Assembly: GCA_946554525.1 (NCBI GenBank)
Contig: CAMNSE010000004.1
Coordinates: 8,177-72,176, forward strand
Length of the DNA: 64,000 bases
Direction: 5' to 3'
DNA from: an uncultured Mycoplasma sp.
Lineage (GTDB): Bacteria > Bacillota_I > Bacilli_A > RF39 > UBA660
Made by a program: the position numbers and the translations under genes. Shown here piece after piece: positions 1 through 64,000 of this stretch. Numbering within the stretch: the stretch's first letter is position 1; each line of letters starts with the position of its first letter. The notes beneath the pieces were generated by a model. The model was not told where the DNA came from. It did no database searches and was given only the letters and a program-made list of their open reading frames with translations.

Positions 1-639
1 AATCGATTCAACGATACAACCATTATCACTTTTAACTACACTAGTAGCTGTTGGTTCAAATAAATTCACATAATCTCCAATTCCTCCAATGAAAGAACCT
101 GATAGGCTTGCAAAATCAATACTGTAATTCAAATTCATTTTACTTGTGTCCATTCCAGCATTTTTCATGGCATTAAGGAAATTTAGGGCTGGCATTCCAC
201 CTTGTCTACCAACTAATATTTCACTTCCATATAAATTTTCTAATTTAAAATCTTTGTTGCAGTCACGTCCAATAATAAATTGGCCATCTCTTTTAGTTAA
301 ACCCGCAAAAGTTACTAGATAATCTTCTTCGTTTCCTTCATAAATATAGATTGCTGATTCGGTTCCGGCAAAACCAATATCTACTGTGTTTGATAATACA
401 GCAGCACTTACTTTGTCTGCTCCGGGAGTTAATATTACTTCTAGGTCAATTCCAGCATCTTTAAAATATCCTTTTTCAATTGATACATATAAGGGAGCAT
501 AAAACACACTATGTGTTACTTCAGCAAGTTTAATCTTTGTTGTCTCAATATTCTCTTTTTTACCTACTTTAAAGCAAGTTGCAATTACTATAAGTAGTAC
601 AATAAGAGTAATCATAAATGTAATAATTTTCTTTTTCAA
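1..639 (-). CDS. ABC-transporter substrate-binding protein, NitT/TauT (NMT1/ThiY/SsuA-like) family; the 3' end lies outside the window
   Basis: Absent from the ORF track because it runs off the window edge. Reverse-strand reading from TTG 639 has AGGAGG 9 nt upstream and an in-frame ATG at 615. It gives MKKKIITFMITLIVLLIVIATCFKVGKKENIETTKIKLAEVTHSVFYAPLYVSIEKGYFKDAGIDLEVILTPGADK... This is a signal/lipobox-like N-terminus followed by a motif I recognise from this binding-protein family. Confidence 0.6.
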   Translation of the reverse strand, partial: MKKKIITFMITLIVLLIVIATCFKVGKKENIETTKIKLAEVTHSVFYAPLYVSIEKGYFKDAGIDLEVILTPGADKVSAAVLSNTVDIGFAGTESAIYIYEGNEEDYLVTFAGLTKRDGQFIIGRDCNKDFKLENLYGSEILVGRQGGMPALNFLNAMKNAGMDTSKMNLNYSIDFASLSGSFIGGIGDYVNLFEPTATSVVKSDNGCIVESI

Positions 640-780
640 AAATATCTTCCTCCTTAAAATATTACAATGTATTATATTCTGGTTGGTGTTTTTTGGTGTT
701 TTTTAAAGAAATATGTTTTTTATTATTTACATTTTCCAAGTCGTTTGTTATAATACTTTATAGAATAAGGAGTGTTGGTT

Positions 781-1920
781 ATGCATACATCAAGTTTAGA
801 GGTAACAAAGCTTCTAGATAAGTTATATAATCTACGTGGTAGTGATAGTGTGGTATTTAAAGAAATGGAAAGTGCTCATAATGAGGCAGAAACAACAAAA
901 GATAGAACAACTAAAGAAAAGAGTGCTTTGCAAGAAAAAATCGCTGGTTTAGAGGAAGAAAGCAAAAACTTAAGTGAACAAGGCAAAAAATTAATTGAAG
1001 TACTAAGTAATATTGATAAGAGTTCATTTGAAACTGTAATTGAAAGATTAAATATTAATTTTGATCCAGAAGCTTTAACAGAAAAACTAAATGATTCTTT
1101 ACCAAATACTATTGAATCAGTTAATGAAGAAATTAAAAGTAGTAAAGAAGAACTAGTTTCAGTTGAAGAAGAAATGAATAGTGCAATTACAACGATTGAA
1201 GAAATTGGCATTCGTAAAGATGCTGCTATAGCTAATCAAGAGAAATTAAATGAATACTTTGATTTAGCTTTAGCTGGAAATATTAATATTACGAGAGATT
1301 CTATTACTAATTTACTTGAACAATTTAATTTCACAGAAGAAGAAACAAGAGAAGCAGCAAAGATTTTAATGTTCCCAGAAGATGCATTATTTGAATATGA
1401 TGCAAAAATGAAAGAACAAGAAAAGAAATCAATTAGTGAAGTCATGAAGGAAGCTAAAGATCATGAAGATACAGCAGCTCTTTATCCGGAAGAGGTAGTA
1501 ATTGAGGATAATGTTAATGATGTTGCTACTGAAGATAATAATCATGAACAAAAAGTATTTGCTCGTGAAGACTTAATGGATTTATTTAGTGAAATTGGCC
1601 TTGATTACTTAGACTATACCACAAGCGATTTAGATGAAGTATTAGAACATTTTAATGAAAAAGTGATTCGCAGAAATGTATCAATATTTAAAAATAACGA
1701 TTTAAGTTTAGATATTTTTGTAGATCATATTGGACTTTTATATGATAAAGAATTTGAAGCAAAAGTTGATCGTTTAATTCGAATTGGAAAGAGTCCATTA
1801 GATATTTATTTAAATCCTACTGTTTTAACAAAATATGATTATAAAGGTTTAGATAAAGCAATTATTCTTTTACAAAATAGTGGCTTAGATCCAAAAAAAG
1901 TTCCATTAATGGCATATTAG
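781..1920 (+). CDS. hypothetical protein with a coiled-coil N-terminal half and a helical-repeat C-terminal half
   Basis: Long ORF. The track starts at GTG 772, but ATG 781 sits 8 nt after AAGGAG (767-772). An extended -10 TGTTATAAT lies at 746-754. The product is rich in heptad-like E/K/L sequence. I recognise no family. Confidence 0.6.
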   Translation: MHTSSLEVTKLLDKLYNLRGSDSVVFKEMESAHNEAETTKDRTTKEKSALQEKIAGLEEESKNLSEQGKKLIEVLSNIDKSSFETVIERLNINFDPEALTEKLNDSLPNTIESVNEEIKSSKEELVSVEEEMNSAITTIEEIGIRKDAAIANQEKLNEYFDLALAGNINITRDSITNLLEQFNFTEEETREAAKILMFPEDALFEYDAKMKEQEKKSISEVMKEAKDHEDTAALYPEEVVIEDNVNDVATEDNNHEQKVFAREDLMDLFSEIGLDYLDYTTSDLDEVLEHFNEKVIRRNVSIFKNNDLSLDIFVDHIGLLYDKEFEAKVDRLIRIGKSPLDIYLNPTVLTKYDYKGLDKAIILLQNSGLDPKKVPLMAY

Positions 1921-1931
1921 GAGGGTAAAAT

Positions 1932-2750
1932 ATGGAAAAAAGAAATTTAGAAATTTTTAATCAAGTATCACAAGGATTAGCTGAGGGAGTAGATCGTAAT
2001 AAAGCTTTTGCACTTGCAGGGCTTATGAGTGAAACATCAATTGATGTAGAAAAAGTATTTCAAGAACATGGTTATGATTTAAGTAATTTTCCACTTAAGT
2101 TCTTAAAAATGTATGCAGTAAATGAGAAAGAACTTGGAGAACTAATTGAAGTATTAAAAGAATATACAGCATTAGGTTTAAAAGAAACAGCAAATGCATC
2201 TTTAGAGCCTGCTACATTTAAATTAGCATTCTTGGGCCGCGTTAAATTTTGTATTGATAATAATATTAATTATAGAGATGAAGAAGGAAAATTTGCATCA
2301 TGGCTTTTTAATGCTGAAGCCTTCGGTAGAGAAACTGCTGGGAAAGTAAAAATAGAAGATGTAAAGACAGTTAGTGAATTAATGGCAGAAGGAAAAGAAG
2401 TTATTTTAAAAGAAGAAGCAAAAGATAGATTAGCTTATTTAGATGATGAATCTAGACAAATTTATCAAACTATTAATTACGCTTTAAGTAGCCTAAATTT
2501 TAGTACTCCTGGGGATGATACTTTAAATAGGGTTGTATCTAATTTGTTAGATCTAAGAAGTGAAAATGCCAAAAATCTAATTAATGCCTTAGTTAGAAAA
2601 GAATATACTTTTGGTAAAAGTATAAGTGAAATTATAACTGATTATGCGTTTAATGGTTTAGAAATTCCTGGTTCTGAACAAGCAAGAGTTGCAAGCATGA
2701 TTACAGAAGCAATGGAAATGGAAGAAGAAAAGGTTGTCGGTGGAAGATGA
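1932..2750 (+). CDS. hypothetical protein
   Basis: ORF with a GGAGGG RBS immediately upstream, 11 nt after the stop of the previous gene. It overlaps the next ORF by 4 nt (ATGA), so it is probably in the same operon. Confidence 0.55.
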   Translation: MEKRNLEIFNQVSQGLAEGVDRNKAFALAGLMSETSIDVEKVFQEHGYDLSNFPLKFLKMYAVNEKELGELIEVLKEYTALGLKETANASLEPATFKLAFLGRVKFCIDNNINYRDEEGKFASWLFNAEAFGRETAGKVKIEDVKTVSELMAEGKEVILKEEAKDRLAYLDDESRQIYQTINYALSSLNFSTPGDDTLNRVVSNLLDLRSENAKNLINALVRKEYTFGKSISEIITDYAFNGLEIPGSEQARVASMITEAMEMEEEKVVGGR

Positions 2751-3034
2751 AGTTTTTAGAAAAGTTTGGTTTTAAAAAAGAAGATATTACAAGCTTGAAA
2801 GAGAATTCAACTAGTTCAGTAATTAAAGAACTAGAGGCACACAAAAAGTTAGTTACACAAAATCTAGAATTCTTGACTGGAATTGGTGTTACAAATTTAA
2901 CAGAAGTATTCGTTAACTATCATGATATGTTTTTAATGGATAATAGTAATTTTAAAGAAATTTTCAATAAATATGATCAACAAGATTTAGTTGAAAAACT
3001 TGCAAAAGATGTTCAAATTATGGAATATTTATAA
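2747..3034 (+). CDS. hypothetical small helical-repeat protein
   Basis: Translationally coupled to the previous gene through an ATGA overlap. It carries two copies of a motif of the form FL-x-GF/GV-x-x-x-I/L, for example FLEKFGFKKEDI and FLTGIGVTNLTEV. Confidence 0.5.
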   Translation: MKFLEKFGFKKEDITSLKENSTSSVIKELEAHKKLVTQNLEFLTGIGVTNLTEVFVNYHDMFLMDNSNFKEIFNKYDQQDLVEKLAKDVQIMEYL

Positions 3035-3091
3035 TTTGAAGTTTTTCTTTTTATAAAAGTATGCTAAAATAATAATTAATAGGAGGATATT

Positions 3092-3496
3092 ATGGCTCTA
3101 GGAAAGTTAAAAAATTTATTTAAAGATGATGAAGAAGAAGTTTTAGTAGGAACAGAAGATGAATTTTATAGTGTAAGCGAGGAAGATGCTTTAAAAGAAG
3201 CGGATAAGACTGGAAATAAAATGGTTCTTTTAGAACCACGAGCTTATTCTGAATCACAACAAATTGCCGATCACTTAAAATCAAGAAATAGTGTAGTAGT
3301 TAATTTAAAACGTGTTACATCTGATCAAGCCAAAAGAATTATTGACTTCTTAAGCGGATGTATTTATGCAATTGGTGGAACAATGCAAAAAATTGGAGTT
3401 GGAATTTATTTATGTACTCCAAAGAATGTTAATGTTCAAGGTAAAATAACAGATGAGGTAGAAAAAAATAAAGCTGAATCTGAAGAAGAATGGTAA
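3092..3496 (+). CDS. sepF: cell division protein SepF
   Basis: Translation contains LLEPRAYSESQQIADHLKSRNSVVVNLKRVTSDQAKRIIDFLSGCIYAIGGTMQKIGVGIYLCTP. This is nearly colinear with the B. subtilis SepF core as I remember it. AGGAGG RBS present. Confidence 0.9.
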   Translation: MALGKLKNLFKDDEEEVLVGTEDEFYSVSEEDALKEADKTGNKMVLLEPRAYSESQQIADHLKSRNSVVVNLKRVTSDQAKRIIDFLSGCIYAIGGTMQKIGVGIYLCTPKNVNVQGKITDEVEKNKAESEEEW

Positions 3497-3537
3497 AAAA
3501 GTATAAAAAATAATAAAGTGGTCGAGGTGATGCAATC

Positions 3538-3963
3538 TTGAGAAAATTTAGTACAAGTTTTAATGGTTACAGCAAAATAGAAGTAAATAGCTTTGTTAGT
3601 GAAGTAACACATGAATATGAAGCAATGCTTTCTAAGCTAAAAAGTCAAGATAGTGAAATAAACAATTTAAAACAAGAACTTGAAAAATATAAAAATATGG
3701 AAAATACATTAAATCGTGCTATTATGGTTGCAGAAGATGCTTCGACTCAAATAAAAAAAGTAGCAAGAGATGAAGCAAAAGGTTTTATAGATGATGCAAG
3801 ACGGAATGCTTCAAGAATTGTAAATGATGCTTTATTAAAAGCAAATAAAATTGAACAAGATGCTGAAATTTTAAAAAGAAGAGTAAGCGTATTTAAAAGA
3901 CGTTTGCAAAATGTTGTAGATGAGCAAATTGAATTTATCGAAAGCATTGATGAAAATTATTAA
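3538..3963 (+). CDS. divIVA: DivIVA-domain cell division/polarity protein
   Basis: TTG start after GAGGTGA. The N-terminus F-x-x-x-F-NGYSKIEVNSFV followed by coiled coil is the DivIVA signature. It lies directly after sepF, as in Firmicutes dcw-distal clusters. Confidence 0.8.
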   Translation: MRKFSTSFNGYSKIEVNSFVSEVTHEYEAMLSKLKSQDSEINNLKQELEKYKNMENTLNRAIMVAEDASTQIKKVARDEAKGFIDDARRNASRIVNDALLKANKIEQDAEILKRRVSVFKRRLQNVVDEQIEFIESIDENY

Positions 3964-4040
3964 TACAGTATAATCTGTATTTTTTAATGACAAAAAAATA
4001 TTTTTAGTTTATAATGTTAATGAAGTATTGGGTGATGTGT

Positions 4041-4274
4041 ATGTATAATTTTGATGATTTAAATGAAAGAATTAAACATTCTGAGGAAAGTATCCTTGAT
4101 TTTGAATATTTAATGGAACATCCACAGGCAAGATTTGCAATTTGGCAGCGTTATGAAAATGATCCTGTTTTTCAAGGAAAGTTAGATCATATTATGGATA
4201 TAGATAGTATCTTTAAAACAAATTTTAGAACATGCTTTAGCGAATATTTGCCAAAAGAACAAGGTGGCCGATAA
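4041..4274 (+). CDS. hypothetical small protein
   Basis: The ORF track starts at 4014, but that ATG overlaps a TATAAT at 4009-4014. ATG 4041 follows GGGTGA. The gene ends inside a terminator hairpin. Confidence 0.4.
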   Translation: MYNFDDLNERIKHSEESILDFEYLMEHPQARFAIWQRYENDPVFQGKLDHIMDIDSIFKTNFRTCFSEYLPKEQGGR

Positions 4275-4290
4275 TTCGGCTTTTTTTCTT
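4267..4290 (+). terminator. rho-independent terminator
   Basis: Stem-loop GCCGA-TAAT-TCGGC followed by a T7 run. Confidence 0.6.
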
Positions 4291-4334
4291 TTCTTAAAGT
4301 ATATTTTAGTGTATAATTAATTTAGGTGATGCAT

Positions 4335-6908
4335 ATGAAAAGAGTAATTTTAGTAGATGGAAATAACTTAATGTTTCGTAGTTATTTTGCAACAGCCTAT
4401 TCAGGAAATATTATGCGAAATTCTAAAGGATTTCCAACTAATGCCTTATATGGTTTTGTTAGTATGATGAATAAGATAATTAATGAAGAACATCCCGAAT
4501 ATATTGCTGTAGCGTTTGATATTGGCAAAAATTTTCGTAAACAAAAATATGATTTCTATAAAGAAGGAAGACATGAAACACCAGAAGATTTAAAAAAGCA
4601 AATGCCTATTGCTCGTAAAATATTAGAAGCTATGGGCATAAAATATTTAGAACTAGAGCCATATGAAGCAGATGACATTATAGGTACTTTAGCAAAATGG
4701 GCGGATGAAAATCCAGAATATGATGCTACTATTATTTCGAGTGACCGTGATCTATTACAATTAATTAGTCCAGTTGTAGACGTTAAGCTTTTAAAACAAA
4801 AAGATTATATTAAGTATAATCCTGAAACATTTAAAGAAGACTGGGGAATTGAACCCATTAAAATTATTGATTTAAAAGCCTTAGCGGGTGATGCGTCTGA
4901 CAATATTCCTGGAGTAAGAGGAATTGGGGATAAAACGGCTTTAAAATTACTACAAGAATATGGTTCTTTAGAAAAAATCTACGAAAATATTGATTCTATC
5001 AAAGGTAAAACAAAAGAAAAATTAGAAATTGACCGTGAAAATGCTTTCATGAGTAAAGAAATAGCTACCATTTTTATAGAAGTGCCATTATCTATAAGTT
5101 TTGAAGACATTCACTATGATGGTATAAATGAAGATGCACTCATAAGCATCTATGAAGATTTAGAATTTTATTCTTTATTAAAAAACTTTGGTCAAAAAAA
5201 TATTGTAAAAGATAGTATTGATTATAAAGAAATAAATGATATAAATGATCTTAAATTAGATAACGAAGTAAGTGTTTTTGTAGAATTTAGCGAAGAAAAT
5301 TATCATAAAGCAAGTATTTTAGGAATTGGAGTTAGCGATAAAGAAAATAATTACTTTATAGCTCCTAAATATTTTAAAGAAGTTATTTCTATTTTAAAAG
5401 ATAAAACAGTTTACACATATCATGGAAAAGCTTTAATTTCTGTACTTAAGAGGGAAGGCTTAGAATTAAATATAAATTATGATTTAATTATTGCTTCTTA
5501 CTTAGTTGATTCTTTTACTAAAGATGATATCGCCTTTTTAATGCATCCTAAAAATATTAATGTAGATTTTTATGAAGAAGCAAAGAAAAATGGCTTTAAT
5601 GATAAGGACAAATTGAAAAAGGATATTGTTTTAAAATCAAGGTTTATTTTTGATACTCGTGATGATTATATTAAAAGATTAAAAATGGAAGAGATGTATG
5701 ATTTATTTTCTAATATTGAAATGCCTTTAATTTCAGTTTTAGCTGATATGGAATATGTTGGTGTAAAAATTGATTCTGATGTTTTAGATGAAATAAAAGA
5801 AGAAGCTATAGTTAAATTAGATATTTTATCAAAAGAAATTTATAATATGGCTGGATGCGAATTTAACATTGCAAGCCCAAAGCAATTAGGGGAAGTATTG
5901 TTTGGCAGGCTTGGAATTGCAGAAGGCAAAAAAACCCAAAAGGGATATAAAACAGATGCTAGTACATTACAAAAATTAAGAGATAGACATCCAATTGTGA
6001 GTAAAATTTTAGAATATCGTAATTTTAGTAAAATATTATCTACTTATACTGTGAGCTTGGAGAATGCTAAATTTCCCGATGGGAAAATTCATACTATTTT
6101 TAAGCAGACTTTAACTAGAACAGGAAGACTTTCTAGTGTAGAGCCTAATTTACAAAATATTCCTATTCGTGGAGAGGAAGGTAGAAAAGTAAGACGTGCT
6201 TTTTTACCTAGCAATGATTTATTTTTAAGCATAGATTATTCGCAAATAGAATTACGAATCCTTGCTCATATATCAGGTTCTGAAGAACTAATTGAAGCCT
6301 TTAATAACAATCAAGATATACACACCAAAGTAGCTGCAGATATTTATGGGGTAGATGAGGCAGATGTTACAAAATTAATGCGTAGTACTGCTAAAGCTGT
6401 AATATTTGGAATTGTATATGGTATAAGTGGATTTGGATTAGGTGAAAATTTAAATATTAATCCAAAAGAAGCGTCACAATTCATTAAAAAATATTATGAA
6501 TTATATCCTGGAGTAAAAAATTATATGGATAATATTGTGAAAGAAGCTAAGACATATGGAAGTGTAAGAACGCTTTTTAATCGTAAAAGGACAATTGAAG
6601 AATTATCCAATCAAAATTATATGGTAAGAAGTAGTGGCGAGAGAATCGCTCTTAATACGCCAATTCAAGGAACTAGTGCTGATATTATTAAAAAAGCAAT
6701 GGTATTAGTTTTTGAAGAATTTAAACGTCAAAATATTAAAAGTAAAATAGTATTACAAATACATGATGAACTCGTTATTGATACATTAAGTGATGAAGAA
6801 GAAATAGTAACAAAAATTGTTAAAGATGTAATGGAAAATGTAATAAAACTTTCAGTACCGCTTAGAGTTGGTATTGCAAAAGGAAAAGACCTTTATGAAG
6901 CAAAATAA
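4335..6908 (+). CDS. polA: DNA polymerase I
   Basis: The 5'-nuclease N-terminus (ILVDGNNLMFRSYFA), the polymerase motifs DYSQIELRILAH and QIHDELV, and the length all fit PolA. ATG 4335 is preferred over GTG 4326 because AGGTGA lies 5 nt upstream. Confidence 0.95.
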   Translation: MKRVILVDGNNLMFRSYFATAYSGNIMRNSKGFPTNALYGFVSMMNKIINEEHPEYIAVAFDIGKNFRKQKYDFYKEGRHETPEDLKKQMPIARKILEAMGIKYLELEPYEADDIIGTLAKWADENPEYDATIISSDRDLLQLISPVVDVKLLKQKDYIKYNPETFKEDWGIEPIKIIDLKALAGDASDNIPGVRGIGDKTALKLLQEYGSLEKIYENIDSIKGKTKEKLEIDRENAFMSKEIATIFIEVPLSISFEDIHYDGINEDALISIYEDLEFYSLLKNFGQKNIVKDSIDYKEINDINDLKLDNEVSVFVEFSEENYHKASILGIGVSDKENNYFIAPKYFKEVISILKDKTVYTYHGKALISVLKREGLELNINYDLIIASYLVDSFTKDDIAFLMHPKNINVDFYEEAKKNGFNDKDKLKKDIVLKSRFIFDTRDDYIKRLKMEEMYDLFSNIEMPLISVLADMEYVGVKIDSDVLDEIKEEAIVKLDILSKEIYNMAGCEFNIASPKQLGEVLFGRLGIAEGKKTQKGYKTDASTLQKLRDRHPIVSKILEYRNFSKILSTYTVSLENAKFPDGKIHTIFKQTLTRTGRLSSVEPNLQNIPIRGEEGRKVRRAFLPSNDLFLSIDYSQIELRILAHISGSEELIEAFNNNQDIHTKVAADIYGVDEADVTKLMRSTAKAVIFGIVYGISGFGLGENLNINPKEASQFIKKYYELYPGVKNYMDNIVKEAKTYGSVRTLFNRKRTIEELSNQNYMVRSSGERIALNTPIQGTSADIIKKAMVLVFEEFKRQNIKSKIVLQIHDELVIDTLSDEEEIVTKIVKDVMENVIKLSVPLRVGIAKGKDLYEAK

Positions 6909-6919
6909 AAGGAGGTATT

Positions 6920-7840
6920 ATGAATTTTGATGATATTATACAAAAGTGGAATTATAGTAAAGAATTTGGAGCATTTCTAAAAGAAATATATAAAGAATTT
7001 GTTTTACATTTTGGTGAAGATAAAGAGCCAATTATTTTTGAAGCTTTTAAAGATACAGAAATTGTATTATGCGATAATATATATGATTTATTGATTGAAA
7101 GAGGATTGCTAGAACAATCAGAAGGAATAGTTAAAGATGGAGATTATAGGCGAGCTAGTGGTGTTTATTCAGCAAATGAAGAGATTGCTTTTGATGAGGA
7201 AACAAAAACTTATAAAATAATAGGGATTAAAAGATTAGTAGGCCTTCGTGATTTTGATATTAATGTAGTTTCTTGTAAAGCAACAGCAGCTCATGAACTT
7301 GGACATATGATTAAAAATTACTTTGAAGGAGCTAAAATTATAGGAGATATACTTATTACTAGATTTGGTTTAATGGTATCAACTTATAAACTATCCTATG
7401 AAAATGGCAAAGTAAATAAAACATTAATAAAAGAAGAAGCAGTAGGATTAGAAGAAGGGTTAAATTCATTACTAGAAATGATAATAGTAAGAAAATTATA
7501 TGATGCAGATTATAAAGTTCGGGGATATGGGACAGTATGTGCAATGGCTAGTGTTTTATCTAACTTAGAAAGTATTAGAAATCTTATTTTAAATAGTCAA
7601 ATTTGTGATAACAGAGATTTTGCTAATGCTTTGGGTGATAATTATGAAAAAATAGCAAAATTACTTGATGAAGCTTATCTTCTTGATCTTAAGATGTATG
7701 CAGACATATTTGCATCTGATGAAGTTAAAAAAGAAAATACTAGAGAACATCAAAGAGTAATAGAGGAATTTAAAACAATAATAAGGCCTTTATATTATAA
7801 AGAAAGAGGTGAAATTAGTGCCAGAGATAGCAGAAGTTGA
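6920..7840 (+). CDS. hypothetical protein with an HExxH motif (putative zinc metallopeptidase)
   Basis: Has a GGAGG RBS. Contains AAHELGHMIKN. I recognise no other family feature. It overlaps the mutM start by about 23 nt. Confidence 0.45.
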   Translation: MNFDDIIQKWNYSKEFGAFLKEIYKEFVLHFGEDKEPIIFEAFKDTEIVLCDNIYDLLIERGLLEQSEGIVKDGDYRRASGVYSANEEIAFDEETKTYKIIGIKRLVGLRDFDINVVSCKATAAHELGHMIKNYFEGAKIIGDILITRFGLMVSTYKLSYENGKVNKTLIKEEAVGLEEGLNSLLEMIIVRKLYDADYKVRGYGTVCAMASVLSNLESIRNLILNSQICDNRDFANALGDNYEKIAKLLDEAYLLDLKMYADIFASDEVKKENTREHQRVIEEFKTIIRPLYYKERGEISARDSRS

Positions 7841-8636
7841 AACAGTTAGAAATACATTAAAAAAAAGAATTTTAAATAAAAAAATAGTAGATGTTAAAAT
7901 ATATTATGATAAAATGATTGAAAGTGATTTATCAACTTTTATTCCAGAGTTAATTGGTAAGTCTTTTATAGATATTAAAAGAAGAGGTAAATGGCTTATT
8001 TTTGAACTTGAAGATAGATACTTATTATCTCATCTTAGAATGGAAGGAAAATTTTATATTAAACCTAGTAATGAAGATAAAGGACGTCACGAACATGTCA
8101 CAATCTTTTTTAATGATAATACAAGTTTAAGATATGAAGATACACGTAAATTTGGAAGAATGAATTTAATTAAAAAAGAAGATCTAGAAATTACAGAGAG
8201 TATTAAAAAGCAAGGATTAGAGCCTGGAGATAAAAACTTAACTAGTGATTATTTATTAGAAAAATTTAAACATAAAAAACTACCAATTAAAACAGTATTA
8301 TTAGATCAAACAATAATAAGTGGACTTGGAAATATATATGCCAATGAGGTATTATTTGCTGCAAGGATTGATCCTTTAAAACAAGCTGGTTCTCTTAAAA
8401 AGGAGGAATGTGACCTTATTTGTAAATGTTCTCAAGAAATAATAAAAGAAGCTATTAAAATGGGTGGAACAACAATTAGAAGTTATACTTCAAGTTTAGG
8501 AGTTACAGGAAGATTTCAAGCAAATTTAATGGTTCATAAACGTGATAAAGAAGCTTGCTTAGTTTGCGGTAATACAATTCAAAATATAAAAGTTGGCGGA
8601 AGAAGTACCTACTATTGTTCTAACTGTCAGAAGTAA
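7818..8636 (+). CDS. mutM: formamidopyrimidine-DNA glycosylase (Fpg/MutM)
   Basis: Starting at GTG 7818 gives M-PEIAEVETV, which places the catalytic Pro at position 2. The track start at 7809 would bury that Pro. The C-terminus has the zinc finger CxxC...CxxC (CLVCG...YYCSNCQ). Confidence 0.9.
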   Translation: MPEIAEVETVRNTLKKRILNKKIVDVKIYYDKMIESDLSTFIPELIGKSFIDIKRRGKWLIFELEDRYLLSHLRMEGKFYIKPSNEDKGRHEHVTIFFNDNTSLRYEDTRKFGRMNLIKKEDLEITESIKKQGLEPGDKNLTSDYLLEKFKHKKLPIKTVLLDQTIISGLGNIYANEVLFAARIDPLKQAGSLKKEECDLICKCSQEIIKEAIKMGGTTIRSYTSSLGVTGRFQANLMVHKRDKEACLVCGNTIQNIKVGGRSTYYCSNCQK

Positions 8637-8719
8637 AAAAATTTAAAAATAGTAGGTTCATTTTGTCGGCGTCGACCAAATGATGACTTATGTAAAAATT
8701 CAAAAAACAAGTGGTGTAT

Positions 8720-8766
8720 AAAAAAGCAATAAGCTATTCGAAATAAATAGGCTTATTGCTTTTTTC
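8720..8766. terminator. hairpin terminator shared by convergent mutM and tmcAL
   Basis: Arms AGCAATAAGC (8725-8734) and GCTTATTGCT (8751-8760), with an A-run before and a T-run after. It overlaps the last codons of the minus-strand gene. Confidence 0.6.
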
Positions 8767-9846
8767 AAATTCTAATATTTTATTATTACTAATTAAACTA
8801 TATATTTTAGCAGCTAGCATTTCATATTTATAGGTTAATGTATTTGGGATAGGTAGTAGAGCTACATCTGCTTCTTTTAAGTTATGCAAGTAAGTTCTTC
8901 CTTTTTTATTAAATCCTAATATTCTAATGTAATCAGTATCCACAAGTTTATTTATTTCTTTTGGAACACCTATTAATATGTGAATAAGCATTCTGCTTAT
9001 TTTATTATAAGTATATCTTTTAGTTTTAACTAAAGAGATAAATTCTTCTACATTGCTAGCTTCCATAATTTTTTCTTTTAATCTATTTTCTATTCCTTCA
9101 TCTACAGTTAAATAACGACTTAAATCTGGATCTGTAATTATTTTATATTTAATAAATGGAAATAAATTATTTAAATTAATATTTTCAATTAATTTTAAAG
9201 TTTTTCTAGGAACATTTAAAGAAATGTCATCACCATTTTTTAGCTTATTTCTTATATTACTAGCGCTTATTATTTCACTTAGAGATTCAGTATCATGATA
9301 ACTATTAGTTCTTTTAATAGTGTGAGTCTCTATATCAAAATTATTTTTTCTAATTGCTTTAATATAAGAAATACCTAATAAATCATTAGGATTAAAAATA
9401 TCTTCAGTAATATTTAAAGCTTTAGCTAGAGCAGTAGGATAGTTAACGCCAGAGTCTAGAAGTTCTTTTACACGTTTATTATATTCTTTTTGTTCTTGGG
9501 CTTCCGCTATTTTTTTAAGTAAATTAATATCATTAGATTCACTGCCAAAAACAATATGTTTACATCCTAAGTGATTTAGTATTTTGATACTTGCTGATGC
9601 AAATATATCAGCACTTTGAGTTCCAAAAATAAATGAAAGTTCTACTACTAAATCAACACCATATATTAAAGCAAGCATTGTTTTATTTTCTTTTGATAAA
9701 ATACTAACTTCACCACGTTCTAGGAAATATCCATTTAATACTAAAATTATAATTGAGCCTGGAAACATTTTTTTAGTTTCTTCTAAATGATGTAAGTGTC
9801 CTTTGTGTAAAGGATTATACTCGCAAATAATTCCTACTGCATTCAT
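8734..9846 (-). CDS. tmcAL: tRNA(Met) cytidine acetate ligase (YlbM/TmcAL family nucleotidyltransferase)
   Basis: The N-terminus MNAVGIICEYNPLHKGHLHHL matches the YlbM/TmcAL HxGH nucleotidyltransferase signature. Size is about 370 aa. Confidence 0.75.
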   Translation of the reverse strand: MNAVGIICEYNPLHKGHLHHLEETKKMFPGSIIILVLNGYFLERGEVSILSKENKTMLALIYGVDLVVELSFIFGTQSADIFASASIKILNHLGCKHIVFGSESNDINLLKKIAEAQEQKEYNKRVKELLDSGVNYPTALAKALNITEDIFNPNDLLGISYIKAIRKNNFDIETHTIKRTNSYHDTESLSEIISASNIRNKLKNGDDISLNVPRKTLKLIENINLNNLFPFIKYKIITDPDLSRYLTVDEGIENRLKEKIMEASNVEEFISLVKTKRYTYNKISRMLIHILIGVPKEINKLVDTDYIRILGFNKKGRTYLHNLKEADVALLPIPNTLTYKYEMLAAKIYSLISNNKILEFEKSNKPIYFE

Positions 9847-9868
9847 AATATCACCAAATTAATTATAG

Positions 9869-9897
9869 CAGAATATTATCAGGTTGATAATATTCTG
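9869..9897. promoter_or_regulatory. perfect 12-bp-arm palindrome (candidate operator or insulating hairpin)
   Basis: CAGAATATTATC-AGGTT-GATAATATTCTG. It overlaps the predicted tmcAL promoter (minus strand, TTATCA-17-TATAAT) and lies 20 nt upstream of the poly-G promoter -35. Confidence 0.45.
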
Positions 9898-9917
9898 TTA
9901 TGCAGTTTACAAAATAA

Positions 9918-9946
9918 TTGACTTCGGGGGGGGGGTATGCTATTAT
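9918..9946 (+). promoter_or_regulatory. sigma-A-type promoter with a G10 tract in the spacer (17-nt spacer)
   Basis: TTGACT (9918-9923), TC, G10 (9926-9935), TATGC, TATTAT (9941-9946). The TGC before TATTAT makes it an extended -10. The cassette is conserved at 21069 and 62782 with different G counts. Confidence 0.7.
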
Positions 9947-9974
9947 AAATATATAATAGAAAAGAGTTGATAAT

Positions 9975-11345
9975 ATGAAGTTTGAGACATTAAGAAAAGA
10001 TAATCGTAAGAAATGGATAGTAGGAGTTATAGCAATACTGGCTATAACATCGGTAGTATTCTTTGTATCAACTAGAGCAAATTATAAAACAGAACAAAGA
10101 TTAAATTTAATAAATACGAAAGTTAATTGGAATCCAACAGATTTAGAAATAGTGTCTATTAAACTAAAAGCTGGAGATAACTATACAGATACTAATACAG
10201 TACCAACAAGTGGATATACATTAAGTGATGAATCATATTGTGAAGTAAATGGAAGTAGAGATACAAGTATTCCTATGGAGTACAAAGATGGTAAAGTGAG
10301 TATTGGAGTAAGCAACAAAGGAACGAAGTGCTATTTAATATTTAATACTAAAACTCCTGTAGCAGCCGAAATAATACTTGCTAATAAAACTGTAGAAGAA
10401 AGAACAGATTTCAGTTCAGCATTAACAGAAAATACAACTGGAAAGATATATAAAACACAAGATGATGATGGAGATACATACTATTTTGCTGGGTCTGTAG
10501 ATAATAACTGGGTACAATTTGGAGCAGAAAATGGAAGCTCAATATATTGGCGAATAATAAGAATAAATGGTGATGGAACAATAAGATTAATCTATAATGG
10601 AACAAGTATGGTACAAACAGGAACATCAACTCAAATAAATGAAACAACATATAAGTTCTCAGCTACAAATGCTACAGGAACTCCAAGTTTTACTTATGCT
10701 AAAGATAATGCCTATGTAGGATATATGCGTGGAACAGCAGGGTCAAGCACATATGATGCAACACATACAAATACAATTAGTAGTTATGCAAAGCAAATTG
10801 TAGATGAATGGTATAGTACAAATCTAAATAAGACAGGAATCAAAGAGAAGATATCAACAAATACCGGATTTTGTGGAGATAGAACAAGCAATACAAATAG
10901 TAGTGCAGAACCTAATGGAACCGGAGGATACGGAACTACAAAAACATATTACGGAGCATTTTACAGATTATATACAAATAAAGCACCAAGCTTAAGATGC
11001 ACAAATGCAAATGATTTATATACAGTAAGTAGTGCAAATAAAGGAAATAAAGCCTTAACATATCCAGTAGCTCTAATAACAGCGGATGAGGTAGCATATG
11101 CCGGAGGAACAAAGGCAAGCGGTAATAGTTTATATTATTTAAATACAAATCAATATTATTGGACAATGTCTCCTTCTACCTTTAATGGGAGTTATGCGAT
11201 CATGTTTTCTGTGCACTTGGATGGTATACTAGACTCCCGCAACGTGTACCTTGCAAGCGGCCTTCGTCCAGTTATTAACTTAAAAGCTGATACTAAACTT
11301 ATAGGAGATGGGACAACTACCAGTCCATATACTGTAGAAGTATAG
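9975..11345 (+). CDS. membrane-anchored surface protein, poly-G-promoter family member 1
   Basis: N-terminal basic stretch plus a transmembrane segment (KKWIVGVIAILAITSVVFFVS). The extracellular part shares YWRIIRINGDGTIRLIYNG, FCGDR, ITADEVAYAGG, YYWTMSPS and LRPVINLK...GDGT...PY with the gene at 62835. The C-terminal domain architecture is shared with 21125-22651. Confidence 0.8.
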   Translation: MKFETLRKDNRKKWIVGVIAILAITSVVFFVSTRANYKTEQRLNLINTKVNWNPTDLEIVSIKLKAGDNYTDTNTVPTSGYTLSDESYCEVNGSRDTSIPMEYKDGKVSIGVSNKGTKCYLIFNTKTPVAAEIILANKTVEERTDFSSALTENTTGKIYKTQDDDGDTYYFAGSVDNNWVQFGAENGSSIYWRIIRINGDGTIRLIYNGTSMVQTGTSTQINETTYKFSATNATGTPSFTYAKDNAYVGYMRGTAGSSTYDATHTNTISSYAKQIVDEWYSTNLNKTGIKEKISTNTGFCGDRTSNTNSSAEPNGTGGYGTTKTYYGAFYRLYTNKAPSLRCTNANDLYTVSSANKGNKALTYPVALITADEVAYAGGTKASGNSLYYLNTNQYYWTMSPSTFNGSYAIMFSVHLDGILDSRNVYLASGLRPVINLKADTKLIGDGTTTSPYTVEV

Positions 11346-11413
11346 TAAAGAGATTTAAGAGAGTTATTGCTCTTTTTCTTTTGGTTTAGTATAATTAATA
11401 TGGATGGTGGCTT

Positions 11414-11899
11414 ATGATTATAGAATTAAATAAATTAAATAATGCTAAAGAAATTATTTTAGATGATGATTTTACATTAGATTTAAAAAAATATGAAAAT
11501 CATGAAATATTAGATTTAAAAAATTTACATGTTACTGGTAGAATTTTTTATAATGCGCTAGATTTACTAGAGTTTGATTTAACAGTAAGTGGGGTAATGT
11601 TATTAAAAGATAGTGTTACTTTAGAAGAAATTGAATATTCTTTTAATAGTGAAACTGAGGAAGAATATGATTTAAATGATGCTTTTTTTGAAGAAAGTTA
11701 TCAAAAAGCACAAAATACACTTGATATTTCGGAGATTTTGTGGGAAAATATTGTTCTGGAAGTTCCTATACGACTAACCAAGTGCCATGATGCTAATTTA
11801 AAAGGTGATGGTTGGAGTTTAGGCGATAGTAAAAATGAAGAAGAGATTGATCCAAGATTAGCTAAATTAAATGAGCTATTAGGAGAAAGGGAGGAGTGA
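11414..11899 (+). CDS. YceD/YlbN (DUF177) family protein
   Basis: Acidic protein of about 160 aa immediately upstream of rpmF, which is the conserved ylbN-rpmF arrangement. Confidence 0.65.
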
Positions 11900-11903
11900 A
11901 ATC

Positions 11904-12089
11904 ATGGCAGTTCCTTTTAGAAGAACTAGTAAAACTAAAAAAAGAATGCGTCGTACTCATTTAAAAAAGACAGTAGGAGCGCTTACAACATGTCCTAAAT
12001 GTGGAGAAGCATTAAGACCTCACCGTGCATGCACGAAATGTGGTTACTACAAGAATGAAGAAGTAGTAAAAGTTGCAACTGAAGAATAA
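11904..12089 (+). CDS. rpmF: 50S ribosomal protein L32
   Basis: [19 protein letters not shown]... with a CPKCGE...CTKCGYY zinc ribbon. Confidence 0.95.
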
Positions 12090-12093
12090 ATTT

Positions 12094-12118
12094 AAGTTAG
12101 AGAAATCTAACTTTTTTT
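12094..12118 (+). terminator. rho-independent terminator
   Basis: AAGTTAGA-GAAA-TCTAACTT followed by a T run. Confidence 0.7.
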
Positions 12119-12189
12119 CTTTTTACTAATAATTGATTAAATAATATTTTTATGATATACTAAATTTATTATAAAGGGAGTGTATATAA

Positions 12190-14397
12190 ATGAAATATGA
12201 TGATCTAGAAAGTACTCAAGATTTATTTGATACAGTAGATGTTCCAACCCCAATTAGGGATATTGAAATGGAAGGAGCTAGCAAAGAAGATATAACTGAT
12301 GAGTTAGGTCTTGTTAGTGATAATGCTAGTGATGCTGTAGGGCCTATGAAGGAAGAAAAAGTAGAATCATTAATTAAAGAAAAGAAAAGTTTTAAAGATA
12401 AATGGAATGATATGTCTAAAAAGAAAAAAGTTATTTTAATTGTAAGTATAGTTGTTTTATTGCTTATTGTTATTGGTCTTATTTTATTCTTTGTTCTAAA
12501 AAGTGATAAAAAGCCTAAAACTAATGATGGAGGTACTAAAGCTCCAGAAGTTATCGTAGAAAAAGAAAATTATATCTATCAAGATGGTGTTTTAAAGTTA
12601 TTAGATGATAAAGAAAAAGAGCTTGGTACTTATGAATGTAAAAATAAAGAAGAAAAACTATGTTATGTAGTAAATTATAGTGATGAAGACACTTTTGATA
12701 TAGAAAAAAATGTTTTTGAAGATGAAAGTGTTATTCCAAGAGGAACAAAAATTTATTTTGATCGTTATGTATTTATATATGATAATGAAAAAGCAGTTAA
12801 TGGCACAATTATTTTATATGATATAGCTACTTCTGAAGAAAAAGGAGAGTATTCTTTAGTAAAAGGATTTGCTGATTCAAATGAAGTAATCTTAAAAGAC
12901 TTAGAAGATAATTATGGAATGCTTGAGTTTAGTGATGGAGATATAAAAGAAAAAGTGTCATTTGCATTCGATTATTTAGGTACTATTAATAAAGATAGTA
13001 ATTTAGTTGGAAAAACTAAAAATAAATATGGCATTTATGATAAAACTGGAAAAGCTGTTAGTGCTACATTTAGTGGTGAGATTAAAAACTTTAATGAAAG
13101 TTATATAGTAGTTAGCCAAGATGATAAATATAATGTTTATGATTATAAAGGAAAGAAAGTATTTAGCAGTGATTATGATTATATTAGACTTTATAATGAT
13201 TTTGCAGTTTTAATTAAAGATAGTAAGTTATATATTCGTGATTATAAAGATCAAAAATATATGGAAGATGGAATAGAAATTGAGGCCGATACTTATAATA
13301 CTCTTAATATTTATGATGAAGATAAAGTAAAAAAAGAAACAAAAGAAGCTTTCCGCATAGATTTTAATGGTGATGAACTTGATATTGTTTATAAAGTAAA
13401 TAATAGAGAAAGAACTAAAACAATTAATTTAAAAGATGCTAGTTTAAGCGCTAATTTAAAATATTTGAGTTATCTAGATGGTAAATTATATTTCTATCAA
13501 GATGAAGAAAAACAAGAATTATTTGGTACATATACATGTACAAATAAAAATAGTGGAACTTTAAATAATTGTGTCATTGCAAGTGATGCGATATATGGTG
13601 ATAATGGTACAGAATCAGATAATAGTGCTAATGGATGGATACCAATATTTAATAGACAATATGTATTTATTTATGATTCTAATGATAAAAATGATCCGAC
13701 TGTTTTGTTATATGATTTAAAAACAAGTAAAGTATTAAGTAGATATGCAAGTGTTTCTACTGGAGTAGATGCTAAAGCCAAAGAATTAACATTTAAAAAT
13801 ACTAGTCAAACTTATATAATTGCTAAAAATAAAAATAATGAGTTCGGCATGATTCGTCTTGGTGGAGAAGTAAAAAGTGGAATTCCATTTGAGTATTCTT
13901 ACGTTAAAAAACTAAAAGATTATTATGTTGCACTTGATAATAATGGTAAATATTCTTTAATGACTGAAAATGGTTCTACATTAGCAAGTTCTATTGAAGA
14001 GAATATTATAGATTATAAAAATAATTATGTTATTACGCTAAATAATGATTTATATAATATTTATAGTTTTGCGGGGGATAAAATAACTTTAAAAGGATAT
14101 AAAAATGTATCTTTAGAAAGTGATTATTATACTGCTATTACAAGTGAAAATACTTTATTTATAGGAAAATATAGTTCTAATGATGATTATAAAATAGCTA
14201 AAGAGGATATTAAAGTAAGTAGTATTTCAGATTATAGTGTTGTTAAATCTGAAGGATACTTTAAAGTAACAATAAATAGCACTAATGAATCTTTCGAATT
14301 TGATATTAATACTGGTGAATTAAAGACTGATGAAGTGATACCAGATATTCCTGTAGATTCAAATGATAATAATGATAATCAAGGAACAGAAGAATAG
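12190..14397 (+). CDS. bitopic membrane protein with a large repeat-containing extracellular domain (hypothetical)
   Basis: Acidic cytoplasmic N-terminus, one transmembrane segment (VILIVSIVVLLLIVIGLILFFVL), and an extracellular region of about 630 aa with a two-fold internal duplication and many Y-x-[VI]YD-x-x-GK-like beta-repeat motifs. It lies directly upstream of ftsA. Confidence 0.7.
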   Translation: MKYDDLESTQDLFDTVDVPTPIRDIEMEGASKEDITDELGLVSDNASDAVGPMKEEKVESLIKEKKSFKDKWNDMSKKKKVILIVSIVVLLLIVIGLILFFVLKSDKKPKTNDGGTKAPEVIVEKENYIYQDGVLKLLDDKEKELGTYECKNKEEKLCYVVNYSDEDTFDIEKNVFEDESVIPRGTKIYFDRYVFIYDNEKAVNGTIILYDIATSEEKGEYSLVKGFADSNEVILKDLEDNYGMLEFSDGDIKEKVSFAFDYLGTINKDSNLVGKTKNKYGIYDKTGKAVSATFSGEIKNFNESYIVVSQDDKYNVYDYKGKKVFSSDYDYIRLYNDFAVLIKDSKLYIRDYKDQKYMEDGIEIEADTYNTLNIYDEDKVKKETKEAFRIDFNGDELDIVYKVNNRERTKTINLKDASLSANLKYLSYLDGKLYFYQDEEKQELFGTYTCTNKNSGTLNNCVIASDAIYGDNGTESDNSANGWIPIFNRQYVFIYDSNDKNDPTVLLYDLKTSKVLSRYASVSTGVDAKAKELTFKNTSQTYIIAKNKNNEFGMIRLGGEVKSGIPFEYSYVKKLKDYYVALDNNGKYSLMTENGSTLASSIEENIIDYKNNYVITLNNDLYNIYSFAGDKITLKGYKNVSLESDYYTAITSENTLFIGKYSSNDDYKIAKEDIKVSSISDYSVVKSEGYFKVTINSTNESFEFDINTGELKTDEVIPDIPVDSNDNNDNQGTEE

Positions 14398-14480
14398 ATA
14401 AAACTATTCTTTTTTTGATATAATCTATTGAAAAATATAGAAAGATAAAGTATAATTAAATAAGAAAATAGGAGGAGAAT

Positions 14481-15725
14481 ATGAGAAAGATTATTGCTAG
14501 TTTAGATATTGGTTCTTCTACAATTAAATTAATCGTTGGTGAGTATATAAAGAATCGTCTTCATATTCTATGTGTAAGTGAAGCTCCTAGTAAGGGAATT
14601 AAAAAAGGATTAATAGCTAATAAAGAAGAGGCAATACCTGCATTAAAAACTGTTTTTCATAAAGCCGAAGAAATGCTTGGGGTTCCTGTTACAGAAGTAG
14701 TCTTAGCAATTCCATCATATTATACCGAAAGTGTGATGAGTGAGGGCGTTACTACTATTACTAATGAGGATGGCGTAATAACACATCAAGACTTAGTGCG
14801 AGCTATGCAAGCTGCAAGTTATAATAAAATACCGGAAGATAGTGATTTAATAAGTATTATTCCTACTAGTTATAAAATTAATGATGATGAAATTGTTAAA
14901 AATCCGATTAATATGATAGCAAATAAATTAAGTATTAAAGCAGTGTTAATTACAAGTCCTAAAAGTATGGTAAATGAATTTGTTAAAGCACTTAGTAAAT
15001 CAGGTGTAACTGTTATAGATGTAATTGCTTCGCCAATAAGTGACTATTATGCTAACCGTACTAAACAAATGGCAAATGAAGTAGGTGCGGTTATTAATAT
15101 TGGGGAAGATACAACTACTGTTTCTATTTTAAATAAGGGAATTTTAACAAAATCGGAAATTATTGATTTGGGCGGTAGAAATATTGATAATGATATTGCT
15201 TATATTTATAAAATAACAAAAAAAGATGCAAGAGAGTTGAAAGAAAGCATTGGACTTGCTACAACCGATATGGCTAGAAGTGATGAAAAAGTTATATTAA
15301 CAGATCGAATTGGGGAAGAAATAGTTATAAATCAACGAAATTTAAGCGAGATTATCGAAAGCAGGTTAGAAGAAATATTAAATTTGGCTAAAAAACAAAT
15401 AAACCTCTTAACCAAAAGGGATATTTCCTATATCCTTGTAACAGGAGGAACATCAGAAATGGGAGATTTTCAATTTTTACTCGATAAAGTCTTTACTAAA
15501 ACTCATATTCTTGGTAAAATAGATTATATAGGTGTTAGAAACAATAAATATAGTACAGCAGTGGGAACAATTTGTTACTATAATGGACGCCTAAAATTAA
15601 AGAACAAGGAGTATTCAACTTTTAATCTTGATGAACTTGAGATTTTAAGTGGAACTCATAAAAAAGTAAATATTAATGAAAATTCCATTTTAGGAAAATT
15701 ATTTGGATATTTTTTTGATAATTAA
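14481..15725 (+). CDS. ftsA: cell division protein FtsA
   Basis: [15 protein letters not shown] actin-like ATPase N-terminus, GGTSEM motif, and a position immediately upstream of ftsZ. Confidence 0.95.
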
Positions 15726-15736
15726 GGAGAGTGCTT

Positions 15737-16813
15737 ATGAACGGATTAGAAATGGATCAAATTGCAAAGATTAAAGTTGTTGGAGTAGGCGGTGGCGGAA
15801 ACAATGCTGTTAACCGAATGATTGAAGAAGGAGTTAAAGGTGTAGAGTTTATTGTTGTAAATACTGATTTACAAGTGTTAAATGCCTCAAAGTGTGAGAA
15901 TAAGATACAAATAGGTTCTACAATTACTGAAGGTTTAGGAGCTGGAGCAAATCCTGAAATAGGAAGAGCAGCAGCTATTGAATCAAAAGTTGATTTAGAA
16001 GAAGCAATTAAAGGTGCTGACATGGTATTCATTGCTTGTGGTATGGGTGGTGGAACTGGTACTGGAGCTGCTCCCGTAATTGCAGAAATTGCTCAAGAAT
16101 CAGGTGCCTTAACAGTTGGTATTGTTACAAAGCCATTTAGATTTGAAGGAAAAAGAAGAATGGAAAATGCTCTTTTAGGACTAGAAGAGTTAAAGAAAAA
16201 TGTTGATACATTAATCGTTATTCCAAATGATAAATTAAGAGATATTATTGATAGAAATACATCATTCAAAGATGCATTTAAAGAAGTAGATAATGTTCTA
16301 CATCGTGGAGTACAATCAATTTCTGATTTAATTGCTGTTACAGGAATTATTAACTTAGACTTTGCTGATGTTAAAACAGTTATGCAAAAGAGTGGTACAG
16401 CTATTATTGGTATTGGATGCAATGCTGGAGAGAATAGAGCTATTGAGGCTGCTCGTCAAGCAGTTGCTAATTCTTTACTTGAAGCTACCATTGAAGGAGC
16501 TACTCAAGCAATCGTTAATGTTACAGGTGGTTCTAACTTAACATTATTTGAAATTGAAGATGCTGTTGAAACAGTTAGAGCTGCAGCTAATAATGATGTT
16601 AATATTATCTTTGGTGCTATTCAAAATGATAATTTAACTGACGAGGTTATTGTTACAGTTATTGCAACAGGATTTGAAAATCAAAGCGAAACTGATGAAA
16701 TGCTATTTTCTGAAGATGGAAAAATGCCTAAAAGAAGACAAGAAGTCGTAACAGAAAATCTAGATAATGAATATGATATTCCACCATTTTTAAGAAATAA
16801 TGATAGATTTTAA
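15737..16813 (+). CDS. ftsZ: cell division protein FtsZ
   Basis: Has [13 protein letters not shown] and the tubulin signature [14 protein letters not shown] 15737 lies 6 nt after AAGGAGA and is preferred over the GTG at 15731. Confidence 0.97.
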
Positions 16814-16815
16814 TT

Positions 16816-16841
16816 AAGTACACTTAAAAGTGTACTTTTTA
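16816..16841 (+). terminator. rho-independent terminator
   Basis: Perfect 9-bp stem AAGTACACT/AGTGTACTT with a TAAA loop and a T run. Confidence 0.8.
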
Positions 16842-16934
16842 TAAATAAAGAGATATTAAAATGTAGTACAATATCTTTTTTCTTTTGCTTTGATATGATA
16901 TAATATTATTAAATGATAAGGAGATGAGATTTTT

Positions 16935-17942
16935 TTGAGTATAGTAAGATATGCCTTAAGTGGTAATATGAAAAGATTTAACGATGAACTTAAAAAAATA
17001 GCAAAGGAAGAAAATAAAAGTGTAATTTCACTTCAGTTTAAGTTTTTAAATTGTTTTCGCCTAATTGGATGTGGATATAGTGATTTCTTGAATTATGAAT
17101 TATATAAAAAAAGTAAAGAAGAAATTTTAGAGTATGTGTCTATAAAAGATCAAGATAAATTTTATGAGATTGTAAGTCCAGCAAGATATAAAACATTTTT
17201 TACAATTAAAACAAATTTTTTAAGAAATTTTAAAAAGTATATTAATCGTGATTTTTTCGATAAAGGAACAAAGATAGAATTAAAAAAGTTTTTAGATGAT
17301 CATGAAGAATTTATGATGAAGCCTTATGATGGATTAGGCGGCCATGGAGTAGAAAAAATAAATCGTAATGATATAGAAGATTTTGATACTTTTTACGACA
17401 AATTAATTAATGAAAATTACTTTTTAGAAGAATATGTTGTTCAAAATAAAAAAATTAATAAAATTTGTAGTGAGAGTGTTAATACAATTAGAATGATGAC
17501 TTTTTGCTACCAAGATGAAGCTTTTATTTTATATGCTGCTATGCGTTTTGGAAATGGAGTAGCTCATGTTGATAATTTTCATCAAGGAGGAATGGGAGTT
17601 TCAATAGATTTAGAAACCGGCAAATTAGTAGGGAAAGCATTTAATAAAAATTTAGAATACTTTGATAAACATCCCAAATCGAAAGTTAAATTTGACGGTT
17701 TTCAAATTCCTCATTGGGAATATATTAAACAGATGGCTCTAGAAGCAGCTAAAGTAAATAAAAATATTCATGTTGTGGGATGGGATATTGCTGTTACAGA
17801 AGATGGAGCAACTTTTATTGAAGGAAATAGGAGACCTGGATTTGATATGGTTCAAGTTTTATCAAAAAGAGGTAGAAAAGATTTAATGCGTAAATGCTTA
17901 GATATTATTAATGAAAAAGAAGGGACTAAATATAAAATATGA
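16935..17942 (+). CDS. sugar-transfer-associated ATP-grasp family protein
   Basis: TTG start after AAGGAGATG. Motifs MKPYDGLGGHGV, NFHQGGMGVSIDLETGK, HPKS...GFQIPHW and GWDIAVTEDGATFIEGN fit the ATP-grasp family that accompanies glycosyltransferases. Confidence 0.65.
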   Translation: MSIVRYALSGNMKRFNDELKKIAKEENKSVISLQFKFLNCFRLIGCGYSDFLNYELYKKSKEEILEYVSIKDQDKFYEIVSPARYKTFFTIKTNFLRNFKKYINRDFFDKGTKIELKKFLDDHEEFMMKPYDGLGGHGVEKINRNDIEDFDTFYDKLINENYFLEEYVVQNKKINKICSESVNTIRMMTFCYQDEAFILYAAMRFGNGVAHVDNFHQGGMGVSIDLETGKLVGKAFNKNLEYFDKHPKSKVKFDGFQIPHWEYIKQMALEAAKVNKNIHVVGWDIAVTEDGATFIEGNRRPGFDMVQVLSKRGRKDLMRKCLDIINEKEGTKYKI

Positions 17943-19093
17943 AAGTATTAGTTATCCCTACATGGTATCCAAATGGTGCTGATAAATTAATGGGAATTTA
18001 TCATAAAGAATTCACAGAAGCTTTAAATAATCATGGAATTCTAGCTAACATGCTTTTCATTGATAGACAAAGGCTTAGTAAACCTCTTAAATATCTTTTT
18101 ATGAAAAAAAGTGAGATAATAAAAGAATCAAATTATGAAGTATATATAAAAAGAATGTTAAACTATGCGCCAATTAATTTTGATTTCCAAATGAAGTTTT
18201 ATGCTAGAAAAATGGAAAAAGCTTTTAAGAAATATATTAAAATATATGGCAAACCTGATGTAATTCATGCTCATGTAATAGTTCCTGCAGGGGTCGCAGC
18301 GTGTATGATTGGTAAGAAATACCATATACCTGTAGTCGTAACAGAACATTGTGGAGATTTAGAACGATTCTTTAGCAAAGAACCATATAAGAAATATAGT
18401 AATTTTGTATTAAAAAATAGTGTATATTCATGTGTTAGTAGTTATATGAAAGATATAATAAATAAATATCATAAAGATATTTATTTACTTCCTAATACTG
18501 TAAATATCAACATTTTTAGTAATCAAGTAAAAAGAAAAGTAAAAGATGAATTTCGTTTTGTTATAGTATGTGCTCTTAGAGATGGGAAAAAAATCGATGT
18601 GGCACTAGAAGCTTTAAATATATTAAGAAATGAAAATATAAATGTTCATTTAGATATTATAGGATCAGGTTTTTTAGAAGATTATTATAAAAAGGTATGT
18701 CATGATTTAAATCTTGATGATATTGTTACATTCATGGGTCAAAAGTCAAAACCTGAAATAGCCGAAATTTTTAAAAAAGAGCATGCTCTTATTATTAGTA
18801 GTGAGTTAGAGAGTTTTGCTATTCCTGGTATAGAAGCTCTTGCTAGTGGAATGCCTGTTGTATCTACTGATTGCTTAGGACCACGTATGTTTATTAATAA
18901 AAGTACGGGTATTTTATGTAAAGTAAATGATAAAAAAGATTTAGCTCGTTCTATGAAGTATTTGATTAATCATTATAATGAATATGATTCAAATAATATC
19001 AGGGATTTTGCCAAAAAGTTTGGTGAAGATGAAGTAGTAAAAACTGCTGTTAACTTATATGAACTTGCCATAAATAAAGTAAATGATAACTAG
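17939..19093 (+). CDS. glycosyltransferase family 4 (GT-B)
   Basis: Overlaps the ATP-grasp gene through ATGA. The C-terminal ELESFAIPGIEALASGMPVVSTD is the GT4 E-x7-E region. Confidence 0.75.
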   Translation: MKVLVIPTWYPNGADKLMGIYHKEFTEALNNHGILANMLFIDRQRLSKPLKYLFMKKSEIIKESNYEVYIKRMLNYAPINFDFQMKFYARKMEKAFKKYIKIYGKPDVIHAHVIVPAGVAACMIGKKYHIPVVVTEHCGDLERFFSKEPYKKYSNFVLKNSVYSCVSSYMKDIINKYHKDIYLLPNTVNINIFSNQVKRKVKDEFRFVIVCALRDGKKIDVALEALNILRNENINVHLDIIGSGFLEDYYKKVCHDLNLDDIVTFMGQKSKPEIAEIFKKEHALIISSELESFAIPGIEALASGMPVVSTDCLGPRMFINKSTGILCKVNDKKDLARSMKYLINHYNEYDSNNIRDFAKKFGEDEVVKTAVNLYELAINKVNDN

Positions 19094-19188
19094 TAAACAT
19101 AAAAAAATTAGTGTATAATTATAAATACGCAATTATTTTCGACATTTTATTGTTAATATTTATGCTACATTATTAAGTGGTGAAGATA

Positions 19189-19362
19189 ATGAAAGTAAAA
19201 GTAATTGATGAATCTCATGAGAGTGATTTAGAAGCAAGTATAAATAAATTTTTAAGTACATTAGAAGGTGAAGTAGTTGATATTAAATTTTCTACGGCAA
19301 TTTCTATTTTTGGTGAAGAACAAGTTTATTGTTTTACAGCAATGATTATATACACAAGTTAG
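19189..19362 (+). CDS. Cse60-like small sporulation-associated protein
   Basis: MKVKVIDESHESDLEASINKFL...VYCFTAMIIY resembles B. subtilis Cse60/YteV as I remember it. ATG 19189 follows GGTGA. Confidence 0.5.
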   Translation: MKVKVIDESHESDLEASINKFLSTLEGEVVDIKFSTAISIFGEEQVYCFTAMIIYTS

Positions 19363-19373
19363 AGGTGAAATAA

Positions 19374-21017
19374 ATGAAAAAGAACTCATTTTTAGAAGGT
19401 TCTATTATAGCAACAATATCCCTTATTGTAGTAAGACTTTTAGGGTTATTATATGTTATTCCATTTTATGCTATTGTTGGTGCAACAGGGGCAGCATTAT
19501 ATGCTTATGCTTATAATATTTATGGTTTATTTTTGGATATATCTGCATCAGGTGTTCCTAGTGCTGTTGCTAAACTAATTAATGAGTTTAATACTTTAAA
19601 TAAACAAGAGGCAAAGATAAGAACTTTTATGATTGGCAAAAAGATATTAGGCTTTTTTGCAATAGCAGCCTTTATAGTATTATTTGTATTTGCTCCTCAG
19701 ATTTCCAAATTAATTATTCATGACATGACTGGAGGAAATACGATAGGGGATGTTACATTTGTACTTCGGTCTGTATCATTTGCACTTATTTTATTTCCAT
19801 TTTTAGGAATGAATCGAGGTTTTTTTCAAGGACATAATGTTATATCTGTTGCATCATTCTCTCAAGTAATTGAACAGGCAACAAGAATATTAGTAGTAAT
19901 ATTAGGTAGTTTTTTAGTTTTAAAAGTATTTGGTATGGATCTAAAATATGCTATTGGTATTGCCGTATTTGGAGCATTCTTAGGAGAACTTATGGCAGAT
20001 ATTTATGTTCATCATAAGCTTAAGAAACATAAAGAACAATTTTATCTCGATTATGAATTTAAGAAAAAGGATAATATTACTAACAATCAAATTATTAGAA
20101 GAATAATAAAGTATGCAATTCCTATTGTTATTATTACAGTTGCTACAACTATTTATAATAATATTGATATGATTTTAGTTTTAAGAACAATGAACAATTT
20201 AGGATTTGAAGCATATATATCTGAATTTGTAGCAACAGGTATCTCGACATGGGGAGCAAAAATTAGTGTTATAGTTACAACAATTAGTATGGGAATTTCT
20301 TCAAGTTTAGGTCCTCATTTAGTAGAGAGTTTTACTTTAAAAAACTATAAAGATGTAAATCATAAGCTTAATAAAGCTATGGAAATAGTTTTATTTATTA
20401 CAATACCAATGTGTATAGGCATATCTTTATTAAGTGACTCTATATGGACAGTATTTTATGGCCATAGTAGTATTGGAACTACATTACTTGCTATGACAAT
20501 ATTTTCTCCATTATTTGGAAATATTTATTCTATTGCAAATAATACATTACAAAGTATGAATAGATTTAAAATGGTTTATTTAAGTACAATATCTGGGTTT
20601 TTATTAAATACTTTACTTGATATTCCACTTATGCATTTATTTTACCATTTTAATCTTCCTGCTTATTGGGGCGCAATGGTAGCGACATTTTTAGGTTTTA
20701 CATTATCATATACCATAACGCTAGTATATTTAAAGAAAGCTTATCATTTTAATTATAGTGATATTGGAAAAACTTTAGGAAAAATTATTATTCCATTAGT
20801 ACCTATGATATTAGTAGTAGTTTTAATTAAATGGTTAATTCCAGTTAATTATGCATCAAGGATGTTTTGCATTTTATTTATAGCTATTTCTGCTACTGTA
20901 GGAGCGGCTATTTATTTCTTTATCTCATATAAAATGGGAATAATAGATAGTATCTTTGGTAAAGATGTCTTATCAAGAATCAAAAATAAATTTATAAAAC
21001 GCAAAAAAGAAGCTTAA
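19374..21017 (+). CDS. MOP-superfamily polysaccharide/lipid II flippase (MurJ/SpoVB/YtgP-like)
   Basis: About 14 predicted transmembrane segments and 547 aa. The N-terminus FLEGSIIATISLIVVRLLGLLYVIPF is typical of the YtgP/SpoVB group. Confidence 0.7.
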   Translation: MKKNSFLEGSIIATISLIVVRLLGLLYVIPFYAIVGATGAALYAYAYNIYGLFLDISASGVPSAVAKLINEFNTLNKQEAKIRTFMIGKKILGFFAIAAFIVLFVFAPQISKLIIHDMTGGNTIGDVTFVLRSVSFALILFPFLGMNRGFFQGHNVISVASFSQVIEQATRILVVILGSFLVLKVFGMDLKYAIGIAVFGAFLGELMADIYVHHKLKKHKEQFYLDYEFKKKDNITNNQIIRRIIKYAIPIVIITVATTIYNNIDMILVLRTMNNLGFEAYISEFVATGISTWGAKISVIVTTISMGISSSLGPHLVESFTLKNYKDVNHKLNKAMEIVLFITIPMCIGISLLSDSIWTVFYGHSSIGTTLLAMTIFSPLFGNIYSIANNTLQSMNRFKMVYLSTISGFLLNTLLDIPLMHLFYHFNLPAYWGAMVATFLGFTLSYTITLVYLKKAYHFNYSDIGKTLGKIIIPLVPMILVVVLIKWLIPVNYASRMFCILFIAISATVGAAIYFFISYKMGIIDSIFGKDVLSRIKNKFIKRKKEA

Positions 21018-21068
21018 TGAACTTCTTTTTTCTATGTAAAACATCTTGTAAATGAAATGCCCAAAATA

Positions 21069-21094
21069 TTGACTTCGGGGGGGTATGCTATTAT
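21069..21094 (+). promoter_or_regulatory. poly-G promoter cassette, copy 2 (G7, 14-nt spacer)
   Basis: TTGACT (21069-21074), TC, G7 (21077-21083), TATGC, TATTAT (21089-21094). Confidence 0.65.
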
Positions 21095-21124
21095 TTACTT
21101 ATAAAATAGTAAGGAGATAATAGT

Positions 21125-22651
21125 ATGGAGAAGAAAAAGAATATAACACTATTAGTAATAGGATTACTTGCAGTAGTAGCATTCTCATTTGGAATAAGTT
21201 ATGCCTACTTTGTAAGTAGAATTACTAAAGAAGGAGAAGGAAGCAATGTAGGTGGTTCAACTGCAACAAAACAAGATACAGTAGTAAGTACTACAGGATC
21301 TATTGGATTTACCGACACCAATATCTATCCAGGACATAAGAATATATCAAAGATTGTAGTAACAGCAACAGGAGATAGTCACGTAATATATAACTTAGTA
21401 TGGAATGGGACTAATACACTAAATACAACCATAAATTATAAGGTATATAAAGCAACAACAGAAAAGAATCCAAGCATTAAATGCGCAAAACATGAAGAAG
21501 GAACAATAAGAAAAGAGTTGTATGAGGAATGTACAGAGAACTTAACTGGATTAGGAGAGGTAATTTCTGAAGGAATGATAGAATCAACTGAAGCAAGTAC
21601 AAAAGTAAAACTAATAAGGAATGAAGAGATAGATGCGAGCAACGTAGGAGCAAAAGTATATTACTATATAGTACTAGAATATCCAAATAAAGAAGATAGC
21701 CAAAACATAGATATGAATGGTTCTTTTACAGGTAATATCAATGTAGAATTATTAGAAGAGAAAGAATATTGTACAAATGATACATGTAAATATTTAATAG
21801 CAAAGAATGAAATGGTACATGAGACATTTACAAAAGAAGATGGAACAGTAGTAGATACAGGATATAGATATGAAGGAGCAAACCCAAATAATTATGTAAG
21901 ATTCAATAATGAATTATGGAGAATAATCGGAGTATTTGAAACAGTAAATGCTGATACAAATGAAACAGAGAGTTTAGTCAAACTAATAAGAAATGAATCT
22001 ATAGGAAATATTAGATGGGATACATATGGATATTATGGATCAAATGATTGGACAGAATCAGATATCAAAACAATATTAAATGGACAATACTTAAATGGAG
22101 AAGATATAAACTATAATTATAGAAATCCTAATCATGGAGATGGCAATATTAATCCGACAGTATCAATAGCAGGTGTAAGCATCAAAGATACAGCAAGAGA
22201 AATGATTGAAAATGCAAAATGGAATATAGGAGGAGCTTCAAGTTCTTCTTCAATTGTATCAGCATTTTATATTGAAGAAAGAGGAACAACTGGAGCTAAA
22301 TCAAATCCAACCATAGCGACATGGAATGGATATATAGGGCTTATGTATCCAAGCGATTATGGATACGCAGTAGATAGCACATCATGTCCAAGAACAGCTT
22401 CGCTATGGAAATATTCCTATACTGGTTCGTGTAAAACAAATAACTGGCTATTAAATAATAACAATCAATGGATGTTAACGCCAAGTGCAGATGGTGAAAG
22501 TTCACAATATTATGTAAGCTATGACTATAACATTAATTCGCTTTATCCCGGATTAGAAAATAGCATTCGCCCAACTATATATCTGAAATCTAATGTGCAA
22601 ATAGTTGATGGAGATGGTTCACAAGAACATCCATATGAATTAACTATTTAA
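21125..22651 (+). CDS. secreted/anchored surface protein, poly-G-promoter family member 2
   Basis: AAGGAGA RBS. The N-terminal signal/anchor ends in GISYAYF. The C-terminal domain (NYVRFNNELWRIIGVF..., WTESDIKTILNGQYL, QWMLTPS, IRPTIYLK...GDGS..HPY) is homologous in layout to members 1 and 3. Confidence 0.8.
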   Translation: MEKKKNITLLVIGLLAVVAFSFGISYAYFVSRITKEGEGSNVGGSTATKQDTVVSTTGSIGFTDTNIYPGHKNISKIVVTATGDSHVIYNLVWNGTNTLNTTINYKVYKATTEKNPSIKCAKHEEGTIRKELYEECTENLTGLGEVISEGMIESTEASTKVKLIRNEEIDASNVGAKVYYYIVLEYPNKEDSQNIDMNGSFTGNINVELLEEKEYCTNDTCKYLIAKNEMVHETFTKEDGTVVDTGYRYEGANPNNYVRFNNELWRIIGVFETVNADTNETESLVKLIRNESIGNIRWDTYGYYGSNDWTESDIKTILNGQYLNGEDINYNYRNPNHGDGNINPTVSIAGVSIKDTAREMIENAKWNIGGASSSSSIVSAFYIEERGTTGAKSNPTIATWNGYIGLMYPSDYGYAVDSTSCPRTASLWKYSYTGSCKTNNWLLNNNNQWMLTPSADGESSQYYVSYDYNINSLYPGLENSIRPTIYLKSNVQIVDGDGSQEHPYELTI

Positions 22652-22728
22652 TAATTTTTTATTAAATCATAAAAATATGAGTAGAATTATACTCATATTT
22701 TTTGTATAATGAATATAGGGTGACTTAT

Positions 22729-23859
22729 ATGATATATTTAGATTATAGTGCGACAACACCAATTGGATATGAAGTGTTAGATACATATAATAGAACTAGT
22801 AAAGATTTTTTTGGTAATCCTAATTCATTACATGAACTAGGTGTTAAAGCTAAAAATCTAATGAATAGTGCAACAAAACAAATTGCTGAAATATTTAATA
22901 TTAGAGAAGATGAAATTACTTATACTAGTAGTGCTACTGAAGCTAATAATTTAGCTTTAATTGGAGTAGCCTTGCAAAATCATAAAAGAGGGAAACATAT
23001 TATTGTTTCTAAGTTAGAGCATCCTTCTGTTTATGCTATTTGTGATTATTTAGAAAGTATTGGCTTTGAGATTAGTTATGTAAAAAATGATAATGAAGGT
23101 TTAATTGATTTTGATGATTTAAAAAGTTTAATTAGACCAGATACCATACTTGTTAGTATAGTTGCAGTTAATAGTGAAACTGGAGTTAGACAACCTCTTA
23201 AAATGATTAGACAAATTGTAAAAAAAGAAAATGGACAGACTATTATTCACTCTGATATGACACAAGGAATAGGAAAAGTTAGTATGAATTTACATGACGT
23301 TGATTTAGCAACATTCTCTGGCCATAAGATTTATGGCCCTAGAGGAATAGGAGTGTTATATAAAAATAACAATGTAAATATTGCACCTATTTTATATGGA
23401 TCTGGAAAAACTAATATGTTAAATCCAGGAACTCCTGCGGTGCCCCTTATTGTCGCATTATCTAAATCAGTCAGACTTGCAACTACAGACCTTGAAAAAA
23501 GAGAAAGATTTATTGAACGTTTAAATGAAAAAATTGTAAATGCTTTAAGTAAATATGAAGGGGTTATGATAAATAAAACAAAATATTCTATTCCTCATAT
23601 TTTAAATATAAGTCTTAGAAATATTAAAGCCGAAACATTTTTACACGCTCTAGAAGAATTTGAAGTTTATGTTAGTACTAATACAGCTTGTTCTAGTGGA
23701 AATTTTTCTTCTAGTGTACTAGCTATTTATAATGATAAAGTAAGAGCAGAATCAACACTTAGAATTAGTTTATCTCATTTAACTACTACTGATGATATTA
23801 ATAAATTTATTGAATATTTTGATCAAGTGTATTGTAAATTAAGTGGGCTACATAAATAG
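22729..23859 (+). CDS. cysteine desulfurase (class V aminotransferase, NifS/IscS-like)
   Basis: Has MIYLDYSATTP..., SGHKIYGPRGIGVLY (PLP lysine) and a C-terminal active-site region. The track start TTG 22702 lies inside a TTGTATAAT promoter element, so ATG 22729 is preferred. The gene sits upstream of thiI. Confidence 0.85.
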   Translation: MIYLDYSATTPIGYEVLDTYNRTSKDFFGNPNSLHELGVKAKNLMNSATKQIAEIFNIREDEITYTSSATEANNLALIGVALQNHKRGKHIIVSKLEHPSVYAICDYLESIGFEISYVKNDNEGLIDFDDLKSLIRPDTILVSIVAVNSETGVRQPLKMIRQIVKKENGQTIIHSDMTQGIGKVSMNLHDVDLATFSGHKIYGPRGIGVLYKNNNVNIAPILYGSGKTNMLNPGTPAVPLIVALSKSVRLATTDLEKRERFIERLNEKIVNALSKYEGVMINKTKYSIPHILNISLRNIKAETFLHALEEFEVYVSTNTACSSGNFSSSVLAIYNDKVRAESTLRISLSHLTTTDDINKFIEYFDQVYCKLSGLHK

Positions 23860-23900
23860 AATATAGACATAATTTTAAATTTATGTTATTATGTATATAG

Positions 23901-23981
23901 ATGAAAGAAATTTCATACAATAAAAAAGGAACATTCAATATCTTCGTATTGAGTGTTGCCATTTGGTTTGGCATCACCTAA
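23901..23981 (+). CDS. possible leaderless 26-aa hydrophobic micro-ORF, or alternatively a non-coding sRNA
   Basis: Promoter TAGACA (23864-23869), 17-nt spacer, TGTTATTAT (-10 at 23887-23892). This places the transcription start at about the ATG at 23901. The ORF reads MKEISYNKKGTFNIFVLSVAIWFGIT and has no SD. The same RNA folds into several hairpins and ends in a terminator. Confidence 0.25.
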   Translation: MKEISYNKKGTFNIFVLSVAIWFGIT

Positions 23982-24012
23982 TTCTTATGCTAGAGTTAGG
24001 TGATTTTCTTTT
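23974..24012 (+). terminator. rho-independent terminator between convergent micro-ORFs
   Basis: TCACCTAA (23974-23981) pairs with TTAGGTGA (23996-24003), followed by TTTTCTTTT. Confidence 0.65.
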
Positions 24013-24094
24013 AAAATAATGTTACAAAAAGCAAAATTATAAGTAAAAGGATAATGATAATCAATGAAAAGATTAGAAAATCTTTCTTGTTCAT
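24011..24094 (-). CDS. 27-aa hydrophobic membrane peptide (candidate type I toxin-like)
   Basis: Absent from the ORF track because it is too short. GGAGGTGA lies 5 nt upstream of the ATG at 24094. The ORF reads MNKKDFLIFSLIIIILLLIILLFVTLF. Minus-strand promoter TTGCTT-17-TATAAT lies at about 24160-24190. Confidence 0.45.
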   Translation of the reverse strand: MNKKDFLIFSLIIIILLLIILLFVTLF

Positions 24095-24258
24095 CTTATC
24101 ACCTCCATTTCTATTTTTAGAATAAGAGGCAATCACCCAACTATTAAATGTTCCTATATTTATTATACTATAAGATTGTTATAAAAGCAATCAAATGTTT
24201 GTAAAATTATTTCTTTACAATTTATAATATTATAATGTATAATACTTTTGTGATGTAT

Positions 24259-25443
24259 ATGGAAAAAATAATTTTAATAAAATATGGAGAGTTATCTACT
24301 AAAAAAGATAATATTAATTTCTTTTTAACAAAACTAAGAGATAATATTAAATTTGCGTTAAAAGAAATAGATGCTACAGTCGATTATGATTTAGGAAGAA
24401 TGTATATACATACTTCTGAGTACGATAAAGCAATAGAGCGTCTAAAAAATGTTTTTGGTATACATGAGATGAATATTTGCTATGTAATTCCAAGTCTTGA
24501 TGTTGAAGAAGTAGGGCATCATGTAGTTAATCTTTTAAAGGCTAAAGAATTTAATACTTTTAAAGTAGAAACCAAAAGAAGTAATAAGAATATTCCTGAA
24601 ACTAGTATTTCACTTAGTAAAAAAATGGGAGGCATTATTCTTAAAAATATTCCAAATTTAAAAGTAGATGTAAATAATCCAGAAGTTTTAGTTAATATTG
24701 AGTATAGACGTGATAATACTTTAATATATTTTGATAAAGTTATGGGTATTGGAGGATATCCCTTAGGAACTCTTGGAAAAGGATTACTCATGTTAAGTGG
24801 AGGAATAGATTCTCCCGTTGCAGGATATCTTGCTATGAAGCGAGGAGTTAAAATAGAAGCGGTTTATTTTGAAAGCCCTCCTCATACTAGTAATGAAGCT
24901 AAAAATAAGGTTATGAGTCTTGCTAGAAATCTTGCCAAATATAATCATGAAGTAATAGTTCATGTTATTAATTTTACTGATATTCAAGAAGCTATTTATA
25001 AAAATATTCCTCATGAATACTTAATTACAATAATGAGGCGAATGATGTATAGAATAAGCGCAATACTAGCCAGTCGCAAGAATGCTAAAATTTTGATTAA
25101 TGGAGAATCAATTGGTCAAGTTGCAAGTCAGACTCTTACTAGTATGAATGCAATTAATGAAGTAGTTAGTATTCCGGTAATTCGTCCTGTTGCATGTTTT
25201 GATAAATTAGATATTATTGACATAGCTAAAAAGATTGGTACTTATGAAACAAGTATTTTACCTTTTGAAGATTGCTGTACTATTTTTGTACCAAAGCATC
25301 CAGTTATTAATCCAAGTAAAGAATTATGCCGCGAATATGAGAAATTGATTCCTTTTGAAGATTTAATTTATAATGCTGTAAAAACACATGAAACTATTAA
25401 GATAGTAGAAAAAGAAGAAAATGAATTCGAGGATCTACTATAG
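24259..25443 (+). CDS. thiI: tRNA 4-thiouridine(8) synthase ThiI
   Basis: MEKIILIKYGELSTKK (THUMP N-terminus) and the SGGIDSPVAGY PP-loop. Confidence 0.92.
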   Translation: MEKIILIKYGELSTKKDNINFFLTKLRDNIKFALKEIDATVDYDLGRMYIHTSEYDKAIERLKNVFGIHEMNICYVIPSLDVEEVGHHVVNLLKAKEFNTFKVETKRSNKNIPETSISLSKKMGGIILKNIPNLKVDVNNPEVLVNIEYRRDNTLIYFDKVMGIGGYPLGTLGKGLLMLSGGIDSPVAGYLAMKRGVKIEAVYFESPPHTSNEAKNKVMSLARNLAKYNHEVIVHVINFTDIQEAIYKNIPHEYLITIMRRMMYRISAILASRKNAKILINGESIGQVASQTLTSMNAINEVVSIPVIRPVACFDKLDIIDIAKKIGTYETSILPFEDCCTIFVPKHPVINPSKELCREYEKLIPFEDLIYNAVKTHETIKIVEKEENEFEDLL

Positions 25444-25480
25444 TAAAAGTTGAAGGTAATTAAACTAGTTGGGGGTATAT

Positions 25481-26524
25481 ATGACAAGAAATAAAAAAGT
25501 ATTTACTCAAGAAGAAGTAAATTACATTTTAAATAATTGGGGAAAAGAATCTGCTCATAGTATGAAAAAAAGATTTAATTGTAGTTGGGCCTCAGTTACT
25601 AAAGTTGCAACTAGTCATGGTTTAGAAGCTCCTAAGTCACAAGCATGGAGTAAAGATGATATTGATACTTTAGTTAATTTATCTGGAAAATATCATTATT
25701 ATCTTGTTGCCGATGTTCTTGAAAGAAGCAGAAACTCTGTGTATTTAAAAGCTCGAAAATTAAATATTATTTTAATTTCTTGTAGACGAAATTGGACGCA
25801 AAAAGAAGAGGAGTATTTAAAAGAAAATTGGGGATATATTCCAGTAGAAGCAATTGCGAAAAAATTAAGGAGAACAGTTTTTTCATTAAAAGTAAAAGCT
25901 GTGCGAATGAATTTAGGGCCTATGTTAGAAAATAATCAGGAAATATTAACGATATCAGAAGTGAGTGAAATTTTAAATATTTCTAGAGATACTATTATGT
26001 CTACTTGGGTAAAACTGGGTCTTAAAATACAATCTTTAAAATTAACAAATAATAAATCGTATTATGTTATTGATTTATTTGACTTGTTGAAATTCCTTGA
26101 AAAGAATCAAAATGAATGGGATTCTAGAAATGTAGAAGAATATGCTTTAGGAACTGAACCATCTTGGCTTAGAGAGAAAAGATCAAGAGATAAAATAGAG
26201 AATCCCATTTTATATCGTCGCTGGAGTGAGGCAGATATTCAAAATGCCATATGGCTATTAAGATGTGGGCTTAGTTATGAAGAAATCGCTAGTAAAATTC
26301 ATAGGACAGATACCGCTGTGCAATGTATGTTGCTTAAGTTAGGATATGCTTATCGCCTTAGCAAATTTTGGAAAGGAAAAGAATTAGAATATTTAAGAAA
26401 ACATTTCGAAACAATGAATTATAGTGAAATTGCTATAGTTTTAGGAAGAACAAAAAAAGCGGTAGAAGCGAAGGCTGAGCAAATGGGTTATTTAAGGTCA
26501 AGAGTAAAACCTAAAGGTAAATAA
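25481..26524 (+). CDS. multi-HTH (Myb/SANT-like repeat) putative DNA-binding protein
   Basis: Five repeats of the form W-[ST]-x-x-E-x-x-x-L..., for example NWTQKEEEYLKENWG and RWSEADIQNAIWLL. A central HTH (LTISEVSEILNISRDTI) is also present. ATG 25481 follows GGGGGT. Confidence 0.55.
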   Translation: MTRNKKVFTQEEVNYILNNWGKESAHSMKKRFNCSWASVTKVATSHGLEAPKSQAWSKDDIDTLVNLSGKYHYYLVADVLERSRNSVYLKARKLNIILISCRRNWTQKEEEYLKENWGYIPVEAIAKKLRRTVFSLKVKAVRMNLGPMLENNQEILTISEVSEILNISRDTIMSTWVKLGLKIQSLKLTNNKSYYVIDLFDLLKFLEKNQNEWDSRNVEEYALGTEPSWLREKRSRDKIENPILYRRWSEADIQNAIWLLRCGLSYEEIASKIHRTDTAVQCMLLKLGYAYRLSKFWKGKELEYLRKHFETMNYSEIAIVLGRTKKAVEAKAEQMGYLRSRVKPKGK

Positions 26525-27944
26525 TCGTTATGTATTTTCTATAATTGTGAACAAGCTCCTTAATAAAAATTGAGGGGTTTTTCTTTGGCACAAATAAATA
26601 GCAATAATTTTTAGTTCTTGTTAATGCTACATAAAAAAGTCTTCTTTCTTCTTCAAAAGGGTATATATCTTTTTTAGTAACATATTTTAAAATATTTTCT
26701 TCTTTTATTTTTGACGGAAGAGAATTATTATCACTGGTTAAATTAACAATTAAAATATGTTCTTCTTCTAGTCCTTTAGATTTATGAATTGTTTTAAAAT
26801 AAATATTTTTATCTTGATAAAATATTTTATCATTTTCTAATTTAAAGTTACTAAAGTAGGAATATAAATCTTGGTTATTTCTTCCTAATACCATTAAATT
26901 TTTAGGCATTATTTTCATTAATTTAATAATATCATTTTTATATTTGTAGAAATATATTATAATTGGTTTTTTAATGCTTTTACTAGATTTTAATTTCTTT
27001 TTAATTTGCCTTTTATTTTCCATAATAAAATCACCTGCAACACGAATTAATTCTTTACTATTGCGATAAGTATTTGTTAAATAGATTTTCTTAGCAGGCT
27101 TAAAGTTTTTAGTAAAATCTAAGAAATGATTAATGTCACAACCTGAGAAACGATATATGGATTGAAAATCATCACCTACAACTGTAACGTAAGCATTAGT
27201 TTTATTTTTAATTTCACGTACCAGATTTTCTCTAATTTTAGAAGTATCTTGATATTCATCTATTATAATATATCGATAAGTCTTTTGAAAATTATTTTCT
27301 TTTACTAAGCTAGTTGCTAGTGTGATCATATCATCAAAATCAATTAAACCTTGAGATTTTTTTTCTAAAATATATTGTTCTAGTATTTTTTTTATAATTT
27401 TAAGATATGGGATATCTTTCTTTTTAGCTTTTTTAATTAGCTTATCAAAATCTTTCATATTAGTATAATTACAAATAAACAAGCGGATAAACTTGATAAT
27501 GGTATTTTTATAATTTGCAAATTCAAGTGAATAAAGATAGTTTTGCTTCAAAAATAATTTTTTAAAGTATGGTTCTATACCAATAGCATAAAAAATTTCA
27601 TTAGTAACATACTCTAATAAGTCATCACTAGCAATTTTGTATGTTATTTTATTTTCATTTAATATATCCAGCGCAAGCTTATGAAATGTGTATACTTTAT
27701 TTTGTAAACCAGTTTCTTTTTTTATTTTGTCTTCAAGACTTTTAGCTGCAGCATTTGTAAAAGTTATACAAAGTATCTCGTTTATATTAATATTTAAGTT
27801 ATATACTAAATATTTTATTTTTCCTACCATAGTAAGACTCTTACCAGATCCTGCTCCAGCGATAATTATGATATTTTTATTATTTAATAATGCTGCTTTT
27901 GCCTGCTCTTTATCTAAAGTATTTCCTAAAACATTTAATTCCAT
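26511..27944 (-). CDS. compact UvrD/PcrA-like SF1 helicase (477 aa)
   Basis: Motif I AGAGSGKS, Ia TFTNAAA, II IIIDEYQDTS, III VVGDDFQSIYRFSG, IV TYRNS, V IHKSKGLEEE, VI VALTRTK. Confidence 0.85.
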   Translation of the reverse strand: MELNVLGNTLDKEQAKAALLNNKNIIIIAGAGSGKSLTMVGKIKYLVYNLNININEILCITFTNAAAKSLEDKIKKETGLQNKVYTFHKLALDILNENKITYKIASDDLLEYVTNEIFYAIGIEPYFKKLFLKQNYLYSLEFANYKNTIIKFIRLFICNYTNMKDFDKLIKKAKKKDIPYLKIIKKILEQYILEKKSQGLIDFDDMITLATSLVKENNFQKTYRYIIIDEYQDTSKIRENLVREIKNKTNAYVTVVGDDFQSIYRFSGCDINHFLDFTKNFKPAKKIYLTNTYRNSKELIRVAGDFIMENKRQIKKKLKSSKSIKKPIIIYFYKYKNDIIKLMKIMPKNLMVLGRNNQDLYSYFSNFKLENDKIFYQDKNIYFKTIHKSKGLEEEHILIVNLTSDNNSLPSKIKEENILKYVTKKDIYPFEEERRLFYVALTRTKNYCYLFVPKKNPSIFIKELVHNYRKYITIIYL

Positions 27945-27995
27945 AGTAAGTCCTTATTGTATTTATAAAAAAATATGTTAAACTAAAGTTAGTAG

Positions 27996-28203
27996 AACGT
28001 TAGGGTGCAATCTAATGCCTACCTAGTTTTTAGGGAGACACTGATCGTAATGACTAGTGTCTTTTTTATTATTCTTGATAAAGTTACCTTTATCTGAACC
28101 TTTATTTAATCATCTTTTTTCTACTTGCCAAAACCCCCATAAGGGTAATAATGGAATAAAAAGGTATCTAATTAGAATCTGGTAGACATTAGCCCTAACG
28201 CTT
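27996..28203. repeat. imperfect long-range inverted repeat enclosing about 155 nt (candidate structured ncRNA or MITE-like element)
   Basis: The left arm 27996-28023 pairs with the right arm 28181-28203. One 9-bp helix is CGTTAGGG.. / ..CCCTAACG. An 11-bp helix (TAATGCCTACC / GGTAGACATTA) has one mismatch. A 7-nt bulge separates the two helices. Confidence 0.4.
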
Positions 28204-28367
28204 GGTTTATTATTGTAAATATATATTTATTAAAATGCAAGCAAAAGCGTTCGACAAAAATTGACATTTTAATGTAAACTCTGGCTTATTAACCTAAAGA
28301 TTGTTTACTTAAAAATTAATCATGTGTTATTATAAAAATATAGTAGGAAAGTAAGTGGAGTGTTTTT

Positions 28368-30353
28368 ATGAAAAAAATTGCATTATTAATGTTATTTGCC
28401 TTTTTATTTATTTTAGGTATAGCTTCTGTAGATGCTGCAAGTTATAATTATAATGTTAAATATGTATCAGGAGATTGTAAAAGTAGTACTGGGTGTAAAT
28501 ACAATTTACTCTTTAATTTGAAAGATTTGCCAAGCACACAAGTAAATCATTTAGAAGGAGAATTAATTTTAAGAGGATATGAAATTATTTCTACTAAGCT
28601 GGAAAATGATTTTGTGGGTACTTTTGATAAGAATACTGCCAAGTATAATTTAACATCTAAAAAGACTTATACTAAGAGTGATGGTGAAGTGGTATTTGCA
28701 TCAATAATGGCAAGAAAGATAATAGATAGTGATGATTGTAGAGTTGAAATTAAACCCTCCGTTACCGAAAAAGTAAATATTAATCAGTTTACAATGAATA
28801 AAGATGCTTATAAAGATGGCGTTAAGATTTCAAATATAAAAGTTGGAGAAGAATTTGAATATCGAATTAAAGTGACGGGTTTATATAATTATTTAGAAAC
28901 TGATGTTGTAAATATCAAAGATGTAATTCCAGAAGAATTAGAAGTAATAGATAATGGTGGAGCAACACTTACGAGTTCTAATACATATACGTGGTCTTTA
29001 GGAACATTTAAAGCTGGAACAGAGACAAAGACTATTTCCATAAAAGTAAGACTTAAGGATACTTTAAAAAGAAGTCTTTATAATAAATCAACTTTAACTG
29101 TAGAGGGGCAAGATCCAATTGAGGCTGGTAATACTATAAATATTGTGTATTCAGATATTCAAGTTAATAAAGAAGCAAGTAAAAATAAAATTGCTCCAGG
29201 ATCAGTTTTTGATTACAAAATTACTGTTAAAAATATGGGGAATGCTGTTTCTGAAAATATCGTTTTAAAAGATACTTTAGATAATAACTTAACGTTAATA
29301 AGTTCAGACGCTCGTTATACTAAAAATAACAATGAATTTTCTTTTGACATTGGAAAAATTGAAGCTGGCAAAAGTGTTACAATTACATTGCATGTTAAAG
29401 AAAATAATACTTTAAGTAAAGGAGAAATTGTAAATACTGCCATTGCCGTGGAAGAAGGGAAAAAAACTATCGAAGCTACTGCTGTTGTGACAGTGGAAAA
29501 AGAGGAATCATCAGGCGCTTTAGATAAACCTAGCATCAGCATTAAAAAAAGTAGTAATGAAAAAGAAGTTCAGGTTGGAAAAGAGTTTAAGTATACAATA
29601 GAGATTACAAATAATAATTCTCTAAACCTTAAAAATGTTATTTTAACTGATCATATTGATGATAACTTAGAAATCATTGATGCAAGTGGAGCTACTTATG
29701 AAAATGGTGTGTTAACATGGCAATTTGACTTAGATAGCAAAAAGGATAAAGCTTTTACGATAAGAGTTAAAGCAAAAGATGATACAAAGCTTAGGGAAAT
29801 TAAAAATCAAGCAAAAGTTTATTATAATGATTTAGAAGAAGAAAGTAATGAGGTTGTAATAATTGTAATAGAAGGGGACAAAAAAGAATCTCTAGATAAA
29901 CCTAGTATCAGCATTAAAAAAAGTAGTAATGAAAAAGAAGTTCAGGCTGGAAAAGAGTTTAAGTATACTATAGAGATTATAAATAATAATTCTCTAAACC
30001 TTAAAAATGTTATTGTAACTGATCATATTGATGATAACTTAGAAATCATTGATGCAAGTGGAGCTACTTATGAAAATGGTGTGTTAACATGGCAATTTGA
30101 CTTAGATGGTAAAAAGGATAAAACTTTTACGATAAGAGTTAAAGTAAAAGATGATACAAAGCTTGGAAAAATCAAGAATCGTGCAAAAGTATTAAATGAT
30201 GATTTTGAAGAAGAAAGCAATGAAGTTGTAATAACTGTTGTTGAAGTAGAAAATCCTAAAACGGGTATGATTAGTGGAGGAATTATTCTAGTTTTAGTAG
30301 GGGTTTTAGTTATATTAAAAATAAAAAATAAAAATAAATTACTAAAAATTTAA
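28368..30353 (+). CDS. cell-wall-anchored surface protein with DUF11-type repeat domains and an NPKTG sorting signal
   Basis: Signal peptide MKKIALLMLFAFLFILGIASVDA. Repeated domains of the form F-x-Y-x-I-x-V-x-N-x-G...L-x-D-x-L. The C-terminus is NPKTG, a hydrophobic segment, then KIKNKNK. Confidence 0.85.
   Translation: MKKIALLMLFAFLFILGIASVDAASYNYNVKYVSGDCKSSTGCKYNLLFNLKDLPSTQVNHLEGELILRGYEIISTKLENDFVGTFDKNTAKYNLTSKKTYTKSDGEVVFASIMARKIIDSDDCRVEIKPSVTEKVNINQFTMNKDAYKDGVKISNIKVGEEFEYRIKVTGLYNYLETDVVNIKDVIPEELEVIDNGGATLTSSNTYTWSLGTFKAGTETKTISIKVRLKDTLKRSLYNKSTLTVEGQDPIEAGNTINIVYSDIQVNKEASKNKIAPGSVFDYKITVKNMGNAVSENIVLKDTLDNNLTLISSDARYTKNNNEFSFDIGKIEAGKSVTITLHVKENNTLSKGEIVNTAIAVEEGKKTIEATAVVTVEKEESSGALDKPSISIKKSSNEKEVQVGKEFKYTIEITNNNSLNLKNVILTDHIDDNLEIIDASGATYENGVLTWQFDLDSKKDKAFTIRVKAKDDTKLREIKNQAKVYYNDLEEESNEVVIIVIEGDKKESLDKPSISIKKSSNEKEVQAGKEFKYTIEIINNNSLNLKNVIVTDHIDDNLEIIDASGATYENGVLTWQFDLDGKKDKTFTIRVKVKDDTKLGKIKNRAKVLNDDFEEESNEVVITVVEVENPKTGMISGGIILVLVGVLVILKIKNKNKLLKI
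29520..30245 (+). repeat. tandem duplication, 2 x 372 bp (124 aa), inside the surface-protein gene
   Basis: Unit 1 starts at 29520 (TTAGATAAACCTAGCATCAGC) and unit 2 at 29892 (CTAGATAAACCTAGTATCAGC). Only scattered substitutions are seen over most of the unit. The second copy diverges near the sorting signal. Confidence 0.9.
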
Positions 30354-30362
30354 ATTAAATTT

Positions 30363-30393
30363 GACACTAATTATATTCTTTAGTGTCTTTTTG
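30363..30393 (+). terminator. rho-independent terminator
   Basis: GACACTA...TAGTGTC followed by TTTTT. Confidence 0.6.
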
Positions 30394-30450
30394 TTTTGCT
30401 AAGTTTTGGGTTACATGATATACTTTAATTAGATTAGGATGTGTATATAA

Positions 30451-30846
30451 ATGAAAAATAAAAGAGGATTTACACTTACAGAATTATTATGTGTTATTGT
30501 GATTTTAGGACTAATTACAACCATGGTAACTACTAATGTTTTATCAATGTCTAAAAAATCAAATGAAAATATGTATTGTGCAAAGTTAGAACTTATTAAA
30601 AGTAAAGCTATAGAATATGGCAAAATTTATGAGAAAGAGCTTAATAAAAGCACGGAATTATTTGAAGGAAATAAAAGCATTACGATTAAAGTTCAAGATC
30701 TAATAAATGCAGGAAAATTCGATGGAGACAAAAATGATATTGTTATAAATCCAATTAATAAAGAAAGCTTGAATGAAGAAAGTATTATTCTTTATTTGAA
30801 AAATAATCAAATAAAAGCTTATATAAATGATAATAATGTTTGTTAA
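30451..30846 (+). CDS. type IV pilin/pseudopilin-like protein (prepilin N-terminal cleavage/methylation motif)
   Basis: MKNKRG|FTLTELLCVIVILGLITTMV has Gly at -1, Phe at +1, Glu at +5 and a hydrophobic helix. It is 131 aa with two Cys residues. Confidence 0.75.
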   Translation: MKNKRGFTLTELLCVIVILGLITTMVTTNVLSMSKKSNENMYCAKLELIKSKAIEYGKIYEKELNKSTELFEGNKSITIKVQDLINAGKFDGDKNDIVINPINKESLNEESIILYLKNNQIKAYINDNNVC

Positions 30847-30898
30847 TTTAAATATTTTATGATAAAATAGAAAAACTAAAAAGGAAGGGGAACCTAAG

Positions 30899-32206
30899 AT
30901 GAAAAAATGTGTTTGTTTAATTGGAAAACCTAATGTTGGTAAATCAACTATTTTTAATAAGTTAATTCGAGAAAAAAAATCCATTATTATGGATGAGCCT
31001 GGTATAACTAGAGATAGAATTTATGGTAATGTAACTTATCATGATAAAACGTTCTCTCTTATTGATACTGGAGGAGTTGTAAGTGATAATAATGATTTTA
31101 ATAGTGAAATAAAAATGCAAGCAGCACTTGCGATGGATGAAGCAGATTTAATTTTATTTGTTGTAGATGGAAAATACGGTTTAGATGCAAGTGATTATTA
31201 TATTCGTGATTTACTTATTAAAACTAAAAAAGAAGTAATTGTACTTGTTAATAAAATTGATAATAATAAACGTGAAAGTGCTATTTATGAATTTTATGAA
31301 TTAGGATTCGAGAAAATTATTGCTGTAAGTGGTGAACATAATATTGGATTTACAGAAGTATTAGACGAAATAACTAAAAATATTCCAGAAAATAGTACTA
31401 GTGATAATGCAATTCCTAAATTTTGTATTATTGGTAGACCTAATGTAGGTAAAAGTAGTTTAATGAATGCTATATTAAATGAAGAAAGAGCAATTGTTAG
31501 TGATATCGCTGGTACTACTAGAGATTCATTAGATACTAAGTTTACATATGATAAAAAAGAGTATATTGTTGTTGATACTGCAGGGCTTCGTAAAAAAGGA
31601 AGAATTTATGAAAATGTAGAACGTTTTAGTTATTTTAGAAGTATGAAAAGTATTGATGAGGCAGATGTATGTGTTGTTGTTATTGATGCTAAAGAAGGTA
31701 TTTTAGAACACGATAAACATATTATGGGATATGCAATAGAATCAGGAAAAGGAATAGTACTCGTTGTAAATAAGTGGGATACTGTAGAAAATCCTGATTT
31801 AGCCATAAAAATCTGGAAAACAAAAATTGCTAATGAATTTCAATTTGCTCAATATTTAAAAGTTGTTTTCTTATCAGCTAAAACTAAAAAAAGAATTCAC
31901 ACTTTAATGCCTGAAGTTATTAGTGCATATAATAATAACCAAAAAGAGATTAAAACAAGCTTACTTAATGATGTGATTACAGAAGCGGTGAGTCTAAATG
32001 CTCCGCCATCATATAAGGGAAAACGCCTTAAAATTTATTTTGTAAGTGAGACGGGCATTAGACCTCCTAAATTTACATTTAATGTTAATAATAAAGGACT
32101 TGTTCATTTTAGTTATGAGCGATATTTAGAGAATAAGTTAAGAGAAAATTTTGATTTAACAGGAACTCCAATCATTTTACAGTTTAAAAATAAAAATGAA
32201 AAATAA
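30899..32206 (+). CDS. der: ribosome-biogenesis GTPase Der (EngA)
   Basis: Two GTPase domains (GKPNVGKSTIFN and GRPNVGKSSLMN) plus a KH-like C-terminus. Confidence 0.95.
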   Translation: MKKCVCLIGKPNVGKSTIFNKLIREKKSIIMDEPGITRDRIYGNVTYHDKTFSLIDTGGVVSDNNDFNSEIKMQAALAMDEADLILFVVDGKYGLDASDYYIRDLLIKTKKEVIVLVNKIDNNKRESAIYEFYELGFEKIIAVSGEHNIGFTEVLDEITKNIPENSTSDNAIPKFCIIGRPNVGKSSLMNAILNEERAIVSDIAGTTRDSLDTKFTYDKKEYIVVDTAGLRKKGRIYENVERFSYFRSMKSIDEADVCVVVIDAKEGILEHDKHIMGYAIESGKGIVLVVNKWDTVENPDLAIKIWKTKIANEFQFAQYLKVVFLSAKTKKRIHTLMPEVISAYNNNQKEIKTSLLNDVITEAVSLNAPPSYKGKRLKIYFVSETGIRPPKFTFNVNNKGLVHFSYERYLENKLRENFDLTGTPIILQFKNKNEK

Positions 32207-32270
32207 TTTTTTGTTATTATAAATAACCAAAGATACCCTCTAACATATAATATTTTAGGAGGTATTTTTT

Positions 32271-32510
32271 ATGTTAGATGATTCTTTTTTTAAGAAAGTT
32301 GAAAAGAAAACTAAAGTCGATAAAGATACAATTGTAAATCTTGCAGAAAAATTACAAAAAGGGAATATGAAAGATCCAAAAACTTTAAGTGAAGTAATAG
32401 ATACATTAAGTAAAATGACAGGAAAGAAAGTTAATCCTGATTTAAAAAATAAAATAATTAAAAAAGTTGTAGAAGATGAAGTTCCAAAAAATGTTGATAA
32501 AATGTTTTAA
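32271..32510 (+). CDS. small protein, possibly SpoVIF-like
   Basis: The pattern FFKKVEKKTKV...I..LA..LQ..N.KD..T...VI..LS.MTGK resembles the stage VI sporulation protein F family as I recall it. This was not verified. Confidence 0.35.
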   Translation: MLDDSFFKKVEKKTKVDKDTIVNLAEKLQKGNMKDPKTLSEVIDTLSKMTGKKVNPDLKNKIIKKVVEDEVPKNVDKMF

Positions 32511-32566
32511 CTTTACATTTATTAAATAAACAGTTATAATAAGCCTTAAGAATTTTTGGTGATACT

Positions 32567-33253
32567 ATGGAGAATAATACAGATAATAAATTAAAGGCAA
32601 TAGAAAAAGCTTTAAATGAAATACATAATATTTTAACAGGTGGAAGCGTTTTATCACGATATAAAATAAATTTGCTTGATTTTAAATGTCATCTTTTATT
32701 GGAAGAAGCACAAAGAATATCAGAAAAAAATGAAGAAGAAAGAATTACAAATAGAAATAGAACTATTAGAAAAATGGTTTTAAGCAGTTGTGGTTTATTT
32801 ATCGGTATGTTTAGTTTAGGCTTTATTTTACACAATCCTGTTTTATGTTTTATTATTTTACCTATAATAAATCTTGTTGCTATGAGAGAGACAGATAAAG
32901 CTAAGAAATTTATGGAAAATTATAATAATTATTCTAAAAATTTGTCATCTTTTAATAAACGGATAAAAAATTATATTGGAATGATAGATGGTAGATATAA
33001 TAAATTGCAAAGTAAGCTATATGATGAGGAAAAAGAAGAGACAAATGTTTTAGGTTTAGCAGAAGAATGGATTGAATCATATTTAATAGATGAGACAGTT
33101 AAAATAGAGGATATTCCTTTAGAATTAAAAGACTTTATAATTCAAATATTGAGAATGGATTTAGAAGAAGAAAGTGATGATTTAGAAACGCTTCTTGGCA
33201 TTGCAAAAGAAAAAATTAATAAAGAGTCTTTAAAAAGAGAACTAGGCCTTTAA
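32567..33253 (+). CDS. hypothetical membrane protein
   Basis: ORF with two central hydrophobic segments flanked by charged helical regions. Confidence 0.5.
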   Translation: MENNTDNKLKAIEKALNEIHNILTGGSVLSRYKINLLDFKCHLLLEEAQRISEKNEEERITNRNRTIRKMVLSSCGLFIGMFSLGFILHNPVLCFIILPIINLVAMRETDKAKKFMENYNNYSKNLSSFNKRIKNYIGMIDGRYNKLQSKLYDEEKEETNVLGLAEEWIESYLIDETVKIEDIPLELKDFIIQILRMDLEEESDDLETLLGIAKEKINKESLKRELGL

Positions 33254-33312
33254 ATTTTAGATTGCAAAATGTAGATGTTTTTTGTTATAATAGGTGTCGT
33301 AGGTGGAGTCTT

Positions 33313-33837
33313 ATGGAAAAATTTAATGATGTAAATGAAATTAAAAGCTATTTATCAGATATCGATTTTGGGTGGTGCGATTCTGAAAAGAATATTTATA
33401 CAGATCCAGAAAAGGGCTTTAAAAAGAAATATGTTTTATCTAGCCCAGAAGAAACTATAAAAAATAAAGTTGGAACTTCTTTCGATATTGTAGAAGTTGA
33501 AAGAAATTGTTTTAAATCTCTAGGAGTAAAATTTGATTCTTATTTTATGGTTTATTATGAATCTAGAAGAATGTATACTCATACTTTTGGTGTATATGAA
33601 GCAAATGATAAGTTTTATTGGAGTGAGTTTTCATTAGATTCAAATAAAGGAATCCATGAATACTCAAGTTTATATGATTTGCTTACTAACGTAAGAGAAA
33701 AATTCAAAAAAAATAAAAATATTAAATTTATGGACAATGATTATTTATGCGTTTATAAGTATAAGAAACCGAAATATCATATCGGGCTAAAAGATTTTTA
33801 TAAACATTGTGAAAGTGGAGAAAATATTATAATTTAA
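33313..33837 (+). CDS. hypothetical protein
   Basis: ATG 33313 follows TAGGTGGAG, and the track start at 33262 is less likely. The layout G-T-S-F-D ... H-T-F ... is loosely transglutaminase-fold-like with Ser in place of Cys. This is impression only. Confidence 0.45.
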   Translation: MEKFNDVNEIKSYLSDIDFGWCDSEKNIYTDPEKGFKKKYVLSSPEETIKNKVGTSFDIVEVERNCFKSLGVKFDSYFMVYYESRRMYTHTFGVYEANDKFYWSEFSLDSNKGIHEYSSLYDLLTNVREKFKKNKNIKFMDNDYLCVYKYKKPKYHIGLKDFYKHCESGENIII

Positions 33838-33869
33838 TTGCAGTTGTTTATAAATAGTGATATAATATA

Positions 33870-34080
33870 GTTATAATCAAAGATTAAAAGACATGATTTA
33901 TAATATTTATTTTAAAGAGAGTTAACGGTTGGTGAAAGTTAATAAATGAAGTTATAAATTACTACTTTTATAGAGGGATTAATACTCCCCGTAAGCTCGC
34001 GTTAAGAGTAGTTAAGTGATATAAAGGATGGTACCGCAGAATTTGCTCCTTGCAAGTTTTGTGGTTTTTTATTTTAAGGA
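33870..34080 (+). promoter_or_regulatory. T-box leader (Thr specifier) upstream of thrS
   Basis: Promoter TTGTTT...TATAAT (about 33845-33866). A stem I AGAGAG element is present. The candidate specifier ACU lies in AAATTACTACTTT. The T-box sequence is AAAGGATGGTACCGCAG. The terminator is CCGCAGAATTTGC...GCAAGTTTTGTGG followed by T6. Confidence 0.85.
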
Positions 34081-34089
34081 GGAAAGAAA

Positions 34090-35826
34090 ATGATAAATAT
34101 TAAAGAAAATGAAAAATTAAGTGTCCTAAATCATAGTTGTGCTCATTTGCTTGCTCAAGCAGTAAAGCATTTATATCCTGAGGCAAAATTTTGGGTTGGA
34201 CCAGTAATTGAAGAAGGGTTTTATTATGATATAGATTTGGGTGGTAAAACGCTAACTGAAGATGATTTGCCGGCAATAGAACGTGAAATGAAAAAAATTA
34301 GCAAAGATGGAAAGAGAATCGTAAGAAATGAAATCTCTAAGGAGGAAGCGTTAGAAAAATTTCATGATGATCCTTATAAAATAGATTTGATTGAAAGGAT
34401 GGATCCAGAAGATACAGTTATTTCTTGTTATACACAAGGAGATTTTACAGATCTTTGTCGTGGACCTCATGTAGAGTCAGTTAAAGAACTTAAAAACTTT
34501 AAACTATTAAAAGTTAGTGGTGCTTACTGGAAGGGAGATTCTAGCAATCAAGTTTTACAAAGAATATATGGGATTTGTTTTGATACTCCAGAAAAGTTAG
34601 AAGAGCATTTAAATTATCTAGAAGAAGCTAAGAAGAGAGACCATAAAAAATTAGGCAAAGAACTAGATCTATTTATGATGAGCGAATATGGCCCTGGATT
34701 TCCATTTTTCTTACATAATGGAATGATCATTAGAAATGAACTTGAAAATTTTTGGTATCAAGAACACGCCAAAGAAGGATATGAATTTATTAAAACACCA
34801 ATTATGTTAAATAAAGAATTATGGGAACTATCAGGACACTGGTATAATTATCGTGAAAATATGTATACGAGTGAAATTGATGAGAGGACATTTGCTATTA
34901 AGCCAATGAATTGTCCGGGAGGAATGCTTGTTTATAAAAATTCACTTCATTCATATAAAGATTTACCTCTTAGAATTGGAGAATTAGGTCAGGTTCATAG
35001 ACATGAGGCTAGTGGAGCTTTAAATGGATTATTCAGAGTTAGAACATTTACACAGGATGATGCACATATTTTTATGAGAGAAGATCAGATTGAGGATGAA
35101 GTAGTAAGATTAATTAATTTTATTGATAGAGTTTATAAAATTTTTGGATTAACATATGAAATAGAATTATCTACAAGACCAGAAGAAAAATATATAGGTG
35201 CAATAGAAATTTGGGATCGCTCTGAGGCTGCCTTAGAAGAAGCTTGTCATAAAGCAGGTCATGATTGTAAAATTAATCCTGGAGATGGAGCATTTTATGG
35301 TCCAAAACTAGATTTCCATATTAAAGATTCACTTGGAAGAGTATGGCAATGTGGAACAATTCAATTAGACATGAATCTTCCAGAAAGATTTGACTTAACT
35401 TATGTTGATCAAGACGGAAGTAAAAAAAGACCTGTCATGCTTCACCGTGTTATATTTGGGTCAATTGAAAGGTTTATTGGAATTTTAATTGAGCACTATG
35501 CAGGAGCATTCCCTCTATGGTTAGCGCCTGTTCAAATAAATGTAATCCCTGTTAATAATGAATATCATTTAGATTACGCAAAAGGTATTAAAAATAAATT
35601 AGATGCACTTGGACTTAGAATAAAACTTGATCAAAGAAATGAAAAGTTATCTTATAAAATGAGAGAAAGTATCATGAAGAAAATACCAGTTACTATTGTA
35701 ATAGGTCAAAATGAAGTTGATAATAATTCTATTAGCTATCGTTTGTTTGGTAGTGAAGAAACTTTCACAAAATTATATGATGAATTTGTTTTATTTATAG
35801 AAGAAAAGATTAAAAATAAAAATTAA
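34090..35826 (+). CDS. thrS: threonine--tRNA ligase (lacks the N-terminal TGS domain)
   Basis: Editing-domain HSCAHLLAQA, class II motifs, RDHKKLGKELDLF and an anticodon-binding C-terminus. It is 578 aa and starts directly at the N2/editing domain. Confidence 0.93.
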   Translation: MINIKENEKLSVLNHSCAHLLAQAVKHLYPEAKFWVGPVIEEGFYYDIDLGGKTLTEDDLPAIEREMKKISKDGKRIVRNEISKEEALEKFHDDPYKIDLIERMDPEDTVISCYTQGDFTDLCRGPHVESVKELKNFKLLKVSGAYWKGDSSNQVLQRIYGICFDTPEKLEEHLNYLEEAKKRDHKKLGKELDLFMMSEYGPGFPFFLHNGMIIRNELENFWYQEHAKEGYEFIKTPIMLNKELWELSGHWYNYRENMYTSEIDERTFAIKPMNCPGGMLVYKNSLHSYKDLPLRIGELGQVHRHEASGALNGLFRVRTFTQDDAHIFMREDQIEDEVVRLINFIDRVYKIFGLTYEIELSTRPEEKYIGAIEIWDRSEAALEEACHKAGHDCKINPGDGAFYGPKLDFHIKDSLGRVWQCGTIQLDMNLPERFDLTYVDQDGSKKRPVMLHRVIFGSIERFIGILIEHYAGAFPLWLAPVQINVIPVNNEYHLDYAKGIKNKLDALGLRIKLDQRNEKLSYKMRESIMKKIPVTIVIGQNEVDNNSISYRLFGSEETFTKLYDEFVLFIEEKIKNKN

Positions 35827-35864
35827 TACTTGAAAAAAAGGCATTAATTTGTTAAAATCTATTT

Positions 35865-36070
35865 ATTAAATGTGATAAAAGCAAGAGGAGTAAAAATTTA
35901 TTTCTTTAATAGAGAACTTATGGTAGGTGGAAATAAGTAAGAAAGATTTTGAAGGTAGCTTGTTTAGCAGGTTTTAAAACCCGCAGGAAACTGCGTTAAA
36001 AATTTGAAGAAAAAGATAAAGGTGGTACCGTGCATTATGCACCCTTTGGTACTCACTTTTTTTATTTGGA
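35865..36070 (+). promoter_or_regulatory. T-box leader (Val specifier) upstream of valS
   Basis: Promoter TTGAAA-17-TAAAAT (35830-35858). The candidate specifier GUA lies in TTGAAGGTAGC. The T-box sequence is AAAGGTGGTACCGTG. A terminator hairpin plus T7 ends at about 36067. Confidence 0.8.
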
Positions 36071-36085
36071 AAGGAAGCAAAAAAT

Positions 36086-38611
36086 ATGCTAGATAAAAAA
36101 TATGATCATTTAAGTGTTGAAGAGGGAAAATATGAACGCTGGGTAGCAAATGGATATTTTGAACCAAACAAGGAAGCAAAAGAAGCATTTTGCATTGTAA
36201 TACCCCCTCCAAATGTAACAGGAAAATTACATATCGGACATGCTTGGGATACAGCTATTCAAGACTGTTTAATTCGTTATAAAAGAATGAAAGGGTTTAA
36301 TACGCTTTGGCTTCCAGGAATGGATCATGCCGGTATTGCTACTCAATCTAAAGTTGATAAAAAGTTAAGTGATATGGGTATTAATCCAAGAAGCCTAAAA
36401 CGTGAAGAATGGCTTAACCATGCGTGGGCTTGGAAGGAAGAATATGCTTTAAATATTCATAAACAGTGGGCAAAGCTTGGATTATCTTTGGCATATTCTA
36501 AAGAACGATTTACTCTTGATGAAGGATTGTCTCTTGCTGTAAGAAAAGTATTTGTTGAATTATATGAAAAAGGTCTTATTTATCAAGGATCTAAAATTAT
36601 TAACTGGGATCCTGCTACAATGACTGCGCTATCAAATGAAGAAGTTATTTATAAAGATATTCCCGGAGCTTTTTATCATTTGAAATATAAAATAGAAGGA
36701 ACAGAAGAGTATTTAGATGTAGCAACGACCCGTCCAGAAACTTTATTTGGAGATACTGCAGTTGCAGTTAATCCAGAAGACGAGCGCTATCAAAAATACA
36801 TTGGCAAAAATGTTGTGCTTCCAATTGTTAATCGCTTAATTCCTATTATTGGGGATCTTCATGCTGATATGTCTAAAGGCACAGGATGTGTAAAAATAAC
36901 GCCTTTTCATGACCCGAATGACTATGAAGTAGGAAAAAGACATAATTTACCAATGATACAGTGTATAAACTTAGATGGTACAATGAATGATCAAGCTGGA
37001 ATTTATAATGGACTTGATAGATTTGTTGCCCGCGAAAAATTAATAGAAGAACTAAAAGAAAAAGAATTATTACTTGAAGTGGAAAATATTACTCACAATG
37101 CACCATTTAGTGAGAGAAGTGGCGCATTAATTGAACCAATAGTATCAAAGCAATGGTTTGTAAAAATGAGACCACTAGCAGACACTGTTTTAGAAAATCA
37201 AAAAGATAAGAATAGTAAAGTTAATTTTGTTCCTAAGCGTTTTGAAAAAATTATGAATCATTGGATGGAAATCACCTATGATTGGTGTATTTCAAGACAA
37301 CTATGGTGGGGACATAGAATACCCGCTTGGTATAAGGATGGTAAGACATATGTAGGATTAGAAGCTCCTAAAGAAAGTGGCTGGATCCAAGATGAAGATG
37401 TTCTTGATACATGGTTTTCTAGTGCATTATGGCCTTTTTCAACATTAGGATGGCCTAATAATACAGAAGATTTAAAAACCTATTTTCCTAACAGTGTTTT
37501 AGTAACAGGATATGATATTATACCATTCTGGGTTAATCGTATGACTTTCCAAAGCTTAGAATTTATGGGTACGCGTCCATTTGAGTATTGCTTAATTCAT
37601 GGACTTATTCGCGATAAGGAAGGTCGAAAAATGTCTAAAAGCCTTGGTAATGGAATAGATCCAATGGATATGTGTGATAAATATGGTGCAGATGCATTAC
37701 GCTATTATCTAACTACGGCGGTATCTAATGGATTAGATTTAAGATTTGATGAAGAAGTTTTAAAATCAACATGGAATTTTATTAATAAATTATGGAATGC
37801 ATCTCGTTTTGTATTAATGAATTTAGAAGGATCAAAAGATTTAGACGAAAATTTATCCGATTTAACTTCATCTGATAAATGGATTTTAAGTAAATATAAT
37901 CATACAATTAAGAATGTTACAAAATATATGGATAAGTTTGAACTTAATAATGCGGGAATGGAAATTTATAATTTTATTTATAATGATTTTTGTGATAATT
38001 ATATTGAATTTGCAAAATTTAATATAGATAATATTACAACAAAAAAAGTATTAAGAAAAGTTTTAATTGGAATATTAAAAATGTTATCTCCATTTATGCC
38101 TTATGTAACTGATGAAATTTACTCTAACATTTCAGGCACTAAAGAAGATATAATGATTAGTGAATATCCATTATTTAATAAAAAAGAAATATTTCTAGAA
38201 GAAGAAAAAGAGATTGATAGTGCAATTGAATTTATTAAGCTTTATCGTAAAATATATCAAGAAAATCACATGGATAAAAGTGTTATTATTAAGTTTAATA
38301 ATTCTAGTGATTATACACTTATTTCTAAAATGTTAAAAATAAATGAAGTAACAGATAAAAATCTTGATATAACAAGTTATAATGTTCATTATAAAAATTA
38401 TGATTTAAATATTTACTTTGAAAAAGAAATAACCGAAGATGAGTTAAAGCAAAAAGCAAAAGAGATTGAAGATTTAAAGGCCTCTATTAAAAAAAGAGAA
38501 GGGTTACTTAGTAATGAAAATTTTGTAAGTCGTGCCCCAGAATCTTTAGTAAATAGCGAAAAAGAGAAGCTTAATTTAGAAAAAGAAAAACTTGCAAGAT
38601 TAGAAAATTAA
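36086..38611 (+). CDS. valS: valine--tRNA ligase
   Basis: PPPNVTGKLHIGHA (HIGH), KMSKS, and a C-terminal coiled coil. Confidence 0.97.
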   Translation: MLDKKYDHLSVEEGKYERWVANGYFEPNKEAKEAFCIVIPPPNVTGKLHIGHAWDTAIQDCLIRYKRMKGFNTLWLPGMDHAGIATQSKVDKKLSDMGINPRSLKREEWLNHAWAWKEEYALNIHKQWAKLGLSLAYSKERFTLDEGLSLAVRKVFVELYEKGLIYQGSKIINWDPATMTALSNEEVIYKDIPGAFYHLKYKIEGTEEYLDVATTRPETLFGDTAVAVNPEDERYQKYIGKNVVLPIVNRLIPIIGDLHADMSKGTGCVKITPFHDPNDYEVGKRHNLPMIQCINLDGTMNDQAGIYNGLDRFVAREKLIEELKEKELLLEVENITHNAPFSERSGALIEPIVSKQWFVKMRPLADTVLENQKDKNSKVNFVPKRFEKIMNHWMEITYDWCISRQLWWGHRIPAWYKDGKTYVGLEAPKESGWIQDEDVLDTWFSSALWPFSTLGWPNNTEDLKTYFPNSVLVTGYDIIPFWVNRMTFQSLEFMGTRPFEYCLIHGLIRDKEGRKMSKSLGNGIDPMDMCDKYGADALRYYLTTAVSNGLDLRFDEEVLKSTWNFINKLWNASRFVLMNLEGSKDLDENLSDLTSSDKWILSKYNHTIKNVTKYMDKFELNNAGMEIYNFIYNDFCDNYIEFAKFNIDNITTKKVLRKVLIGILKMLSPFMPYVTDEIYSNISGTKEDIMISEYPLFNKKEIFLEEEKEIDSAIEFIKLYRKIYQENHMDKSVIIKFNNSSDYTLISKMLKINEVTDKNLDITSYNVHYKNYDLNIYFEKEITEDELKQKAKEIEDLKASIKKREGLLSNENFVSRAPESLVNSEKEKLNLEKEKLARLEN

Positions 38612-38639
38612 TATGTTTCATAACGAAACATATTTTTTC
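38611..38639 (+). terminator. rho-independent terminator
   Basis: ATATGTTTC-ATAAC-GAAACATAT followed by TTTTT. Confidence 0.8.
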
Positions 38640-38689
38640 TTGCAAAATTATCTAGTTTTATTAACTATTTTGTAGTAAAATAAAAATAT

Positions 38690-38766
38690 GTCCTCGTAGC
38701 TCAGCTGGATAGAGCGACCCCCTCCTAAGGGGTAGGTCGTAGGTTCGAATCCTATCGAGGACACCA
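38690..38766 (+). tRNA. tRNA-Arg (anticodon CCT)
   Basis: Hand-folded cloverleaf. Acceptor GTCCTCG/CGAGGAC, D arm GCTC-AGCTGGATA-GAGC, anticodon arm ACCCC-CTCCTAA-GGGGT, T arm GTAGG-TTCGAAT-CCTAT, with encoded CCA. Confidence 0.9.
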
Positions 38767-38794
38767 TTTTTATTTTATAAATATGGGGGGTAAT

Positions 38795-39262
38795 ATGATA
38801 AACAAATTAGGGATTTTAAATAAAGGCCGTTTTGAGCAAATTGAAAATACATTAATTGAAACTAAAATTTCTCTACTAGATTATGAGTTTACTTTGGGAG
38901 AATCAGAATATAACTTTGATTTTTTAATAAAACTGCATGATTATTTGTTTGGAGATATTTATATATTACAAAATCATGGTTTACGAAATTTTATTGATGA
39001 TGAAGTTAAAAATAGGATAAATGCATTATTAAATAGATTAACTATAAAAGGAGTTTATGGGGTATTTGATGAAGAATCGCTAGATATATTTTATAAGTTA
39101 TGGCAAATACAGATATTTACTGATGGAAATGCTAGAACTTTAATAGGATTCTTGAAAATTTACGCATCTGCATTTCAGTTAGAAAAATATATTGATTTTA
39201 AAGAATTTTATTTTTTATGGAATCAAGGTTTTAGTTTTAAAAGAGTTAGAATAAAGAAGTAA
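38795..39262 (+). CDS. Fic/DOC-family-like protein with a degenerate active-site motif
   Basis: Has QIFTDGNARTLIGFL where Fic enzymes have HPFx[DE]GN[GK]R. The start is ambiguous: ATG 38783 sits just before a G6 run, and ATG 38795 is in frame. Confidence 0.5.
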   Translation: MINKLGILNKGRFEQIENTLIETKISLLDYEFTLGESEYNFDFLIKLHDYLFGDIYILQNHGLRNFIDDEVKNRINALLNRLTIKGVYGVFDEESLDIFYKLWQIQIFTDGNARTLIGFLKIYASAFQLEKYIDFKEFYFLWNQGFSFKRVRIKK

Positions 39263-39282
39263 ATTTGTAAGGAGGTTTTTAT

Positions 39283-41463
39283 ATGTATGCTTATTGTTTA
39301 ATTGAATATCCTGTAAAAACATTAGATAAAGCTTTTACGTATAAAATTCCTCAAGGATTATTTGGAAAAATTAGGGTTGGCATGAAAGTATTAGTTCCTT
39401 TTAATAACCGATTAGTGCATGGTATTGTTATTGAAATAAAAGATGAATATAAAGAAGAGTATGAGTTAAAAGAAATAGCTAGAATTGAAGATGAATTTTT
39501 AGTTTTAAATAAGGAATTACTAAATTTAGGTAAATTTTTAAAAGAAAATACGTTATGCAATTTGATTACAGCATATCAAGCTATGCTTCCTAGTAGTTTA
39601 AAAATAAAAACGCAAAAATCAAACTATATAAAATATGATAAATTTGTAAGTTTAAAAGCTAGTAAAAGTATTGTCTTAGAGTTTATAAAAACTCATAAGG
39701 GGAAGAAAGTAGATATTTTAGAGCGATTATTAAGTGAAGAAGAAGTATTAAAAAGTGAATTTGATAATACTTCTATTAGAGAACTAGAAAAACTTGGACT
39801 TATAAATATTACTCTACAAAAAAAATATCGTATTAATCATAATGAAAAAAATAAAACAACTCTAAAGCTAAATGAAGAACAGCAAAAAGTTTTTAATACA
39901 ATATTAGATGTTTTTAATAAAAATGCGACTTTTTTACTTTATGGAGTTACGGGTAGTGGAAAAACATTATGTTATATTAAACTAATAGAAGAAGCGATAA
40001 AACAAAATAAAACAGCGTTATTATTAGTTCCGGAAATTAGCTTAACAGAGCAAATTATTAAAAATTTTTATGATAATTTTGGAAATGATGTAGCAATCCT
40101 TCATAGTGGATTATCTAAGGGCGAGAAATATGATGAATATCGTAAGATATTAAATGGTGATGTTCATATTGTTATTGGTACTCGGAGTGCTGTATTTGCT
40201 CCTCTTGAAAATATTGGAATTATTATTATAGACGAAGAACATAGTGATACATATAAACAAGAGAGTACGCCTAGGTATCATGCAAAAGACGTTGCACTTG
40301 CAAGAAGCAAGTATCATAATTGTCCTTTAGTTTTAGGAAGTGCCACTCCATCTTTAGAAAGTATGGCGCGAGCTTCTAAAAATATATATACTTTGGTTAC
40401 TTTAAATAACAGAGCAAATAATCAAGTTTTGCCTAAAGTACAAATTGTTGATATGGCTCAAGAGATGCAAAAAAGAAATTTTGTAATTAGTGAGGCATTA
40501 GATAAAAAAATAGAGGAATGTCTAAATAAAAAAGAACAAATTATTTTACTTCTTAATAGACGTGGATTTTCTACAATTATCACGTGTAGCAACTGTGGTT
40601 TTACTTACAAATGTCCTCATTGTGAAATATCATTAACTTATCATAAAACAAATAATACACTTCGTTGTCATTATTGTGGATATACTAAAATAAAAGATGA
40701 TATTTGTCCAGAATGTCACGAGGCAGGATTAAACTATATGGGAATGGGAACAGAAAAGCTAGAAAGCATAATTAAAGAGCGTTATTTTAATGCGCGAGTT
40801 ATTAGAATGGATGCTGATACAACTAGTAAAAAAGGTGCCCATGAAAGTATTTTAAAATCTTTTAGAAGTGGAGAATATGATATTTTGATTGGAACTCAAA
40901 TGATTAGCAAAGGTCTTGATTTTCCTAATTGCACATTAGTTGGAATTATGAATGCTGATTCTACTCTTAATATTCCTGATTTTAGAAGTAGTGAGCGCTC
41001 CTTTTCTCTTTTAGACCAAGCAGCAGGTAGAGCAGGAAGAAGTACTAAAGAAGGATCTGTTATTATTCAAACATTTAATCCTGATCATTATGTTATAAAA
41101 TGTGTTAAAAATCATGATTATGATTCTTTCTATGATTATGAAATGAATATAAGAAAAACTTTAAAATATCCGCCATATTATTATTTAGCTAATATCAAAG
41201 TATGTAGTAAAGATTATAATGAGGCAAGCCTTGAAGCAAAAAAGGTAGTAAAATTTTTAAAAGGACAAATAGATTCTAAATCGATTATTTTAGGTCCTTC
41301 AACTTCTTTAAACTTTAAACTTAAAAATATGTATCGATTTAATATTACTATTAAATATCGCTTTGATAAAAAAATAAAAGAAGCGTTAAAAAGTATTGAT
41401 GATATTTATAGTACTAATAAAAATGTGTTTTTAGAGATTGATATGAATCCTTTAGGATTTTAA
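39283..41463 (+). CDS. priA: primosomal replication-restart helicase PriA
   Basis: Walker A GVTGSGKT, DEEH box, and the Cys-rich zinc-binding insert (CSNCG...CPHC...CHYCG...CPEC). Confidence 0.95.
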   Translation: MYAYCLIEYPVKTLDKAFTYKIPQGLFGKIRVGMKVLVPFNNRLVHGIVIEIKDEYKEEYELKEIARIEDEFLVLNKELLNLGKFLKENTLCNLITAYQAMLPSSLKIKTQKSNYIKYDKFVSLKASKSIVLEFIKTHKGKKVDILERLLSEEEVLKSEFDNTSIRELEKLGLINITLQKKYRINHNEKNKTTLKLNEEQQKVFNTILDVFNKNATFLLYGVTGSGKTLCYIKLIEEAIKQNKTALLLVPEISLTEQIIKNFYDNFGNDVAILHSGLSKGEKYDEYRKILNGDVHIVIGTRSAVFAPLENIGIIIIDEEHSDTYKQESTPRYHAKDVALARSKYHNCPLVLGSATPSLESMARASKNIYTLVTLNNRANNQVLPKVQIVDMAQEMQKRNFVISEALDKKIEECLNKKEQIILLLNRRGFSTIITCSNCGFTYKCPHCEISLTYHKTNNTLRCHYCGYTKIKDDICPECHEAGLNYMGMGTEKLESIIKERYFNARVIRMDADTTSKKGAHESILKSFRSGEYDILIGTQMISKGLDFPNCTLVGIMNADSTLNIPDFRSSERSFSLLDQAAGRAGRSTKEGSVIIQTFNPDHYVIKCVKNHDYDSFYDYEMNIRKTLKYPPYYYLANIKVCSKDYNEASLEAKKVVKFLKGQIDSKSIILGPSTSLNFKLKNMYRFNITIKYRFDKKIKEALKSIDDIYSTNKNVFLEIDMNPLGF

Positions 41464-41520
41464 AAATAATGAATAAAAAAAACTCTTTTTTCTCATAACA
41501 AGAGAGAAGGGAGTTTTATT

Positions 41521-42297
41521 ATGGCAAGATATAAAGTAGATATTACCGGTATTAATACAAGTGAACTTAAAGTACTAACAAGTACGGAAATGACAAAATT
41601 ATTTGAAAGGTATCAAAATGGGGACAAGCAAGCTAAAGAAGAATTAATTAATGGAAACTTAAAATTAGTATTGAGTATTTTAAGAAGTTTTAATAAAGGT
41701 AACTATAATATGGATGATTTGTTTCAAGTAGGAGTTATTGGTCTTATTAAAGCCATTGATAATTTTGATTTGTCTTATAATTTAAAATTGTCTACTTATG
41801 CAGTTCCTTTAATTTTAGGAGAAATAAAAAGATATATTAGAGATAATAATAGTATACGTATTAGTAGAAGTATTAGAGATTTAGCTTACCAAATTATTGG
41901 ATATAAAGAAGAGTACTTTAATAAAAATGGAATAGAGCCTAAAAATAGTGAAATTGCAAAACATTTGGGAATTGAAGAATATCAAATAGCTTATGCGCTA
42001 GATTCTTTAAAAGAACCGATGAGTATTTTTGAACCAATTTATAATGATGGTGGGGATACAATTTATTTACAAGATCAAATTGCCGATAAAAAAGAATTGT
42101 CTAGTGATAAAGATTCGCTTATTTCTTTAAGACGGGGATTAGCTAAAATTAAAGAACGAGAAAGAGAAGTGTTAGTAGATCGCTATATCATTGGTAAAAC
42201 ACAGATGGAGATAGCAGAGGCGCTAAATATAAGTCAAGCACAAGTATCAAGAATTGAAAAGAATGCTATCTTAAGTTTGAAAAGAATGATAAAATAG
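41521..42297 (+). CDS. sporulation-type group 3 sigma factor (SigF/SigG-like)
   Basis: YKVDITGINTSELKVL..., NGNLKLVLSILRSF, DDLFQVGVIGLIKAIDNFD, STYAVPLILGEIKRYIRDNNSIRISRS and a C-terminal HTH are closely colinear with B. subtilis SigG as I remember it. Confidence 0.8.
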   Translation: MARYKVDITGINTSELKVLTSTEMTKLFERYQNGDKQAKEELINGNLKLVLSILRSFNKGNYNMDDLFQVGVIGLIKAIDNFDLSYNLKLSTYAVPLILGEIKRYIRDNNSIRISRSIRDLAYQIIGYKEEYFNKNGIEPKNSEIAKHLGIEEYQIAYALDSLKEPMSIFEPIYNDGGDTIYLQDQIADKKELSSDKDSLISLRRGLAKIKEREREVLVDRYIIGKTQMEIAEALNISQAQVSRIEKNAILSLKRMIK

Positions 42298-42349
42298 GTT
42301 TACTTTTTAATTTAAATATAATATAATTCGTTATAAGGAGTGATAATAA

Positions 42350-43363
42350 ATGAATAGTAATTTATCTTTTAAAAGAGTATTAGCTTATATTATTGACTTT
42401 TTAGTAATAACTGTAATTTCATCAGCGCTTACTGAAATTACTTTTATTAATCCTAAGTATGATGAATATAAAAAAGCATCTGATGAATATACTATGATTG
42501 CTGAAAAATATTATATTAAAAGAAGTAATAATACTACAGAATTAAAGGAAAAAACCAAAAAGATTGAAGAGAAAGTAAAAGAGTATAAAGAAAACAGTAC
42601 GGATGAGAATATTCTAAAAGCATCTGAATCATTTTTAGATTATCTTATAAATTTTGATTTTGAAAAAAATGAAATAGACGAATTAAAGACAAAAGTGGAA
42701 GAATATAAAAGTATAGTTAAAAGTGAGGAAAAAACAGATTTAGAAAAAGATTTAGAAGAATATATTACTTATATCAATGAATATAAGAATAATAATACTA
42801 TAACTTCAGAACTTCAAGAAAAGATGCCAGACTTAAGCTATAGATTACTTAAATATGGATATGTTTATATTATTGGTGATATTGTTATAGCTTTATTATA
42901 TTTTGGGGTGTTTAATTATGTTACTAAAGGCCAAACTTTAGGCAAGAAGGTAATGCGTATTCGTATTGTAAGTAACGAAGGAAAAGATGTTAAACTTTAT
43001 CAATATGTTATTCGTGCAATTATTTTAAATGGTATTATTTTAAATGTTGTAAGTTTAGTTGCAATATGTTTTAATAAAACAACATTTAATACTATTTATC
43101 GTTATGGTTCTAATTTTGATACAGTTTTAATGCTTACTAATTTCTTAATGATTATGTTTATGAAAAATGGAAGAGGACTTCACGATATTTTAGCTGGTAC
43201 AAAAGTTATTGATTTAAAAAATACTTCAGAGGAAGTAATAAAAGAGCCTAAAAAAGAAGTTGAAGAAGTAGAAAAAGAAGAAGTTAAACCAACAACTGCC
43301 AAGAAAACTACATCTTCAAAAAAGAAAAATACTACTAAAAGGACTGCAAAAAAAGATGAATAA
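42350..43363 (+). CDS. RDD-family membrane protein with a long charged insert
   Basis: Has KRVLAYIIDFLVI at the N-terminus and GQTLGKKVMRIRIV. The tail is lysine-rich. Confidence 0.55.
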   Translation: MNSNLSFKRVLAYIIDFLVITVISSALTEITFINPKYDEYKKASDEYTMIAEKYYIKRSNNTTELKEKTKKIEEKVKEYKENSTDENILKASESFLDYLINFDFEKNEIDELKTKVEEYKSIVKSEEKTDLEKDLEEYITYINEYKNNNTITSELQEKMPDLSYRLLKYGYVYIIGDIVIALLYFGVFNYVTKGQTLGKKVMRIRIVSNEGKDVKLYQYVIRAIILNGIILNVVSLVAICFNKTTFNTIYRYGSNFDTVLMLTNFLMIMFMKNGRGLHDILAGTKVIDLKNTSEEVIKEPKKEVEEVEKEEVKPTTAKKTTSSKKKNTTKRTAKKDE

Positions 43364-43781
43364 TAAAGTGAAACAAGTAGTAGGAATAGCTTTTATCGAA
43401 AACAATAAATTATTAATTGTCCAATCTCATAAAAGCAGTAAAACCAATTCTTATACATTTATTGGCGGTGGCGTTGAAGAGGGAGAAACATTAATTGAAG
43501 CAGCTAAAAGAGAAGTGAGTGAGGAAATCCATAACAATTTTGAAGTCAAAGATAATGATCTTGAACTTGTAATGACAAAAAGAGAAAAAGCTGCGAGCGA
43601 TCCAAATCTAACAATTGAAATGCATGTTTTTGTTGCACATAAAAAAATTGATGTTGAACTTATTCCAAATGATGAAATATTAATATATCATTGGTATAGT
43701 ATAGGTGAGGATTATAATATATCTAATTCCATTAAAGATTTCTTAGTTTATGCAGAAGAAAATAAGTTAATGACAAAATAA
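43356..43781 (+). CDS. NUDIX hydrolase
   Basis: Nudix box GGGVEEGETLIEAAKREVSEEI. Confidence 0.8.
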   Translation: MNNKVKQVVGIAFIENNKLLIVQSHKSSKTNSYTFIGGGVEEGETLIEAAKREVSEEIHNNFEVKDNDLELVMTKREKAASDPNLTIEMHVFVAHKKIDVELIPNDEILIYHWYSIGEDYNISNSIKDFLVYAEENKLMTK

Positions 43782-43792
43782 TTAACATGTTA

Positions 43793-43822
43793 AAAATATC
43801 GAATTAAAATTCGATATTTTTT
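43793..43822 (+). terminator. rho-independent terminator
   Basis: AATATCGAA...TTCGATATT palindrome followed by a T run. Confidence 0.8.
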
Positions 43823-43944
43823 AAAAGAATTAGTTTTAATTAAATATTAAAATACATAATAAGTTATAAATATTAAGCAAACTATTGATTTTTTTGTTAA
43901 TAATGTTATAATACTTACTATCTTTTAAAGAGGAGGACATGAAA

Positions 43945-44481
43945 ATGGAAGAACAAAATGATAAACTAAAGGAAATGTTACAGAAGATACAAGAAGTAAT
44001 TGAATTATATAATAGTTTAAATCCGCAAAATAAAATGGCACTAACTCCACAAGATGTAAGAAATGATGTACGTAATATTTTCATATGTGTTTATAATGGT
44101 AATCATGTTGGATTATTTAAAAAAATAAATTGGAGTATTGAAAATTTTTATTATTCAAGTTGTTATGACGCAGGATGTGTTTATGTTGGTATTGACTCAA
44201 ATTATATTGGGATAAAAAAAACTCATTCATATGATACATCTGTTAGTTGTTGGGAACCAATTGGAACAAAATTGGTTTTAAGGCATAATACGTATGTATC
44301 TAATTGTGTTATGCAAGATAGTATGAGCTTTGATGATATGCGTTTAATTATGTATAAGGAAGGTAAAATTAAACCTTACGAAATAGGTAAAGCAGATCCT
44401 GATGAAATGCTTGAAGTTTTAAAATATGCTTTTAGCTATTATCAATTGGACCAAGATGTTCAGGCTAAGAGATCAAAATAA
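43945..44481 (+). CDS. hypothetical protein
   Basis: ORF with a GGAGGA RBS. ATG 43945 has better spacing than 43939. I recognise no family. Confidence 0.5.
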   Translation: MEEQNDKLKEMLQKIQEVIELYNSLNPQNKMALTPQDVRNDVRNIFICVYNGNHVGLFKKINWSIENFYYSSCYDAGCVYVGIDSNYIGIKKTHSYDTSVSCWEPIGTKLVLRHNTYVSNCVMQDSMSFDDMRLIMYKEGKIKPYEIGKADPDEMLEVLKYAFSYYQLDQDVQAKRSK

Positions 44482-44744
44482 TAGTATTATTTGAGGATTA
44501 ATAATATTTTAAGTTATTTAAAAGAACCTTTATTTTATTTAGGTTCTATTTTTTATAAAAAAATCAGTTCAACTAGAACTAAAAATACATAATAAGTTTG
44601 AATATTTTGAACATATTTATAAATGGTACCCTAAGGAAGGACGTTCAACAACTTTATTTTTGTAAGTTGCAAAAGGATTTAAAGATTTATAATATTCTCT
44701 AGGAGCATTCTATTGCTATAGCAATATTATATCAAAATTTTAGG

Positions 44745-44790
44745 CAAAATAAAACTCGAATCTCTATAAATAACTAGAAAGTTCGAGTTT
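44745..44790 (-). terminator. terminator downstream of tRNA-Thr
   Basis: On the minus strand, AAACTCGAA pairs with TTCGAGTTT across a 21-nt loop, followed by TATTTT. Confidence 0.45.
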
Positions 44791-44800
44791 CCTATCAATC

Positions 44801-44874
44801 TGGTGCTGAATGACTGAATTGAACAGTCCTCTGATGCTTACCATGCATCTGTTTTACCACTAAACTAAATCAGC
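44801..44874 (-). tRNA. tRNA-Thr (anticodon GGT)
   Basis: Hand-folded from the reverse complement as GCTGATT-TA-GTTT-AGTGGTA-AAAC-A-GATGC-ATGGTAA-GCATC-AGAG-GACTG-TTCAATT-CAGTC-ATTCAGC-A-CCA. There is one T:T mismatch in the acceptor stem and a 4-nt variable loop. Minus-strand promoter TTGAAA-17-TATAAT lies just upstream (about 44884-44912). Confidence 0.7.
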
Positions 44875-44953
44875 ATATTTAAATTATATCAAAGACGTAG
44901 CGAACTTTCAATAAATATGTTATAATTCATTTTAGAAATGAGATGTATAATTT

Positions 44954-45655
44954 ATGAATGTACCAAATCATGTAGCAATTATTATGGATGGAAATGGTAG
45001 ATGGGCTATAAATCATGGTAAAAGAAGAAGTGAAGGACATTTAGAAGGCAGTAAAACTTTAGAAAAAATTGCTCTTCATGCTAAAAAAATGGGAGTAAAA
45101 TTTTTAAGTGTTTATGCATTTTCAACAGATAATTTTAAGCGAAGCAAAGAAGAAGTGGAATATTTAATGGATTTAATTATTAAATATTTTAATGTGAAAT
45201 TTAAGACACTTGCTAAAAATGATATTAAAGTAGTTATTTCTGGTAGAAGAACAGGACTTAGGAGTGATGTCTTAGAATCAATTGAAAACATTGAAGAAAA
45301 AACCAAAAAGAATAAATCTTGTACTTTGAATATTTGTCTTAATTATGGAGGACAAGAAGAAATTATTGATGGAGCTATTCGTTTGGCTGAAGATATTAAA
45401 AATGGGTTAGATATCACTGATTTTAAAAGAGAAGATTTTTACAAATATTTATATCAAGATTTACCGCCAATTGATTTAATGATTCGAACTGGTGGTGAGC
45501 AAAGAGTTAGTAATTTTATGTTGTATCAAATTAGTTATAGCGAGTTTTACTTTACAAATACTTTGTTTCCAGATTTTGATAAGTCTGAATTTAATAAAGC
45601 GTTATTTATGTTTGAAAATAGAGATCGTCGTTTTGGAAATGTTAAAAATTCTTAA
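44954..45655 (+). CDS. uppS: undecaprenyl-diphosphate synthase
   Basis: Has HVAIIMDGNGRWA, FSTDNFKRS and RTGGEQRVSNFMLYQ. Confidence 0.95.
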   Translation: MNVPNHVAIIMDGNGRWAINHGKRRSEGHLEGSKTLEKIALHAKKMGVKFLSVYAFSTDNFKRSKEEVEYLMDLIIKYFNVKFKTLAKNDIKVVISGRRTGLRSDVLESIENIEEKTKKNKSCTLNICLNYGGQEEIIDGAIRLAEDIKNGLDITDFKREDFYKYLYQDLPPIDLMIRTGGEQRVSNFMLYQISYSEFYFTNTLFPDFDKSEFNKALFMFENRDRRFGNVKNS

Positions 45656-45722
45656 AATTAAAACTTTTCCTTTTCATGTATTTGTAGTATAATAGGAGTA
45701 GCATTTTTTAGGAGGACCATTT

Positions 45723-47993
45723 ATGAAATTTAAGATATCACCAAAAGACTTTTTAATATTTTGCTTATACTGTATATTATTATTATATTTATGTGCAATA
45801 GCTGTACTTAATTTTTCATCATTTTTAAATGATGGTACATTTTATGGGTTATTACCATTTAAAGCTTTCACTAAAGACTATATTGTGATAACTTTATTTA
45901 TGTTTTTTGTAGCTTTGATTCTTATATTTACAAGTGTTTCTTCCTATGTATTTAATAAAGAAAAAGGAAAAGGCTTTGGAATAAAACTTGGAGAAAAATC
46001 TGAGAGTGGTTATGCTAGATGGTCAACAGAAAAAGAAATTAAAGCCGATAGTGGGGTAACAAAAGTTGATCCAAAAGCAGATAAATTAAATGCTGCAGGA
46101 ATCCCTTTAATTAATAATGGAAAAGAAATATGGGTTGATAATGGAGAATACCATAATTTAGTTATAGGATCTACAGGTTCTGGAAAAACTCAAACAGTTG
46201 TTAAACCGATGGTAAATTTACTTGCTAAAAAGGGCGAATCTATGATTATTACAGACCCTAAAGGTGAAATTTATAAATATGCGGCTACAGCTTTAAAAGA
46301 ACGTGGATATAAGATTATTGTTTTAAATTTCCGTGAGCCAAATAAAGGCAATGCTTGGAATCCTCTTACACTCCCATATCGTTATTATAAAGATGGAAAT
46401 ACTGATAAATCTACTGAATTATTGGATGACGTGGCATTAAATATTTTATACGATCAAACTAAAAAGAGTGGAGACTCTGATTTCTGGGAAAAAAGTGCGG
46501 CCGATTATTTTTCTGGTTTAGCGTTAGGATTGTTTTATGATGCTAAAGAAAAAGAAGTGAATTTAAATAGTATTAACTTTATGAGTACAATTGGTGAAGA
46601 GAGATATGCAACTAGTAATTATATTAAAGAGTATTTCAACTTAAAAGGAGCAGAATCAGCACCTTATATATTTGCGTCAAATACAATCAATGCCCCAAAT
46701 GATACTAAAGGTGGTATTTTATCAACATTTAGACAAAAAATTCGTTTGTTTTCATCTCGTGAATCATTAAGTGAAATGCTTGCTTATAGTGATTTTAAAA
46801 TGGAAGATATAGGTCGTGAAAAAACGGCAGTATTTATGATTATTCATGATGAGAAAAAAACATATCATGCTCTTATGACAATATTTATTAAACAATGCTA
46901 TGAAACATTGATAGATGTTGCTCAAGAAAATGGAGGGAAACTGCCATTTAGAACTAATTTTATCTTAGATGAATTTGCCAATATGCCTCCACTAAAAGAT
47001 GTAGATTCAATGGTTAGTGCCGCTCGTTCTAGAGATATTAGATTTACATTTATTATTCAAAACTTTGCGCAATTAAATGATGTATATGGTAAAGAAGTAG
47101 CGGAAATTATTAAAGGTAACTGTGGAAACTTAGTGTACTTAATTAGTACAGAACTAGCGGCCTTAGAAGAAATTTCTAAGATGTGTGGAGAAGTAAAATC
47201 AAAAGAAAAAGATAAAACTGCCTCTACGCCACTTGTTACAATATCCGATTTACAAAAGTTAAAATTATTTCAAGCGATTATTATTCGTCTTCGTATGAAT
47301 CCATTTAAAACAAAATTAGAACCGGATTTTAAAATGGATTGGGGAATGAATAGAGAAGAAACAGCATATCCAGAAAGAGAAATTAAAAATATTGAATTAT
47401 TTGATTTAAAGAAATATGTAACTGAAGAAAAAAGAAAACAAATGATGGCTAATTTAGAAAATAATGAAAATAAAGAGCCAAGTCCATTTGCAAATAATTT
47501 TGGAAATCCATTTATGCCTGGTGGCAATAATATGGGAATGCCTAGTGGTATGGGCGCATCTCAACCATTAAATGGTTCTACTCCAATGGGCGGAATGACT
47601 CCAAATTCATCTTCACCATTTAGTAGTAATCCCATGTTTGATAAACCTATGAGCTCATTATCTGATATGGATATAGACGCTATGATGAAAGATATTGATA
47701 GAAGATTAAAAGAGCTTGATGAAGAAGAAGCAAAACAAAAAGCTGAAATGGAGAAAGCTAAAAAGATTGAAGAACCAAAAGAAAGAGAACTTCCTAGTAT
47801 AAGAGAGGCAGAGGTAACAGAATCTAACACTACTGAAAAAGACCAAATTAATTTAGAAAAAACAGAAGAAGGTTTAGAAGAATTATTGGATGATGAAACT
47901 ACTCCTAAAATTAATGTTGATGCTGATAGCATTATTGTAAATGATAATGTTATAACAGATGATGAATTTTTTGACGATTTTTTCGGTGAATAA
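45723..47993 (+). CDS. VirD4/TraG/TraD-family type IV coupling-protein-like ATPase with a low-complexity C-terminal tail
   Basis: Two N-terminal transmembrane segments, Walker A GSTGSGKT, ITDPKGEIY and FILDEFANMPPL (the T4CP LDEF motif). The tail is P/G/M/N-rich, followed by a highly acidic end. Confidence 0.75.
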   Translation: MKFKISPKDFLIFCLYCILLLYLCAIAVLNFSSFLNDGTFYGLLPFKAFTKDYIVITLFMFFVALILIFTSVSSYVFNKEKGKGFGIKLGEKSESGYARWSTEKEIKADSGVTKVDPKADKLNAAGIPLINNGKEIWVDNGEYHNLVIGSTGSGKTQTVVKPMVNLLAKKGESMIITDPKGEIYKYAATALKERGYKIIVLNFREPNKGNAWNPLTLPYRYYKDGNTDKSTELLDDVALNILYDQTKKSGDSDFWEKSAADYFSGLALGLFYDAKEKEVNLNSINFMSTIGEERYATSNYIKEYFNLKGAESAPYIFASNTINAPNDTKGGILSTFRQKIRLFSSRESLSEMLAYSDFKMEDIGREKTAVFMIIHDEKKTYHALMTIFIKQCYETLIDVAQENGGKLPFRTNFILDEFANMPPLKDVDSMVSAARSRDIRFTFIIQNFAQLNDVYGKEVAEIIKGNCGNLVYLISTELAALEEISKMCGEVKSKEKDKTASTPLVTISDLQKLKLFQAIIIRLRMNPFKTKLEPDFKMDWGMNREETAYPEREIKNIELFDLKKYVTEEKRKQMMANLENNENKEPSPFANNFGNPFMPGGNNMGMPSGMGASQPLNGSTPMGGMTPNSSSPFSSNPMFDKPMSSLSDMDIDAMMKDIDRRLKELDEEEAKQKAEMEKAKKIEEPKERELPSIREAEVTESNTTEKDQINLEKTEEGLEELLDDETTPKINVDADSIIVNDNVITDDEFFDDFFGE

Positions 47994-48003
47994 TTCATTT
48001 TAT

Positions 48004-48032
48004 GGGGCATAATCATTATGCCTCTTTTTTTT
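48004..48032 (+). terminator. rho-independent terminator
   Basis: GGCATAA-TCA-TTATGCC followed by TCTTTTTTTT. Confidence 0.75.
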
Positions 48033-48059
48033 ATTTTCATAAGATAAATTGTGATCAAT

Positions 48060-48317
48060 ATGAAAAGGATGAATATTAATCATTATACGAGAAGTATGGG
48101 TGTGTTAATTGATGTTCAAAATGTAGTTGATTATAGTGTATATCATCACCCAGACAGTATTAATATTCCATATGAAACTTTAATGCTAAATTATAAAAAG
48201 TTATTAAATAAAAATAATAGTTATTATATAGTATGTAAAAAGGGGACAAAATCTAGAAAAGCAGTTAGCATTTTAGAATTTTATGGATATGACGTAACTC
48301 AAATGAGTTATGAATAA
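48060..48317 (+). CDS. single-domain rhodanese-like sulfurtransferase
   Basis: Has HHPDSINIP and the active-site loop CKKGTKS. Confidence 0.6.
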   Translation: MKRMNINHYTRSMGVLIDVQNVVDYSVYHHPDSINIPYETLMLNYKKLLNKNNSYYIVCKKGTKSRKAVSILEFYGYDVTQMSYE

Positions 48318-48348
48318 AAAGGCTTTTTTGGTGAGAAAAGCCTTTTAT
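48317..48348 (+). terminator. rho-independent terminator
   Basis: AAAAGGCTTTT...AAAAGCCTTTT. Confidence 0.75.
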
Positions 48349-48441
48349 TAAAGTGGATTTATAATTAAATTATAAAATTTAGTATTTACTAACTTGACTA
48401 AAATCATATTTCTGATATAATTATGAATAGAAGGTGACGAT

Positions 48442-48864
48442 ATGAAAAAAACAAGCAAAAAAGGGTTTACATTAGTAGAGTTATTAAGTGTTATAGTTAT
48501 ATTATCAGTTGTTATATTAATTGCGACAAATGCAGTATTGCCAGCTGCAAATAATGCAAAAAAGGAAGTATTAGCTGGAGAAGCAAATTTTATTATTCAA
48601 CAAGTAGGTCCTTATGCAGCAAAAGATGGCGTTACATCTTCTAAGTGTTATAGTTTCCAAGATTTAAAAGACGCTAGTGTAATTGAAAAGCATGATGAAT
48701 CTTATCATGGAAGCATTTTAGTCTCACTTGATGAAAAAGGGAACCCAACTTATAAAGTTTGGTTATCAAATGGTACATTTATGGTTGATGGTATTGCAAA
48801 TAGGGTAGACACTTCAGATGTTAAAGCTTCTGGTTATGATGCATCTGATACTTGTGGTAAATAA
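48442..48864 (+). CDS. type IV pilin-like protein (prepilin N-terminal cleavage/methylation motif)
   Basis: MKKTSKKG|FTLVELLSVIVILSVVILIA, followed by a globular domain with two Cys residues (SSKCY...DTCGK). Confidence 0.78.
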   Translation: MKKTSKKGFTLVELLSVIVILSVVILIATNAVLPAANNAKKEVLAGEANFIIQQVGPYAAKDGVTSSKCYSFQDLKDASVIEKHDESYHGSILVSLDEKGNPTYKVWLSNGTFMVDGIANRVDTSDVKASGYDASDTCGK

Positions 48865-48887
48865 TCTAGAGAAATCTAGATTTTTTC
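48863..48887 (+). terminator. rho-independent terminator
   Basis: ATCTAGA-GAAA-TCTAGAT followed by TTTTT. Confidence 0.75.
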
Positions 48888-48933
48888 TTTTTTTCTTTAT
48901 GTAAAAATGATATAATATTTTTAGGTGATTATA

Positions 48934-49839
48934 ATGATAATAGGATCTCATGTTTCATTTGGAAGTGAGCAATTACTTGGAAGTGTAAAAGAAGCAATAA
49001 GCTATGGAGCTAATACTTTTATGTTTTATACTGGAGCTCCACAAAATACTATTAGAAAAAGTATTAATATGAATTTAGTAAGCGAAGCCAAAAAATTAAT
49101 GGAGGAAAATAATATTAATATAAATCATGTTATATGTCATGCGCCATATATTATTAATTTAGCAAATGATTTGGATCCAACTAAGTATGATTTTAGTATT
49201 AACTTTTTAAAAAATGAAATTAGCAGATGTGAAGAGATGGGAATTAAATATATAGTTATTCATCCTGGCTCAAGTGTTGGGATTGAAAGAAACAAAGCAT
49301 TAGATAATATTGCAAATGCCTTAATGTTAGTAATTAATAATGATATGAAAGTAAAAATTTTACTTGAAACCATGGCTGGAAAAGGTACAGAATGTGGATG
49401 TTCTTTAGAAGAAATTAAATATATATTAGATTATGTTAATAGTGATAAATTAGGCGTTTGCCTTGACACATGCCACTTAAATGATGCAGGATACAATATG
49501 AATGATTTTGATGGTTTTTTAAATCTTTTTGATAAGCTTATTGGTATTGAAAAAATTGGTTGTATTCATGTTAATGATAGCAAAAATGCTTTTTCTTCTC
49601 ATAAAGATAGGCACGCAAATATTGGGTATGGTACAATTGGTTTTGAAGCTATTTTAAAAATTGTTAATCATCCAAAATTAGAAGGAATCCCTAAAATACT
49701 AGAAACACCTTATATTGGAAATACAGAAGAAGATAAAGATAGAATATACCCACCTTATAAGTTTGAAATAAAAATGCTTAAAGATGGACTATATAATGTG
49801 AATTTGATGGATGATATTCGAAAATTTTATAAATATTAA
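48934..49839 (+). CDS. nfo: endonuclease IV
   Basis: Has IGSHVS..., HAPYIINLA, IHPGS and CLDTCH. ATG 48934 follows AGGTGA. Confidence 0.92.
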   Translation: MIIGSHVSFGSEQLLGSVKEAISYGANTFMFYTGAPQNTIRKSINMNLVSEAKKLMEENNININHVICHAPYIINLANDLDPTKYDFSINFLKNEISRCEEMGIKYIVIHPGSSVGIERNKALDNIANALMLVINNDMKVKILLETMAGKGTECGCSLEEIKYILDYVNSDKLGVCLDTCHLNDAGYNMNDFDGFLNLFDKLIGIEKIGCIHVNDSKNAFSSHKDRHANIGYGTIGFEAILKIVNHPKLEGIPKILETPYIGNTEEDKDRIYPPYKFEIKMLKDGLYNVNLMDDIRKFYKY

Positions 49840-49859
49840 AAAAACCTCAAGTAGAGAGG

Positions 49860-50132
49860 TTATCCTAAGAAATTTTGATATTTAGCACTATATTCTTCAA
49901 AAAGTTTTTTGATTTTATTAAAATTTTCAGGACTAAAATGGTCTTTATAACGTTCTAAGTTTAAAAGCTTAGGATTTTTTATTACTTGTTCCCAATTCTT
50001 TTTTACAAAATGATAGACGAAATCTAATTCTTCTTCACTTAAGTTTGTGTTTTTGCTAAGAGCAAAATTATTAATATCGTCTTTTGTTATACGTGCCATA
50101 TATCTACATATTAAATTATACATCTTCTTCAC
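49860..50132 (-). CDS. small hypothetical protein (DUF2624/YqfT-like, tentative)
   Basis: 90-aa ORF with its own terminator (AACCTC...GAGGTT followed by a T run on the minus strand). The family assignment is from memory only. Confidence 0.4.
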   Translation of the reverse strand: MKKMYNLICRYMARITKDDINNFALSKNTNLSEEELDFVYHFVKKNWEQVIKNPKLLNLERYKDHFSPENFNKIKKLFEEYSAKYQNFLG

Positions 50133-50188
50133 CCTAATACATTGTATGAAAAAAAGATAATTTTGAATACTAATAAAGAGTGATATTT

Positions 50189-52153
50189 ATGCCAAGAAAG
50201 TTTTATATATATATTTCATTTATTATTTTGATATTTATGCTTTTTACTGTTAGGGTATTTTATCTTTCTTATGGAAAGAAAACTTATTATCAAGAAAGAA
50301 TGAAAGAAATCAAAGAAGTATATGTAAGAGGTGGATCTTCTCCTAGAGGAAGAATATTAGATATAAACGGAAAAGTAATTGTTGATAATATTGGAGTGAA
50401 TACTATTTTATATCATAAATCAAGTGATATTAATACAAAAAAAGAAATTGAAATTGCTAAAAAATTAGTAGAATTTACAAATTATGAATATCCTTATTCT
50501 GAATCAAAATTAAAAGATTATTATCTTATATTGTATCCAGATAAGGGTGATAAACTTATTACAGAAGAAGAAAAAAAATTATATAATGAAAGAAAACTAA
50601 ATAAAGATGAAATATACCATTTAAAAATAAATAGGATTACTAATGAAATGTTAGAGGAATTATCTCTTATAGAAAAGCATAGCTCGGTATTTTATTATTT
50701 AATGAATGAAGGATATGGATATCAAAATAAAACAATTTTAAAAGATATAAAAGATGAAGTATATGCAAGTATTATTGAGGCTGCTCTTCCAGGTATTTTT
50801 GGCGAAATGGAATGGAAAAGAAACTACATATATGGAGAATCTTTAAGAACAATTTTGGGCTCTATTAGTAGTAGTTTGCCAGCCGAAAAAAGCGATTTAT
50901 TAAATGAAGGGTATTCTTATTTAGATAAAGTTGGTATTAGTGGCTTAGAAGAATATTATGAAGAATATTTAAAAGGAGAAAAGGGCATATATAAAGTAAA
51001 TGGAGATAATTCCCTTGAGCTAGTTAGCGAAGCTAAAAGGGGAAAAGATTTAGTATTAGAAATTGATATTGATTTGCAAGTTAAAATAGAAGAGATAATA
51101 AAAAATGAAATATTAAAAGCTAAAAAAACGCCAAATACAGAGTTTTATAAAGAGAGTTATGCTTTAGTTAGTGAACCATCTACAGGAAGAATTAGAGCTA
51201 TAGCCGGAATGAGACTAAATTCAAATGGTAAAGAGACAAGCTTTAGTGATGTTTCTATAAATGTGATTAAAAACGCTTATACGATGGGAAGTGCGGTAAA
51301 AGGGGCATCTATGAGTGTTGGTTATTTGAATCATGTAATTGATATTGGTACTACTATGACAGACTCTTGTGTAAAATTATATAGTGAGCCAGCTAAATGT
51401 TCTTTTATGAGATTAGGCAGAGTAAATGATTTGACAGCCTTAACTAATAGTTCAAACTATTATCAATTTATTATCGCATTAGGCGTTGCGGGAAATAAAT
51501 ATACATATAATATAAAAGCTAAAGCCAGTATGGAAGATTTCATGACATATCGTAATACTTTTGCAGAATTTGGATTAGGTGTTAATACGGGCATAGATTT
51601 GTATGGAGAAGCAACGGGATTAAAGGGAAGTAAAATAGCTCCTGACTTACTTATGAATTTAGCAATTGGCCAATATGATACTTATACGCCTGTATCTTTA
51701 TTACAATATGCAAATACTATTGCAAATGATGGAGTTAGATTAAAATTATCTTTAATGCATAGTATTAAAGAAGAAGAGAAAGATATTTTAATAAATGAGG
51801 TAAGCGTTTTAAATAAAATTAGTTTGGAAGATAAATATTTAAAAAGAATACAAGCGGGATTTCATGATGTTATTAAACATGGAACAGGATACTATTACGT
51901 TAAAAGTGGATTAGATGCTGCGGGTAAGACGGGAACTAGTGAATCTTATATTGATGCTAATTATGATGGCATTTTAGATAGTTATGTTGTTAGTAATACA
52001 TTTTTAATGTATGCTCCTTTTGATGATCCAAAGTATTCTTTGGTAGTAATTAGTCCTAATACAAGTAATTTAAATGGTAAAAGTGAGTATCGAAGTAGTG
52101 TTAACCGATTAATTGCACGGAATATTAGCGATTTACTATTCACAAGTTCGTAA
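50189..52153 (+). CDS. penicillin-binding protein 2-type transpeptidase
   Basis: N-terminal transmembrane anchor, then SAVK (SxxK), SSN (SxN) and KTGTSE (KTG) in the canonical order. Confidence 0.88.
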   Translation: MPRKFYIYISFIILIFMLFTVRVFYLSYGKKTYYQERMKEIKEVYVRGGSSPRGRILDINGKVIVDNIGVNTILYHKSSDINTKKEIEIAKKLVEFTNYEYPYSESKLKDYYLILYPDKGDKLITEEEKKLYNERKLNKDEIYHLKINRITNEMLEELSLIEKHSSVFYYLMNEGYGYQNKTILKDIKDEVYASIIEAALPGIFGEMEWKRNYIYGESLRTILGSISSSLPAEKSDLLNEGYSYLDKVGISGLEEYYEEYLKGEKGIYKVNGDNSLELVSEAKRGKDLVLEIDIDLQVKIEEIIKNEILKAKKTPNTEFYKESYALVSEPSTGRIRAIAGMRLNSNGKETSFSDVSINVIKNAYTMGSAVKGASMSVGYLNHVIDIGTTMTDSCVKLYSEPAKCSFMRLGRVNDLTALTNSSNYYQFIIALGVAGNKYTYNIKAKASMEDFMTYRNTFAEFGLGVNTGIDLYGEATGLKGSKIAPDLLMNLAIGQYDTYTPVSLLQYANTIANDGVRLKLSLMHSIKEEEKDILINEVSVLNKISLEDKYLKRIQAGFHDVIKHGTGYYYVKSGLDAAGKTGTSESYIDANYDGILDSYVVSNTFLMYAPFDDPKYSLVVISPNTSNLNGKSEYRSSVNRLIARNISDLLFTSS

Positions 52154-52200
52154 TTAAGTGTTATAATACTACTAGACTTTTTGTAAAAGGAGGTGCTCTC

Positions 52201-52365
52201 ATGGCAAAAAACGAAAATAGAAATTATGTAACTTTAAAATGTACAGTATGTGGTGAGGAACTTAGATGTACTAGTAAAAATAAAAAAAATACTCCTGATC
52301 GTTTAGAAGTTAAGAAGTATTGTAAGAATTGTCACAAACATCAATTAGCAAAAGAAAAAAAATAG
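52201..52365 (+). CDS. rpmG: 50S ribosomal protein L33
   Basis: Absent from the ORF track (54 aa). GGAGGTG RBS. Reads MAKNENRNYVTLKCTVCGEELRCTSKNKKNTPDRLEVKKYCKNCHKHQLAKEKK, including the zinc ribbon. Confidence 0.9.
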   Translation: MAKNENRNYVTLKCTVCGEELRCTSKNKKNTPDRLEVKKYCKNCHKHQLAKEKK

Positions 52366-52384
52366 AAAAATACAGGAGGTTTAT

Positions 52385-52609
52385 ATGGCTAAGAAAAAAT
52401 CAATTTTTAAATTGCAAAAAACAACTCTTATTGAACCTATAAATGCAATTATGACGGTACATCATCATACAGATTATATGCCTCATATTGTATCTGAGGC
52501 TAAAAGGATTGTTCCAGAAAATACAAAGGGTTGGAAAAAGGCAGTTAAACATAAAATGGTTAGAAGACTTTTAAAAGTTAGGAGTGTAGAACATGAACAT
52601 CAATATTAA
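52385..52609 (+). CDS. hypothetical small basic protein
   Basis: AGGAGG RBS 7 nt upstream. 74 aa, rich in Lys and His. It overlaps the efp start by 17 nt. Confidence 0.45.
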   Translation: MAKKKSIFKLQKTTLIEPINAIMTVHHHTDYMPHIVSEAKRIVPENTKGWKKAVKHKMVRRLLKVRSVEHEHQY

Positions 52610-53153
52610 TGATATTAAAAATGGAATGACAATTATTATGGATAATAATTTATATCAAATAGTAGAGTTCCAACATGTAAAACCTGGAAAAGGTAGTGCT
52701 TTTGTAAGAATGAAATTAAGAAATTTAAGAACTGGTTCTATTACAGAAGATACTTATAATACAAATATAAAAATAACAAAGGCTCATATTGATCGTTCTC
52801 CAATGCAATTTTTATATTCAGCAGGAGAAAATTACGTATTTATGAATAATGAAACTTATGAACAAATTGAGATATCTACAAAAGTATTAGGCGATCAAGT
52901 AAAATTTATTAAAGAAGGACTTGAAATTACTGTAGACTATTATGAAGGTGAAATTTTAGGTATTACTTTACCTGAAAAAGTAGAATACGAAATTATTGAA
53001 ACAGAGCCAGCTGTAAAGGGTAATACTACTAATAATGCTCAAAAAGATGCAAAAATTGAAACTGGGTATGTTGTAAAAGTGCCATTATTTATTAATGAGG
53101 GTGAAAGAATTATTATTTCTACTAAAGATGGAAAATATTCATCAAGAGCTTAA
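52593..53153 (+). CDS. efp: translation elongation factor P
   Basis: Has IVEFQHVKPGKGSAFVRMKLRNLRTG and is 186 aa. Confidence 0.95.
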   Translation: MNININDIKNGMTIIMDNNLYQIVEFQHVKPGKGSAFVRMKLRNLRTGSITEDTYNTNIKITKAHIDRSPMQFLYSAGENYVFMNNETYEQIEISTKVLGDQVKFIKEGLEITVDYYEGEILGITLPEKVEYEIIETEPAVKGNTTNNAQKDAKIETGYVVKVPLFINEGERIIISTKDGKYSSRA

Positions 53154-53154
53154 G

Positions 53155-53180
53155 TTAGAGAGTTATCTCTAATTTTTTTT
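53155..53180 (+). terminator. rho-independent terminator
   Basis: TTAGAG-AGTTAT-CTCTAA followed by T8. A second perfect 12-bp-arm hairpin follows (GATAAACAAAAA...TTTTTGTTTATC at about 53193-53223). Confidence 0.75.
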
Positions 53181-53295
53181 ATTGATAAACAAAAAATATA
53201 AATTTTTGTTTATCTGTTAGAAGAAACATTAAAATTTGATTAATTTTGATTCGAATTTTAACAAATCTGCTATCAGATTTAGTAAAAACTGTATT

Positions 53296-53324
53296 TTGAC
53301 ATAACAGTATATATATGATATAGT
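53296..53324 (+). promoter_or_regulatory. sigma-A-type promoter of the DUF1016 nuclease gene
   Basis: TTGACA (53296-53301), 17-nt spacer, TATAGT (53319-53324). Confidence 0.55.
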
Positions 53325-53354
53325 GCTCCTACTTAAGAAAGGAGCATTTTTAAA

Positions 53355-54272
53355 ATGAAAGAAGAATACTACAATGAGATAGAACACTATATAAAAAAAT
53401 ATGAAGTAAGTAAAAGAGCGAGAGTAATATCAGATAATTATGAACAGTTAGAGACAAATTGGAATATAGGAAGGCTTTTAGTTGAAGCACAAGGAGGAAG
53501 TAGGCGTGCAAAATATGGAAATGGGCTTATAAAAGAGTGGAGTAAGAAATATACTGAAAATTATGGTAAAGGTTATACATATAGTAATTTAAGTAGATTT
53601 AGACAATTTTATCTGTATTTTCCAATACTTGCGACAGTGTCGCAAGTATCTTGGTCTATTATAGTAGAATTATTATCTATAAAAGATACAAACAAGAGAA
53701 ACTATTATATTAACTTATGTATTGAAAATAATCTGTCGGTAAGAGAACTAAGAAATCAAATAAAATCAGGTTCATATGAAAGATTAATAAATAAACCAGA
53801 ACATATAGAAATTATACAGCAAAAAAATAATTTATTAATCATAGATAATATAAAAAATCCAATTATATTAGAAGTATGTAAGAATGAAGAAGTAAAAAAT
53901 GAGAACAATCTACAGATGTTAATACTTTCAAAATTAAAAAATTTTTTTGAGCAATTAGGCAGTGGATATACACTTGTTGGCAGTGAATATAAAATAAGTT
54001 GTAATGGTAAGAATTATTATATAGATATATTGCTTTTCAATTATAAAGTAAATGTATTTGTAGTCGTAGAATTAAAACTGCGAGAGTTAAAAGTAGAAGA
54101 CAAAGTTCAAATACAAAAATATATGTATTTAGTTGATAACTATGTAAAAGAAACATTTCACAATAAAACAATAGGAATAATAATTGCTAAAGAGCAAGAT
54201 AATTTCATTATGAATTTTATTAGAGAAGAAAATATTATTCCTATTACTTATCAACTATTAAAAAATGAATAA
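53355..54272 (+). CDS. YhcG/DUF1016-family PD-(D/E)xK nuclease-like protein
   Basis: The N-terminal helical domain (NWNIGRLLVEAQGG...YG..LIKEWSKKY) fits the family. The C-terminal core has YIDILLF...VVELK (D...ExK). Confidence 0.6.
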   Translation: MKEEYYNEIEHYIKKYEVSKRARVISDNYEQLETNWNIGRLLVEAQGGSRRAKYGNGLIKEWSKKYTENYGKGYTYSNLSRFRQFYLYFPILATVSQVSWSIIVELLSIKDTNKRNYYINLCIENNLSVRELRNQIKSGSYERLINKPEHIEIIQQKNNLLIIDNIKNPIILEVCKNEEVKNENNLQMLILSKLKNFFEQLGSGYTLVGSEYKISCNGKNYYIDILLFNYKVNVFVVVELKLRELKVEDKVQIQKYMYLVDNYVKETFHNKTIGIIIAKEQDNFIMNFIREENIIPITYQLLKNE

Positions 54273-54336
54273 ATTAAAGATAATTACTTTTTTATGATAA
54301 TCATTTTTGATATAATGAATATAGTGGGGTGATATC

Positions 54337-57231
54337 ATGTATGTACCATTAAAAATTATGACTGAATATTCATTACTTAAGAGTACTATTAAGATTGATA
54401 CATTGGTAAGTTTTTTACAAAAACATAATATCACTAGCTGTGCTATTTGTGATACAAATTTATATGGTGTAATGGAGTTTTATACAAAGCTAACAGCCAA
54501 TAATATAAAGCCTATTATTGGTTTAGAAGTAATAATAGATGGTTGTCCACTCTATTTATATGCCCAGAATAATTTAGGATATCGTAATTTACTTAAAATA
54601 AATACATATATGGAAATGAAAACAATTTCACATGCAGAAATAAAAAAATATTTAGAGCATATTAAGATTGTTTTACCATATATATCATATTCATTATTAG
54701 ATATATATCCTAGTGCTTATTTGGGATACAAAAATGATACTGAGAAAATAGAAGCTAATTTAAAATCTAATAAAAATGTATATATAAGAGAAGTTAGATG
54801 TTTAGATAAAGATGATACAAAATATTTAAGAGTACTAGAAGCAATAGACAAAGGTGTAAATTTAGATGAAATAATTTCTAATTATGATTGTAATTATTTT
54901 GCCATAAATATTTCAGAAGAAGATAAATTAAGTACTATAGAATTTACTCGTGATATAAATGTTACTATATCAAAAAGTGAAAATCATATTCCAATATATA
55001 ATAGTGGAGTGAATTCTTTTGAATACTTAAAAAAACTAGCCTATAGAGGATTAGAAAAAAGATTAGATGGTAAGATTATTAAAGAATATCAAGAAAGATT
55101 AGATTATGAGTTAAGCGTAATTAAAAAAATGGGGTTTGTAGACTATTTTTTGATTGTTTATGATTATGTGTTTTATGCTAAAAAAAATAATATTTTAGTA
55201 GGTCCAGGAAGAGGAAGTGCAGCGGGATCTTTAGTAAGTTATTGTATTGGAATAACTGATGTTGATCCAATACAATATCATTTACTATTTGAAAGGTTTT
55301 TAAACCCTGAAAGAATTACGATGCCTGATATTGATATAGACTTTGAATACACTAAAAGAGGTCAAATTATTGATTATGTAAGAAATAAATATGGTCAAAT
55401 GAATGTTGCTCCAATTATGACTTTTGGTACGCTTAGTGCTAAGCAAGTAATTCGGGATGTTGCGCGAGTTTTAGATATTGATATCTCTTTAGTTGACCGA
55501 TTGTCTAGTGTCCTTGATGCTAAATTAAATTTAAAAGAGAATATGAAAAGTCCAAATGTCATGAAAATGATTAATGAAAATCCTATTTTAAAAGATGCTA
55601 TAAGTACATCTTTAAAATTAGAAGGATTAAAAAGACATATTTCAACTCATGCAGCTGGTGTAGTTATCTCAAGCATTCCTCTTGATGATGTAATTCCTGT
55701 ATGTTTTAATAGTGATATTTTAATGACTGGGGTTACTATGGAGTATTTAGAGAGTTTAGGGCTTCTTAAAATGGATTTTTTAGCTCTTCGAAACTTAACA
55801 ATAATAAGTAATGTTCTTGATTTAGTAAATAGTGCTACTGGTAAAAAAATAGAACTATCTAAAATTTCATTAAATGATTCTGAAATATTTAACTTATTTG
55901 CAAGTGGAGATACCGAAGGAATTTTTCAATATGAAAGCAGTGGAATGCGCAATTTGATGCTTAAATTAAAGCCATCTAGTTTTTCTGATTTAATTGCTGC
56001 AGTCGCATTATTTAGACCAGGACCTATACATAATATTGACATGTTTATTAGAAGAAAATATAAAAAAGAGAAAATTGATTATTTGCATCCTGATTTAGAA
56101 CCTATTTTAAAAGAAACTTATGGAGTAATTGTATACCAAGAACAAGTCATGCAAATATTAGTTAAAATTGGTGGATATACTTATGCCCAAGCTGATAACA
56201 TAAGAAGAGCTATGTCTAAGAAAAAAGAAAGCATTATGTTAGAAGACAAGAACCATTTTATTATAGAAGCTAAAAAACGAGGATATCATGAAAATATTGC
56301 TAAAGAAATATATGATTTGATTTTAAAATTTGCTAATTATGGATTTAATAAAGCTCATTCTGTTTCATATGCCTTAATTGGTTATAGGATGGCCTATTTA
56401 AAAGTTCATGCTCCTATGTATTTCATTGCCAATTTACTTAACATGAGTATTGGTAGTGAAATTAAAACTAAAGAATACATTGATGAAGCTAGAAAAAAGG
56501 AAATTATAATTTTAAAACCGGATATTAATATAAGTGATGCTACTTATAGAATAAAAGATAATACTTTAATGTTACCGCTTAGTAGTATTAAAAATTTAGG
56601 ATCTCAAGCAAGTAGCTCAATTTTAGAAGAAAGAGAAAAAAATGGAGTATATTCTAGTTATTTAGATTTTGTATCTCGTGTTTATGGAAAAAGTGTAAAT
56701 AAAAAGACTATTAGTTCTTTAATTGAAGCTGGAGTTTTAGATTCTTTTAATCTAAGTAAAAAGACAATGATAGAAAATTTAGATATTGCTATTAATTATG
56801 CGGAGCTAATTAGCAATTTAGACAAAAATTTTGTAATGGAGCCAAACATTCAAGAATACCCAGAATATGAAGAAGATACGTTAAGAGGATTTGAAATGTC
56901 TTCTTATGGATTCTATGTTAATAGTCATCCAGTTAGTAAATATCAAGATAAAACTATTGTTAAAAATGAAAATATTAAAAATTATTTTAATAAGCGAATT
57001 AAAAGTGTAGTTTTAGTTGAAAAGATAAAATCTTTAAAAACAAAAAAAGGAGATTCTATGGCATTTCTAACCGGTTCTGATGAAACTGGGAATGTAGAAT
57101 TTGTTATTTTTCCAAGTTGCTATAATAGCCTTGCAAATATCAAAAAGAATGATATAATAACAATAAATGGTAAAGTAACTAAACGATTTGATAGTTATCA
57201 AGTTAGTGTAGATTTTTTAAATAAAATATAG
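54337..57231 (+). CDS. dnaE: DNA polymerase III alpha subunit, DnaE type
   Basis: Has GPGRGSAAGSLVSYCIGITDVDP, PDIDIDF, GLLKMDFLALRNLT, YGFNKAHS and a C-terminal OB fold. The N-terminal PHP motif is degenerate (see findings). Confidence 0.93.
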   Translation: MYVPLKIMTEYSLLKSTIKIDTLVSFLQKHNITSCAICDTNLYGVMEFYTKLTANNIKPIIGLEVIIDGCPLYLYAQNNLGYRNLLKINTYMEMKTISHAEIKKYLEHIKIVLPYISYSLLDIYPSAYLGYKNDTEKIEANLKSNKNVYIREVRCLDKDDTKYLRVLEAIDKGVNLDEIISNYDCNYFAINISEEDKLSTIEFTRDINVTISKSENHIPIYNSGVNSFEYLKKLAYRGLEKRLDGKIIKEYQERLDYELSVIKKMGFVDYFLIVYDYVFYAKKNNILVGPGRGSAAGSLVSYCIGITDVDPIQYHLLFERFLNPERITMPDIDIDFEYTKRGQIIDYVRNKYGQMNVAPIMTFGTLSAKQVIRDVARVLDIDISLVDRLSSVLDAKLNLKENMKSPNVMKMINENPILKDAISTSLKLEGLKRHISTHAAGVVISSIPLDDVIPVCFNSDILMTGVTMEYLESLGLLKMDFLALRNLTIISNVLDLVNSATGKKIELSKISLNDSEIFNLFASGDTEGIFQYESSGMRNLMLKLKPSSFSDLIAAVALFRPGPIHNIDMFIRRKYKKEKIDYLHPDLEPILKETYGVIVYQEQVMQILVKIGGYTYAQADNIRRAMSKKKESIMLEDKNHFIIEAKKRGYHENIAKEIYDLILKFANYGFNKAHSVSYALIGYRMAYLKVHAPMYFIANLLNMSIGSEIKTKEYIDEARKKEIIILKPDINISDATYRIKDNTLMLPLSSIKNLGSQASSSILEEREKNGVYSSYLDFVSRVYGKSVNKKTISSLIEAGVLDSFNLSKKTMIENLDIAINYAELISNLDKNFVMEPNIQEYPEYEEDTLRGFEMSSYGFYVNSHPVSKYQDKTIVKNENIKNYFNKRIKSVVLVEKIKSLKTKKGDSMAFLTGSDETGNVEFVIFPSCYNSLANIKKNDIITINGKVTKRFDSYQVSVDFLNKI

Positions 57232-57245
57232 AAGGAAGTGACATC

Positions 57246-60200
57246 ATGCATGATATAAATTCATTTTTAGAAAGTATTGGAGTAACTGATGAGACTCATG
57301 CATTTAAGGATATCTTAATAGATAAAGTGAAATTAAATAAAAAGACCCAAAACTTTTCTGTTTATTTAGTTAGTAAGAATGTTTTACCTATTAAAGATGC
57401 TAATATTTTGCTTAATAAAAAGTATAAAATTCATGATAACTATCCTTGTGAAATCTATTTGAACTATGAAAATATAAAAGATGATGATGTAAAAATTTAT
57501 GTAAGAGAAATTATGAATGAGCTGGTTTTAGATAAGCCATCATTAGTTAGTTTACTTGATAATGAAGCAATTATTGATGATGATATTATAATTTTTGAAG
57601 TAATTAGTGAAACGGAAGAAGAGATTATTAAAAAAGAACAAGCTAATATTTTATCTTCTTTAGAAAAATATGGTTTTCATGGATATTTTATAACAACTAG
57701 AATGAATGAAGAAAAAAGAAAAGAAGTTGTAAGTGAATTAGAAAGTGCTCAAGCTCCTGTAGAGTATAAAGAGCAAATTCAAGAATTTATTCCTGGAAGT
57801 GTTATTAAAGGAAAAGCTATAACTAAAGAAGCTTCTCCTATTGGAAGTATTACTTCTGTTAGTAAATCAGTAACAATTGAAGGATATATTGAATCTATTT
57901 CTTATTTAGAAAGAGATAATATTAATATTATTACACTATCTATTAATGATAACGATAAAAGCATTATGGCTAAAATTTTTGAAAAAGAAAAAGAAAAATA
58001 TTTACTAATTAAGAATGCTCTAAAAGTTGATTCATGGTATCGCTTAAATGGAAGTGTTGATTTAGATTCCTATTCTAAATGTCTTGCATTATCTGTTAGG
58101 AATTTAGAAGATATTGAAGATAGGGAAATAATTATTAGTACGAGTGAAGACCCTAATATTGTATTAGGAGAACATGTGGATGGAGAAGTTTGTAGAATTG
58201 ATAATATTGTAGGAGCTAAGGAAAATGTTATTATTGAAGCTTTTGTTTTTGGAATGGATTTATTAGAAAAGGATACTATTAATATTATGACTTTGAAGGT
58301 TAGTGATAAAACAAGTAGTATACTTGCAAAAGTTTTCAAAAAAAACAAAAGAGAATTTGAGGCAATAAAAAAAGGTTTAAAAAGCGCTGTAAAGAAAAAA
58401 GAATGGTATCGCTTTCATGGTAATATTGAATTTGATAATTATTCTCATGAATTAGTATTTCAAATAAGAAATTTAGAACATATTCCTAGTAAAGATGAAA
58501 AAGTGGTAGATGATGCACTAGTTAAAAGAGTGGAACTTCATGCTCATACTATGATGAGTATGATGGATGGTTTAATTCCTAATGATGAAAAAGATCCACG
58601 TAACCTATGTCAATTTGCTTATGATTTCGGACATAAAGCTATAGCTGTTACAGATCACAATGTTCTTCAGGCTTATCCAAATATGTTTCATGCCGTAAAT
58701 AGTTTAAATAAAGGCAAAAATCCGGAAGAACATTTTAAAATGATTTACGGAACAGAACTTAATGTGGTAAATGATGATATTGATTTTATTCACAATTTAA
58801 GAGAATATGAGCTTTTAAATGGCGAGTATATTGTATTTGATACAGAAACAACTGGTCTTTATCTTGGAAGTGACCAAATGATTGAAATTGGTGCTGTAAA
58901 AATTAAAGATAAACAAGTAATTGATCGTTTTGATGAATTTATTGATCCTCATCGTCCACTTCCAGAAAAAATAAAAACTTTGACCTGTATTACAGATGAA
59001 ATGCTTGCTGGCCATGATGATGAGAAAAGTGTTACTAAACGTTTCTTAGATTGGGTAGGAGATCTACCTATGGTTGCGCATAATGCGAAGTTTGATATTG
59101 GATTTATTAATGCAGCTTGTGAAAAATATAATTTAGGAGAGTTTAATAATACAGTGTTAGATACAATGAGTATGGCAAGATTTTTACATCCAGAATGGCC
59201 TAATCATAAACTAACAACACTTGCTAGGCGTTATAAAATTGAATGGGATGAAGAAGCACACCATAGAGCAGATTATGATGCAGAAGGGACAGCTTATGCA
59301 TTTATTAAAATGTGTGAAGAATTGGATAGTCAAAACATTGAAACAACTACAAAACTAGTAAATTCTGTAGATATTAATGAACTTGTTAAGTTCTCATTTC
59401 CTTTTCATTTATGTTGTTTAGTAAAAAATAAAACAGGACTTAAGAATTTATTTAAAATTATTTCTTATGCAAATACGACTTATTTATTTAAAAACAGTGA
59501 GCCAAAGCTTCCTAGAGGAGAACTAAAGAAATATCGTGAAGGGCTTCTTATAGGCTCTGGGTGTGTAAATGGTGAAATATTTGAAGAAGCAAAAACGAAA
59601 GATGATGAAGAACTTGCTAATTTAATGAACTTTTATGATTATATAGAAGTTCAGCCACTTAGTGCAATTAAACATTTATTACAACTAGAATCTAGTGGGT
59701 TTAAAACAATGAATGAACTAGAAGAACATATAAAGAAGATTATTCGTGTTGCGCGTGATGCAGGTAAAATTGTAGTAGCTACAAGTGATGCTCATTATTT
59801 AAGACCAGAAGATAAAATCTATCGTGATATAATAATTGGTCAAAAATCCAATGGAAAATTGCATCCTTTAAATAAAAGAGGTGTAGATCAACCAGATATG
59901 CATATTCGTACAACTAAGGAAATGTTAGATGAATTTGCATTCTTAGGCAGTGATCTTGCTTATGAAATTGTTGTAACTAATTCTAATAAAATTGCTGATA
60001 TGATTGAAGAAGTCGAAGTAATTATTCAAACAGGAGGAGTTCCTTTTTCACCTAAAATTGATAAGTCAGTTGAAACAGTAACTAATCTTGTATATACAAA
60101 AGCTAAAGATTGGTATGGGGATCCACTTCCATTTAATATTGAAGAGAGAATTTCAAAAGAATTATATGGAGATGCGGTATTAGAAAGTATTCGTACTAAA

Positions 60201-62279
60201 CTATCTCGCGAAGAAAAGCTAGAAGGCGATACTCTTAATAAAAAATCTTTTGCAATTCTTCATGAAACAATATTAAATGGATTTGATGCTGTAAAAGAAA
60301 TTATTAAAGAAGAACTTGAAATTAAACTTAAAGAAGATCATGAGAATAGTATTAAAGAAATAGAAAATAAACTAAAAGAAGCTTCTTTAGAAGAAAAGAA
60401 AGAATTAGAAGAAAATCTAAAAGTATTAAAAGATACAGATCCTCTTAGTGATATTGAAAAAAAGATTAAGAAATCTTTAGGTGGTATTATTGGAGGAGGA
60501 TTTGATGTAATTTATTTAATTGCACAAAAATTAGTTAAGAAAAGTAATGATGATGGCTTTCTAGTAGGATCCCGTGGTTCTGTTGGATCAAGTTTTGTTG
60601 CAACTATGATGGGTATTACTGAGGTTAATTCACTCCCTCCACATTATCGTTGCAAAAAATGTAAATGTAGTATTTTTGAAGATGAAAATGGTAATGCTTT
60701 AGGAGCAACTTATAAAAGTGGATTTGATCTTCCAGATAAGATGTGTCCAAATTGTAATATTGCTATGGTAAAAGATGGACAAGATATGCCATTTGCAACC
60801 TTCCTTGGATTTAATGCAGATAAAGTACCAGATATAGACCTTAATTTCTCAGATTTAAATCAAGCTGCAGCACATGATTATACGAAAGTATTATTTGGTA
60901 TAGATAATGTATATAGAGCGGGAACTATCGGTACAGTAGCTGAAAAAACTGCTTTTGGTTTTGTAAGAGGTTATGCAGAACAAAAGGGTATAATTATGAG
61001 TAATGCTGAGGTAGAGAGGCTTGCTATGGGATGTACAGGAGTTAAACGTACAACAGGTCAGCATCCAGGGGGAATAGTTGTTATTCCAGGATATATGGAT
61101 GTATTTGATTTTACACCTTTCCAATATCCAGCAGAAGATATTGATGCTGCATGGAGAACAACGCATTTTGATTATCATGCAATTGATGAAGATGTCTTAA
61201 AGCTAGATATTCTAGGACATACAGATCCTACACAGCTAAGAATGATTCAAGATATATCCGGAATAGATGTTACAACCGTTCCGTTAGATGATAAAGATAC
61301 AATGGGCATATTTTTATCACCAGAACCTCTTGGGGTTACAAAAGACCAAATTATGAACGAAACTGGTACTCTTGGAGTTCCTGAGTTTGGAACACCATTT
61401 ACCATTGGAATGCTAACCGATACTAAGCCTAAAACATTTGCCGAATTAATTAAAATATCAGGTCTTTCTCATGGTACTGATGTTTGGCTTGGAAATGCTC
61501 AAGAATTAATTAAGAATAATGTAGTTCCATTTAGTGATGTTATTGGTTGTCGTGATGATATCATGGTTTACTTAATGTATAAAGGCCTAAAACCAATTAA
61601 GGCATTTAAAATTATGGAATTTGTTCGTAAAGGAAAAGCATCAAAAGAGCCTGAAGCTTGGGCAGAACATAAAAAAACAATGGAAGAAGCAGGAATAGAG
61701 TCGTGGTTTATAGAGTCATGTGGTAAAATTAAGTACATGTTTCCTAAAGCCCATGCTGCAGCTTATGTAATGAGTGCATTTAGAATTGCTTATTTTAAAG
61801 TCCATTATCCAGAGATTTATTATGCAACATATTTTTCAACAAGATTTGATGATTTCGATTTAGAAACGATGGTAAAGGGATATGACGCTATTCGATCTCG
61901 TATGAATGAAATTATTGAAAAAGGCTATGATGCTACTAATAAAGAAGCGAGTGTACTTGAAACACTAAAACTTGCTTTAGAAGCTACAGCTAGAGGATAT
62001 AAGTTTGGTAATATTGATATTGAGAAGAGTGATAGTAAAAACTTTATTATTGCAGATGATAAAAAAACGCTTATCTGTCCATTTAGAACACTTGATGGAC
62101 TAGGAGATAGTGTTGCTACTAAAATTATTGAAGAGCGAAATATAAAACCATTTTATAGTATAGAAGACTTCCAAAATAGAGGAAGAGTAAATGCTACAAC
62201 AGTAGATAAATTAAGAGCACTTGGAGTATTTGGGGATTTACCAGAAACTAGTCAGTTAAGTTTATTTGACTTTGTTTAG
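57246..62279 (+). CDS. polC: DNA polymerase III PolC type (1677 aa, expanded)
   Basis: PHP VELHAHTMMSMMDG, exonuclease YIVFDTETTGL...HNAKFDIGF...HRADYDA, and SRGSVGSSFVATMMGITEVNSLPPHY with CxxC...CxxC. Also PDIDLNF and the KAHAAAYV finger region. Confidence 0.97.
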   Translation: MHDINSFLESIGVTDETHAFKDILIDKVKLNKKTQNFSVYLVSKNVLPIKDANILLNKKYKIHDNYPCEIYLNYENIKDDDVKIYVREIMNELVLDKPSLVSLLDNEAIIDDDIIIFEVISETEEEIIKKEQANILSSLEKYGFHGYFITTRMNEEKRKEVVSELESAQAPVEYKEQIQEFIPGSVIKGKAITKEASPIGSITSVSKSVTIEGYIESISYLERDNINIITLSINDNDKSIMAKIFEKEKEKYLLIKNALKVDSWYRLNGSVDLDSYSKCLALSVRNLEDIEDREIIISTSEDPNIVLGEHVDGEVCRIDNIVGAKENVIIEAFVFGMDLLEKDTINIMTLKVSDKTSSILAKVFKKNKREFEAIKKGLKSAVKKKEWYRFHGNIEFDNYSHELVFQIRNLEHIPSKDEKVVDDALVKRVELHAHTMMSMMDGLIPNDEKDPRNLCQFAYDFGHKAIAVTDHNVLQAYPNMFHAVNSLNKGKNPEEHFKMIYGTELNVVNDDIDFIHNLREYELLNGEYIVFDTETTGLYLGSDQMIEIGAVKIKDKQVIDRFDEFIDPHRPLPEKIKTLTCITDEMLAGHDDEKSVTKRFLDWVGDLPMVAHNAKFDIGFINAACEKYNLGEFNNTVLDTMSMARFLHPEWPNHKLTTLARRYKIEWDEEAHHRADYDAEGTAYAFIKMCEELDSQNIETTTKLVNSVDINELVKFSFPFHLCCLVKNKTGLKNLFKIISYANTTYLFKNSEPKLPRGELKKYREGLLIGSGCVNGEIFEEAKTKDDEELANLMNFYDYIEVQPLSAIKHLLQLESSGFKTMNELEEHIKKIIRVARDAGKIVVATSDAHYLRPEDKIYRDIIIGQKSNGKLHPLNKRGVDQPDMHIRTTKEMLDEFAFLGSDLAYEIVVTNSNKIADMIEEVEVIIQTGGVPFSPKIDKSVETVTNLVYTKAKDWYGDPLPFNIEERISKELYGDAVLESIRTKLSREEKLEGDTLNKKSFAILHETILNGFDAVKEIIKEELEIKLKEDHENSIKEIENKLKEASLEEKKELEENLKVLKDTDPLSDIEKKIKKSLGGIIGGGFDVIYLIAQKLVKKSNDDGFLVGSRGSVGSSFVATMMGITEVNSLPPHYRCKKCKCSIFEDENGNALGATYKSGFDLPDKMCPNCNIAMVKDGQDMPFATFLGFNADKVPDIDLNFSDLNQAAAHDYTKVLFGIDNVYRAGTIGTVAEKTAFGFVRGYAEQKGIIMSNAEVERLAMGCTGVKRTTGQHPGGIVVIPGYMDVFDFTPFQYPAEDIDAAWRTTHFDYHAIDEDVLKLDILGHTDPTQLRMIQDISGIDVTTVPLDDKDTMGIFLSPEPLGVTKDQIMNETGTLGVPEFGTPFTIGMLTDTKPKTFAELIKISGLSHGTDVWLGNAQELIKNNVVPFSDVIGCRDDIMVYLMYKGLKPIKAFKIMEFVRKGKASKEPEAWAEHKKTMEEAGIESWFIESCGKIKYMFPKAHAAAYVMSAFRIAYFKVHYPEIYYATYFSTRFDDFDLETMVKGYDAIRSRMNEIIEKGYDATNKEASVLETLKLALEATARGYKFGNIDIEKSDSKNFIIADDKKTLICPFRTLDGLGDSVATKIIEERNIKPFYSIEDFQNRGRVNATTVDKLRALGVFGDLPETSQLSLFDFV

Positions 62280-62284
62280 GATAA

Positions 62285-62755
62285 ATGATGGAAATAGAAA
62301 GAAAGTTTAAAGTAAATTATCTACCAGATTTATCTAATTATCCATTTTATGAGATAACTCAAATGTATTTAAGCTATGATTTAGATATTCGAATTCGTAA
62401 GAAAGGCAACAAATATTTTATAACAAAGAAAAGTAATGATACTATAAAAAGATATGAAGAAGAAGTAGAAATAGACTATCAAACATTTGATATTTTAAGT
62501 ACTTTAAGCGTAGGTAATATAATATCTAAAACAAGATACTTAATTCCTATAGATAATAGCTTAACTGCTGAAGTAGATATCTACCATGGTGTTTTGGAAG
62601 GACTAGTAACAGTAGAAGTGGAATTTTCTTCTTTAGAAGAAGCAAATAGTTTTATAGCTCCTTTATGGTTTGGCGAAGAAATAACTGAAAATATGCAATA
62701 TAAAAATAAAGAGTTAGCTAAATTAAATAATTTAACTCAAATAAGAAAGCTTTAA
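62285..62755 (+). CDS. CYTH-domain protein (triphosphate tunnel metalloenzyme family)
   Basis: The N-terminal EIERKF signature and a size of about 155 aa. Confidence 0.7.
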   Translation: MMEIERKFKVNYLPDLSNYPFYEITQMYLSYDLDIRIRKKGNKYFITKKSNDTIKRYEEEVEIDYQTFDILSTLSVGNIISKTRYLIPIDNSLTAEVDIYHGVLEGLVTVEVEFSSLEEANSFIAPLWFGEEITENMQYKNKELAKLNNLTQIRKL

Positions 62756-62781
62756 AGAGCTTTTTTATTTTGCAAAAAATA

Positions 62782-62809
62782 TTGACTCCGGGGGGGGGTA
62801 TGCTATTAT
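62782..62809 (+). promoter_or_regulatory. poly-G promoter cassette, copy 3 (G9, 16-nt spacer)
   Basis: TTGACT (62782-62787), CC, G9 (62790-62798), TATGC, TATTAT (62804-62809). Confidence 0.65.
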
Positions 62810-62834
62810 AAATATAAGAATAGAGAGTGATAGT

Positions 62835-64000
62835 ATGGAGTTCGAAACAATAAAAAAAGATAACCGTAAGAAATATGTTATTGGAGTTATAGTAATACTT
62901 GCTGTATCTTCAGTAGTGTTCTTTGTATCAACTAGAGCAAATTATAAAGATGAACAACGATTAAATTTAATAAATACGAGAGTTAATTATAGTCCAAGTG
63001 ACTTAGATGTAATGGCTATAAAGGTGCAAAATTCAAGTGGAGGATATGATACGGTAGATACAGTGCCAACTAGCGGATACACACTAAATAGCGAATCATA
63101 TTGTGAAGTAAATGGAAGCAAAGATGCAAGTATACCAATAGAATACAAAGATGGAAGAGTTACGATACCAGTAGAATCTAAAGGCACAAAATGTTATTTA
63201 TTTTTTGATGAAAAACCTATATCAATAGCTGATATTTTAGATGGATTAACCAAAGAAAAAAGAACCGATTTTAGTTCAGTATTAACGAAAAATACAACTG
63301 GAAAAATATATACTGCTGAAGATGATGATGGTACAAGTTATTATTATGCTGGGGCAGTAGATAATAACTGGGTACAATTTGGAACAGAAAATGGAAGTCC
63401 AATATATTGGAGAATAATAAGAATAAATGGCGATGGAACAATAAGATTAATTTATAATGGAACAAGTATGGTCCAAACAGGAACATCAACTCAGATAAAT
63501 GGAACAGCATATACGTTCTCGCATAAAGATGCAGTATCAGTGGAAACCTATGCTAATGATAATGCATATGTGGGATATATGTATGGAACAGCAGATTCTA
63601 GTACATATGAAGCAACCCATACGAATACAAATAGTAGTTATGTAAAACAAATGGTAGATGAATGGTATAATACAAATCTAAATAAAACTGGCATAAAAGA
63701 GAAGATATCAACGAATGCTGGCTTTTGTGGAGATAGAAGCTTACAAAGTGGAACAGGAGTAGGAACAACTCAAACTTATTATAAAGCTTATAATAGGCTA
63801 TCTACAAATAAAGTCCCAAGCTTAAAATGTACAAATGAAAATGACTTATATACAGTAAGTAGTGCAAATAAAGGAAATAAAGCATTAACATATCCAGTAG
63901 GATTAATAACAGCAGATGAAGTAGCATATGCTGGAGGAATAATTACATATAATACTAATTATTCATATTATTTATATACAAACGAATATTATTGGACAAT
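62835..64000 (+). CDS. membrane-anchored surface protein, poly-G-promoter family member 3 (3' end outside the window)
   Basis: Absent from the ORF track because it has no stop in the window. Translation from ATG 62835 gives MEFETIKKDNRKKYVIGVIVILAVSSVVFFVSTRANYKDEQRLNLINTRVNYSPSDL... It stays open to 64000 and is colinear with 9975-11345, with long identical nucleotide stretches such as GGAACAAGTATGGT.CAAACAGGAACATCAACTCA. Confidence 0.85.
   Translation, partial: MEFETIKKDNRKKYVIGVIVILAVSSVVFFVSTRANYKDEQRLNLINTRVNYSPSDLDVMAIKVQNSSGGYDTVDTVPTSGYTLNSESYCEVNGSKDASIPIEYKDGRVTIPVESKGTKCYLFFDEKPISIADILDGLTKEKRTDFSSVLTKNTTGKIYTAEDDDGTSYYYAGAVDNNWVQFGTENGSPIYWRIIRINGDGTIRLIYNGTSMVQTGTSTQINGTAYTFSHKDAVSVETYANDNAYVGYMYGTADSSTYEATHTNTNSSYVKQMVDEWYNTNLNKTGIKEKISTNAGFCGDRSLQSGTGVGTTQTYYKAYNRLSTNKVPSLKCTNENDLYTVSSANKGNKALTYPVGLITADEVAYAGGIITYNTNYSYYLYTNEYYWT

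Follow-up and report, generated by a model that had tools for sequence, protein, structure and literature searches.

Length-variable poly-G tracts in the putative promoter spacers of three surface-protein genes of an uncultured gut Bacillota

The window analysed here, a single stretch of 64,000 nucleotides with a GC content of 27.9%, contains three copies of the cassette ATTGACTYC-Gn-TATGCTATTAT on the forward strand, each placed upstream of a predicted surface-protein gene. Cassette 1 (positions 9918 to 9946) is composed of the −35 hexamer TTGACT (9918 to 9923), TC, G10 (9926 to 9935), and the extended −10 element TATGCTATTAT (9936 to 9946), giving a spacer of 17 nt. Cassette 2 (21069 to 21094) has TTGACT (21069 to 21074), TC, G7 (21077 to 21083), and TATGCTATTAT (21084 to 21094) with a spacer of 14 nt, and cassette 3 (62782 to 62809) has TTGACT (62782 to 62787), CC, G9 (62790 to 62798), and TATGCTATTAT (62799 to 62809) with a spacer of 16 nt. 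The layout, tract lengths, and spacers thus agree at all three loci with the original prediction, which had also claimed that the window holds no further G run of this size. Indeed, a run count found G runs of at least 7 nt only in the three cassettes, one additional G6 at 38785 when runs of at least 6 nt were counted, and no C run of 6 nt or more in the window. A search with TTGACTYCGGGGGG allowing up to 2 mismatches gave 3 matches in the window, compared with 0.02 expected from shuffles.

Conservation between the three loci is limited to AAAATATTGACTYC-Gn-TATGCTATTAT within divergent flanking sequence, and this core is kept between genes with unrelated N-terminal halves. A near-consensus TTGACT is retained directly 5′ of the tract in every case. 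The distance from the −10 to the ATG is 25 to 30 nt at each gene, leaving a short leader with a ribosome-binding site. When scanned for promoters, loci 1 and 3 scored 10/12 as TG-extended sigma-70-type sites; the 14-nt spacer of locus 2 falls outside the 16 to 18 nt that the scan accepts. These features place the G tract between the predicted −35 and −10 elements of each gene's promoter. TATGCTATTAT fits the extended −10 pattern TRTGnTATTAT, which is also present 5′ of another surface-protein gene at 28323. With an extended −10, transcription might depend little on the spacing of the −35, and any switch would then be blunted. In a fourth paralog, P0010, the called open reading frame starts with MLLF, the translation of ATGCTATTATTT, a part of the same −10 box. 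No known RNA element was detected at the cassettes by Rfam or tRNA scans, and we therefore rejected this explanation.

All three products are predicted to be surface-exposed, membrane-anchored or secreted proteins of a DUF6273/C-type-lectin-like type. Gene 1 (9975 to 11345, forward strand) encodes 456 amino acids with an N-terminal membrane helix, a beta-sandwich, and a DUF6273/C-type-lectin-like domain. Its AF2 model (pLDDT 85.6) places a hydrophobic helix at residues 11 to 32, near the N terminus, and residues ∼130 to 456 matched PDB entry 9qa6 in Foldseek (E 5e-5, probability 1.0) as well as several phage DUF6273 proteins (E 1e-5 to 1e-3), suggesting that the modelled fold is common to recognised DUF6273 members. 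Against the PF19789 profile gene 1 scored 16.2 bits (E 0.01), under the Pfam gathering threshold of 23.5 bits, and the same profile matched neither copy 2 nor P0001; P0277 reached 34 bits, and some homologs carry precomputed PF19789 matches. Gene 2 (21125 to 22651, forward strand; 508 amino acids) is predicted to have a signal or anchor with the TasA/camelysin-like motif SYAYF at its end, followed by an N-terminal module rich in beta structure and a C-terminal module that is DUF6273-like but divergent. Its full-length homologs score above the Pfam cut-off with PF12389 and below it with PF19789, and its AF2 model (pLDDT 74) gave no significant structure match in the PDB. Searches of PDB sequences returned no matches. 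Gene 3 (62835 to 64000, forward strand) is cut by the end of the window; the full protein, P0001, has 445 amino acids and is 70% identical to gene 1.

The description of the three genes as paralogs holds well for copies 1 and 3 and only remotely for copy 2, which aligns with the other two over the last ∼70 residues only (BLAST E 1e-4; hhalign probability over this region, 81% with single sequences and 97% profile to profile). The family link of copy 2 is strengthened by chimeric paralogs that mix its modules with those of copy 1: P0010 joins a copy-2 N-terminal module to a copy-1 C-terminal module, and P0261, P0266, P0269, and P0274 have the reverse combination. From its sequence, copy 2 appears to be a remote paralog that belongs to the family only via shared modules.

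A hairpin or terminator had been proposed in front of each promoter, and this part of the prediction survives unevenly. The clearest case is locus 3, where a hairpin with a T run (62739 to 62770, forward strand; −11 kcal/mol, z −3.1) follows the CYTH gene and is likely an intrinsic terminator insulating cassette 3. Upstream of cassette 2, after the flippase gene, lies a weak A-tract/T-tract hairpin (21003 to 21031, forward strand) that is a possible terminator with a folding energy of −4.5 kcal/mol and a z score, −1.2, that is not significant. Locus 1 has no obvious terminator. It has instead an inverted repeat with 17-nt arms (9865 to 9901, assigned to neither strand; −19.6 kcal/mol, z −6.1) between a divergent TmcAL-like gene and cassette 1. 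Because this repeat overlaps a predicted minus-strand promoter, we favour an operator, or an insulator acting in both directions, over a classical terminator.

We compared tract lengths in the window with those in 24 Logan contigs, which were reached via neighbouring housekeeping proteins and come from 16 further sequencing runs, including SRR31538555, SRR30517268, SRR30517270, SRR12338487, SRR14721868, and SRR27999955; some of these runs possibly come from the same host cohort or from the source dataset of the MAG, so that the number of independent populations is uncertain. Over 53,514 aligned nucleotides the 24 contigs differed from the window by 1 substitution. All seven gapped alignments had their gap inside a G tract, and the 24 contigs showed no other indel. 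Every complete tract reading (8/8) differed from the window, and the lengths ranged from G7 to G10 with the window included. Locus 1, G10 in the window, was G9 in L008 and L010, although one-base consensus differences such as G9 versus G10 are less secure than two-base differences, and homopolymers of 9 to 10 G are error-prone in Illumina data. Locus 2, G7 in the window, was G9 in three runs that agree (L011, L012, and L013), and locus 3, G9 in the window, was G7 in L025 and L027 and G8 in L031. A and T runs of 7 to 8 nt, a control that is shorter than the longest G tracts and hence not length-matched, showed 0 length changes in 89 spanned instances. Tract length is polymorphic among near-identical genomes, and the tracts are hypermutable, far above the background mutation rate. 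Loci 2 and 3 were in the states (7, 9) in the window and (9, 7) in SRR30517270, and these opposite states show that the loci vary in length independently. The comparison across assemblies thus lends support to the proposed phase variation, and for tract lengths it bears out the independent behaviour claimed for the three loci. Identical lengths across strains, which would have counted against the original prediction, were not what we observed, and length change confined to such runs is characteristic of expression switches driven by slippage. We also considered L025 as a divergent strain retaining the cassette and rejected this, since the contig is a mosaic whose last 220 nt are 100% identical to the window; it therefore gives no evidence for deep conservation of the cassette.

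The ends of the contigs carry further information. Of the contigs that reach loci 1 and 3, all 13 end inside the tract or at most 23 nt away: at locus 3, six stop directly after G8 and one directly after G7, two contigs with G7 stop at +23, and L009 at locus 1 ends after G9. The contigs that carry YceD start within the 3′ end of copy 1 in every case, and none extends as far as cassette 1. Logan assemblies use k=31, discard k-mers seen once, and keep those seen twice (PMC12424806), and at loci 1 and 3 most contigs stop at the junctions expected in a k=31 graph when tracts of several lengths are mixed. Locus 2 acts as a built-in control: assembly in these runs passed through its G9 tract and broke at locus 3, so G9 alone does not break the assembly. 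The pattern points to heterogeneous tract lengths within samples at loci 1 and 3, with error k-mers possibly explaining part of it; at locus 2 the contigs showed no sign of mixing.

We next consider where the tract occurs. The nearest other species, whose TmcAL is 87% identical, has TTGCAA-17-TATACT at the orthologous promoter and no repeat. G or C runs of at least 5 nt were absent upstream of 47 family members on other metagenome contigs and in L002 to L005, and we rejected the repeat as a family-wide trait on these grounds. Scans for the exact cassette returned a single chance match among GTDB representative genomes (at the promoter of a tRNA in an Oscillospiraceae MAG that is GC-rich), none in a metagenome contig collection, and only two unrelated GC-rich matches among viral contigs, indicating that the species is absent from those collections. 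Exact-protein searches with copy 1, copy 2, P0001, P0010, and the 156-aa version of the CYTH open reading frame likewise gave no match. Among the sequences surveyed the G tract is restricted to this lineage, and it appears to be a lineage-specific gain.

We think it likely that poly-G slippage tunes transcription of the three surface-protein genes via promoter spacing. Each gene, and probably further paralogs outside the window, would be transcribed from its own sigma-A-type promoter made up of TTGACT, a spacer, and TATGCTATTAT, the spacer being 7 nt longer than the G run. Gains and losses of G residues through slipped-strand mispairing at replication would shift the spacer within 14 to 17 nt, so that RNA polymerase would meet the −35 and −10 elements in a different alignment and the yield of surface protein would change. 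On this basis G10 (17 nt) should be the most active state, G9 (16 nt) should be active, and G8 and G7 (15 and 14 nt) should be low. A TRTG-type extended −10 can partly substitute for a −35 element. Because the promoter has such an extension, the effect is probably graded, acting as a dimmer as much as a switch and not as plain ON/OFF, and the G7 state is more likely "low" than fully "OFF". With each locus mutating independently, a clonal population could come to include cells bearing different combinations of lectin-like surface proteins, a variety that may be useful against antibody (IgA), phage, or changing gut ligands. The transcription start, the expression effect of tract length, and the selective benefit are what we infer from this arrangement.

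An unlikely alternative is that the tracts are hypermutable and have no regulatory effect, the extended −10 driving transcription at any spacer length and the poly-G being a tolerated hotspot inherited with a duplicated promoter. It draws on the fit of TATGCTATTAT to the extended −10 pattern, including the occurrence at 28323, and on family relatives that appear to use a similar −10 without a recognisable −35 at consensus spacing. However, the −35 hexamer has been kept next to the tract at three of three loci, and homopolymers free of selection should erode, yet G7 to G10 persist at three to four loci with none elsewhere at 28% GC. All observed lengths also give spacers of 14 to 17 nt, at or just under the optimum, and none longer. 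That the tracts are truly fixed, and that length differences and contig breaks are artefacts of sequencing or assembling poly-G, we regard as very improbable. Contigs do terminate at the tracts, homopolymer indel errors are common, and Logan retains any k-mer seen twice; but two loci show two-base differences (G7 versus G9), the G9 of locus 2 recurs in three runs, and the runs that pass through this G9 break at locus 3. Moreover, the modal length differs by locus, and the 89 A/T runs were invariant.

The cassette might also be a transcribed leader or a shared regulator-binding site instead of a promoter core, with the G run acting via the folding of the RNA or a bound protein. The −10 box and early leader show partial complementarity to the region of the ribosome-binding site and ATG, most clearly at locus 2 (17 nt, 82%), and the 11-nt box that all three loci share unchanged could be an operator. 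We give this explanation the slightest of credence, as the hexamers and their spacing obey sigma-A rules, terminator-like hairpins lie upstream of loci 2 and 3, a quadruplex is impossible from one G run, and a sequence-specific site would not tolerate variation from 7 to 10 G. Tuning of transcription through the promoter spacer remains our preferred reading.

For mucosal pathogens, phase variation by slippage is textbook material; to our knowledge it is barely documented in the uncultured, small-genome Bacillota common in gut metagenomes. Our literature search found no report of it for uncultured small-genome gut Bacillota of this group, and the putative switch is the first of its kind that we could find for them. 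It is recognisable from sequence alone, and its activity is visible in existing public assemblies. Such loci could give a handle on which surface proteins of uncultivable commensals face fluctuating selection by IgA, phage, or host glycans, and they carry a practical warning: they fragment metagenome assemblies, with the G tract as a recurrent breakpoint. As the orthologous promoter of the nearest species lacks the repeat, this would be a contingency locus with a recent, datable origin. At least 11 modular paralogs, apparently from the same MAG, combine three N-terminal modules with two lectin-like C-terminal modules. Contigs of 15.3, 19.9, 49.0, 57.4, 106.6, and 110.2 kb carry, respectively, P0010, P0274, P0256, P0261/P0054, P0269/P0270, and P0266. 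The three cassettes may therefore be the visible part of a genome-wide, independently dimmable, combinatorial surface-lectin repertoire in an RF39-like commensal, a possibility we put forward tentatively; it would have evolved recently, given the tract-free sister species. If most paralogs carry a poly-G promoter, the repertoire would bear comparison with pathogen systems such as Opa or Vlp, and public metagenomes would give a direct view of switching in populations.

The poly-G promoter tracts would be a new instance of a known switch type, represented by Mycoplasma hyorhinis vlp and Neisseria porA. In the M. hyorhinis vlp system, several genes for surface lipoproteins have poly-A runs in their promoter spacers. 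Both systems have several related surface-protein genes with their own promoters and a homopolymer between −35 and −10, in AT-rich, reduced-genome hosts related to Bacilli, here an uncultured gut commensal. The vlp genes switch independently to give combinatorial surface phenotypes; here tract lengths vary independently, and expression would switch with them. Our tracts are poly-G instead of poly-A (vlp tracts are mentioned in PMC2268961 and PMC10502178), they are joined to a TRTG extended −10, and the products are DUF6273 lectin-like proteins, whereas Vlps are lipoproteins with repetitive tails.

As here, a homopolymer lies between −35 and −10 of Neisseria meningitidis porA (poly-G) and opc (poly-C); it has ∼9 to 11 G or C there, and each base gained or lost moves the surface protein between high, intermediate, and low expression. 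Those tracts, surveyed in PMC5084427 and PMC6389960, belong to Gram-negative pathogens with an unrelated promoter for each gene, in contrast to one identical cassette at three to four modular paralogs. The G/C homopolymers of Bordetella pertussis fim2/fim3 and Treponema pallidum tpr resemble ours in lying at promoters of paralogous surface-protein genes and varying between strains and, here probably, within them. The fim2/fim3 poly-C spaces the activator (BvgA) site from the −10, and the tpr poly-G tracts lie upstream of the start site in variable relation to the hexamers. Our tract, unlike these (PMC1891110 and PMC7864442), sits between two near-consensus hexamers.

DUF6273 (PF19789) is the N-terminal domain of the Thomasclavelia ramosa IgA peptidase (PDB 9qa6; PMC12402451) and is also found in phage "tentaclin" or DGR-target proteins (PMC10743442). 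These proteins are extracellular and are described as C-type-lectin-like, a likeness that gene 1 shares through its predicted fold match. The proteins of the window differ in having no peptidase domain and in scoring under the Pfam cut-off, and no DGR was seen. Compared with phage DGR targets, diversity here would arise via expression level and module shuffling and not by retroelement mutagenesis.

The three cassettes read exactly as in the original prediction, in motifs, tract lengths and spacers alike. At locus 1, the promoter cassette 5' of gene 1, TTGACT (9918-9923) is followed by TC, G10 (9926-9935) and TATGCTATTAT (9936-9946); locus 2 has the same arrangement with G7 (21077-21083), and locus 3 has CC and G9 (62790-62798). 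The TTGACT-to-TATTAT spacer equals the G count plus 7, giving 17, 14 and 16 nt. TATGCTATTAT fits the Gram-positive extended -10 TRTGnTATAAT, and a consensus scan accepting only spacers of 16-18 nt scored the promoters of loci 1 and 3 at 10/12, each with a TG extension; with its 14-nt spacer, locus 2 lay outside the accepted range. Allowing up to 2 mismatches, TTGACTYCGGGGGG occurs 3 times in the window (0.02 expected), and alignment of the three upstream regions revealed AAAATATTGACTYC-Gn-TATGCTATTAT as the only conserved part, with both flanks divergent. The window has a GC content of 27.9% and contains no C runs of 6 or more. Its only G run of that length outside the three cassettes is G6 at 38785, so that, as predicted, tracts of 7 or more G are found nowhere else. 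This G6 (38785-38790) lies just 3' of a tRNA-Arg gene (38690-38766) and 5 nt 5' of the ATG at 38796, where it would serve a 159-aa ORF, for which no family match was found, as a Shine-Dalgarno-like element.

At each locus an ATG follows the end of the -10 hexamer by 25-30 nt, and the predicted leader of ~20 nt would have room for a ribosome-binding site only. A hairpin or terminator had been proposed before each promoter. A terminator-like hairpin does lie upstream of locus 3, and a weak one upstream of locus 2, but at locus 1 an operator seems likelier than a terminator: the strong inverted repeat there (9865-9901, 17-nt arms, -19.6 kcal/mol, z -6.1) is located between cassette 1 and the divergent TmcAL-like gene and overlaps a predicted minus-strand promoter, TTATCA-17-TATAAT (9890-9862). 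At gene 2, 21085-21101 pairs with 21110-21126 in a 17-nt inverted repeat (82% complementary), with the -10 box and early leader on one side and the ribosome-binding site and start codon on the other, and locus 1 has a weaker counterpart (9940-9947/9952-9959). The relevance of these leader repeats depends on the position of the transcription start.

Tract-length differences between strains were the decisive test of the original prediction. We searched Logan assemblies by exact-protein look-up of neighbouring housekeeping genes and found contigs of the same organism in 16 other sequencing runs. Excluding the mosaic contig L025, 24 contigs gave 53,514 nt of alignment with the window, in which there was 1 substitution, and all seven gapped alignments had their gap in a G tract. 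All complete tract readings (8/8) differed from the window: G9 and G9 instead of G10 at locus 1, G9 in three runs instead of G7 at locus 2, and G7, G7 and G8 instead of G9 at locus 3, with two-base differences at two loci. A/T runs of 7-8 nt showed no changes in 89 spanned instances of 22 runs. The tract states of the loci are unlinked and vary independently, as had been proposed: at loci 2/3 the window has G7/G9 and SRR30517270 has G9/G7. The contig L025 (SRR27999955) has 113 mismatches to window positions 61106-62821 (93% identity), in its PolC part, and its last 220 nt, including a cassette with G7, are 100% identical to the window stretch. Either related strains have recombined, or co-occurring relatives were assembled into a chimera.

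Contigs reaching locus 1 (n = 3) and locus 3 (n = 10) all end in the tract or at most 23 nt past it. At locus 3, six end right after the eighth G and one after the seventh, two G7 contigs end 23 nt past the tract, and a G8 contig (L031) ends 6 nt past it. Logan uses a k=31 graph from which only k-mers seen once are discarded (PMC12424806). When we simulated mixed tract lengths at k=31, the shared left unitig stopped exactly after the shorter tract and the G7-specific branch stopped at +23; a single length was traversed. The observed ends coincide with simulated junctions in 9/10 contigs at locus 3 and 1/3 at locus 1. The G9 tract of locus 2 was crossed unbroken in three of the same runs, and a G9 run alone is therefore no assembly barrier. 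We interpret the pattern as probable coexistence of different tract lengths within samples at loci 1 and 3, although error k-mers at long G runs may contribute.

The classical slippage mechanism is the best-supported explanation. Replication slippage would alter the G count and move the spacer 1 nt at a time between 14 and 17 nt, and promoter strength would follow spacer length, changing expression of the putative surface proteins, presumably under pressure from a selective agent. Spacers of 17 nt are optimal and 16 nt works, while 15 and 14 nt are poor. Because extended -10 promoters need the -35 less, short tracts probably give low expression and not silence. The same property would make possible a neutral hotspot, in which the hypermutable tract has no effect on expression. 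We consider this unlikely, as a near-consensus -35 is kept beside the tract at every locus and long G runs persist only at the cassettes. The window itself also supplies a non-variable promoter for comparison: a DUF11-repeat surface-protein gene (28368-30353, 661 aa) is preceded by TGTGTTATTAT (28323-28333), which is of the extended -10 type of the cassettes but has an ordinary A/T-rich spacer.

A pure sequencing artefact is very improbable, given that the two-base differences are reproducible and that G9 was traversed at locus 2. Even less probable is a role of the cassette as a transcribed leader or operator; the -10 box at locus 2 is partly complementary to the ribosome-binding-site region, as such a role might have it, but terminator-like hairpins lie upstream and 7-10 G are tolerated. 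We regard the feature as real and its interpretation as a slippage-driven promoter switch as well supported.

We asked how old the tract might be. In the nearest other species found (TmcAL 87% identical), the promoter at the orthologous position is TTGCAA-17-TATACT with an ordinary mixed-sequence spacer, and other species whose homologs are ~50% identical show either TTGACT-17-TATACT or an A/T-rich stretch followed by TATGCTATGAT. G/C runs of 5 or more were absent from the 160 nt preceding each of 47 family members on other metagenome contigs. The poly-G, restricted to this lineage, is thus a recent insertion, made in what was already a promoter of the extended -10 type, and it afterwards spread to, or stayed in, several paralogs. 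Family members of other species carry a conserved palindrome, TTGACAAGTTTTGATAACnTTTGTCGAA, to which an activator or repressor may bind, and a -10 of the TRTGnTAT type comes after it; the palindrome precedes the family gene by ~60-90 nt in L036, L037, L038, L040, L042, L043, L046, L051, L060, L065 and L087. It was not found in the window, which has TTGACT and poly-G in its stead.

Each of the three genes stands alone among housekeeping genes. Gene 1 is flanked by the genes for a TmcAL-like nucleotidyltransferase and YceD, gene 2 by those for a flippase and a cysteine desulfurase, and gene 3 follows the PolC and CYTH-protein genes. Adjacent genes for DnaE-type (964 aa) and PolC-type (1677 aa) polymerases occupy 54337-62279 on the same strand, followed by the small CYTH-domain gene and cassette 3. 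The organism is a low-GC Bacillota, because DnaE and PolC are both present, and its TmcAL shares 73% identity with the one of 'Mycoplasma sp. CAG:776', an organism placed by GTDB in the order RF39.

Gene 1 spans 9975-11345 (456 aa). Gene 3 starts at 62835 and is cut off where the window ends (64000); its full-length protein is P0001 (445 aa). The two are 70% identical, and the unnamed family that includes them is very large, with more than 7,400 relatives. Neither reached the threshold of any Pfam or NCBIfam model, and copy 1 matches DUF6273 below threshold. An AlphaFold model of the gene 1 product from 50 homologs (pLDDT 85.6) places a hydrophobic helix at the N-terminus (residues 11-32) and a large domain at the C-terminus, together with a small beta-sandwich. 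Among solved structures its best match is that of the IgA peptidase of Thomasclavelia ramosa (9qa6, E 5e-5), whose N-terminal domain is annotated as DUF6273 (PMC12402451), and its top viral matches are phage 'DUF6273 domain-containing' proteins; DUF6273 of phage receptor-binding proteins has been described as C-type-lectin-like (PMC10743442). The proteins thus appear DUF6273-like in fold, under the Pfam threshold in sequence. Among the YceD contigs listed (L014-L022), 8/9 start within the 3' end of gene 1 at one and the same base, 11041, and L020 starts at 11021, 20 nt earlier; over their first ~130 nt they share 81.5% similarity with the 3' part of gene 3 (63871-64000). Assemblies of this organism are fragmented by paralog repeats as well as by G tracts.

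The predicted paralogy of all three genes holds for genes 1 and 3; gene 2 (21125-22651, 508 aa) aligns with them over its last ~70 residues only. Its N-terminus ends in SYAYF, resembling TasA/camelysin-type signal peptides, and its full-length homologs exceed the Pfam cut-off with Peptidase_M73 (camelysin) and give sub-threshold matches to DUF6273; its structure model was mediocre and without match. The three genes would be connected through modules. P0010 combines the gene-2 N-module with a gene-1-type C-module, P0261, P0266, P0269 and P0274 combine the gene-1 N-module with a gene-2-type C-module, and P0270 has a third kind of N-module. We infer that these six proteins come from the window's genome, as their provenance tags are identical to those of its contig. 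The called ORF of P0010 opens with MLLF, the translation of ATGCTATTATTT, and so begins inside the conserved -10 box, which makes a fourth cassette very probable. Together with P0054, P0256 and the three window genes, the six form a set, probably all of one MAG, of at least 11 genes with three N-terminal modules (copy 1/3, copy 2 TasA-like and P0270 types) and two lectin-like C-terminal modules, which suggests domain shuffling through recombination.

Overall, the switch in this uncultured commensal could be documented straight from public assemblies, its origin is datable, and it may control a combinatorial lectin repertoire. The literature searched, the coverage of which was incomplete, yielded no description of such a switch for RF39-like or related gut Bacillota. 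Its working principle would match the promoter-spacer homopolymer switch, a known mechanism and not a new one; by sequence and polymorphism the cassettes fall within this class, with a predicted effect on expression. The closest known system is Mycoplasma hyorhinis vlp, in which several surface-protein genes each have a homopolymer in the spacer, and Neisseria porA and opc, with poly-G or poly-C of similar length, are also close.

Follow-up and report, generated by a model that had tools for sequence, protein, structure and literature searches.

A variable poly-G tract in the promoter spacer of a DUF6273-fold protein gene from an uncultured Bacilli lineage: a candidate for phase variation

Within the window, the whole 64,000-nt stretch of DNA that was analysed, the gene at 21125 to 22651 (plus strand) is preceded by a promoter whose -35 and -10 elements are separated by a short run of G residues. 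The question raised by this locus is whether the run represents one state of a promoter of variable length and whether the gene behind it is silent. The window was recognized as chromosomal Firmicutes DNA by PolC, DnaE, FtsA, FtsZ, PBP2, ValS, and PriA, and it uses genetic code 11. The nearest named relatives of its ValS protein, at about 78 to 81% identity, come from metagenome-assembled genomes (MAGs) labelled Bacilli bacterium or Firmicutes bacterium.

Poly-G promoters in the window and in other genomes

The promoter of this gene, referred to as copy 2, occupies positions 21069 to 21094 on the plus strand. It is composed of the -35 hexamer TTGACT (21069 to 21074), which agrees with TTGACA at five of six positions, the dinucleotide TC (21075 to 21076), a tract of seven G residues (G7; 21077 to 21083), and the block TATGC-TATTAT (21084 to 21094), in which TATGC (21084 to 21088) precedes the -10 hexamer TATTAT (21089 to 21094; five of six positions matching). 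Read from the sequence, the spacer between the two hexamers (21075 to 21088) is 14 nt long. A ribosome binding site (RBS), AAGGAGA (21111 to 21117, plus strand), is located 7 nt 5' of the ATG at 21125, and the open reading frame (ORF) of 508 aa is uninterrupted. An earlier note on this DNA had described G7 with a 14-nt spacer, this RBS, and an intact 508-aa ORF, and all of these features were confirmed. The same note had stated that the -35 hexamer and the TATGC-TATTAT block are identical to those of copy 1; the match is exact and includes copy 3. For copy 2, the start of transcription is predicted near 21101.

Copy 1 (9918 to 9946, plus strand) contains TTGACT (9918 to 9923), TC, ten G residues (9926 to 9935), TATGC, and TATTAT, with a spacer of 17 nt, and drives a paralogue of 456 aa (9975 to 11345, plus strand). 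Copy 3 (62782 to 62809, plus strand) contains TTGACT (62782 to 62787), CC, nine G residues (62790 to 62798), TATGC, and TATTAT, with a spacer of 16 nt. The corresponding paralogue 3 (62835 to 64000, plus strand) shares 70% identity with copy 1 and is cut by the end of the window. Both TTGACT and the TATGCTATTAT block are exact in all three copies, and a search of the window for the exact 11-mer TATGCTATTAT revealed three sites only, all of them poly-G promoters. The sequence 5' of the -35 hexamer is unrelated among the three copies, and the promoter core alone is conserved. The copies have the same -35 and -10 blocks even though the gene behind copy 2 is a remote relative of those behind copies 1 and 3.

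Long G runs are rare in this DNA, which has a G+C content of 28%. Runs of at least seven G residues occur in the 64-kb window at the three promoter sites only, and a census of homopolymers in the window found no further G or C run longer than six. Eight overlapping 7-mer G matches were observed versus 0.35 expected, a number reached by 0 of 100 shuffled sequences. This result indicates that the placement of the G runs goes beyond chance.

A scan for the promoter pattern over species-representative genomes (one genome per species) yielded four matches. Three of them, in other low-GC MAGs, have a poly-G tract in the same spacer position with spacers of 14, 17, and 19 nt: a MAG labelled Clostridium sp. 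(L001; G7, 14 nt), a second MAG (L003; G10, 17 nt), in which the protein encoded downstream carries an N-terminal ...GYAYFS signal, and a MAG labelled uncultured Bacilli from a Hadza sample (L004; G9, 19 nt). Of the three downstream genes, two encode proteins with a signal or membrane segment, and the third is truncated after 13 residues. The fourth match (L002), a high-GC tRNA promoter with G5, was set aside as a chance-type hit. No genome with the three copies of the window was found among the species representatives, and in JGI metagenomes and IMG/VR the scans hit nothing but an unrelated G6 site before a different gene. Homologues at 44 to 50% identity have ordinary promoters, one of them with TTGACT, a 17-nt spacer, and TATACT without a G tract. 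The tract is thus a derived, lineage-specific feature, and a poly-G promoter as a trait of the whole protein family is ruled out.

Transcription of the copy-2 gene and the proposed role of spacer length

The TATGC preceding the -10 hexamer had been taken for plain spacer in the earlier note. This assignment had to be revised. The sequence TATG-C-TATTAT fits the extended -10, or "-16 region," motif of Gram-positive sigma-A promoters, TRTGnTATAAT, and a scan of upstream regions of the window flagged TG and TRTG directly 5' of TATTAT at 21084 to 21094. In a simple scan, TGn-type -10 elements were frequent in the window, several of them before apparent housekeeping genes with poor -35 boxes. Given this frequency, the conservation of the TATGCTATTAT block is explained by use of an extended -10. 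Since TGn promoters with poor -35 boxes are present in the window, the G7 state of copy 2 is possibly "low" rather than "off"; a mis-spaced -35 may lower transcription and not abolish it, so that G7 may be leaky. An OFF state of G7, assigned solely from the spacing rule of 17 ± 1 nt, is plausible.

Analysis of the surrounding region revealed a co-directional upstream gene for a MurJ/polysaccharide-flippase-like protein (Polysacc_synt/MurJ-like by Pfam; 19374 to 21017, plus strand). It is followed by a terminator-like hairpin (21003 to 21031, plus strand) with a 10-bp A/U-rich stem (-7.1 kcal/mol, z -2.25). Because this hairpin is weak, read-through from the upstream gene into the copy-2 gene is possible. 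Downstream of the copy-2 gene, a strong terminator with a U run was identified (22671 to 22702, plus strand); its two hairpins jointly reach -17 kcal/mol (z -5.9), and the second has a 13-bp stem followed by the U run. The copy-2 gene therefore ends its own transcription unit. According to the earlier note, a different promoter driving the gene would speak against its reading. A consensus scan 5' of the copy-2 gene detected no other plausible sigma-70-type promoter and none that was usable. The copy-2 gene most likely depends on the poly-G promoter, with some read-through possible.

Several other candidate signals were considered and rejected. With an alternative promoter, TTTACT-16-GATAAT, no more than 4 nt remain before the ATG, and its transcript would be without an RBS. 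A terminator-like hairpin on the minus strand, in which CCC (21060 to 21062) pairs with the G tract, is missing in copies 1 and 3 and was attributed to chance. Reiterative transcription at the G run was discarded, as the run sits 5' of the -10 and is untranscribed from the poly-G promoter. A search against Rfam found no RNA element in the copy-2 leader and only two tRNAs across the window.

We propose that the locus undergoes promoter-spacer phase variation, of a graded "volume-control" type, by slipped-strand mispairing in the poly-G spacer, and we regard this explanation as probable. Slipped-strand mispairing at replication would add or remove G residues between TTGACT and the extended -10 (TRTGnTATTAT), and the tract would thereby set the distance between the two elements to 17 nt with G10, 16 nt with G9, 15 nt with G8, and 14 nt with G7. 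The altered spacing would change how the housekeeping sigma factor uses both elements and would result in graded expression. A graded control suits these promoters, since the observed 7 to 10 G residues give spacers of 14 to 17 nt, that is, from the optimum downwards. With the 14 nt found in the window population, the 508-aa DUF6273 protein, secreted or anchored, would probably be expressed at its lowest level, while the copy-1 and copy-3 paralogues sit at 17 and 16 nt. The three promoters would switch independently, and cells or populations would display differing combinations of surface binding proteins. We infer that expression changes with tract length and that the switching is reversible.

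Alternatively, the tract might be mutable and its spacing might not gate transcription. The gene would then be transcribed from the extended -10 alone, by read-through, or by another route, and tract length would be near neutral or would act through a G/C-tract-binding regulator or through local DNA structure. In favour of this reading, every copy has an intact TRTGnTATTAT, the window has many TGn promoters whose -35 boxes are poor, and the hairpin behind the upstream gene is a weak terminator. We nevertheless consider it unlikely. The near-consensus TTGACT lies directly 5' of the tract in three copies and in three MAGs, and it would be needless if the -35 were unused. Runs of G7 to G10 at 28% GC should decay unless they are selected. 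The poly-G tract of Treponema pallidum tprL, which affects its promoter with the spacing unchanged (PMC7864442), provides a precedent for an effect of this kind; the spacers observed here, however, cluster at 14 to 17 nt, at and just under the optimum.

Tract lengths at the same loci in other samples

Logan contigs covering the same loci were found via look-ups of neighbouring housekeeping proteins. A total of 26 distinct contigs from 14 other sequencing runs, about 88 kb of alignment altogether, were compared with the window. The contigs match the window at 99.9 to 100% identity, except for L028, which has a divergent (mosaic) polC block. Only three substitutions were found in the alignments when this block was excluded, one of them beside the copy-2 tract. 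All fully spanned G tracts (10/10) differ in length from the window, and none of the spanned A/T runs of at least 7 nt (0/132) does. Among otherwise identical genomes, tract length varies far more than the flanks, and the genome, almost clonal elsewhere, is at its most variable in the G tracts. Promoter anatomy and tract rarity were observed together with a length polymorphism that is confined to the tracts across samples.

The copy-1 tract, G10 in the window, is G9 in L019 and L021, and a third contig (L020) ends inside the tract after nine G residues. The copy-2 tract, G7 in the window, is G9 in L015, L016, L017, and L018, and L005 has a G9 variant from which the following T is missing. For the copy-3 tract, G9 in the window, L028 and L030 have G7 and L034 has G8; seven further contigs stop inside it after seven or eight G residues. 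The combinations differ as well: sample SRR30517270 has G9 at copy 2 and G7 at copy 3, and the window has G7 at copy 2 and G9 at copy 3. These same-locus lengths indicate that the copy-2 tract is hypermutable and that G7 is a minority state. The dominance of G9 at copies 1 and 2 in the other samples could also reflect one stable preferred length with rare deviations.

The earlier note had ascribed the difference between the copy-1 and copy-2 tracts to slipped-strand mispairing, and the comparison of the same loci across samples supports a slippage hotspot at copy 2. Comparison of one paralogue with another, the argument used in that note, is weak evidence for slippage; the same-locus comparison is the relevant one.

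Three copy-2 contigs with G9 run through the tract unbroken and onward for about 100 nt, which indicates that G9 alone does not break assemblies. At copy 3, nine of ten contigs break in or shortly after the tract, seven of them inside it. Counted from the beginning of the copy-3 tract, L028 and L030 both end at exactly 30 nt, a distance that would be expected from a branch in an assembly graph with k = 31. The contig breaks hint at mixed tract lengths within samples, and technical causes are possible.

The length differences could in principle be technical, the G7 of the window being an artefact and G9 the true state. G tracts are known trouble spots, being error-prone in both sequencing and assembly; the G7 at copy 2 comes from the window assembly only, five other samples carrying nine G residues, and is therefore a length called in one assembly. 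Contig breaks in or near the tracts are numerous, and the G9 variant of L005 with its lost T is odd. The window assembly, however, agrees with the Illumina-based contigs at all 132 A/T runs and shows almost no substitutions, so that it is not generally indel-prone, and a consensus shift of 2 nt exceeds typical homopolymer noise. The Logan contigs, moreover, disagree among themselves at copy 3 (G7, G7, and G8), which makes the variation independent of the window assembly. We consider a technical origin distinctly improbable.

A one-way promoter lesion, by which the copy-2 gene would recently have been silenced and would now begin to decay, agrees with a 14-nt spacer that is non-functional by the consensus rule and with the exact 508-aa product being recorded from the source assembly only, but it is hardly credible given the intact ORF, the strong RBS, the gene's own terminator, the presence of G9 with otherwise identical flanks at the same locus elsewhere, and a difference confined to a repeat, the most reversible kind of mutation. 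None of the three alternatives accounts as well as promoter-spacer phase variation for the conserved adjacent -35, the exclusive placement of the G runs, and the restriction of the polymorphism to the tracts.

The earlier note had described the copy-2 gene as silenced rather than decayed. "Regulated, not decayed" is a reasonable description, because the tract behaves as a slippage hotspot, the ORF is intact, the terminator is strong, and no other plausible promoter is present; the silenced state is the predicted part of that claim.

Encoded proteins, comparison with known systems, and significance

The products of the three genes were analysed by profile and structure searches. Searches of Pfam and NCBIfam gave no direct match for any of the three proteins, and the copy-2 protein matched 0 Pfam families at E ≤ 0.01. 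Comparison of copy 1 with the family profile of copy 2 by hhalign revealed full-length homology (probability 99.9%, E 2e-35). A 445-aa protein, P0123, which is encoded on the same 87-kb source contig and is 68% identical to copy 1, is probably the full-length form of paralogue 3. Relatives of the copy-1 protein and of the copy-2 protein number in the thousands in metagenomes; many are annotated as PF19789 (DUF6273) and some as PF12389. Among 40 aligned homologues of the copy-2 protein, 10 match PF19789 and 10 match PF12389 (Peptidase_M73, Camelysin/TasA; best E 3.2e-6). Exact-protein look-ups returned no record of the copy-2 protein, of its identical entry P0001, or of its 69% homologue P0002.

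The N terminus of the copy-2 protein (...GISYAYFVS) forms a hydrophobic helix, an anchor or signal, with an AYF motif that may be of the SipW signal-peptide type. The AlphaFold model (pLDDT 77.6) comprises an N-terminal helix (residues 2 to 21), a beta-sandwich (about residues 46 to 210), and a C-terminal globular domain with the DUF6273 fold (about residues 228 to 508). The full-length model gave no significant fold match in the PDB, and a profile search of PDB sequences with the copy-2 protein returned nothing. The C-terminal 281 residues, modelled alone, reached a pLDDT of 91.8 and had a single match in the PDB, the N-terminal domain of the IgA peptidase of Thomasclavelia ramosa (9qa6; E 1.4e-6, TM 0.51). 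In BFVD, the same domain matched many phage DUF6273, receptor-binding, and tail-fibre proteins, with E values down to 3.6e-7 for entries named "DUF6273 domain-containing." The modelled fold and the N terminus suggest that the products are most likely exported, ligand-binding surface proteins.

The N-terminal domain of 9qa6 is a DUF6273 domain whose function in the IgA peptidase is unknown (PMC12402451). In phages, DUF6273 is a C-type-lectin-like binding module of receptor-binding "tentaclins" that is diversified by diversity-generating retroelements (DGRs) (PMC10743442). The copy-2 C-terminal 281 residues share the DUF6273 (PF19789) fold with both the tentaclins that are DGR targets and the T. 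ramosa enzyme. Phage DUF6273 varies in sequence through DGRs, whereas the variation proposed here would act at the level of expression through a promoter repeat, and unlike the T. ramosa IgA peptidase, the copy-2 protein is without a peptidase domain.

The closest parallels to the promoters are found in Neisseria meningitidis and T. pallidum. The porA promoter of N. meningitidis has a poly-G tract between the -35 and the -10 (van der Ende et al. 1995, as cited in PMC7864442), and the spacing decides expression (PMC7864442). As in porA, the homopolymer in the spacer consists of G residues, and slippage shifts the -35/-10 distance about an optimum of 17 nt. In porA, a surface protein is consequently expressed in graded amounts or not at all, an outcome that is here predicted from the sequence. 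In contrast to porA, a single locus of a Gram-negative pathogen, at least three paralogous loci are present here in an uncultured low-GC Bacilli lineage, and the -10 is of the Gram-positive extended type (TRTGn), so that the low state may leak. In T. pallidum, tp0126 has a poly-G tract between the -35 and the -10 and is best expressed at optimal spacing (PMC7864442), and poly-G promoters control the tpr paralogues tprE, tprG, tprJ, and tprL (Giacani et al.; PMC7864442). Those tracts comprise 7 to 11 G residues, precede paralogous genes for surface proteins, and differ in length both within and between isolates; the tracts described here resemble them in preceding paralogous genes for probable surface proteins and in differing between samples, and possibly within them. 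T. pallidum is, however, a spirochaete, its targets are outer membrane proteins as opposed to DUF6273 proteins, and its tprL tract overlaps the -10 and does not act via spacing.

Related arrangements exist in mycoplasmas. The vlp genes of Mycoplasma hyorhinis have poly-A promoter spacers, and the Vmm and Vmc systems of the mycoides cluster have TA-repeat promoters. These systems likewise belong to a lineage derived from Bacilli and involve paralogous surface genes, each with its own spacer repeat, and combinatorial ON/OFF expression. They differ in their repeats (poly-A or TA), in their lipoprotein products, and in being found in wall-less Mollicutes, whereas the window has poly-G tracts, PBP2, FtsA, FtsZ, and genetic code 11.

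Repeat-driven phase variation is textbook knowledge for pathogens, among them Neisseria, Haemophilus, Campylobacter, Treponema, and Mycoplasma, and work on phase variation in gut commensals has centred on invertible promoters. To our knowledge, repeat-driven phase variation has hardly been documented in uncultured, walled Firmicutes. A literature search found no report of phase variation by simple sequence repeats (SSRs) in uncultured Bacilli or RF39, nor for DUF6273 proteins. The mechanism is already known in kind, and the uncultured Bacilli lineage is the new setting. The principle will not surprise a specialist; the promoters are clean in their anatomy, and the comparison across samples gives unusually direct evidence. 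If the mechanism is confirmed, a lineage known from metagenomes only carries contingency loci, DUF6273 proteins are marked as surface molecules under fluctuating selection, and a direct test is possible from existing data. Since such tracts break assemblies, tract lengths in MAG consensus sequences are not to be taken as fixed genotypes.

The three loci may form part of a genome-wide "phasome," in which a lineage that is near-clonal over the samples compared, with independently slipping poly-G tracts, would present shifting sets of surface DUF6273 proteins and so evade antibodies or phages or alter its attachment. We put this forward tentatively, as a possibility with slightly less than an even chance. 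If it holds, walled and probably commensal Bacilli would gain their first described contingency system based on SSR promoters. An alternation is suggested by the tract states of the samples: in the window copy 2 would be low and copy 3 on, and in SRR30517270 copy 2 would be on and copy 3 low.

Possible variation at the poly-G-driven genes

Alignment of contigs assembled from other sequencing runs to the window revealed a common end point within two of the poly-G-driven genes. Three independent contigs (L005, L015, and L017) stop at window position 21185, which is 61 nt into the copy-2 gene (21125-22651), and four contigs (L005 to L008) start within the 3' end of the copy-1 gene (9975-11345), at position 11041. 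The source assembly is the only record of the exact 508-aa copy-2 product; the neighbouring proteins are found in 6 to 13 contigs. The poly-G-driven genes may vary in their bodies between strains, or may have repeats in common with further paralogues.

Comparison of the copy-2 promoter with that of run SRR31801358 (L005, 10037-10049, corresponding to window 21077-21088) revealed a tract of nine G followed by ATGC, versus seven G and TATGC in the window. This variant adds 1 nt net and destroys the first T of the TRTG motif. It may be real or may be a k-mer path artefact at the edge of the tract.

Poly-G promoters in contigs of other MAGs

The contig CAYOWI010000002.1, with a GC content of 27.5%, carries a Firmicutes-style poly-G promoter at 1063-1091 and a gene with an AYF-type signal peptide. 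The MAG that contains this contig is labelled Muribaculaceae, and the contig is probably mis-binned. In the Hadza Bacilli MAG (contig L004), approximately 5.6 kb separate the poly-G promoter from a gene on the minus strand (5706-7520). The 604-aa product of this gene bears a prepilin-type methylation motif at its N-terminus (PF07963, E value of 2.5e-4).

Other loci of the window

The product of the gene at 28368-30353, 661 aa long, contains four DUF11 repeats and DUF7507 and is likely to be another protein of the cell surface. The candidate promoter of this gene consists of TRTGnTATTAT with TTTACT at a distance of 18 nt and lacks a G tract.

Comparison with contig L028 from SRR27999955 revealed that about 470 nt in the 3' part of polC (61136-61601) form a mosaic block, which differs from the window by 105 substitutions and four small indels. 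Outside this block, the sample is identical to the window along the alignment. The block has the appearance of a tract acquired by recombination from a diverged strain.

A gene at 45723-47993, encoding a type IV coupling protein of the TraG/VirD4 type, lies beside a tRNA-Thr gene on the minus strand (44801-44874), and the region 44801-47993 may represent an integrated conjugative element.

Follow-up and report, generated by a model that had tools for sequence, protein, structure and literature searches.

Gene context and anatomy of the cassettes

The window, by which we mean the whole 64,000-nt stretch of DNA analysed here, ends within a gene preceded by a predicted promoter that holds a run of nine G's in its spacer; dnaE, polC and a small CYTH-domain gene lie upstream of this cassette (Table 1). 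The CYTH gene is called as 155 aa from position 62288 in other assemblies, and the exact protein is found on 13 contigs. The sequence-only reading had described a weak hairpin after this gene; a hairpin is present (-12.4 kcal/mol, z = -3.59, none of 200 shuffles being as good) and is likely to be a terminator that insulates the cassette from read-through. Since the CYTH stop codon is itself embedded in the hairpin, the cassette would begin a new transcription unit. Further upstream, polC (57246-62279) directly follows a DnaE-type polymerase gene (54337-57231), and its product, at 1677 aa, exceeds the 1445 positions of the NCBIfam PolC model by about 230 aa.

Table 1. Positions in the window of the copy 3 cassette, its neighbours and the two other cassettes.
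Feature	Position	Strand	Basis or remark
CYTH-domain gene, 156 aa	62285-62755	+	Pfam PF01928, E 1.1e-5; anchor for orthologous loci
A/U-rich 14-bp hairpin overlapping CYTH stop codon	62739-62770	+	RNA fold
Copy 3, predicted -35 hexamer TTGACT	62782-62787	+	5/6 of TTGACA; identical in copies 1 and 2
Copy 3, CC junction, -35 to tract	62788-62789	+	
Copy 3, G9 homopolymer in predicted promoter spacer	62790-62798	+	Variable element; G7/G8/G9 across samples
Copy 3, TATGC, predicted -16 TRTG extended -10 element plus one base	62799-62803	+	Sequence; scan flags TG before second hexamer
Copy 3, predicted -10 hexamer TATTAT	62804-62809	+	5/6 of TATAAT
Copy 3, GAGAG, putative weak Shine-Dalgarno-like site	62823-62827	+	From sequence; ATG 7 nt downstream
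Copy 3 gene, ATG start codon	62835-62837	+	
Copy 3 gene, 5' 388 codons, cut by window end	62835-64000	+	Full product P0001, 445 aa
Copy 1 cassette TTGACT-TC-G10-TATGC-TATTAT	9918-9946	+	17-nt spacer; precedes gene 9975-11345
Copy 1 parts	TTGACT 9918-9923; TC; G10 9926-9935; TATGC; TATTAT 9941-9946	+	
Copy 2 cassette TTGACT-TC-G7-TATGC-TATTAT	21069-21094	+	14-nt spacer; precedes gene 21125-22651
Copy 2 parts	TTGACT 21069-21074; TC; G7 21077-21083; TATGC; TATTAT 21089-21094	+	

Each element that the sequence-only reading had assigned to copy 3 was found where it had been placed, and the 16-nt spacer is indeed one nucleotide short of that of copy 1. The region reads ...gcaaaaaatatTGACTccGGGGGGGGGtatgcTATTATaaatataagaatagagagtgatagtATG; it scores 10/12 in a consensus scan, with a TG upstream of the -10, and lies in an intergenic gap, the -10 being 25 nt from the ATG. 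Alignment of the three copies yields an invariant core, ATTGACT[T/C]C-Gn-TATGCTATTAT, which is 8 + n + 11 nt long and stands at each of the three loci before a gene for a protein predicted to be anchored at its N-terminus; beyond this core the copies are only loosely similar, each having an A-rich upstream stretch and a short leader. The 12-mer GTATGCTATTAT occurs exactly three times in the window, each time directly 3' of a G tract.

The -16 TRTG motif is an established element of Gram-positive sigma-A promoters, and the TATGC conserved between tract and -10 appears to be an extended -10 element of this kind. All parts of the sigma-A extended -10 layout (TTGACA-like hexamer, TRTG, TATAAT-like hexamer, spacer of 17 +/- 1 nt) can be recognized in the promoter predicted from the sequence, so the cassette can be read as a putative -35, a mutable spacer and an extended -10. 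Transcription would start near 62816 and produce a short leader of about 18 nt; this leader folds to 0 kcal/mol and is unstructured.

One feature distinguishes copy 3, namely the CC in place of TC between -35 and tract. The difference, to which the sequence-only reading had drawn attention, is real, but its use as a sign that the flank also evolves proved trivial: CC is present in 11 of 11 other assemblies of the locus, and the change is fixed, setting the locus apart from its paralogues.

Rarity of the G tracts

The GC content of the window is 28%, and G being a rare base in this genome, the tracts are conspicuous. A census of the 64 kb found only three runs of at least seven G's, all inside the cassettes, and no run of at least six C's. 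For G8 or longer, 0.06 occurrences are expected from dinucleotide shuffles and two loci were found; chance is ruled out as the explanation of the tracts. Pairs of -35 and -10 hexamers on their own are not significant in such AT-rich DNA (12 in the window, 15.4 expected), and the significance of the cassette comes from its three-fold conservation, its position and its tract, not from the hexamer pair.

The sole other run of at least six G's in the window, a G6 at 38785-90, lies directly after a tRNA-Arg gene; its context (38783-38797, ATGGGGGGTAATATG) forms codons 1-3 of an ORF at 38783-39262 or else a Shine-Dalgarno sequence for an ATG at 38795. An Rfam search of the window returned two tRNAs and nothing else. 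Two other roles for the tracts were considered and rejected: a G-quadruplex, which a single G run cannot form, and, at copy 1, control of the divergent gene, the tract there being about 80 nt upstream of the start and outside any plausible spacer.

Products of the genes behind the cassettes

The copy 3 ORF is 100% identical over its 388 aa to P0001, a 445-aa protein encoded on an 87-kb NCBI/ENA contig. Its product is 70% identical over 399 aa to that of the copy 1 gene, which bears out the close paralogy proposed from the sequence. Only about 60 C-terminal residues of the copy 2 product (508 aa) are shared with the other two; a 616-aa protein of a sister species, however, combines an N-terminal half resembling copy 2 with a C-terminal part resembling copy 1, and all three products therefore belong to one modular superfamily. 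This family is very large, with more than 7,400 matches, mostly from gut metagenomes.

No Pfam or NCBIfam family matched the three products above threshold. With PF19789 (DUF6273; gathering threshold 23.5 bits) the copy 1 protein scored 16.2 bits and P0001 gave no match; weak matches (E <=0.01, the best 2.1e-5) were seen in 26 of 47 homologues, so that P0001 would be a distant relative of DUF6273 at best. In the AlphaFold model of P0001 (pLDDT 76) a helix near the N-terminus (residues 12-33) precedes a beta-rich body, and a Foldseek search of the PDB returned one marginal match, 9qa6, the IgA peptidase of Thomasclavelia ramosa (E 1.6e-3, probability 0.93, TM-score 0.24). The N-terminal domain of that peptidase is annotated as DUF6273, an extracellular domain of gut Firmicutes (PMC12402451). 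DUF6273 proteins thus provide the best structural match to the predicted ectodomain of P0001, which itself has no peptidase domain. As modelled, the copy 3 product is most likely an anchored extracellular protein and may be exposed at the surface.

Tract lengths differ between samples

Flanking housekeeping proteins served as exact-match anchors for recovering orthologous contigs from Logan assemblies of other SRA runs. Identical proteins were present in the assemblies of at least 18 runs belonging to several accession series; the tract lengths given below are those of consensus assemblies, not of reads. At copy 3, contigs that read through the tract have G7 (SRR27999955 and SRR30517270) or G8 (SRR12338511), against G9 in the window. 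At copy 2, where the window has G7, four contigs from four runs in three accession series have G9, and a fifth (L005) has a G9-A variant; at copy 1, where the window has G10, two contigs have G9. At all three loci the flanks are identical while tract lengths differ between samples, so that at the level of assemblies the tracts vary between populations within conserved surroundings. From the three lengths found in one genome, the sequence-only reading had argued for an unstable tract rather than a fixed structural element, and had named an invariant tract as the result that would speak against it; we looked for invariance in the assemblies of other SRA runs and did not find it, and the case for instability stands.

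The contrast with the rest of the sequence is sharp. Over 49,323 nt aligned between the window and 17 near-identical Logan contigs there are 2 substitutions, and indels are confined to the tracts: each of the ten contigs spanning a tract disagrees with the window on its length, whereas 69 A/T runs of at least seven were crossed with zero indels. The tracts are by far the most mutable positions in a near-clonal organism. In two further contigs, differences are confined to localised recombined patches far from the cassette. Sharply bounded divergent patches in an otherwise identical strain were seen within the 3' part of polC (61106-61750 versus L015, about 15% divergence) and at 53438-54250 (versus L001, about 18%); they indicate homologous recombination with a related lineage against the near-clonal background.

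Many contigs end inside a tract: 8 of the 11 at copy 3, seven of them after exactly eight G's and one after seven, and one of the three at copy 1, after nine G's. When tract lengths coexist in one sample, contigs built on a k = 31 de Bruijn graph end in the tract. To judge from their sequences, the three copies have no 31-mer that could be shared at these lengths, and paralogy is therefore not the cause of the breaks. The breaks fit several tract lengths within one sample, which are likely, but PCR or sequencing stutter could give the same breaks.

Contigs also stop at two points inside the genes. Three of them (L005, L006 and L008) all end at 21185, a point that lies 60 nt inside the copy 2 gene; the window contains no repeat there, and these stops suggest allelic diversity or a further paralogue outside it. 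Eight end at about 11041, in the 3' part of the copy 1 gene, close to a 38-nt block (11016-11053) common to the copy 1 and copy 3 genes, and this paralogue repeat accounts at least roughly for these stops. A look-up with the YceD protein added no tract data, all of its contigs stopping inside the copy 1 gene near the same block. Exact-protein look-ups with the 156-aa CYTH call, P0001, P0010 and the copy 2 protein returned no match, and the exact copy 2 protein has no record in any other sample.

Relatives and similar cassettes elsewhere

The FtsZ relatives of the organism are MAGs labelled 'Bacilli/Firmicutes bacterium', and an assignment to the segmented filamentous bacteria is therefore not supported. 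In the sister species (FtsZ 93-94% identical) the syntenic region contains no G tract. Nor do they have the copy 2 gene between the genes for a SpoVB-like protein and cysteine desulfurase: these are 55 bp apart in the sister species (L103 15050-15105; window counterpart 21017-22702), and by this comparison the copy 2 gene with its cassette is an insertion relative to them. Family genes of the sister species have promoters of the form TTGACT-N17(AT-rich)-TATAAT (L103 at 3969, L108 at 3298). Their 17-nt spacers suggest that 17 nt, equivalent to G10, is the native optimum, and the comparison suggests that the G tract replaced an ordinary spacer. A G7 run is also found in L108 (6159-6165; likewise in L109-L111); it lies inside the reading frame for a 540-aa multi-pass membrane protein adjoining a family gene, is invariant in the four contigs, all of one project, and is a possible site of translational slippage.

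Among 51 full-length distant homologues, none has a G or C run of at least six within 120 nt upstream, and we reject the poly-G promoter as a trait of the protein family. Scanning 185,579 species genomes, a representative set that does not contain this species, for the cassette pattern gave three matches, all in unrelated MAGs; with so few, the cassette is not a widespread element. The three gut MAGs (L002 7253-7279, L003 3423-3447 and L004 86-113, labelled Alphaproteobacteria, Clostridia and Bacilli, respectively) share the design TTGACT-Gn-TATGCTAT, with tracts of G11, G9 and G9 and spacers of 18, 16 and 19 nt; the genes behind them encode an ankyrin-repeat protein, a BspA-like LRR lipoprotein and a TM protein. 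They are possibly independent inventions of the same switch. The lack of a tract in the sister species and the homologues, taken with the rarity of the cassette, points to a recent, lineage-specific acquisition.

Homologues from human-gut metagenomes (L023-L102) were surveyed over the 90 nt before each gene start, and conserved classes of upstream region were seen. In one (for example L027, L031, L033, L036-L039, L041 and L043) an inverted repeat, TTTTGACAAGTTTTGATAACnTTTGTCGAA, is followed by a conserved 50-nt leader; in another (for example L023, L030, L040, L050, L066, L095 and L098) a hairpin, AAATGAAGTAnAACTTCA, lies just before the ribosome-binding site. Such elements may regulate the same family in other ways. 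More than one copy of the gene is found on several of the homologue contigs, with five loci on OLVR01000011.1.

A candidate phase-variable promoter

The explanation that we favour, and consider probable, is that each cassette is a phase-variable sigma-A promoter in which slippage changes the spacer and so switches or grades transcription of a surface-protein gene, the effect on transcription being argued by analogy. The mutable G tract would occupy most of the spacer between a near-consensus -35 and an extended -10. Slipped-strand mispairing during replication would add or remove single G's, and the tract would set the distance between the two hexamers at 14 nt for G7, 15 for G8, 16 for G9 and 17 for G10. 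A change of distance would alter the grip of RNA polymerase on both elements, so that downstream transcription would be switched or graded in a stochastic and reversible manner, and the existence of three cassettes would allow each family member to switch independently. By the same analogy G10 would probably be fully ON, G9 partly ON and G7-G8 OFF; in the window genome this would make copy 1, with 17 nt, ON and copy 2, with 14 nt, OFF, while copy 3 with its 16 nt would be either reduced or ON. Most other samples have spacers of 16 nt at copies 1 and 2 and of 14-16 nt at copy 3. The observed lengths, from 7 to 10, are thus mostly below the presumed optimum, which counts against this explanation. 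It is from known systems that we infer that the promoter is active, which length is ON, that switching can be reversed and what benefit it brings, namely surface variation in the face of antibody or phage.

The extended -10 bears on how strongly length would act. Promoters with this element can depend less on the -35, and changes of length might tune expression rather than switch it. Carried further, the argument would have a hypermutable tract with a mild rheostat effect on expression or none, the TRTG-extended -10 carrying the promoter while tract length drifts neutrally. All three copies do have the extended -10, and lengths cluster between 7 and 10, with G9 (16 nt) the commonest at copies 1 and 2, a distribution that could reflect mutational equilibrium. 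Yet tracts of G7-G10 are extremely improbable at 28% GC and have nevertheless been kept at three loci, in spacer position; the sister species manage with ordinary AT-rich spacers; surface proteins are the predicted targets, which is also the case in known phase-variable systems; and a spacer of 14 nt is far beyond the functional range of -35-dependent promoters. We regard neutral or mildly graded drift as unlikely.

Less probable still, and in our view improbable, is that the length differences are artefacts of sequencing or assembly and that the spacer at each locus in truth has a single, fixed length. Illumina instruments are prone to errors at poly-G, and library PCR stutters at long homopolymers; stutter at G8-G10 could explain some of the breaks that end 8 of 11 copy 3 contigs in the tract and some calls that differ by +/-1, the G9-A variant in L005 is odd, and the disagreement of all ten crossing contigs with the window could mean that the assembler of the window miscalled its tracts. 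The Logan contigs, however, differ among themselves (G7 and G8 at copy 3), and their lengths are reproducible across independent projects, copy 2 being G9 in four runs from three accession series and two unrelated runs agreeing on G7 for copy 3. Stutter would not give differences as large as the 2 nt reached here; a single assembly has 10, 7 and 9 G's at its three loci despite the same sequence context; and no A/T run among the 69 shows an indel.

Least probable of all is the idea of the G tract as a site for binding or a structural element (a rigid G/C tract or an operator), the gene being under trans-acting control, its length being incidental: the conserved upstream inverted repeats and hairpins of homologous genes in relatives, with their neighbouring HTH regulators, do indicate that the family is regulated by other means elsewhere, but here the tract has neither an inverted repeat nor a second motif beside it, and a defined operator would not tolerate the variation in length seen between populations.

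We thus retain the phase-variable promoter as the best account. As to its origin, we put at about even the chances that the ordinary 17-nt spacers in the promoters of several genes for DUF6273-like surface proteins were recently turned into G tracts, creating a small, lineage-specific phasome in a near-clonal gut Firmicute.

Significance and comparison with known systems

Phase variation by repeats in promoters is textbook knowledge for Neisseria, Haemophilus, Treponema and Mycoplasma; to our knowledge few cases have been documented in uncultured gut commensals of the Firmicutes, and a literature search found no earlier description for this lineage. The proposed mechanism is a classical one, and the novelty lies in its host, which is an uncultured commensal of the gut Firmicutes, in the DUF6273-like target family, and in the visibility of the states in public metagenomes. 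Because the switch state of the three loci can be scored from existing metagenomes, it becomes testable without culture which of their surface proteins gut commensals vary, and at what times. The analysis also draws attention to a very large DUF6273-like family of more than 7,000 relatives, whose members are probably surface proteins exposed to fluctuating selection. Tracts of this kind break metagenome assemblies and may hide similar switches in MAG collections. If the spacer conversion proposed above took place, this would be among the first SSR-promoter phase-variation systems documented in an uncultured commensal Firmicute, phasome states would differ between hosts or samples and be readable directly from public metagenomes, and DUF6273-like proteins would be indicated as targets of host antibody or phage pressure.

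The arrangement found at all three loci, with a tract inside the spacer of a predicted promoter, is that of the porA, tp0126 and vlp class. In Neisseria meningitidis porA, a surface-protein gene, a poly-G tract lies between -35 and -10 and slippage changes their spacing (PMC7864442, in the passage citing van der Ende 1995); the poly-G of Treponema pallidum tp0126 has the same location (PMC7864442, in the passage citing Giacani 2015), and as summarised there expression is best near a 17-nt spacer. So far as these passages describe them, both resemble the present cassettes in having a G homopolymer in the spacer and a surface-protein target, which is predicted here. Their hosts are Gram-negative and spirochaete pathogens, whereas ours is an uncultured low-GC gut Firmicute (PolC-type, 28% GC); the present promoters differ, too, in their predicted Gram-positive TRTG extended -10 and DUF6273-like anchored target. 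T. pallidum also has gene-family members, tprE/G/J and tprL, with poly-G promoter tracts of 7-11 G's, which modulate transcription and are variable from strain to strain as well as inside a strain (PMC7864442). In this they are like the genes described here, but their tracts lie outside the spacer, that of tprL overlapping the -10, and do not change spacing, whereas ours sit squarely within it.

The hosts of two mycoplasma systems belong, like our organism, to a low-GC, Firmicute-related lineage. Each vlp promoter of Mycoplasma hyorhinis has a poly-A tract (PMC10502178, in the passage citing Citti and Wise 1995), and Vmm of M. mycoides has TA repeats in its promoter spacer (PMC10502178, in the passage citing Persson 2002). 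The tract in our cassettes is of G, not of A or TA; compared with the vlp genes, moreover, the genes lie scattered across more than 50 kb and do not form a cluster, and their predicted products are not lipoproteins. The likeness to vlp, as far as that passage portrays it, lies in the principle: paralogous genes for surface proteins, each with a mutable promoter tract of its own, would switch independently and generate combinatorial variation.
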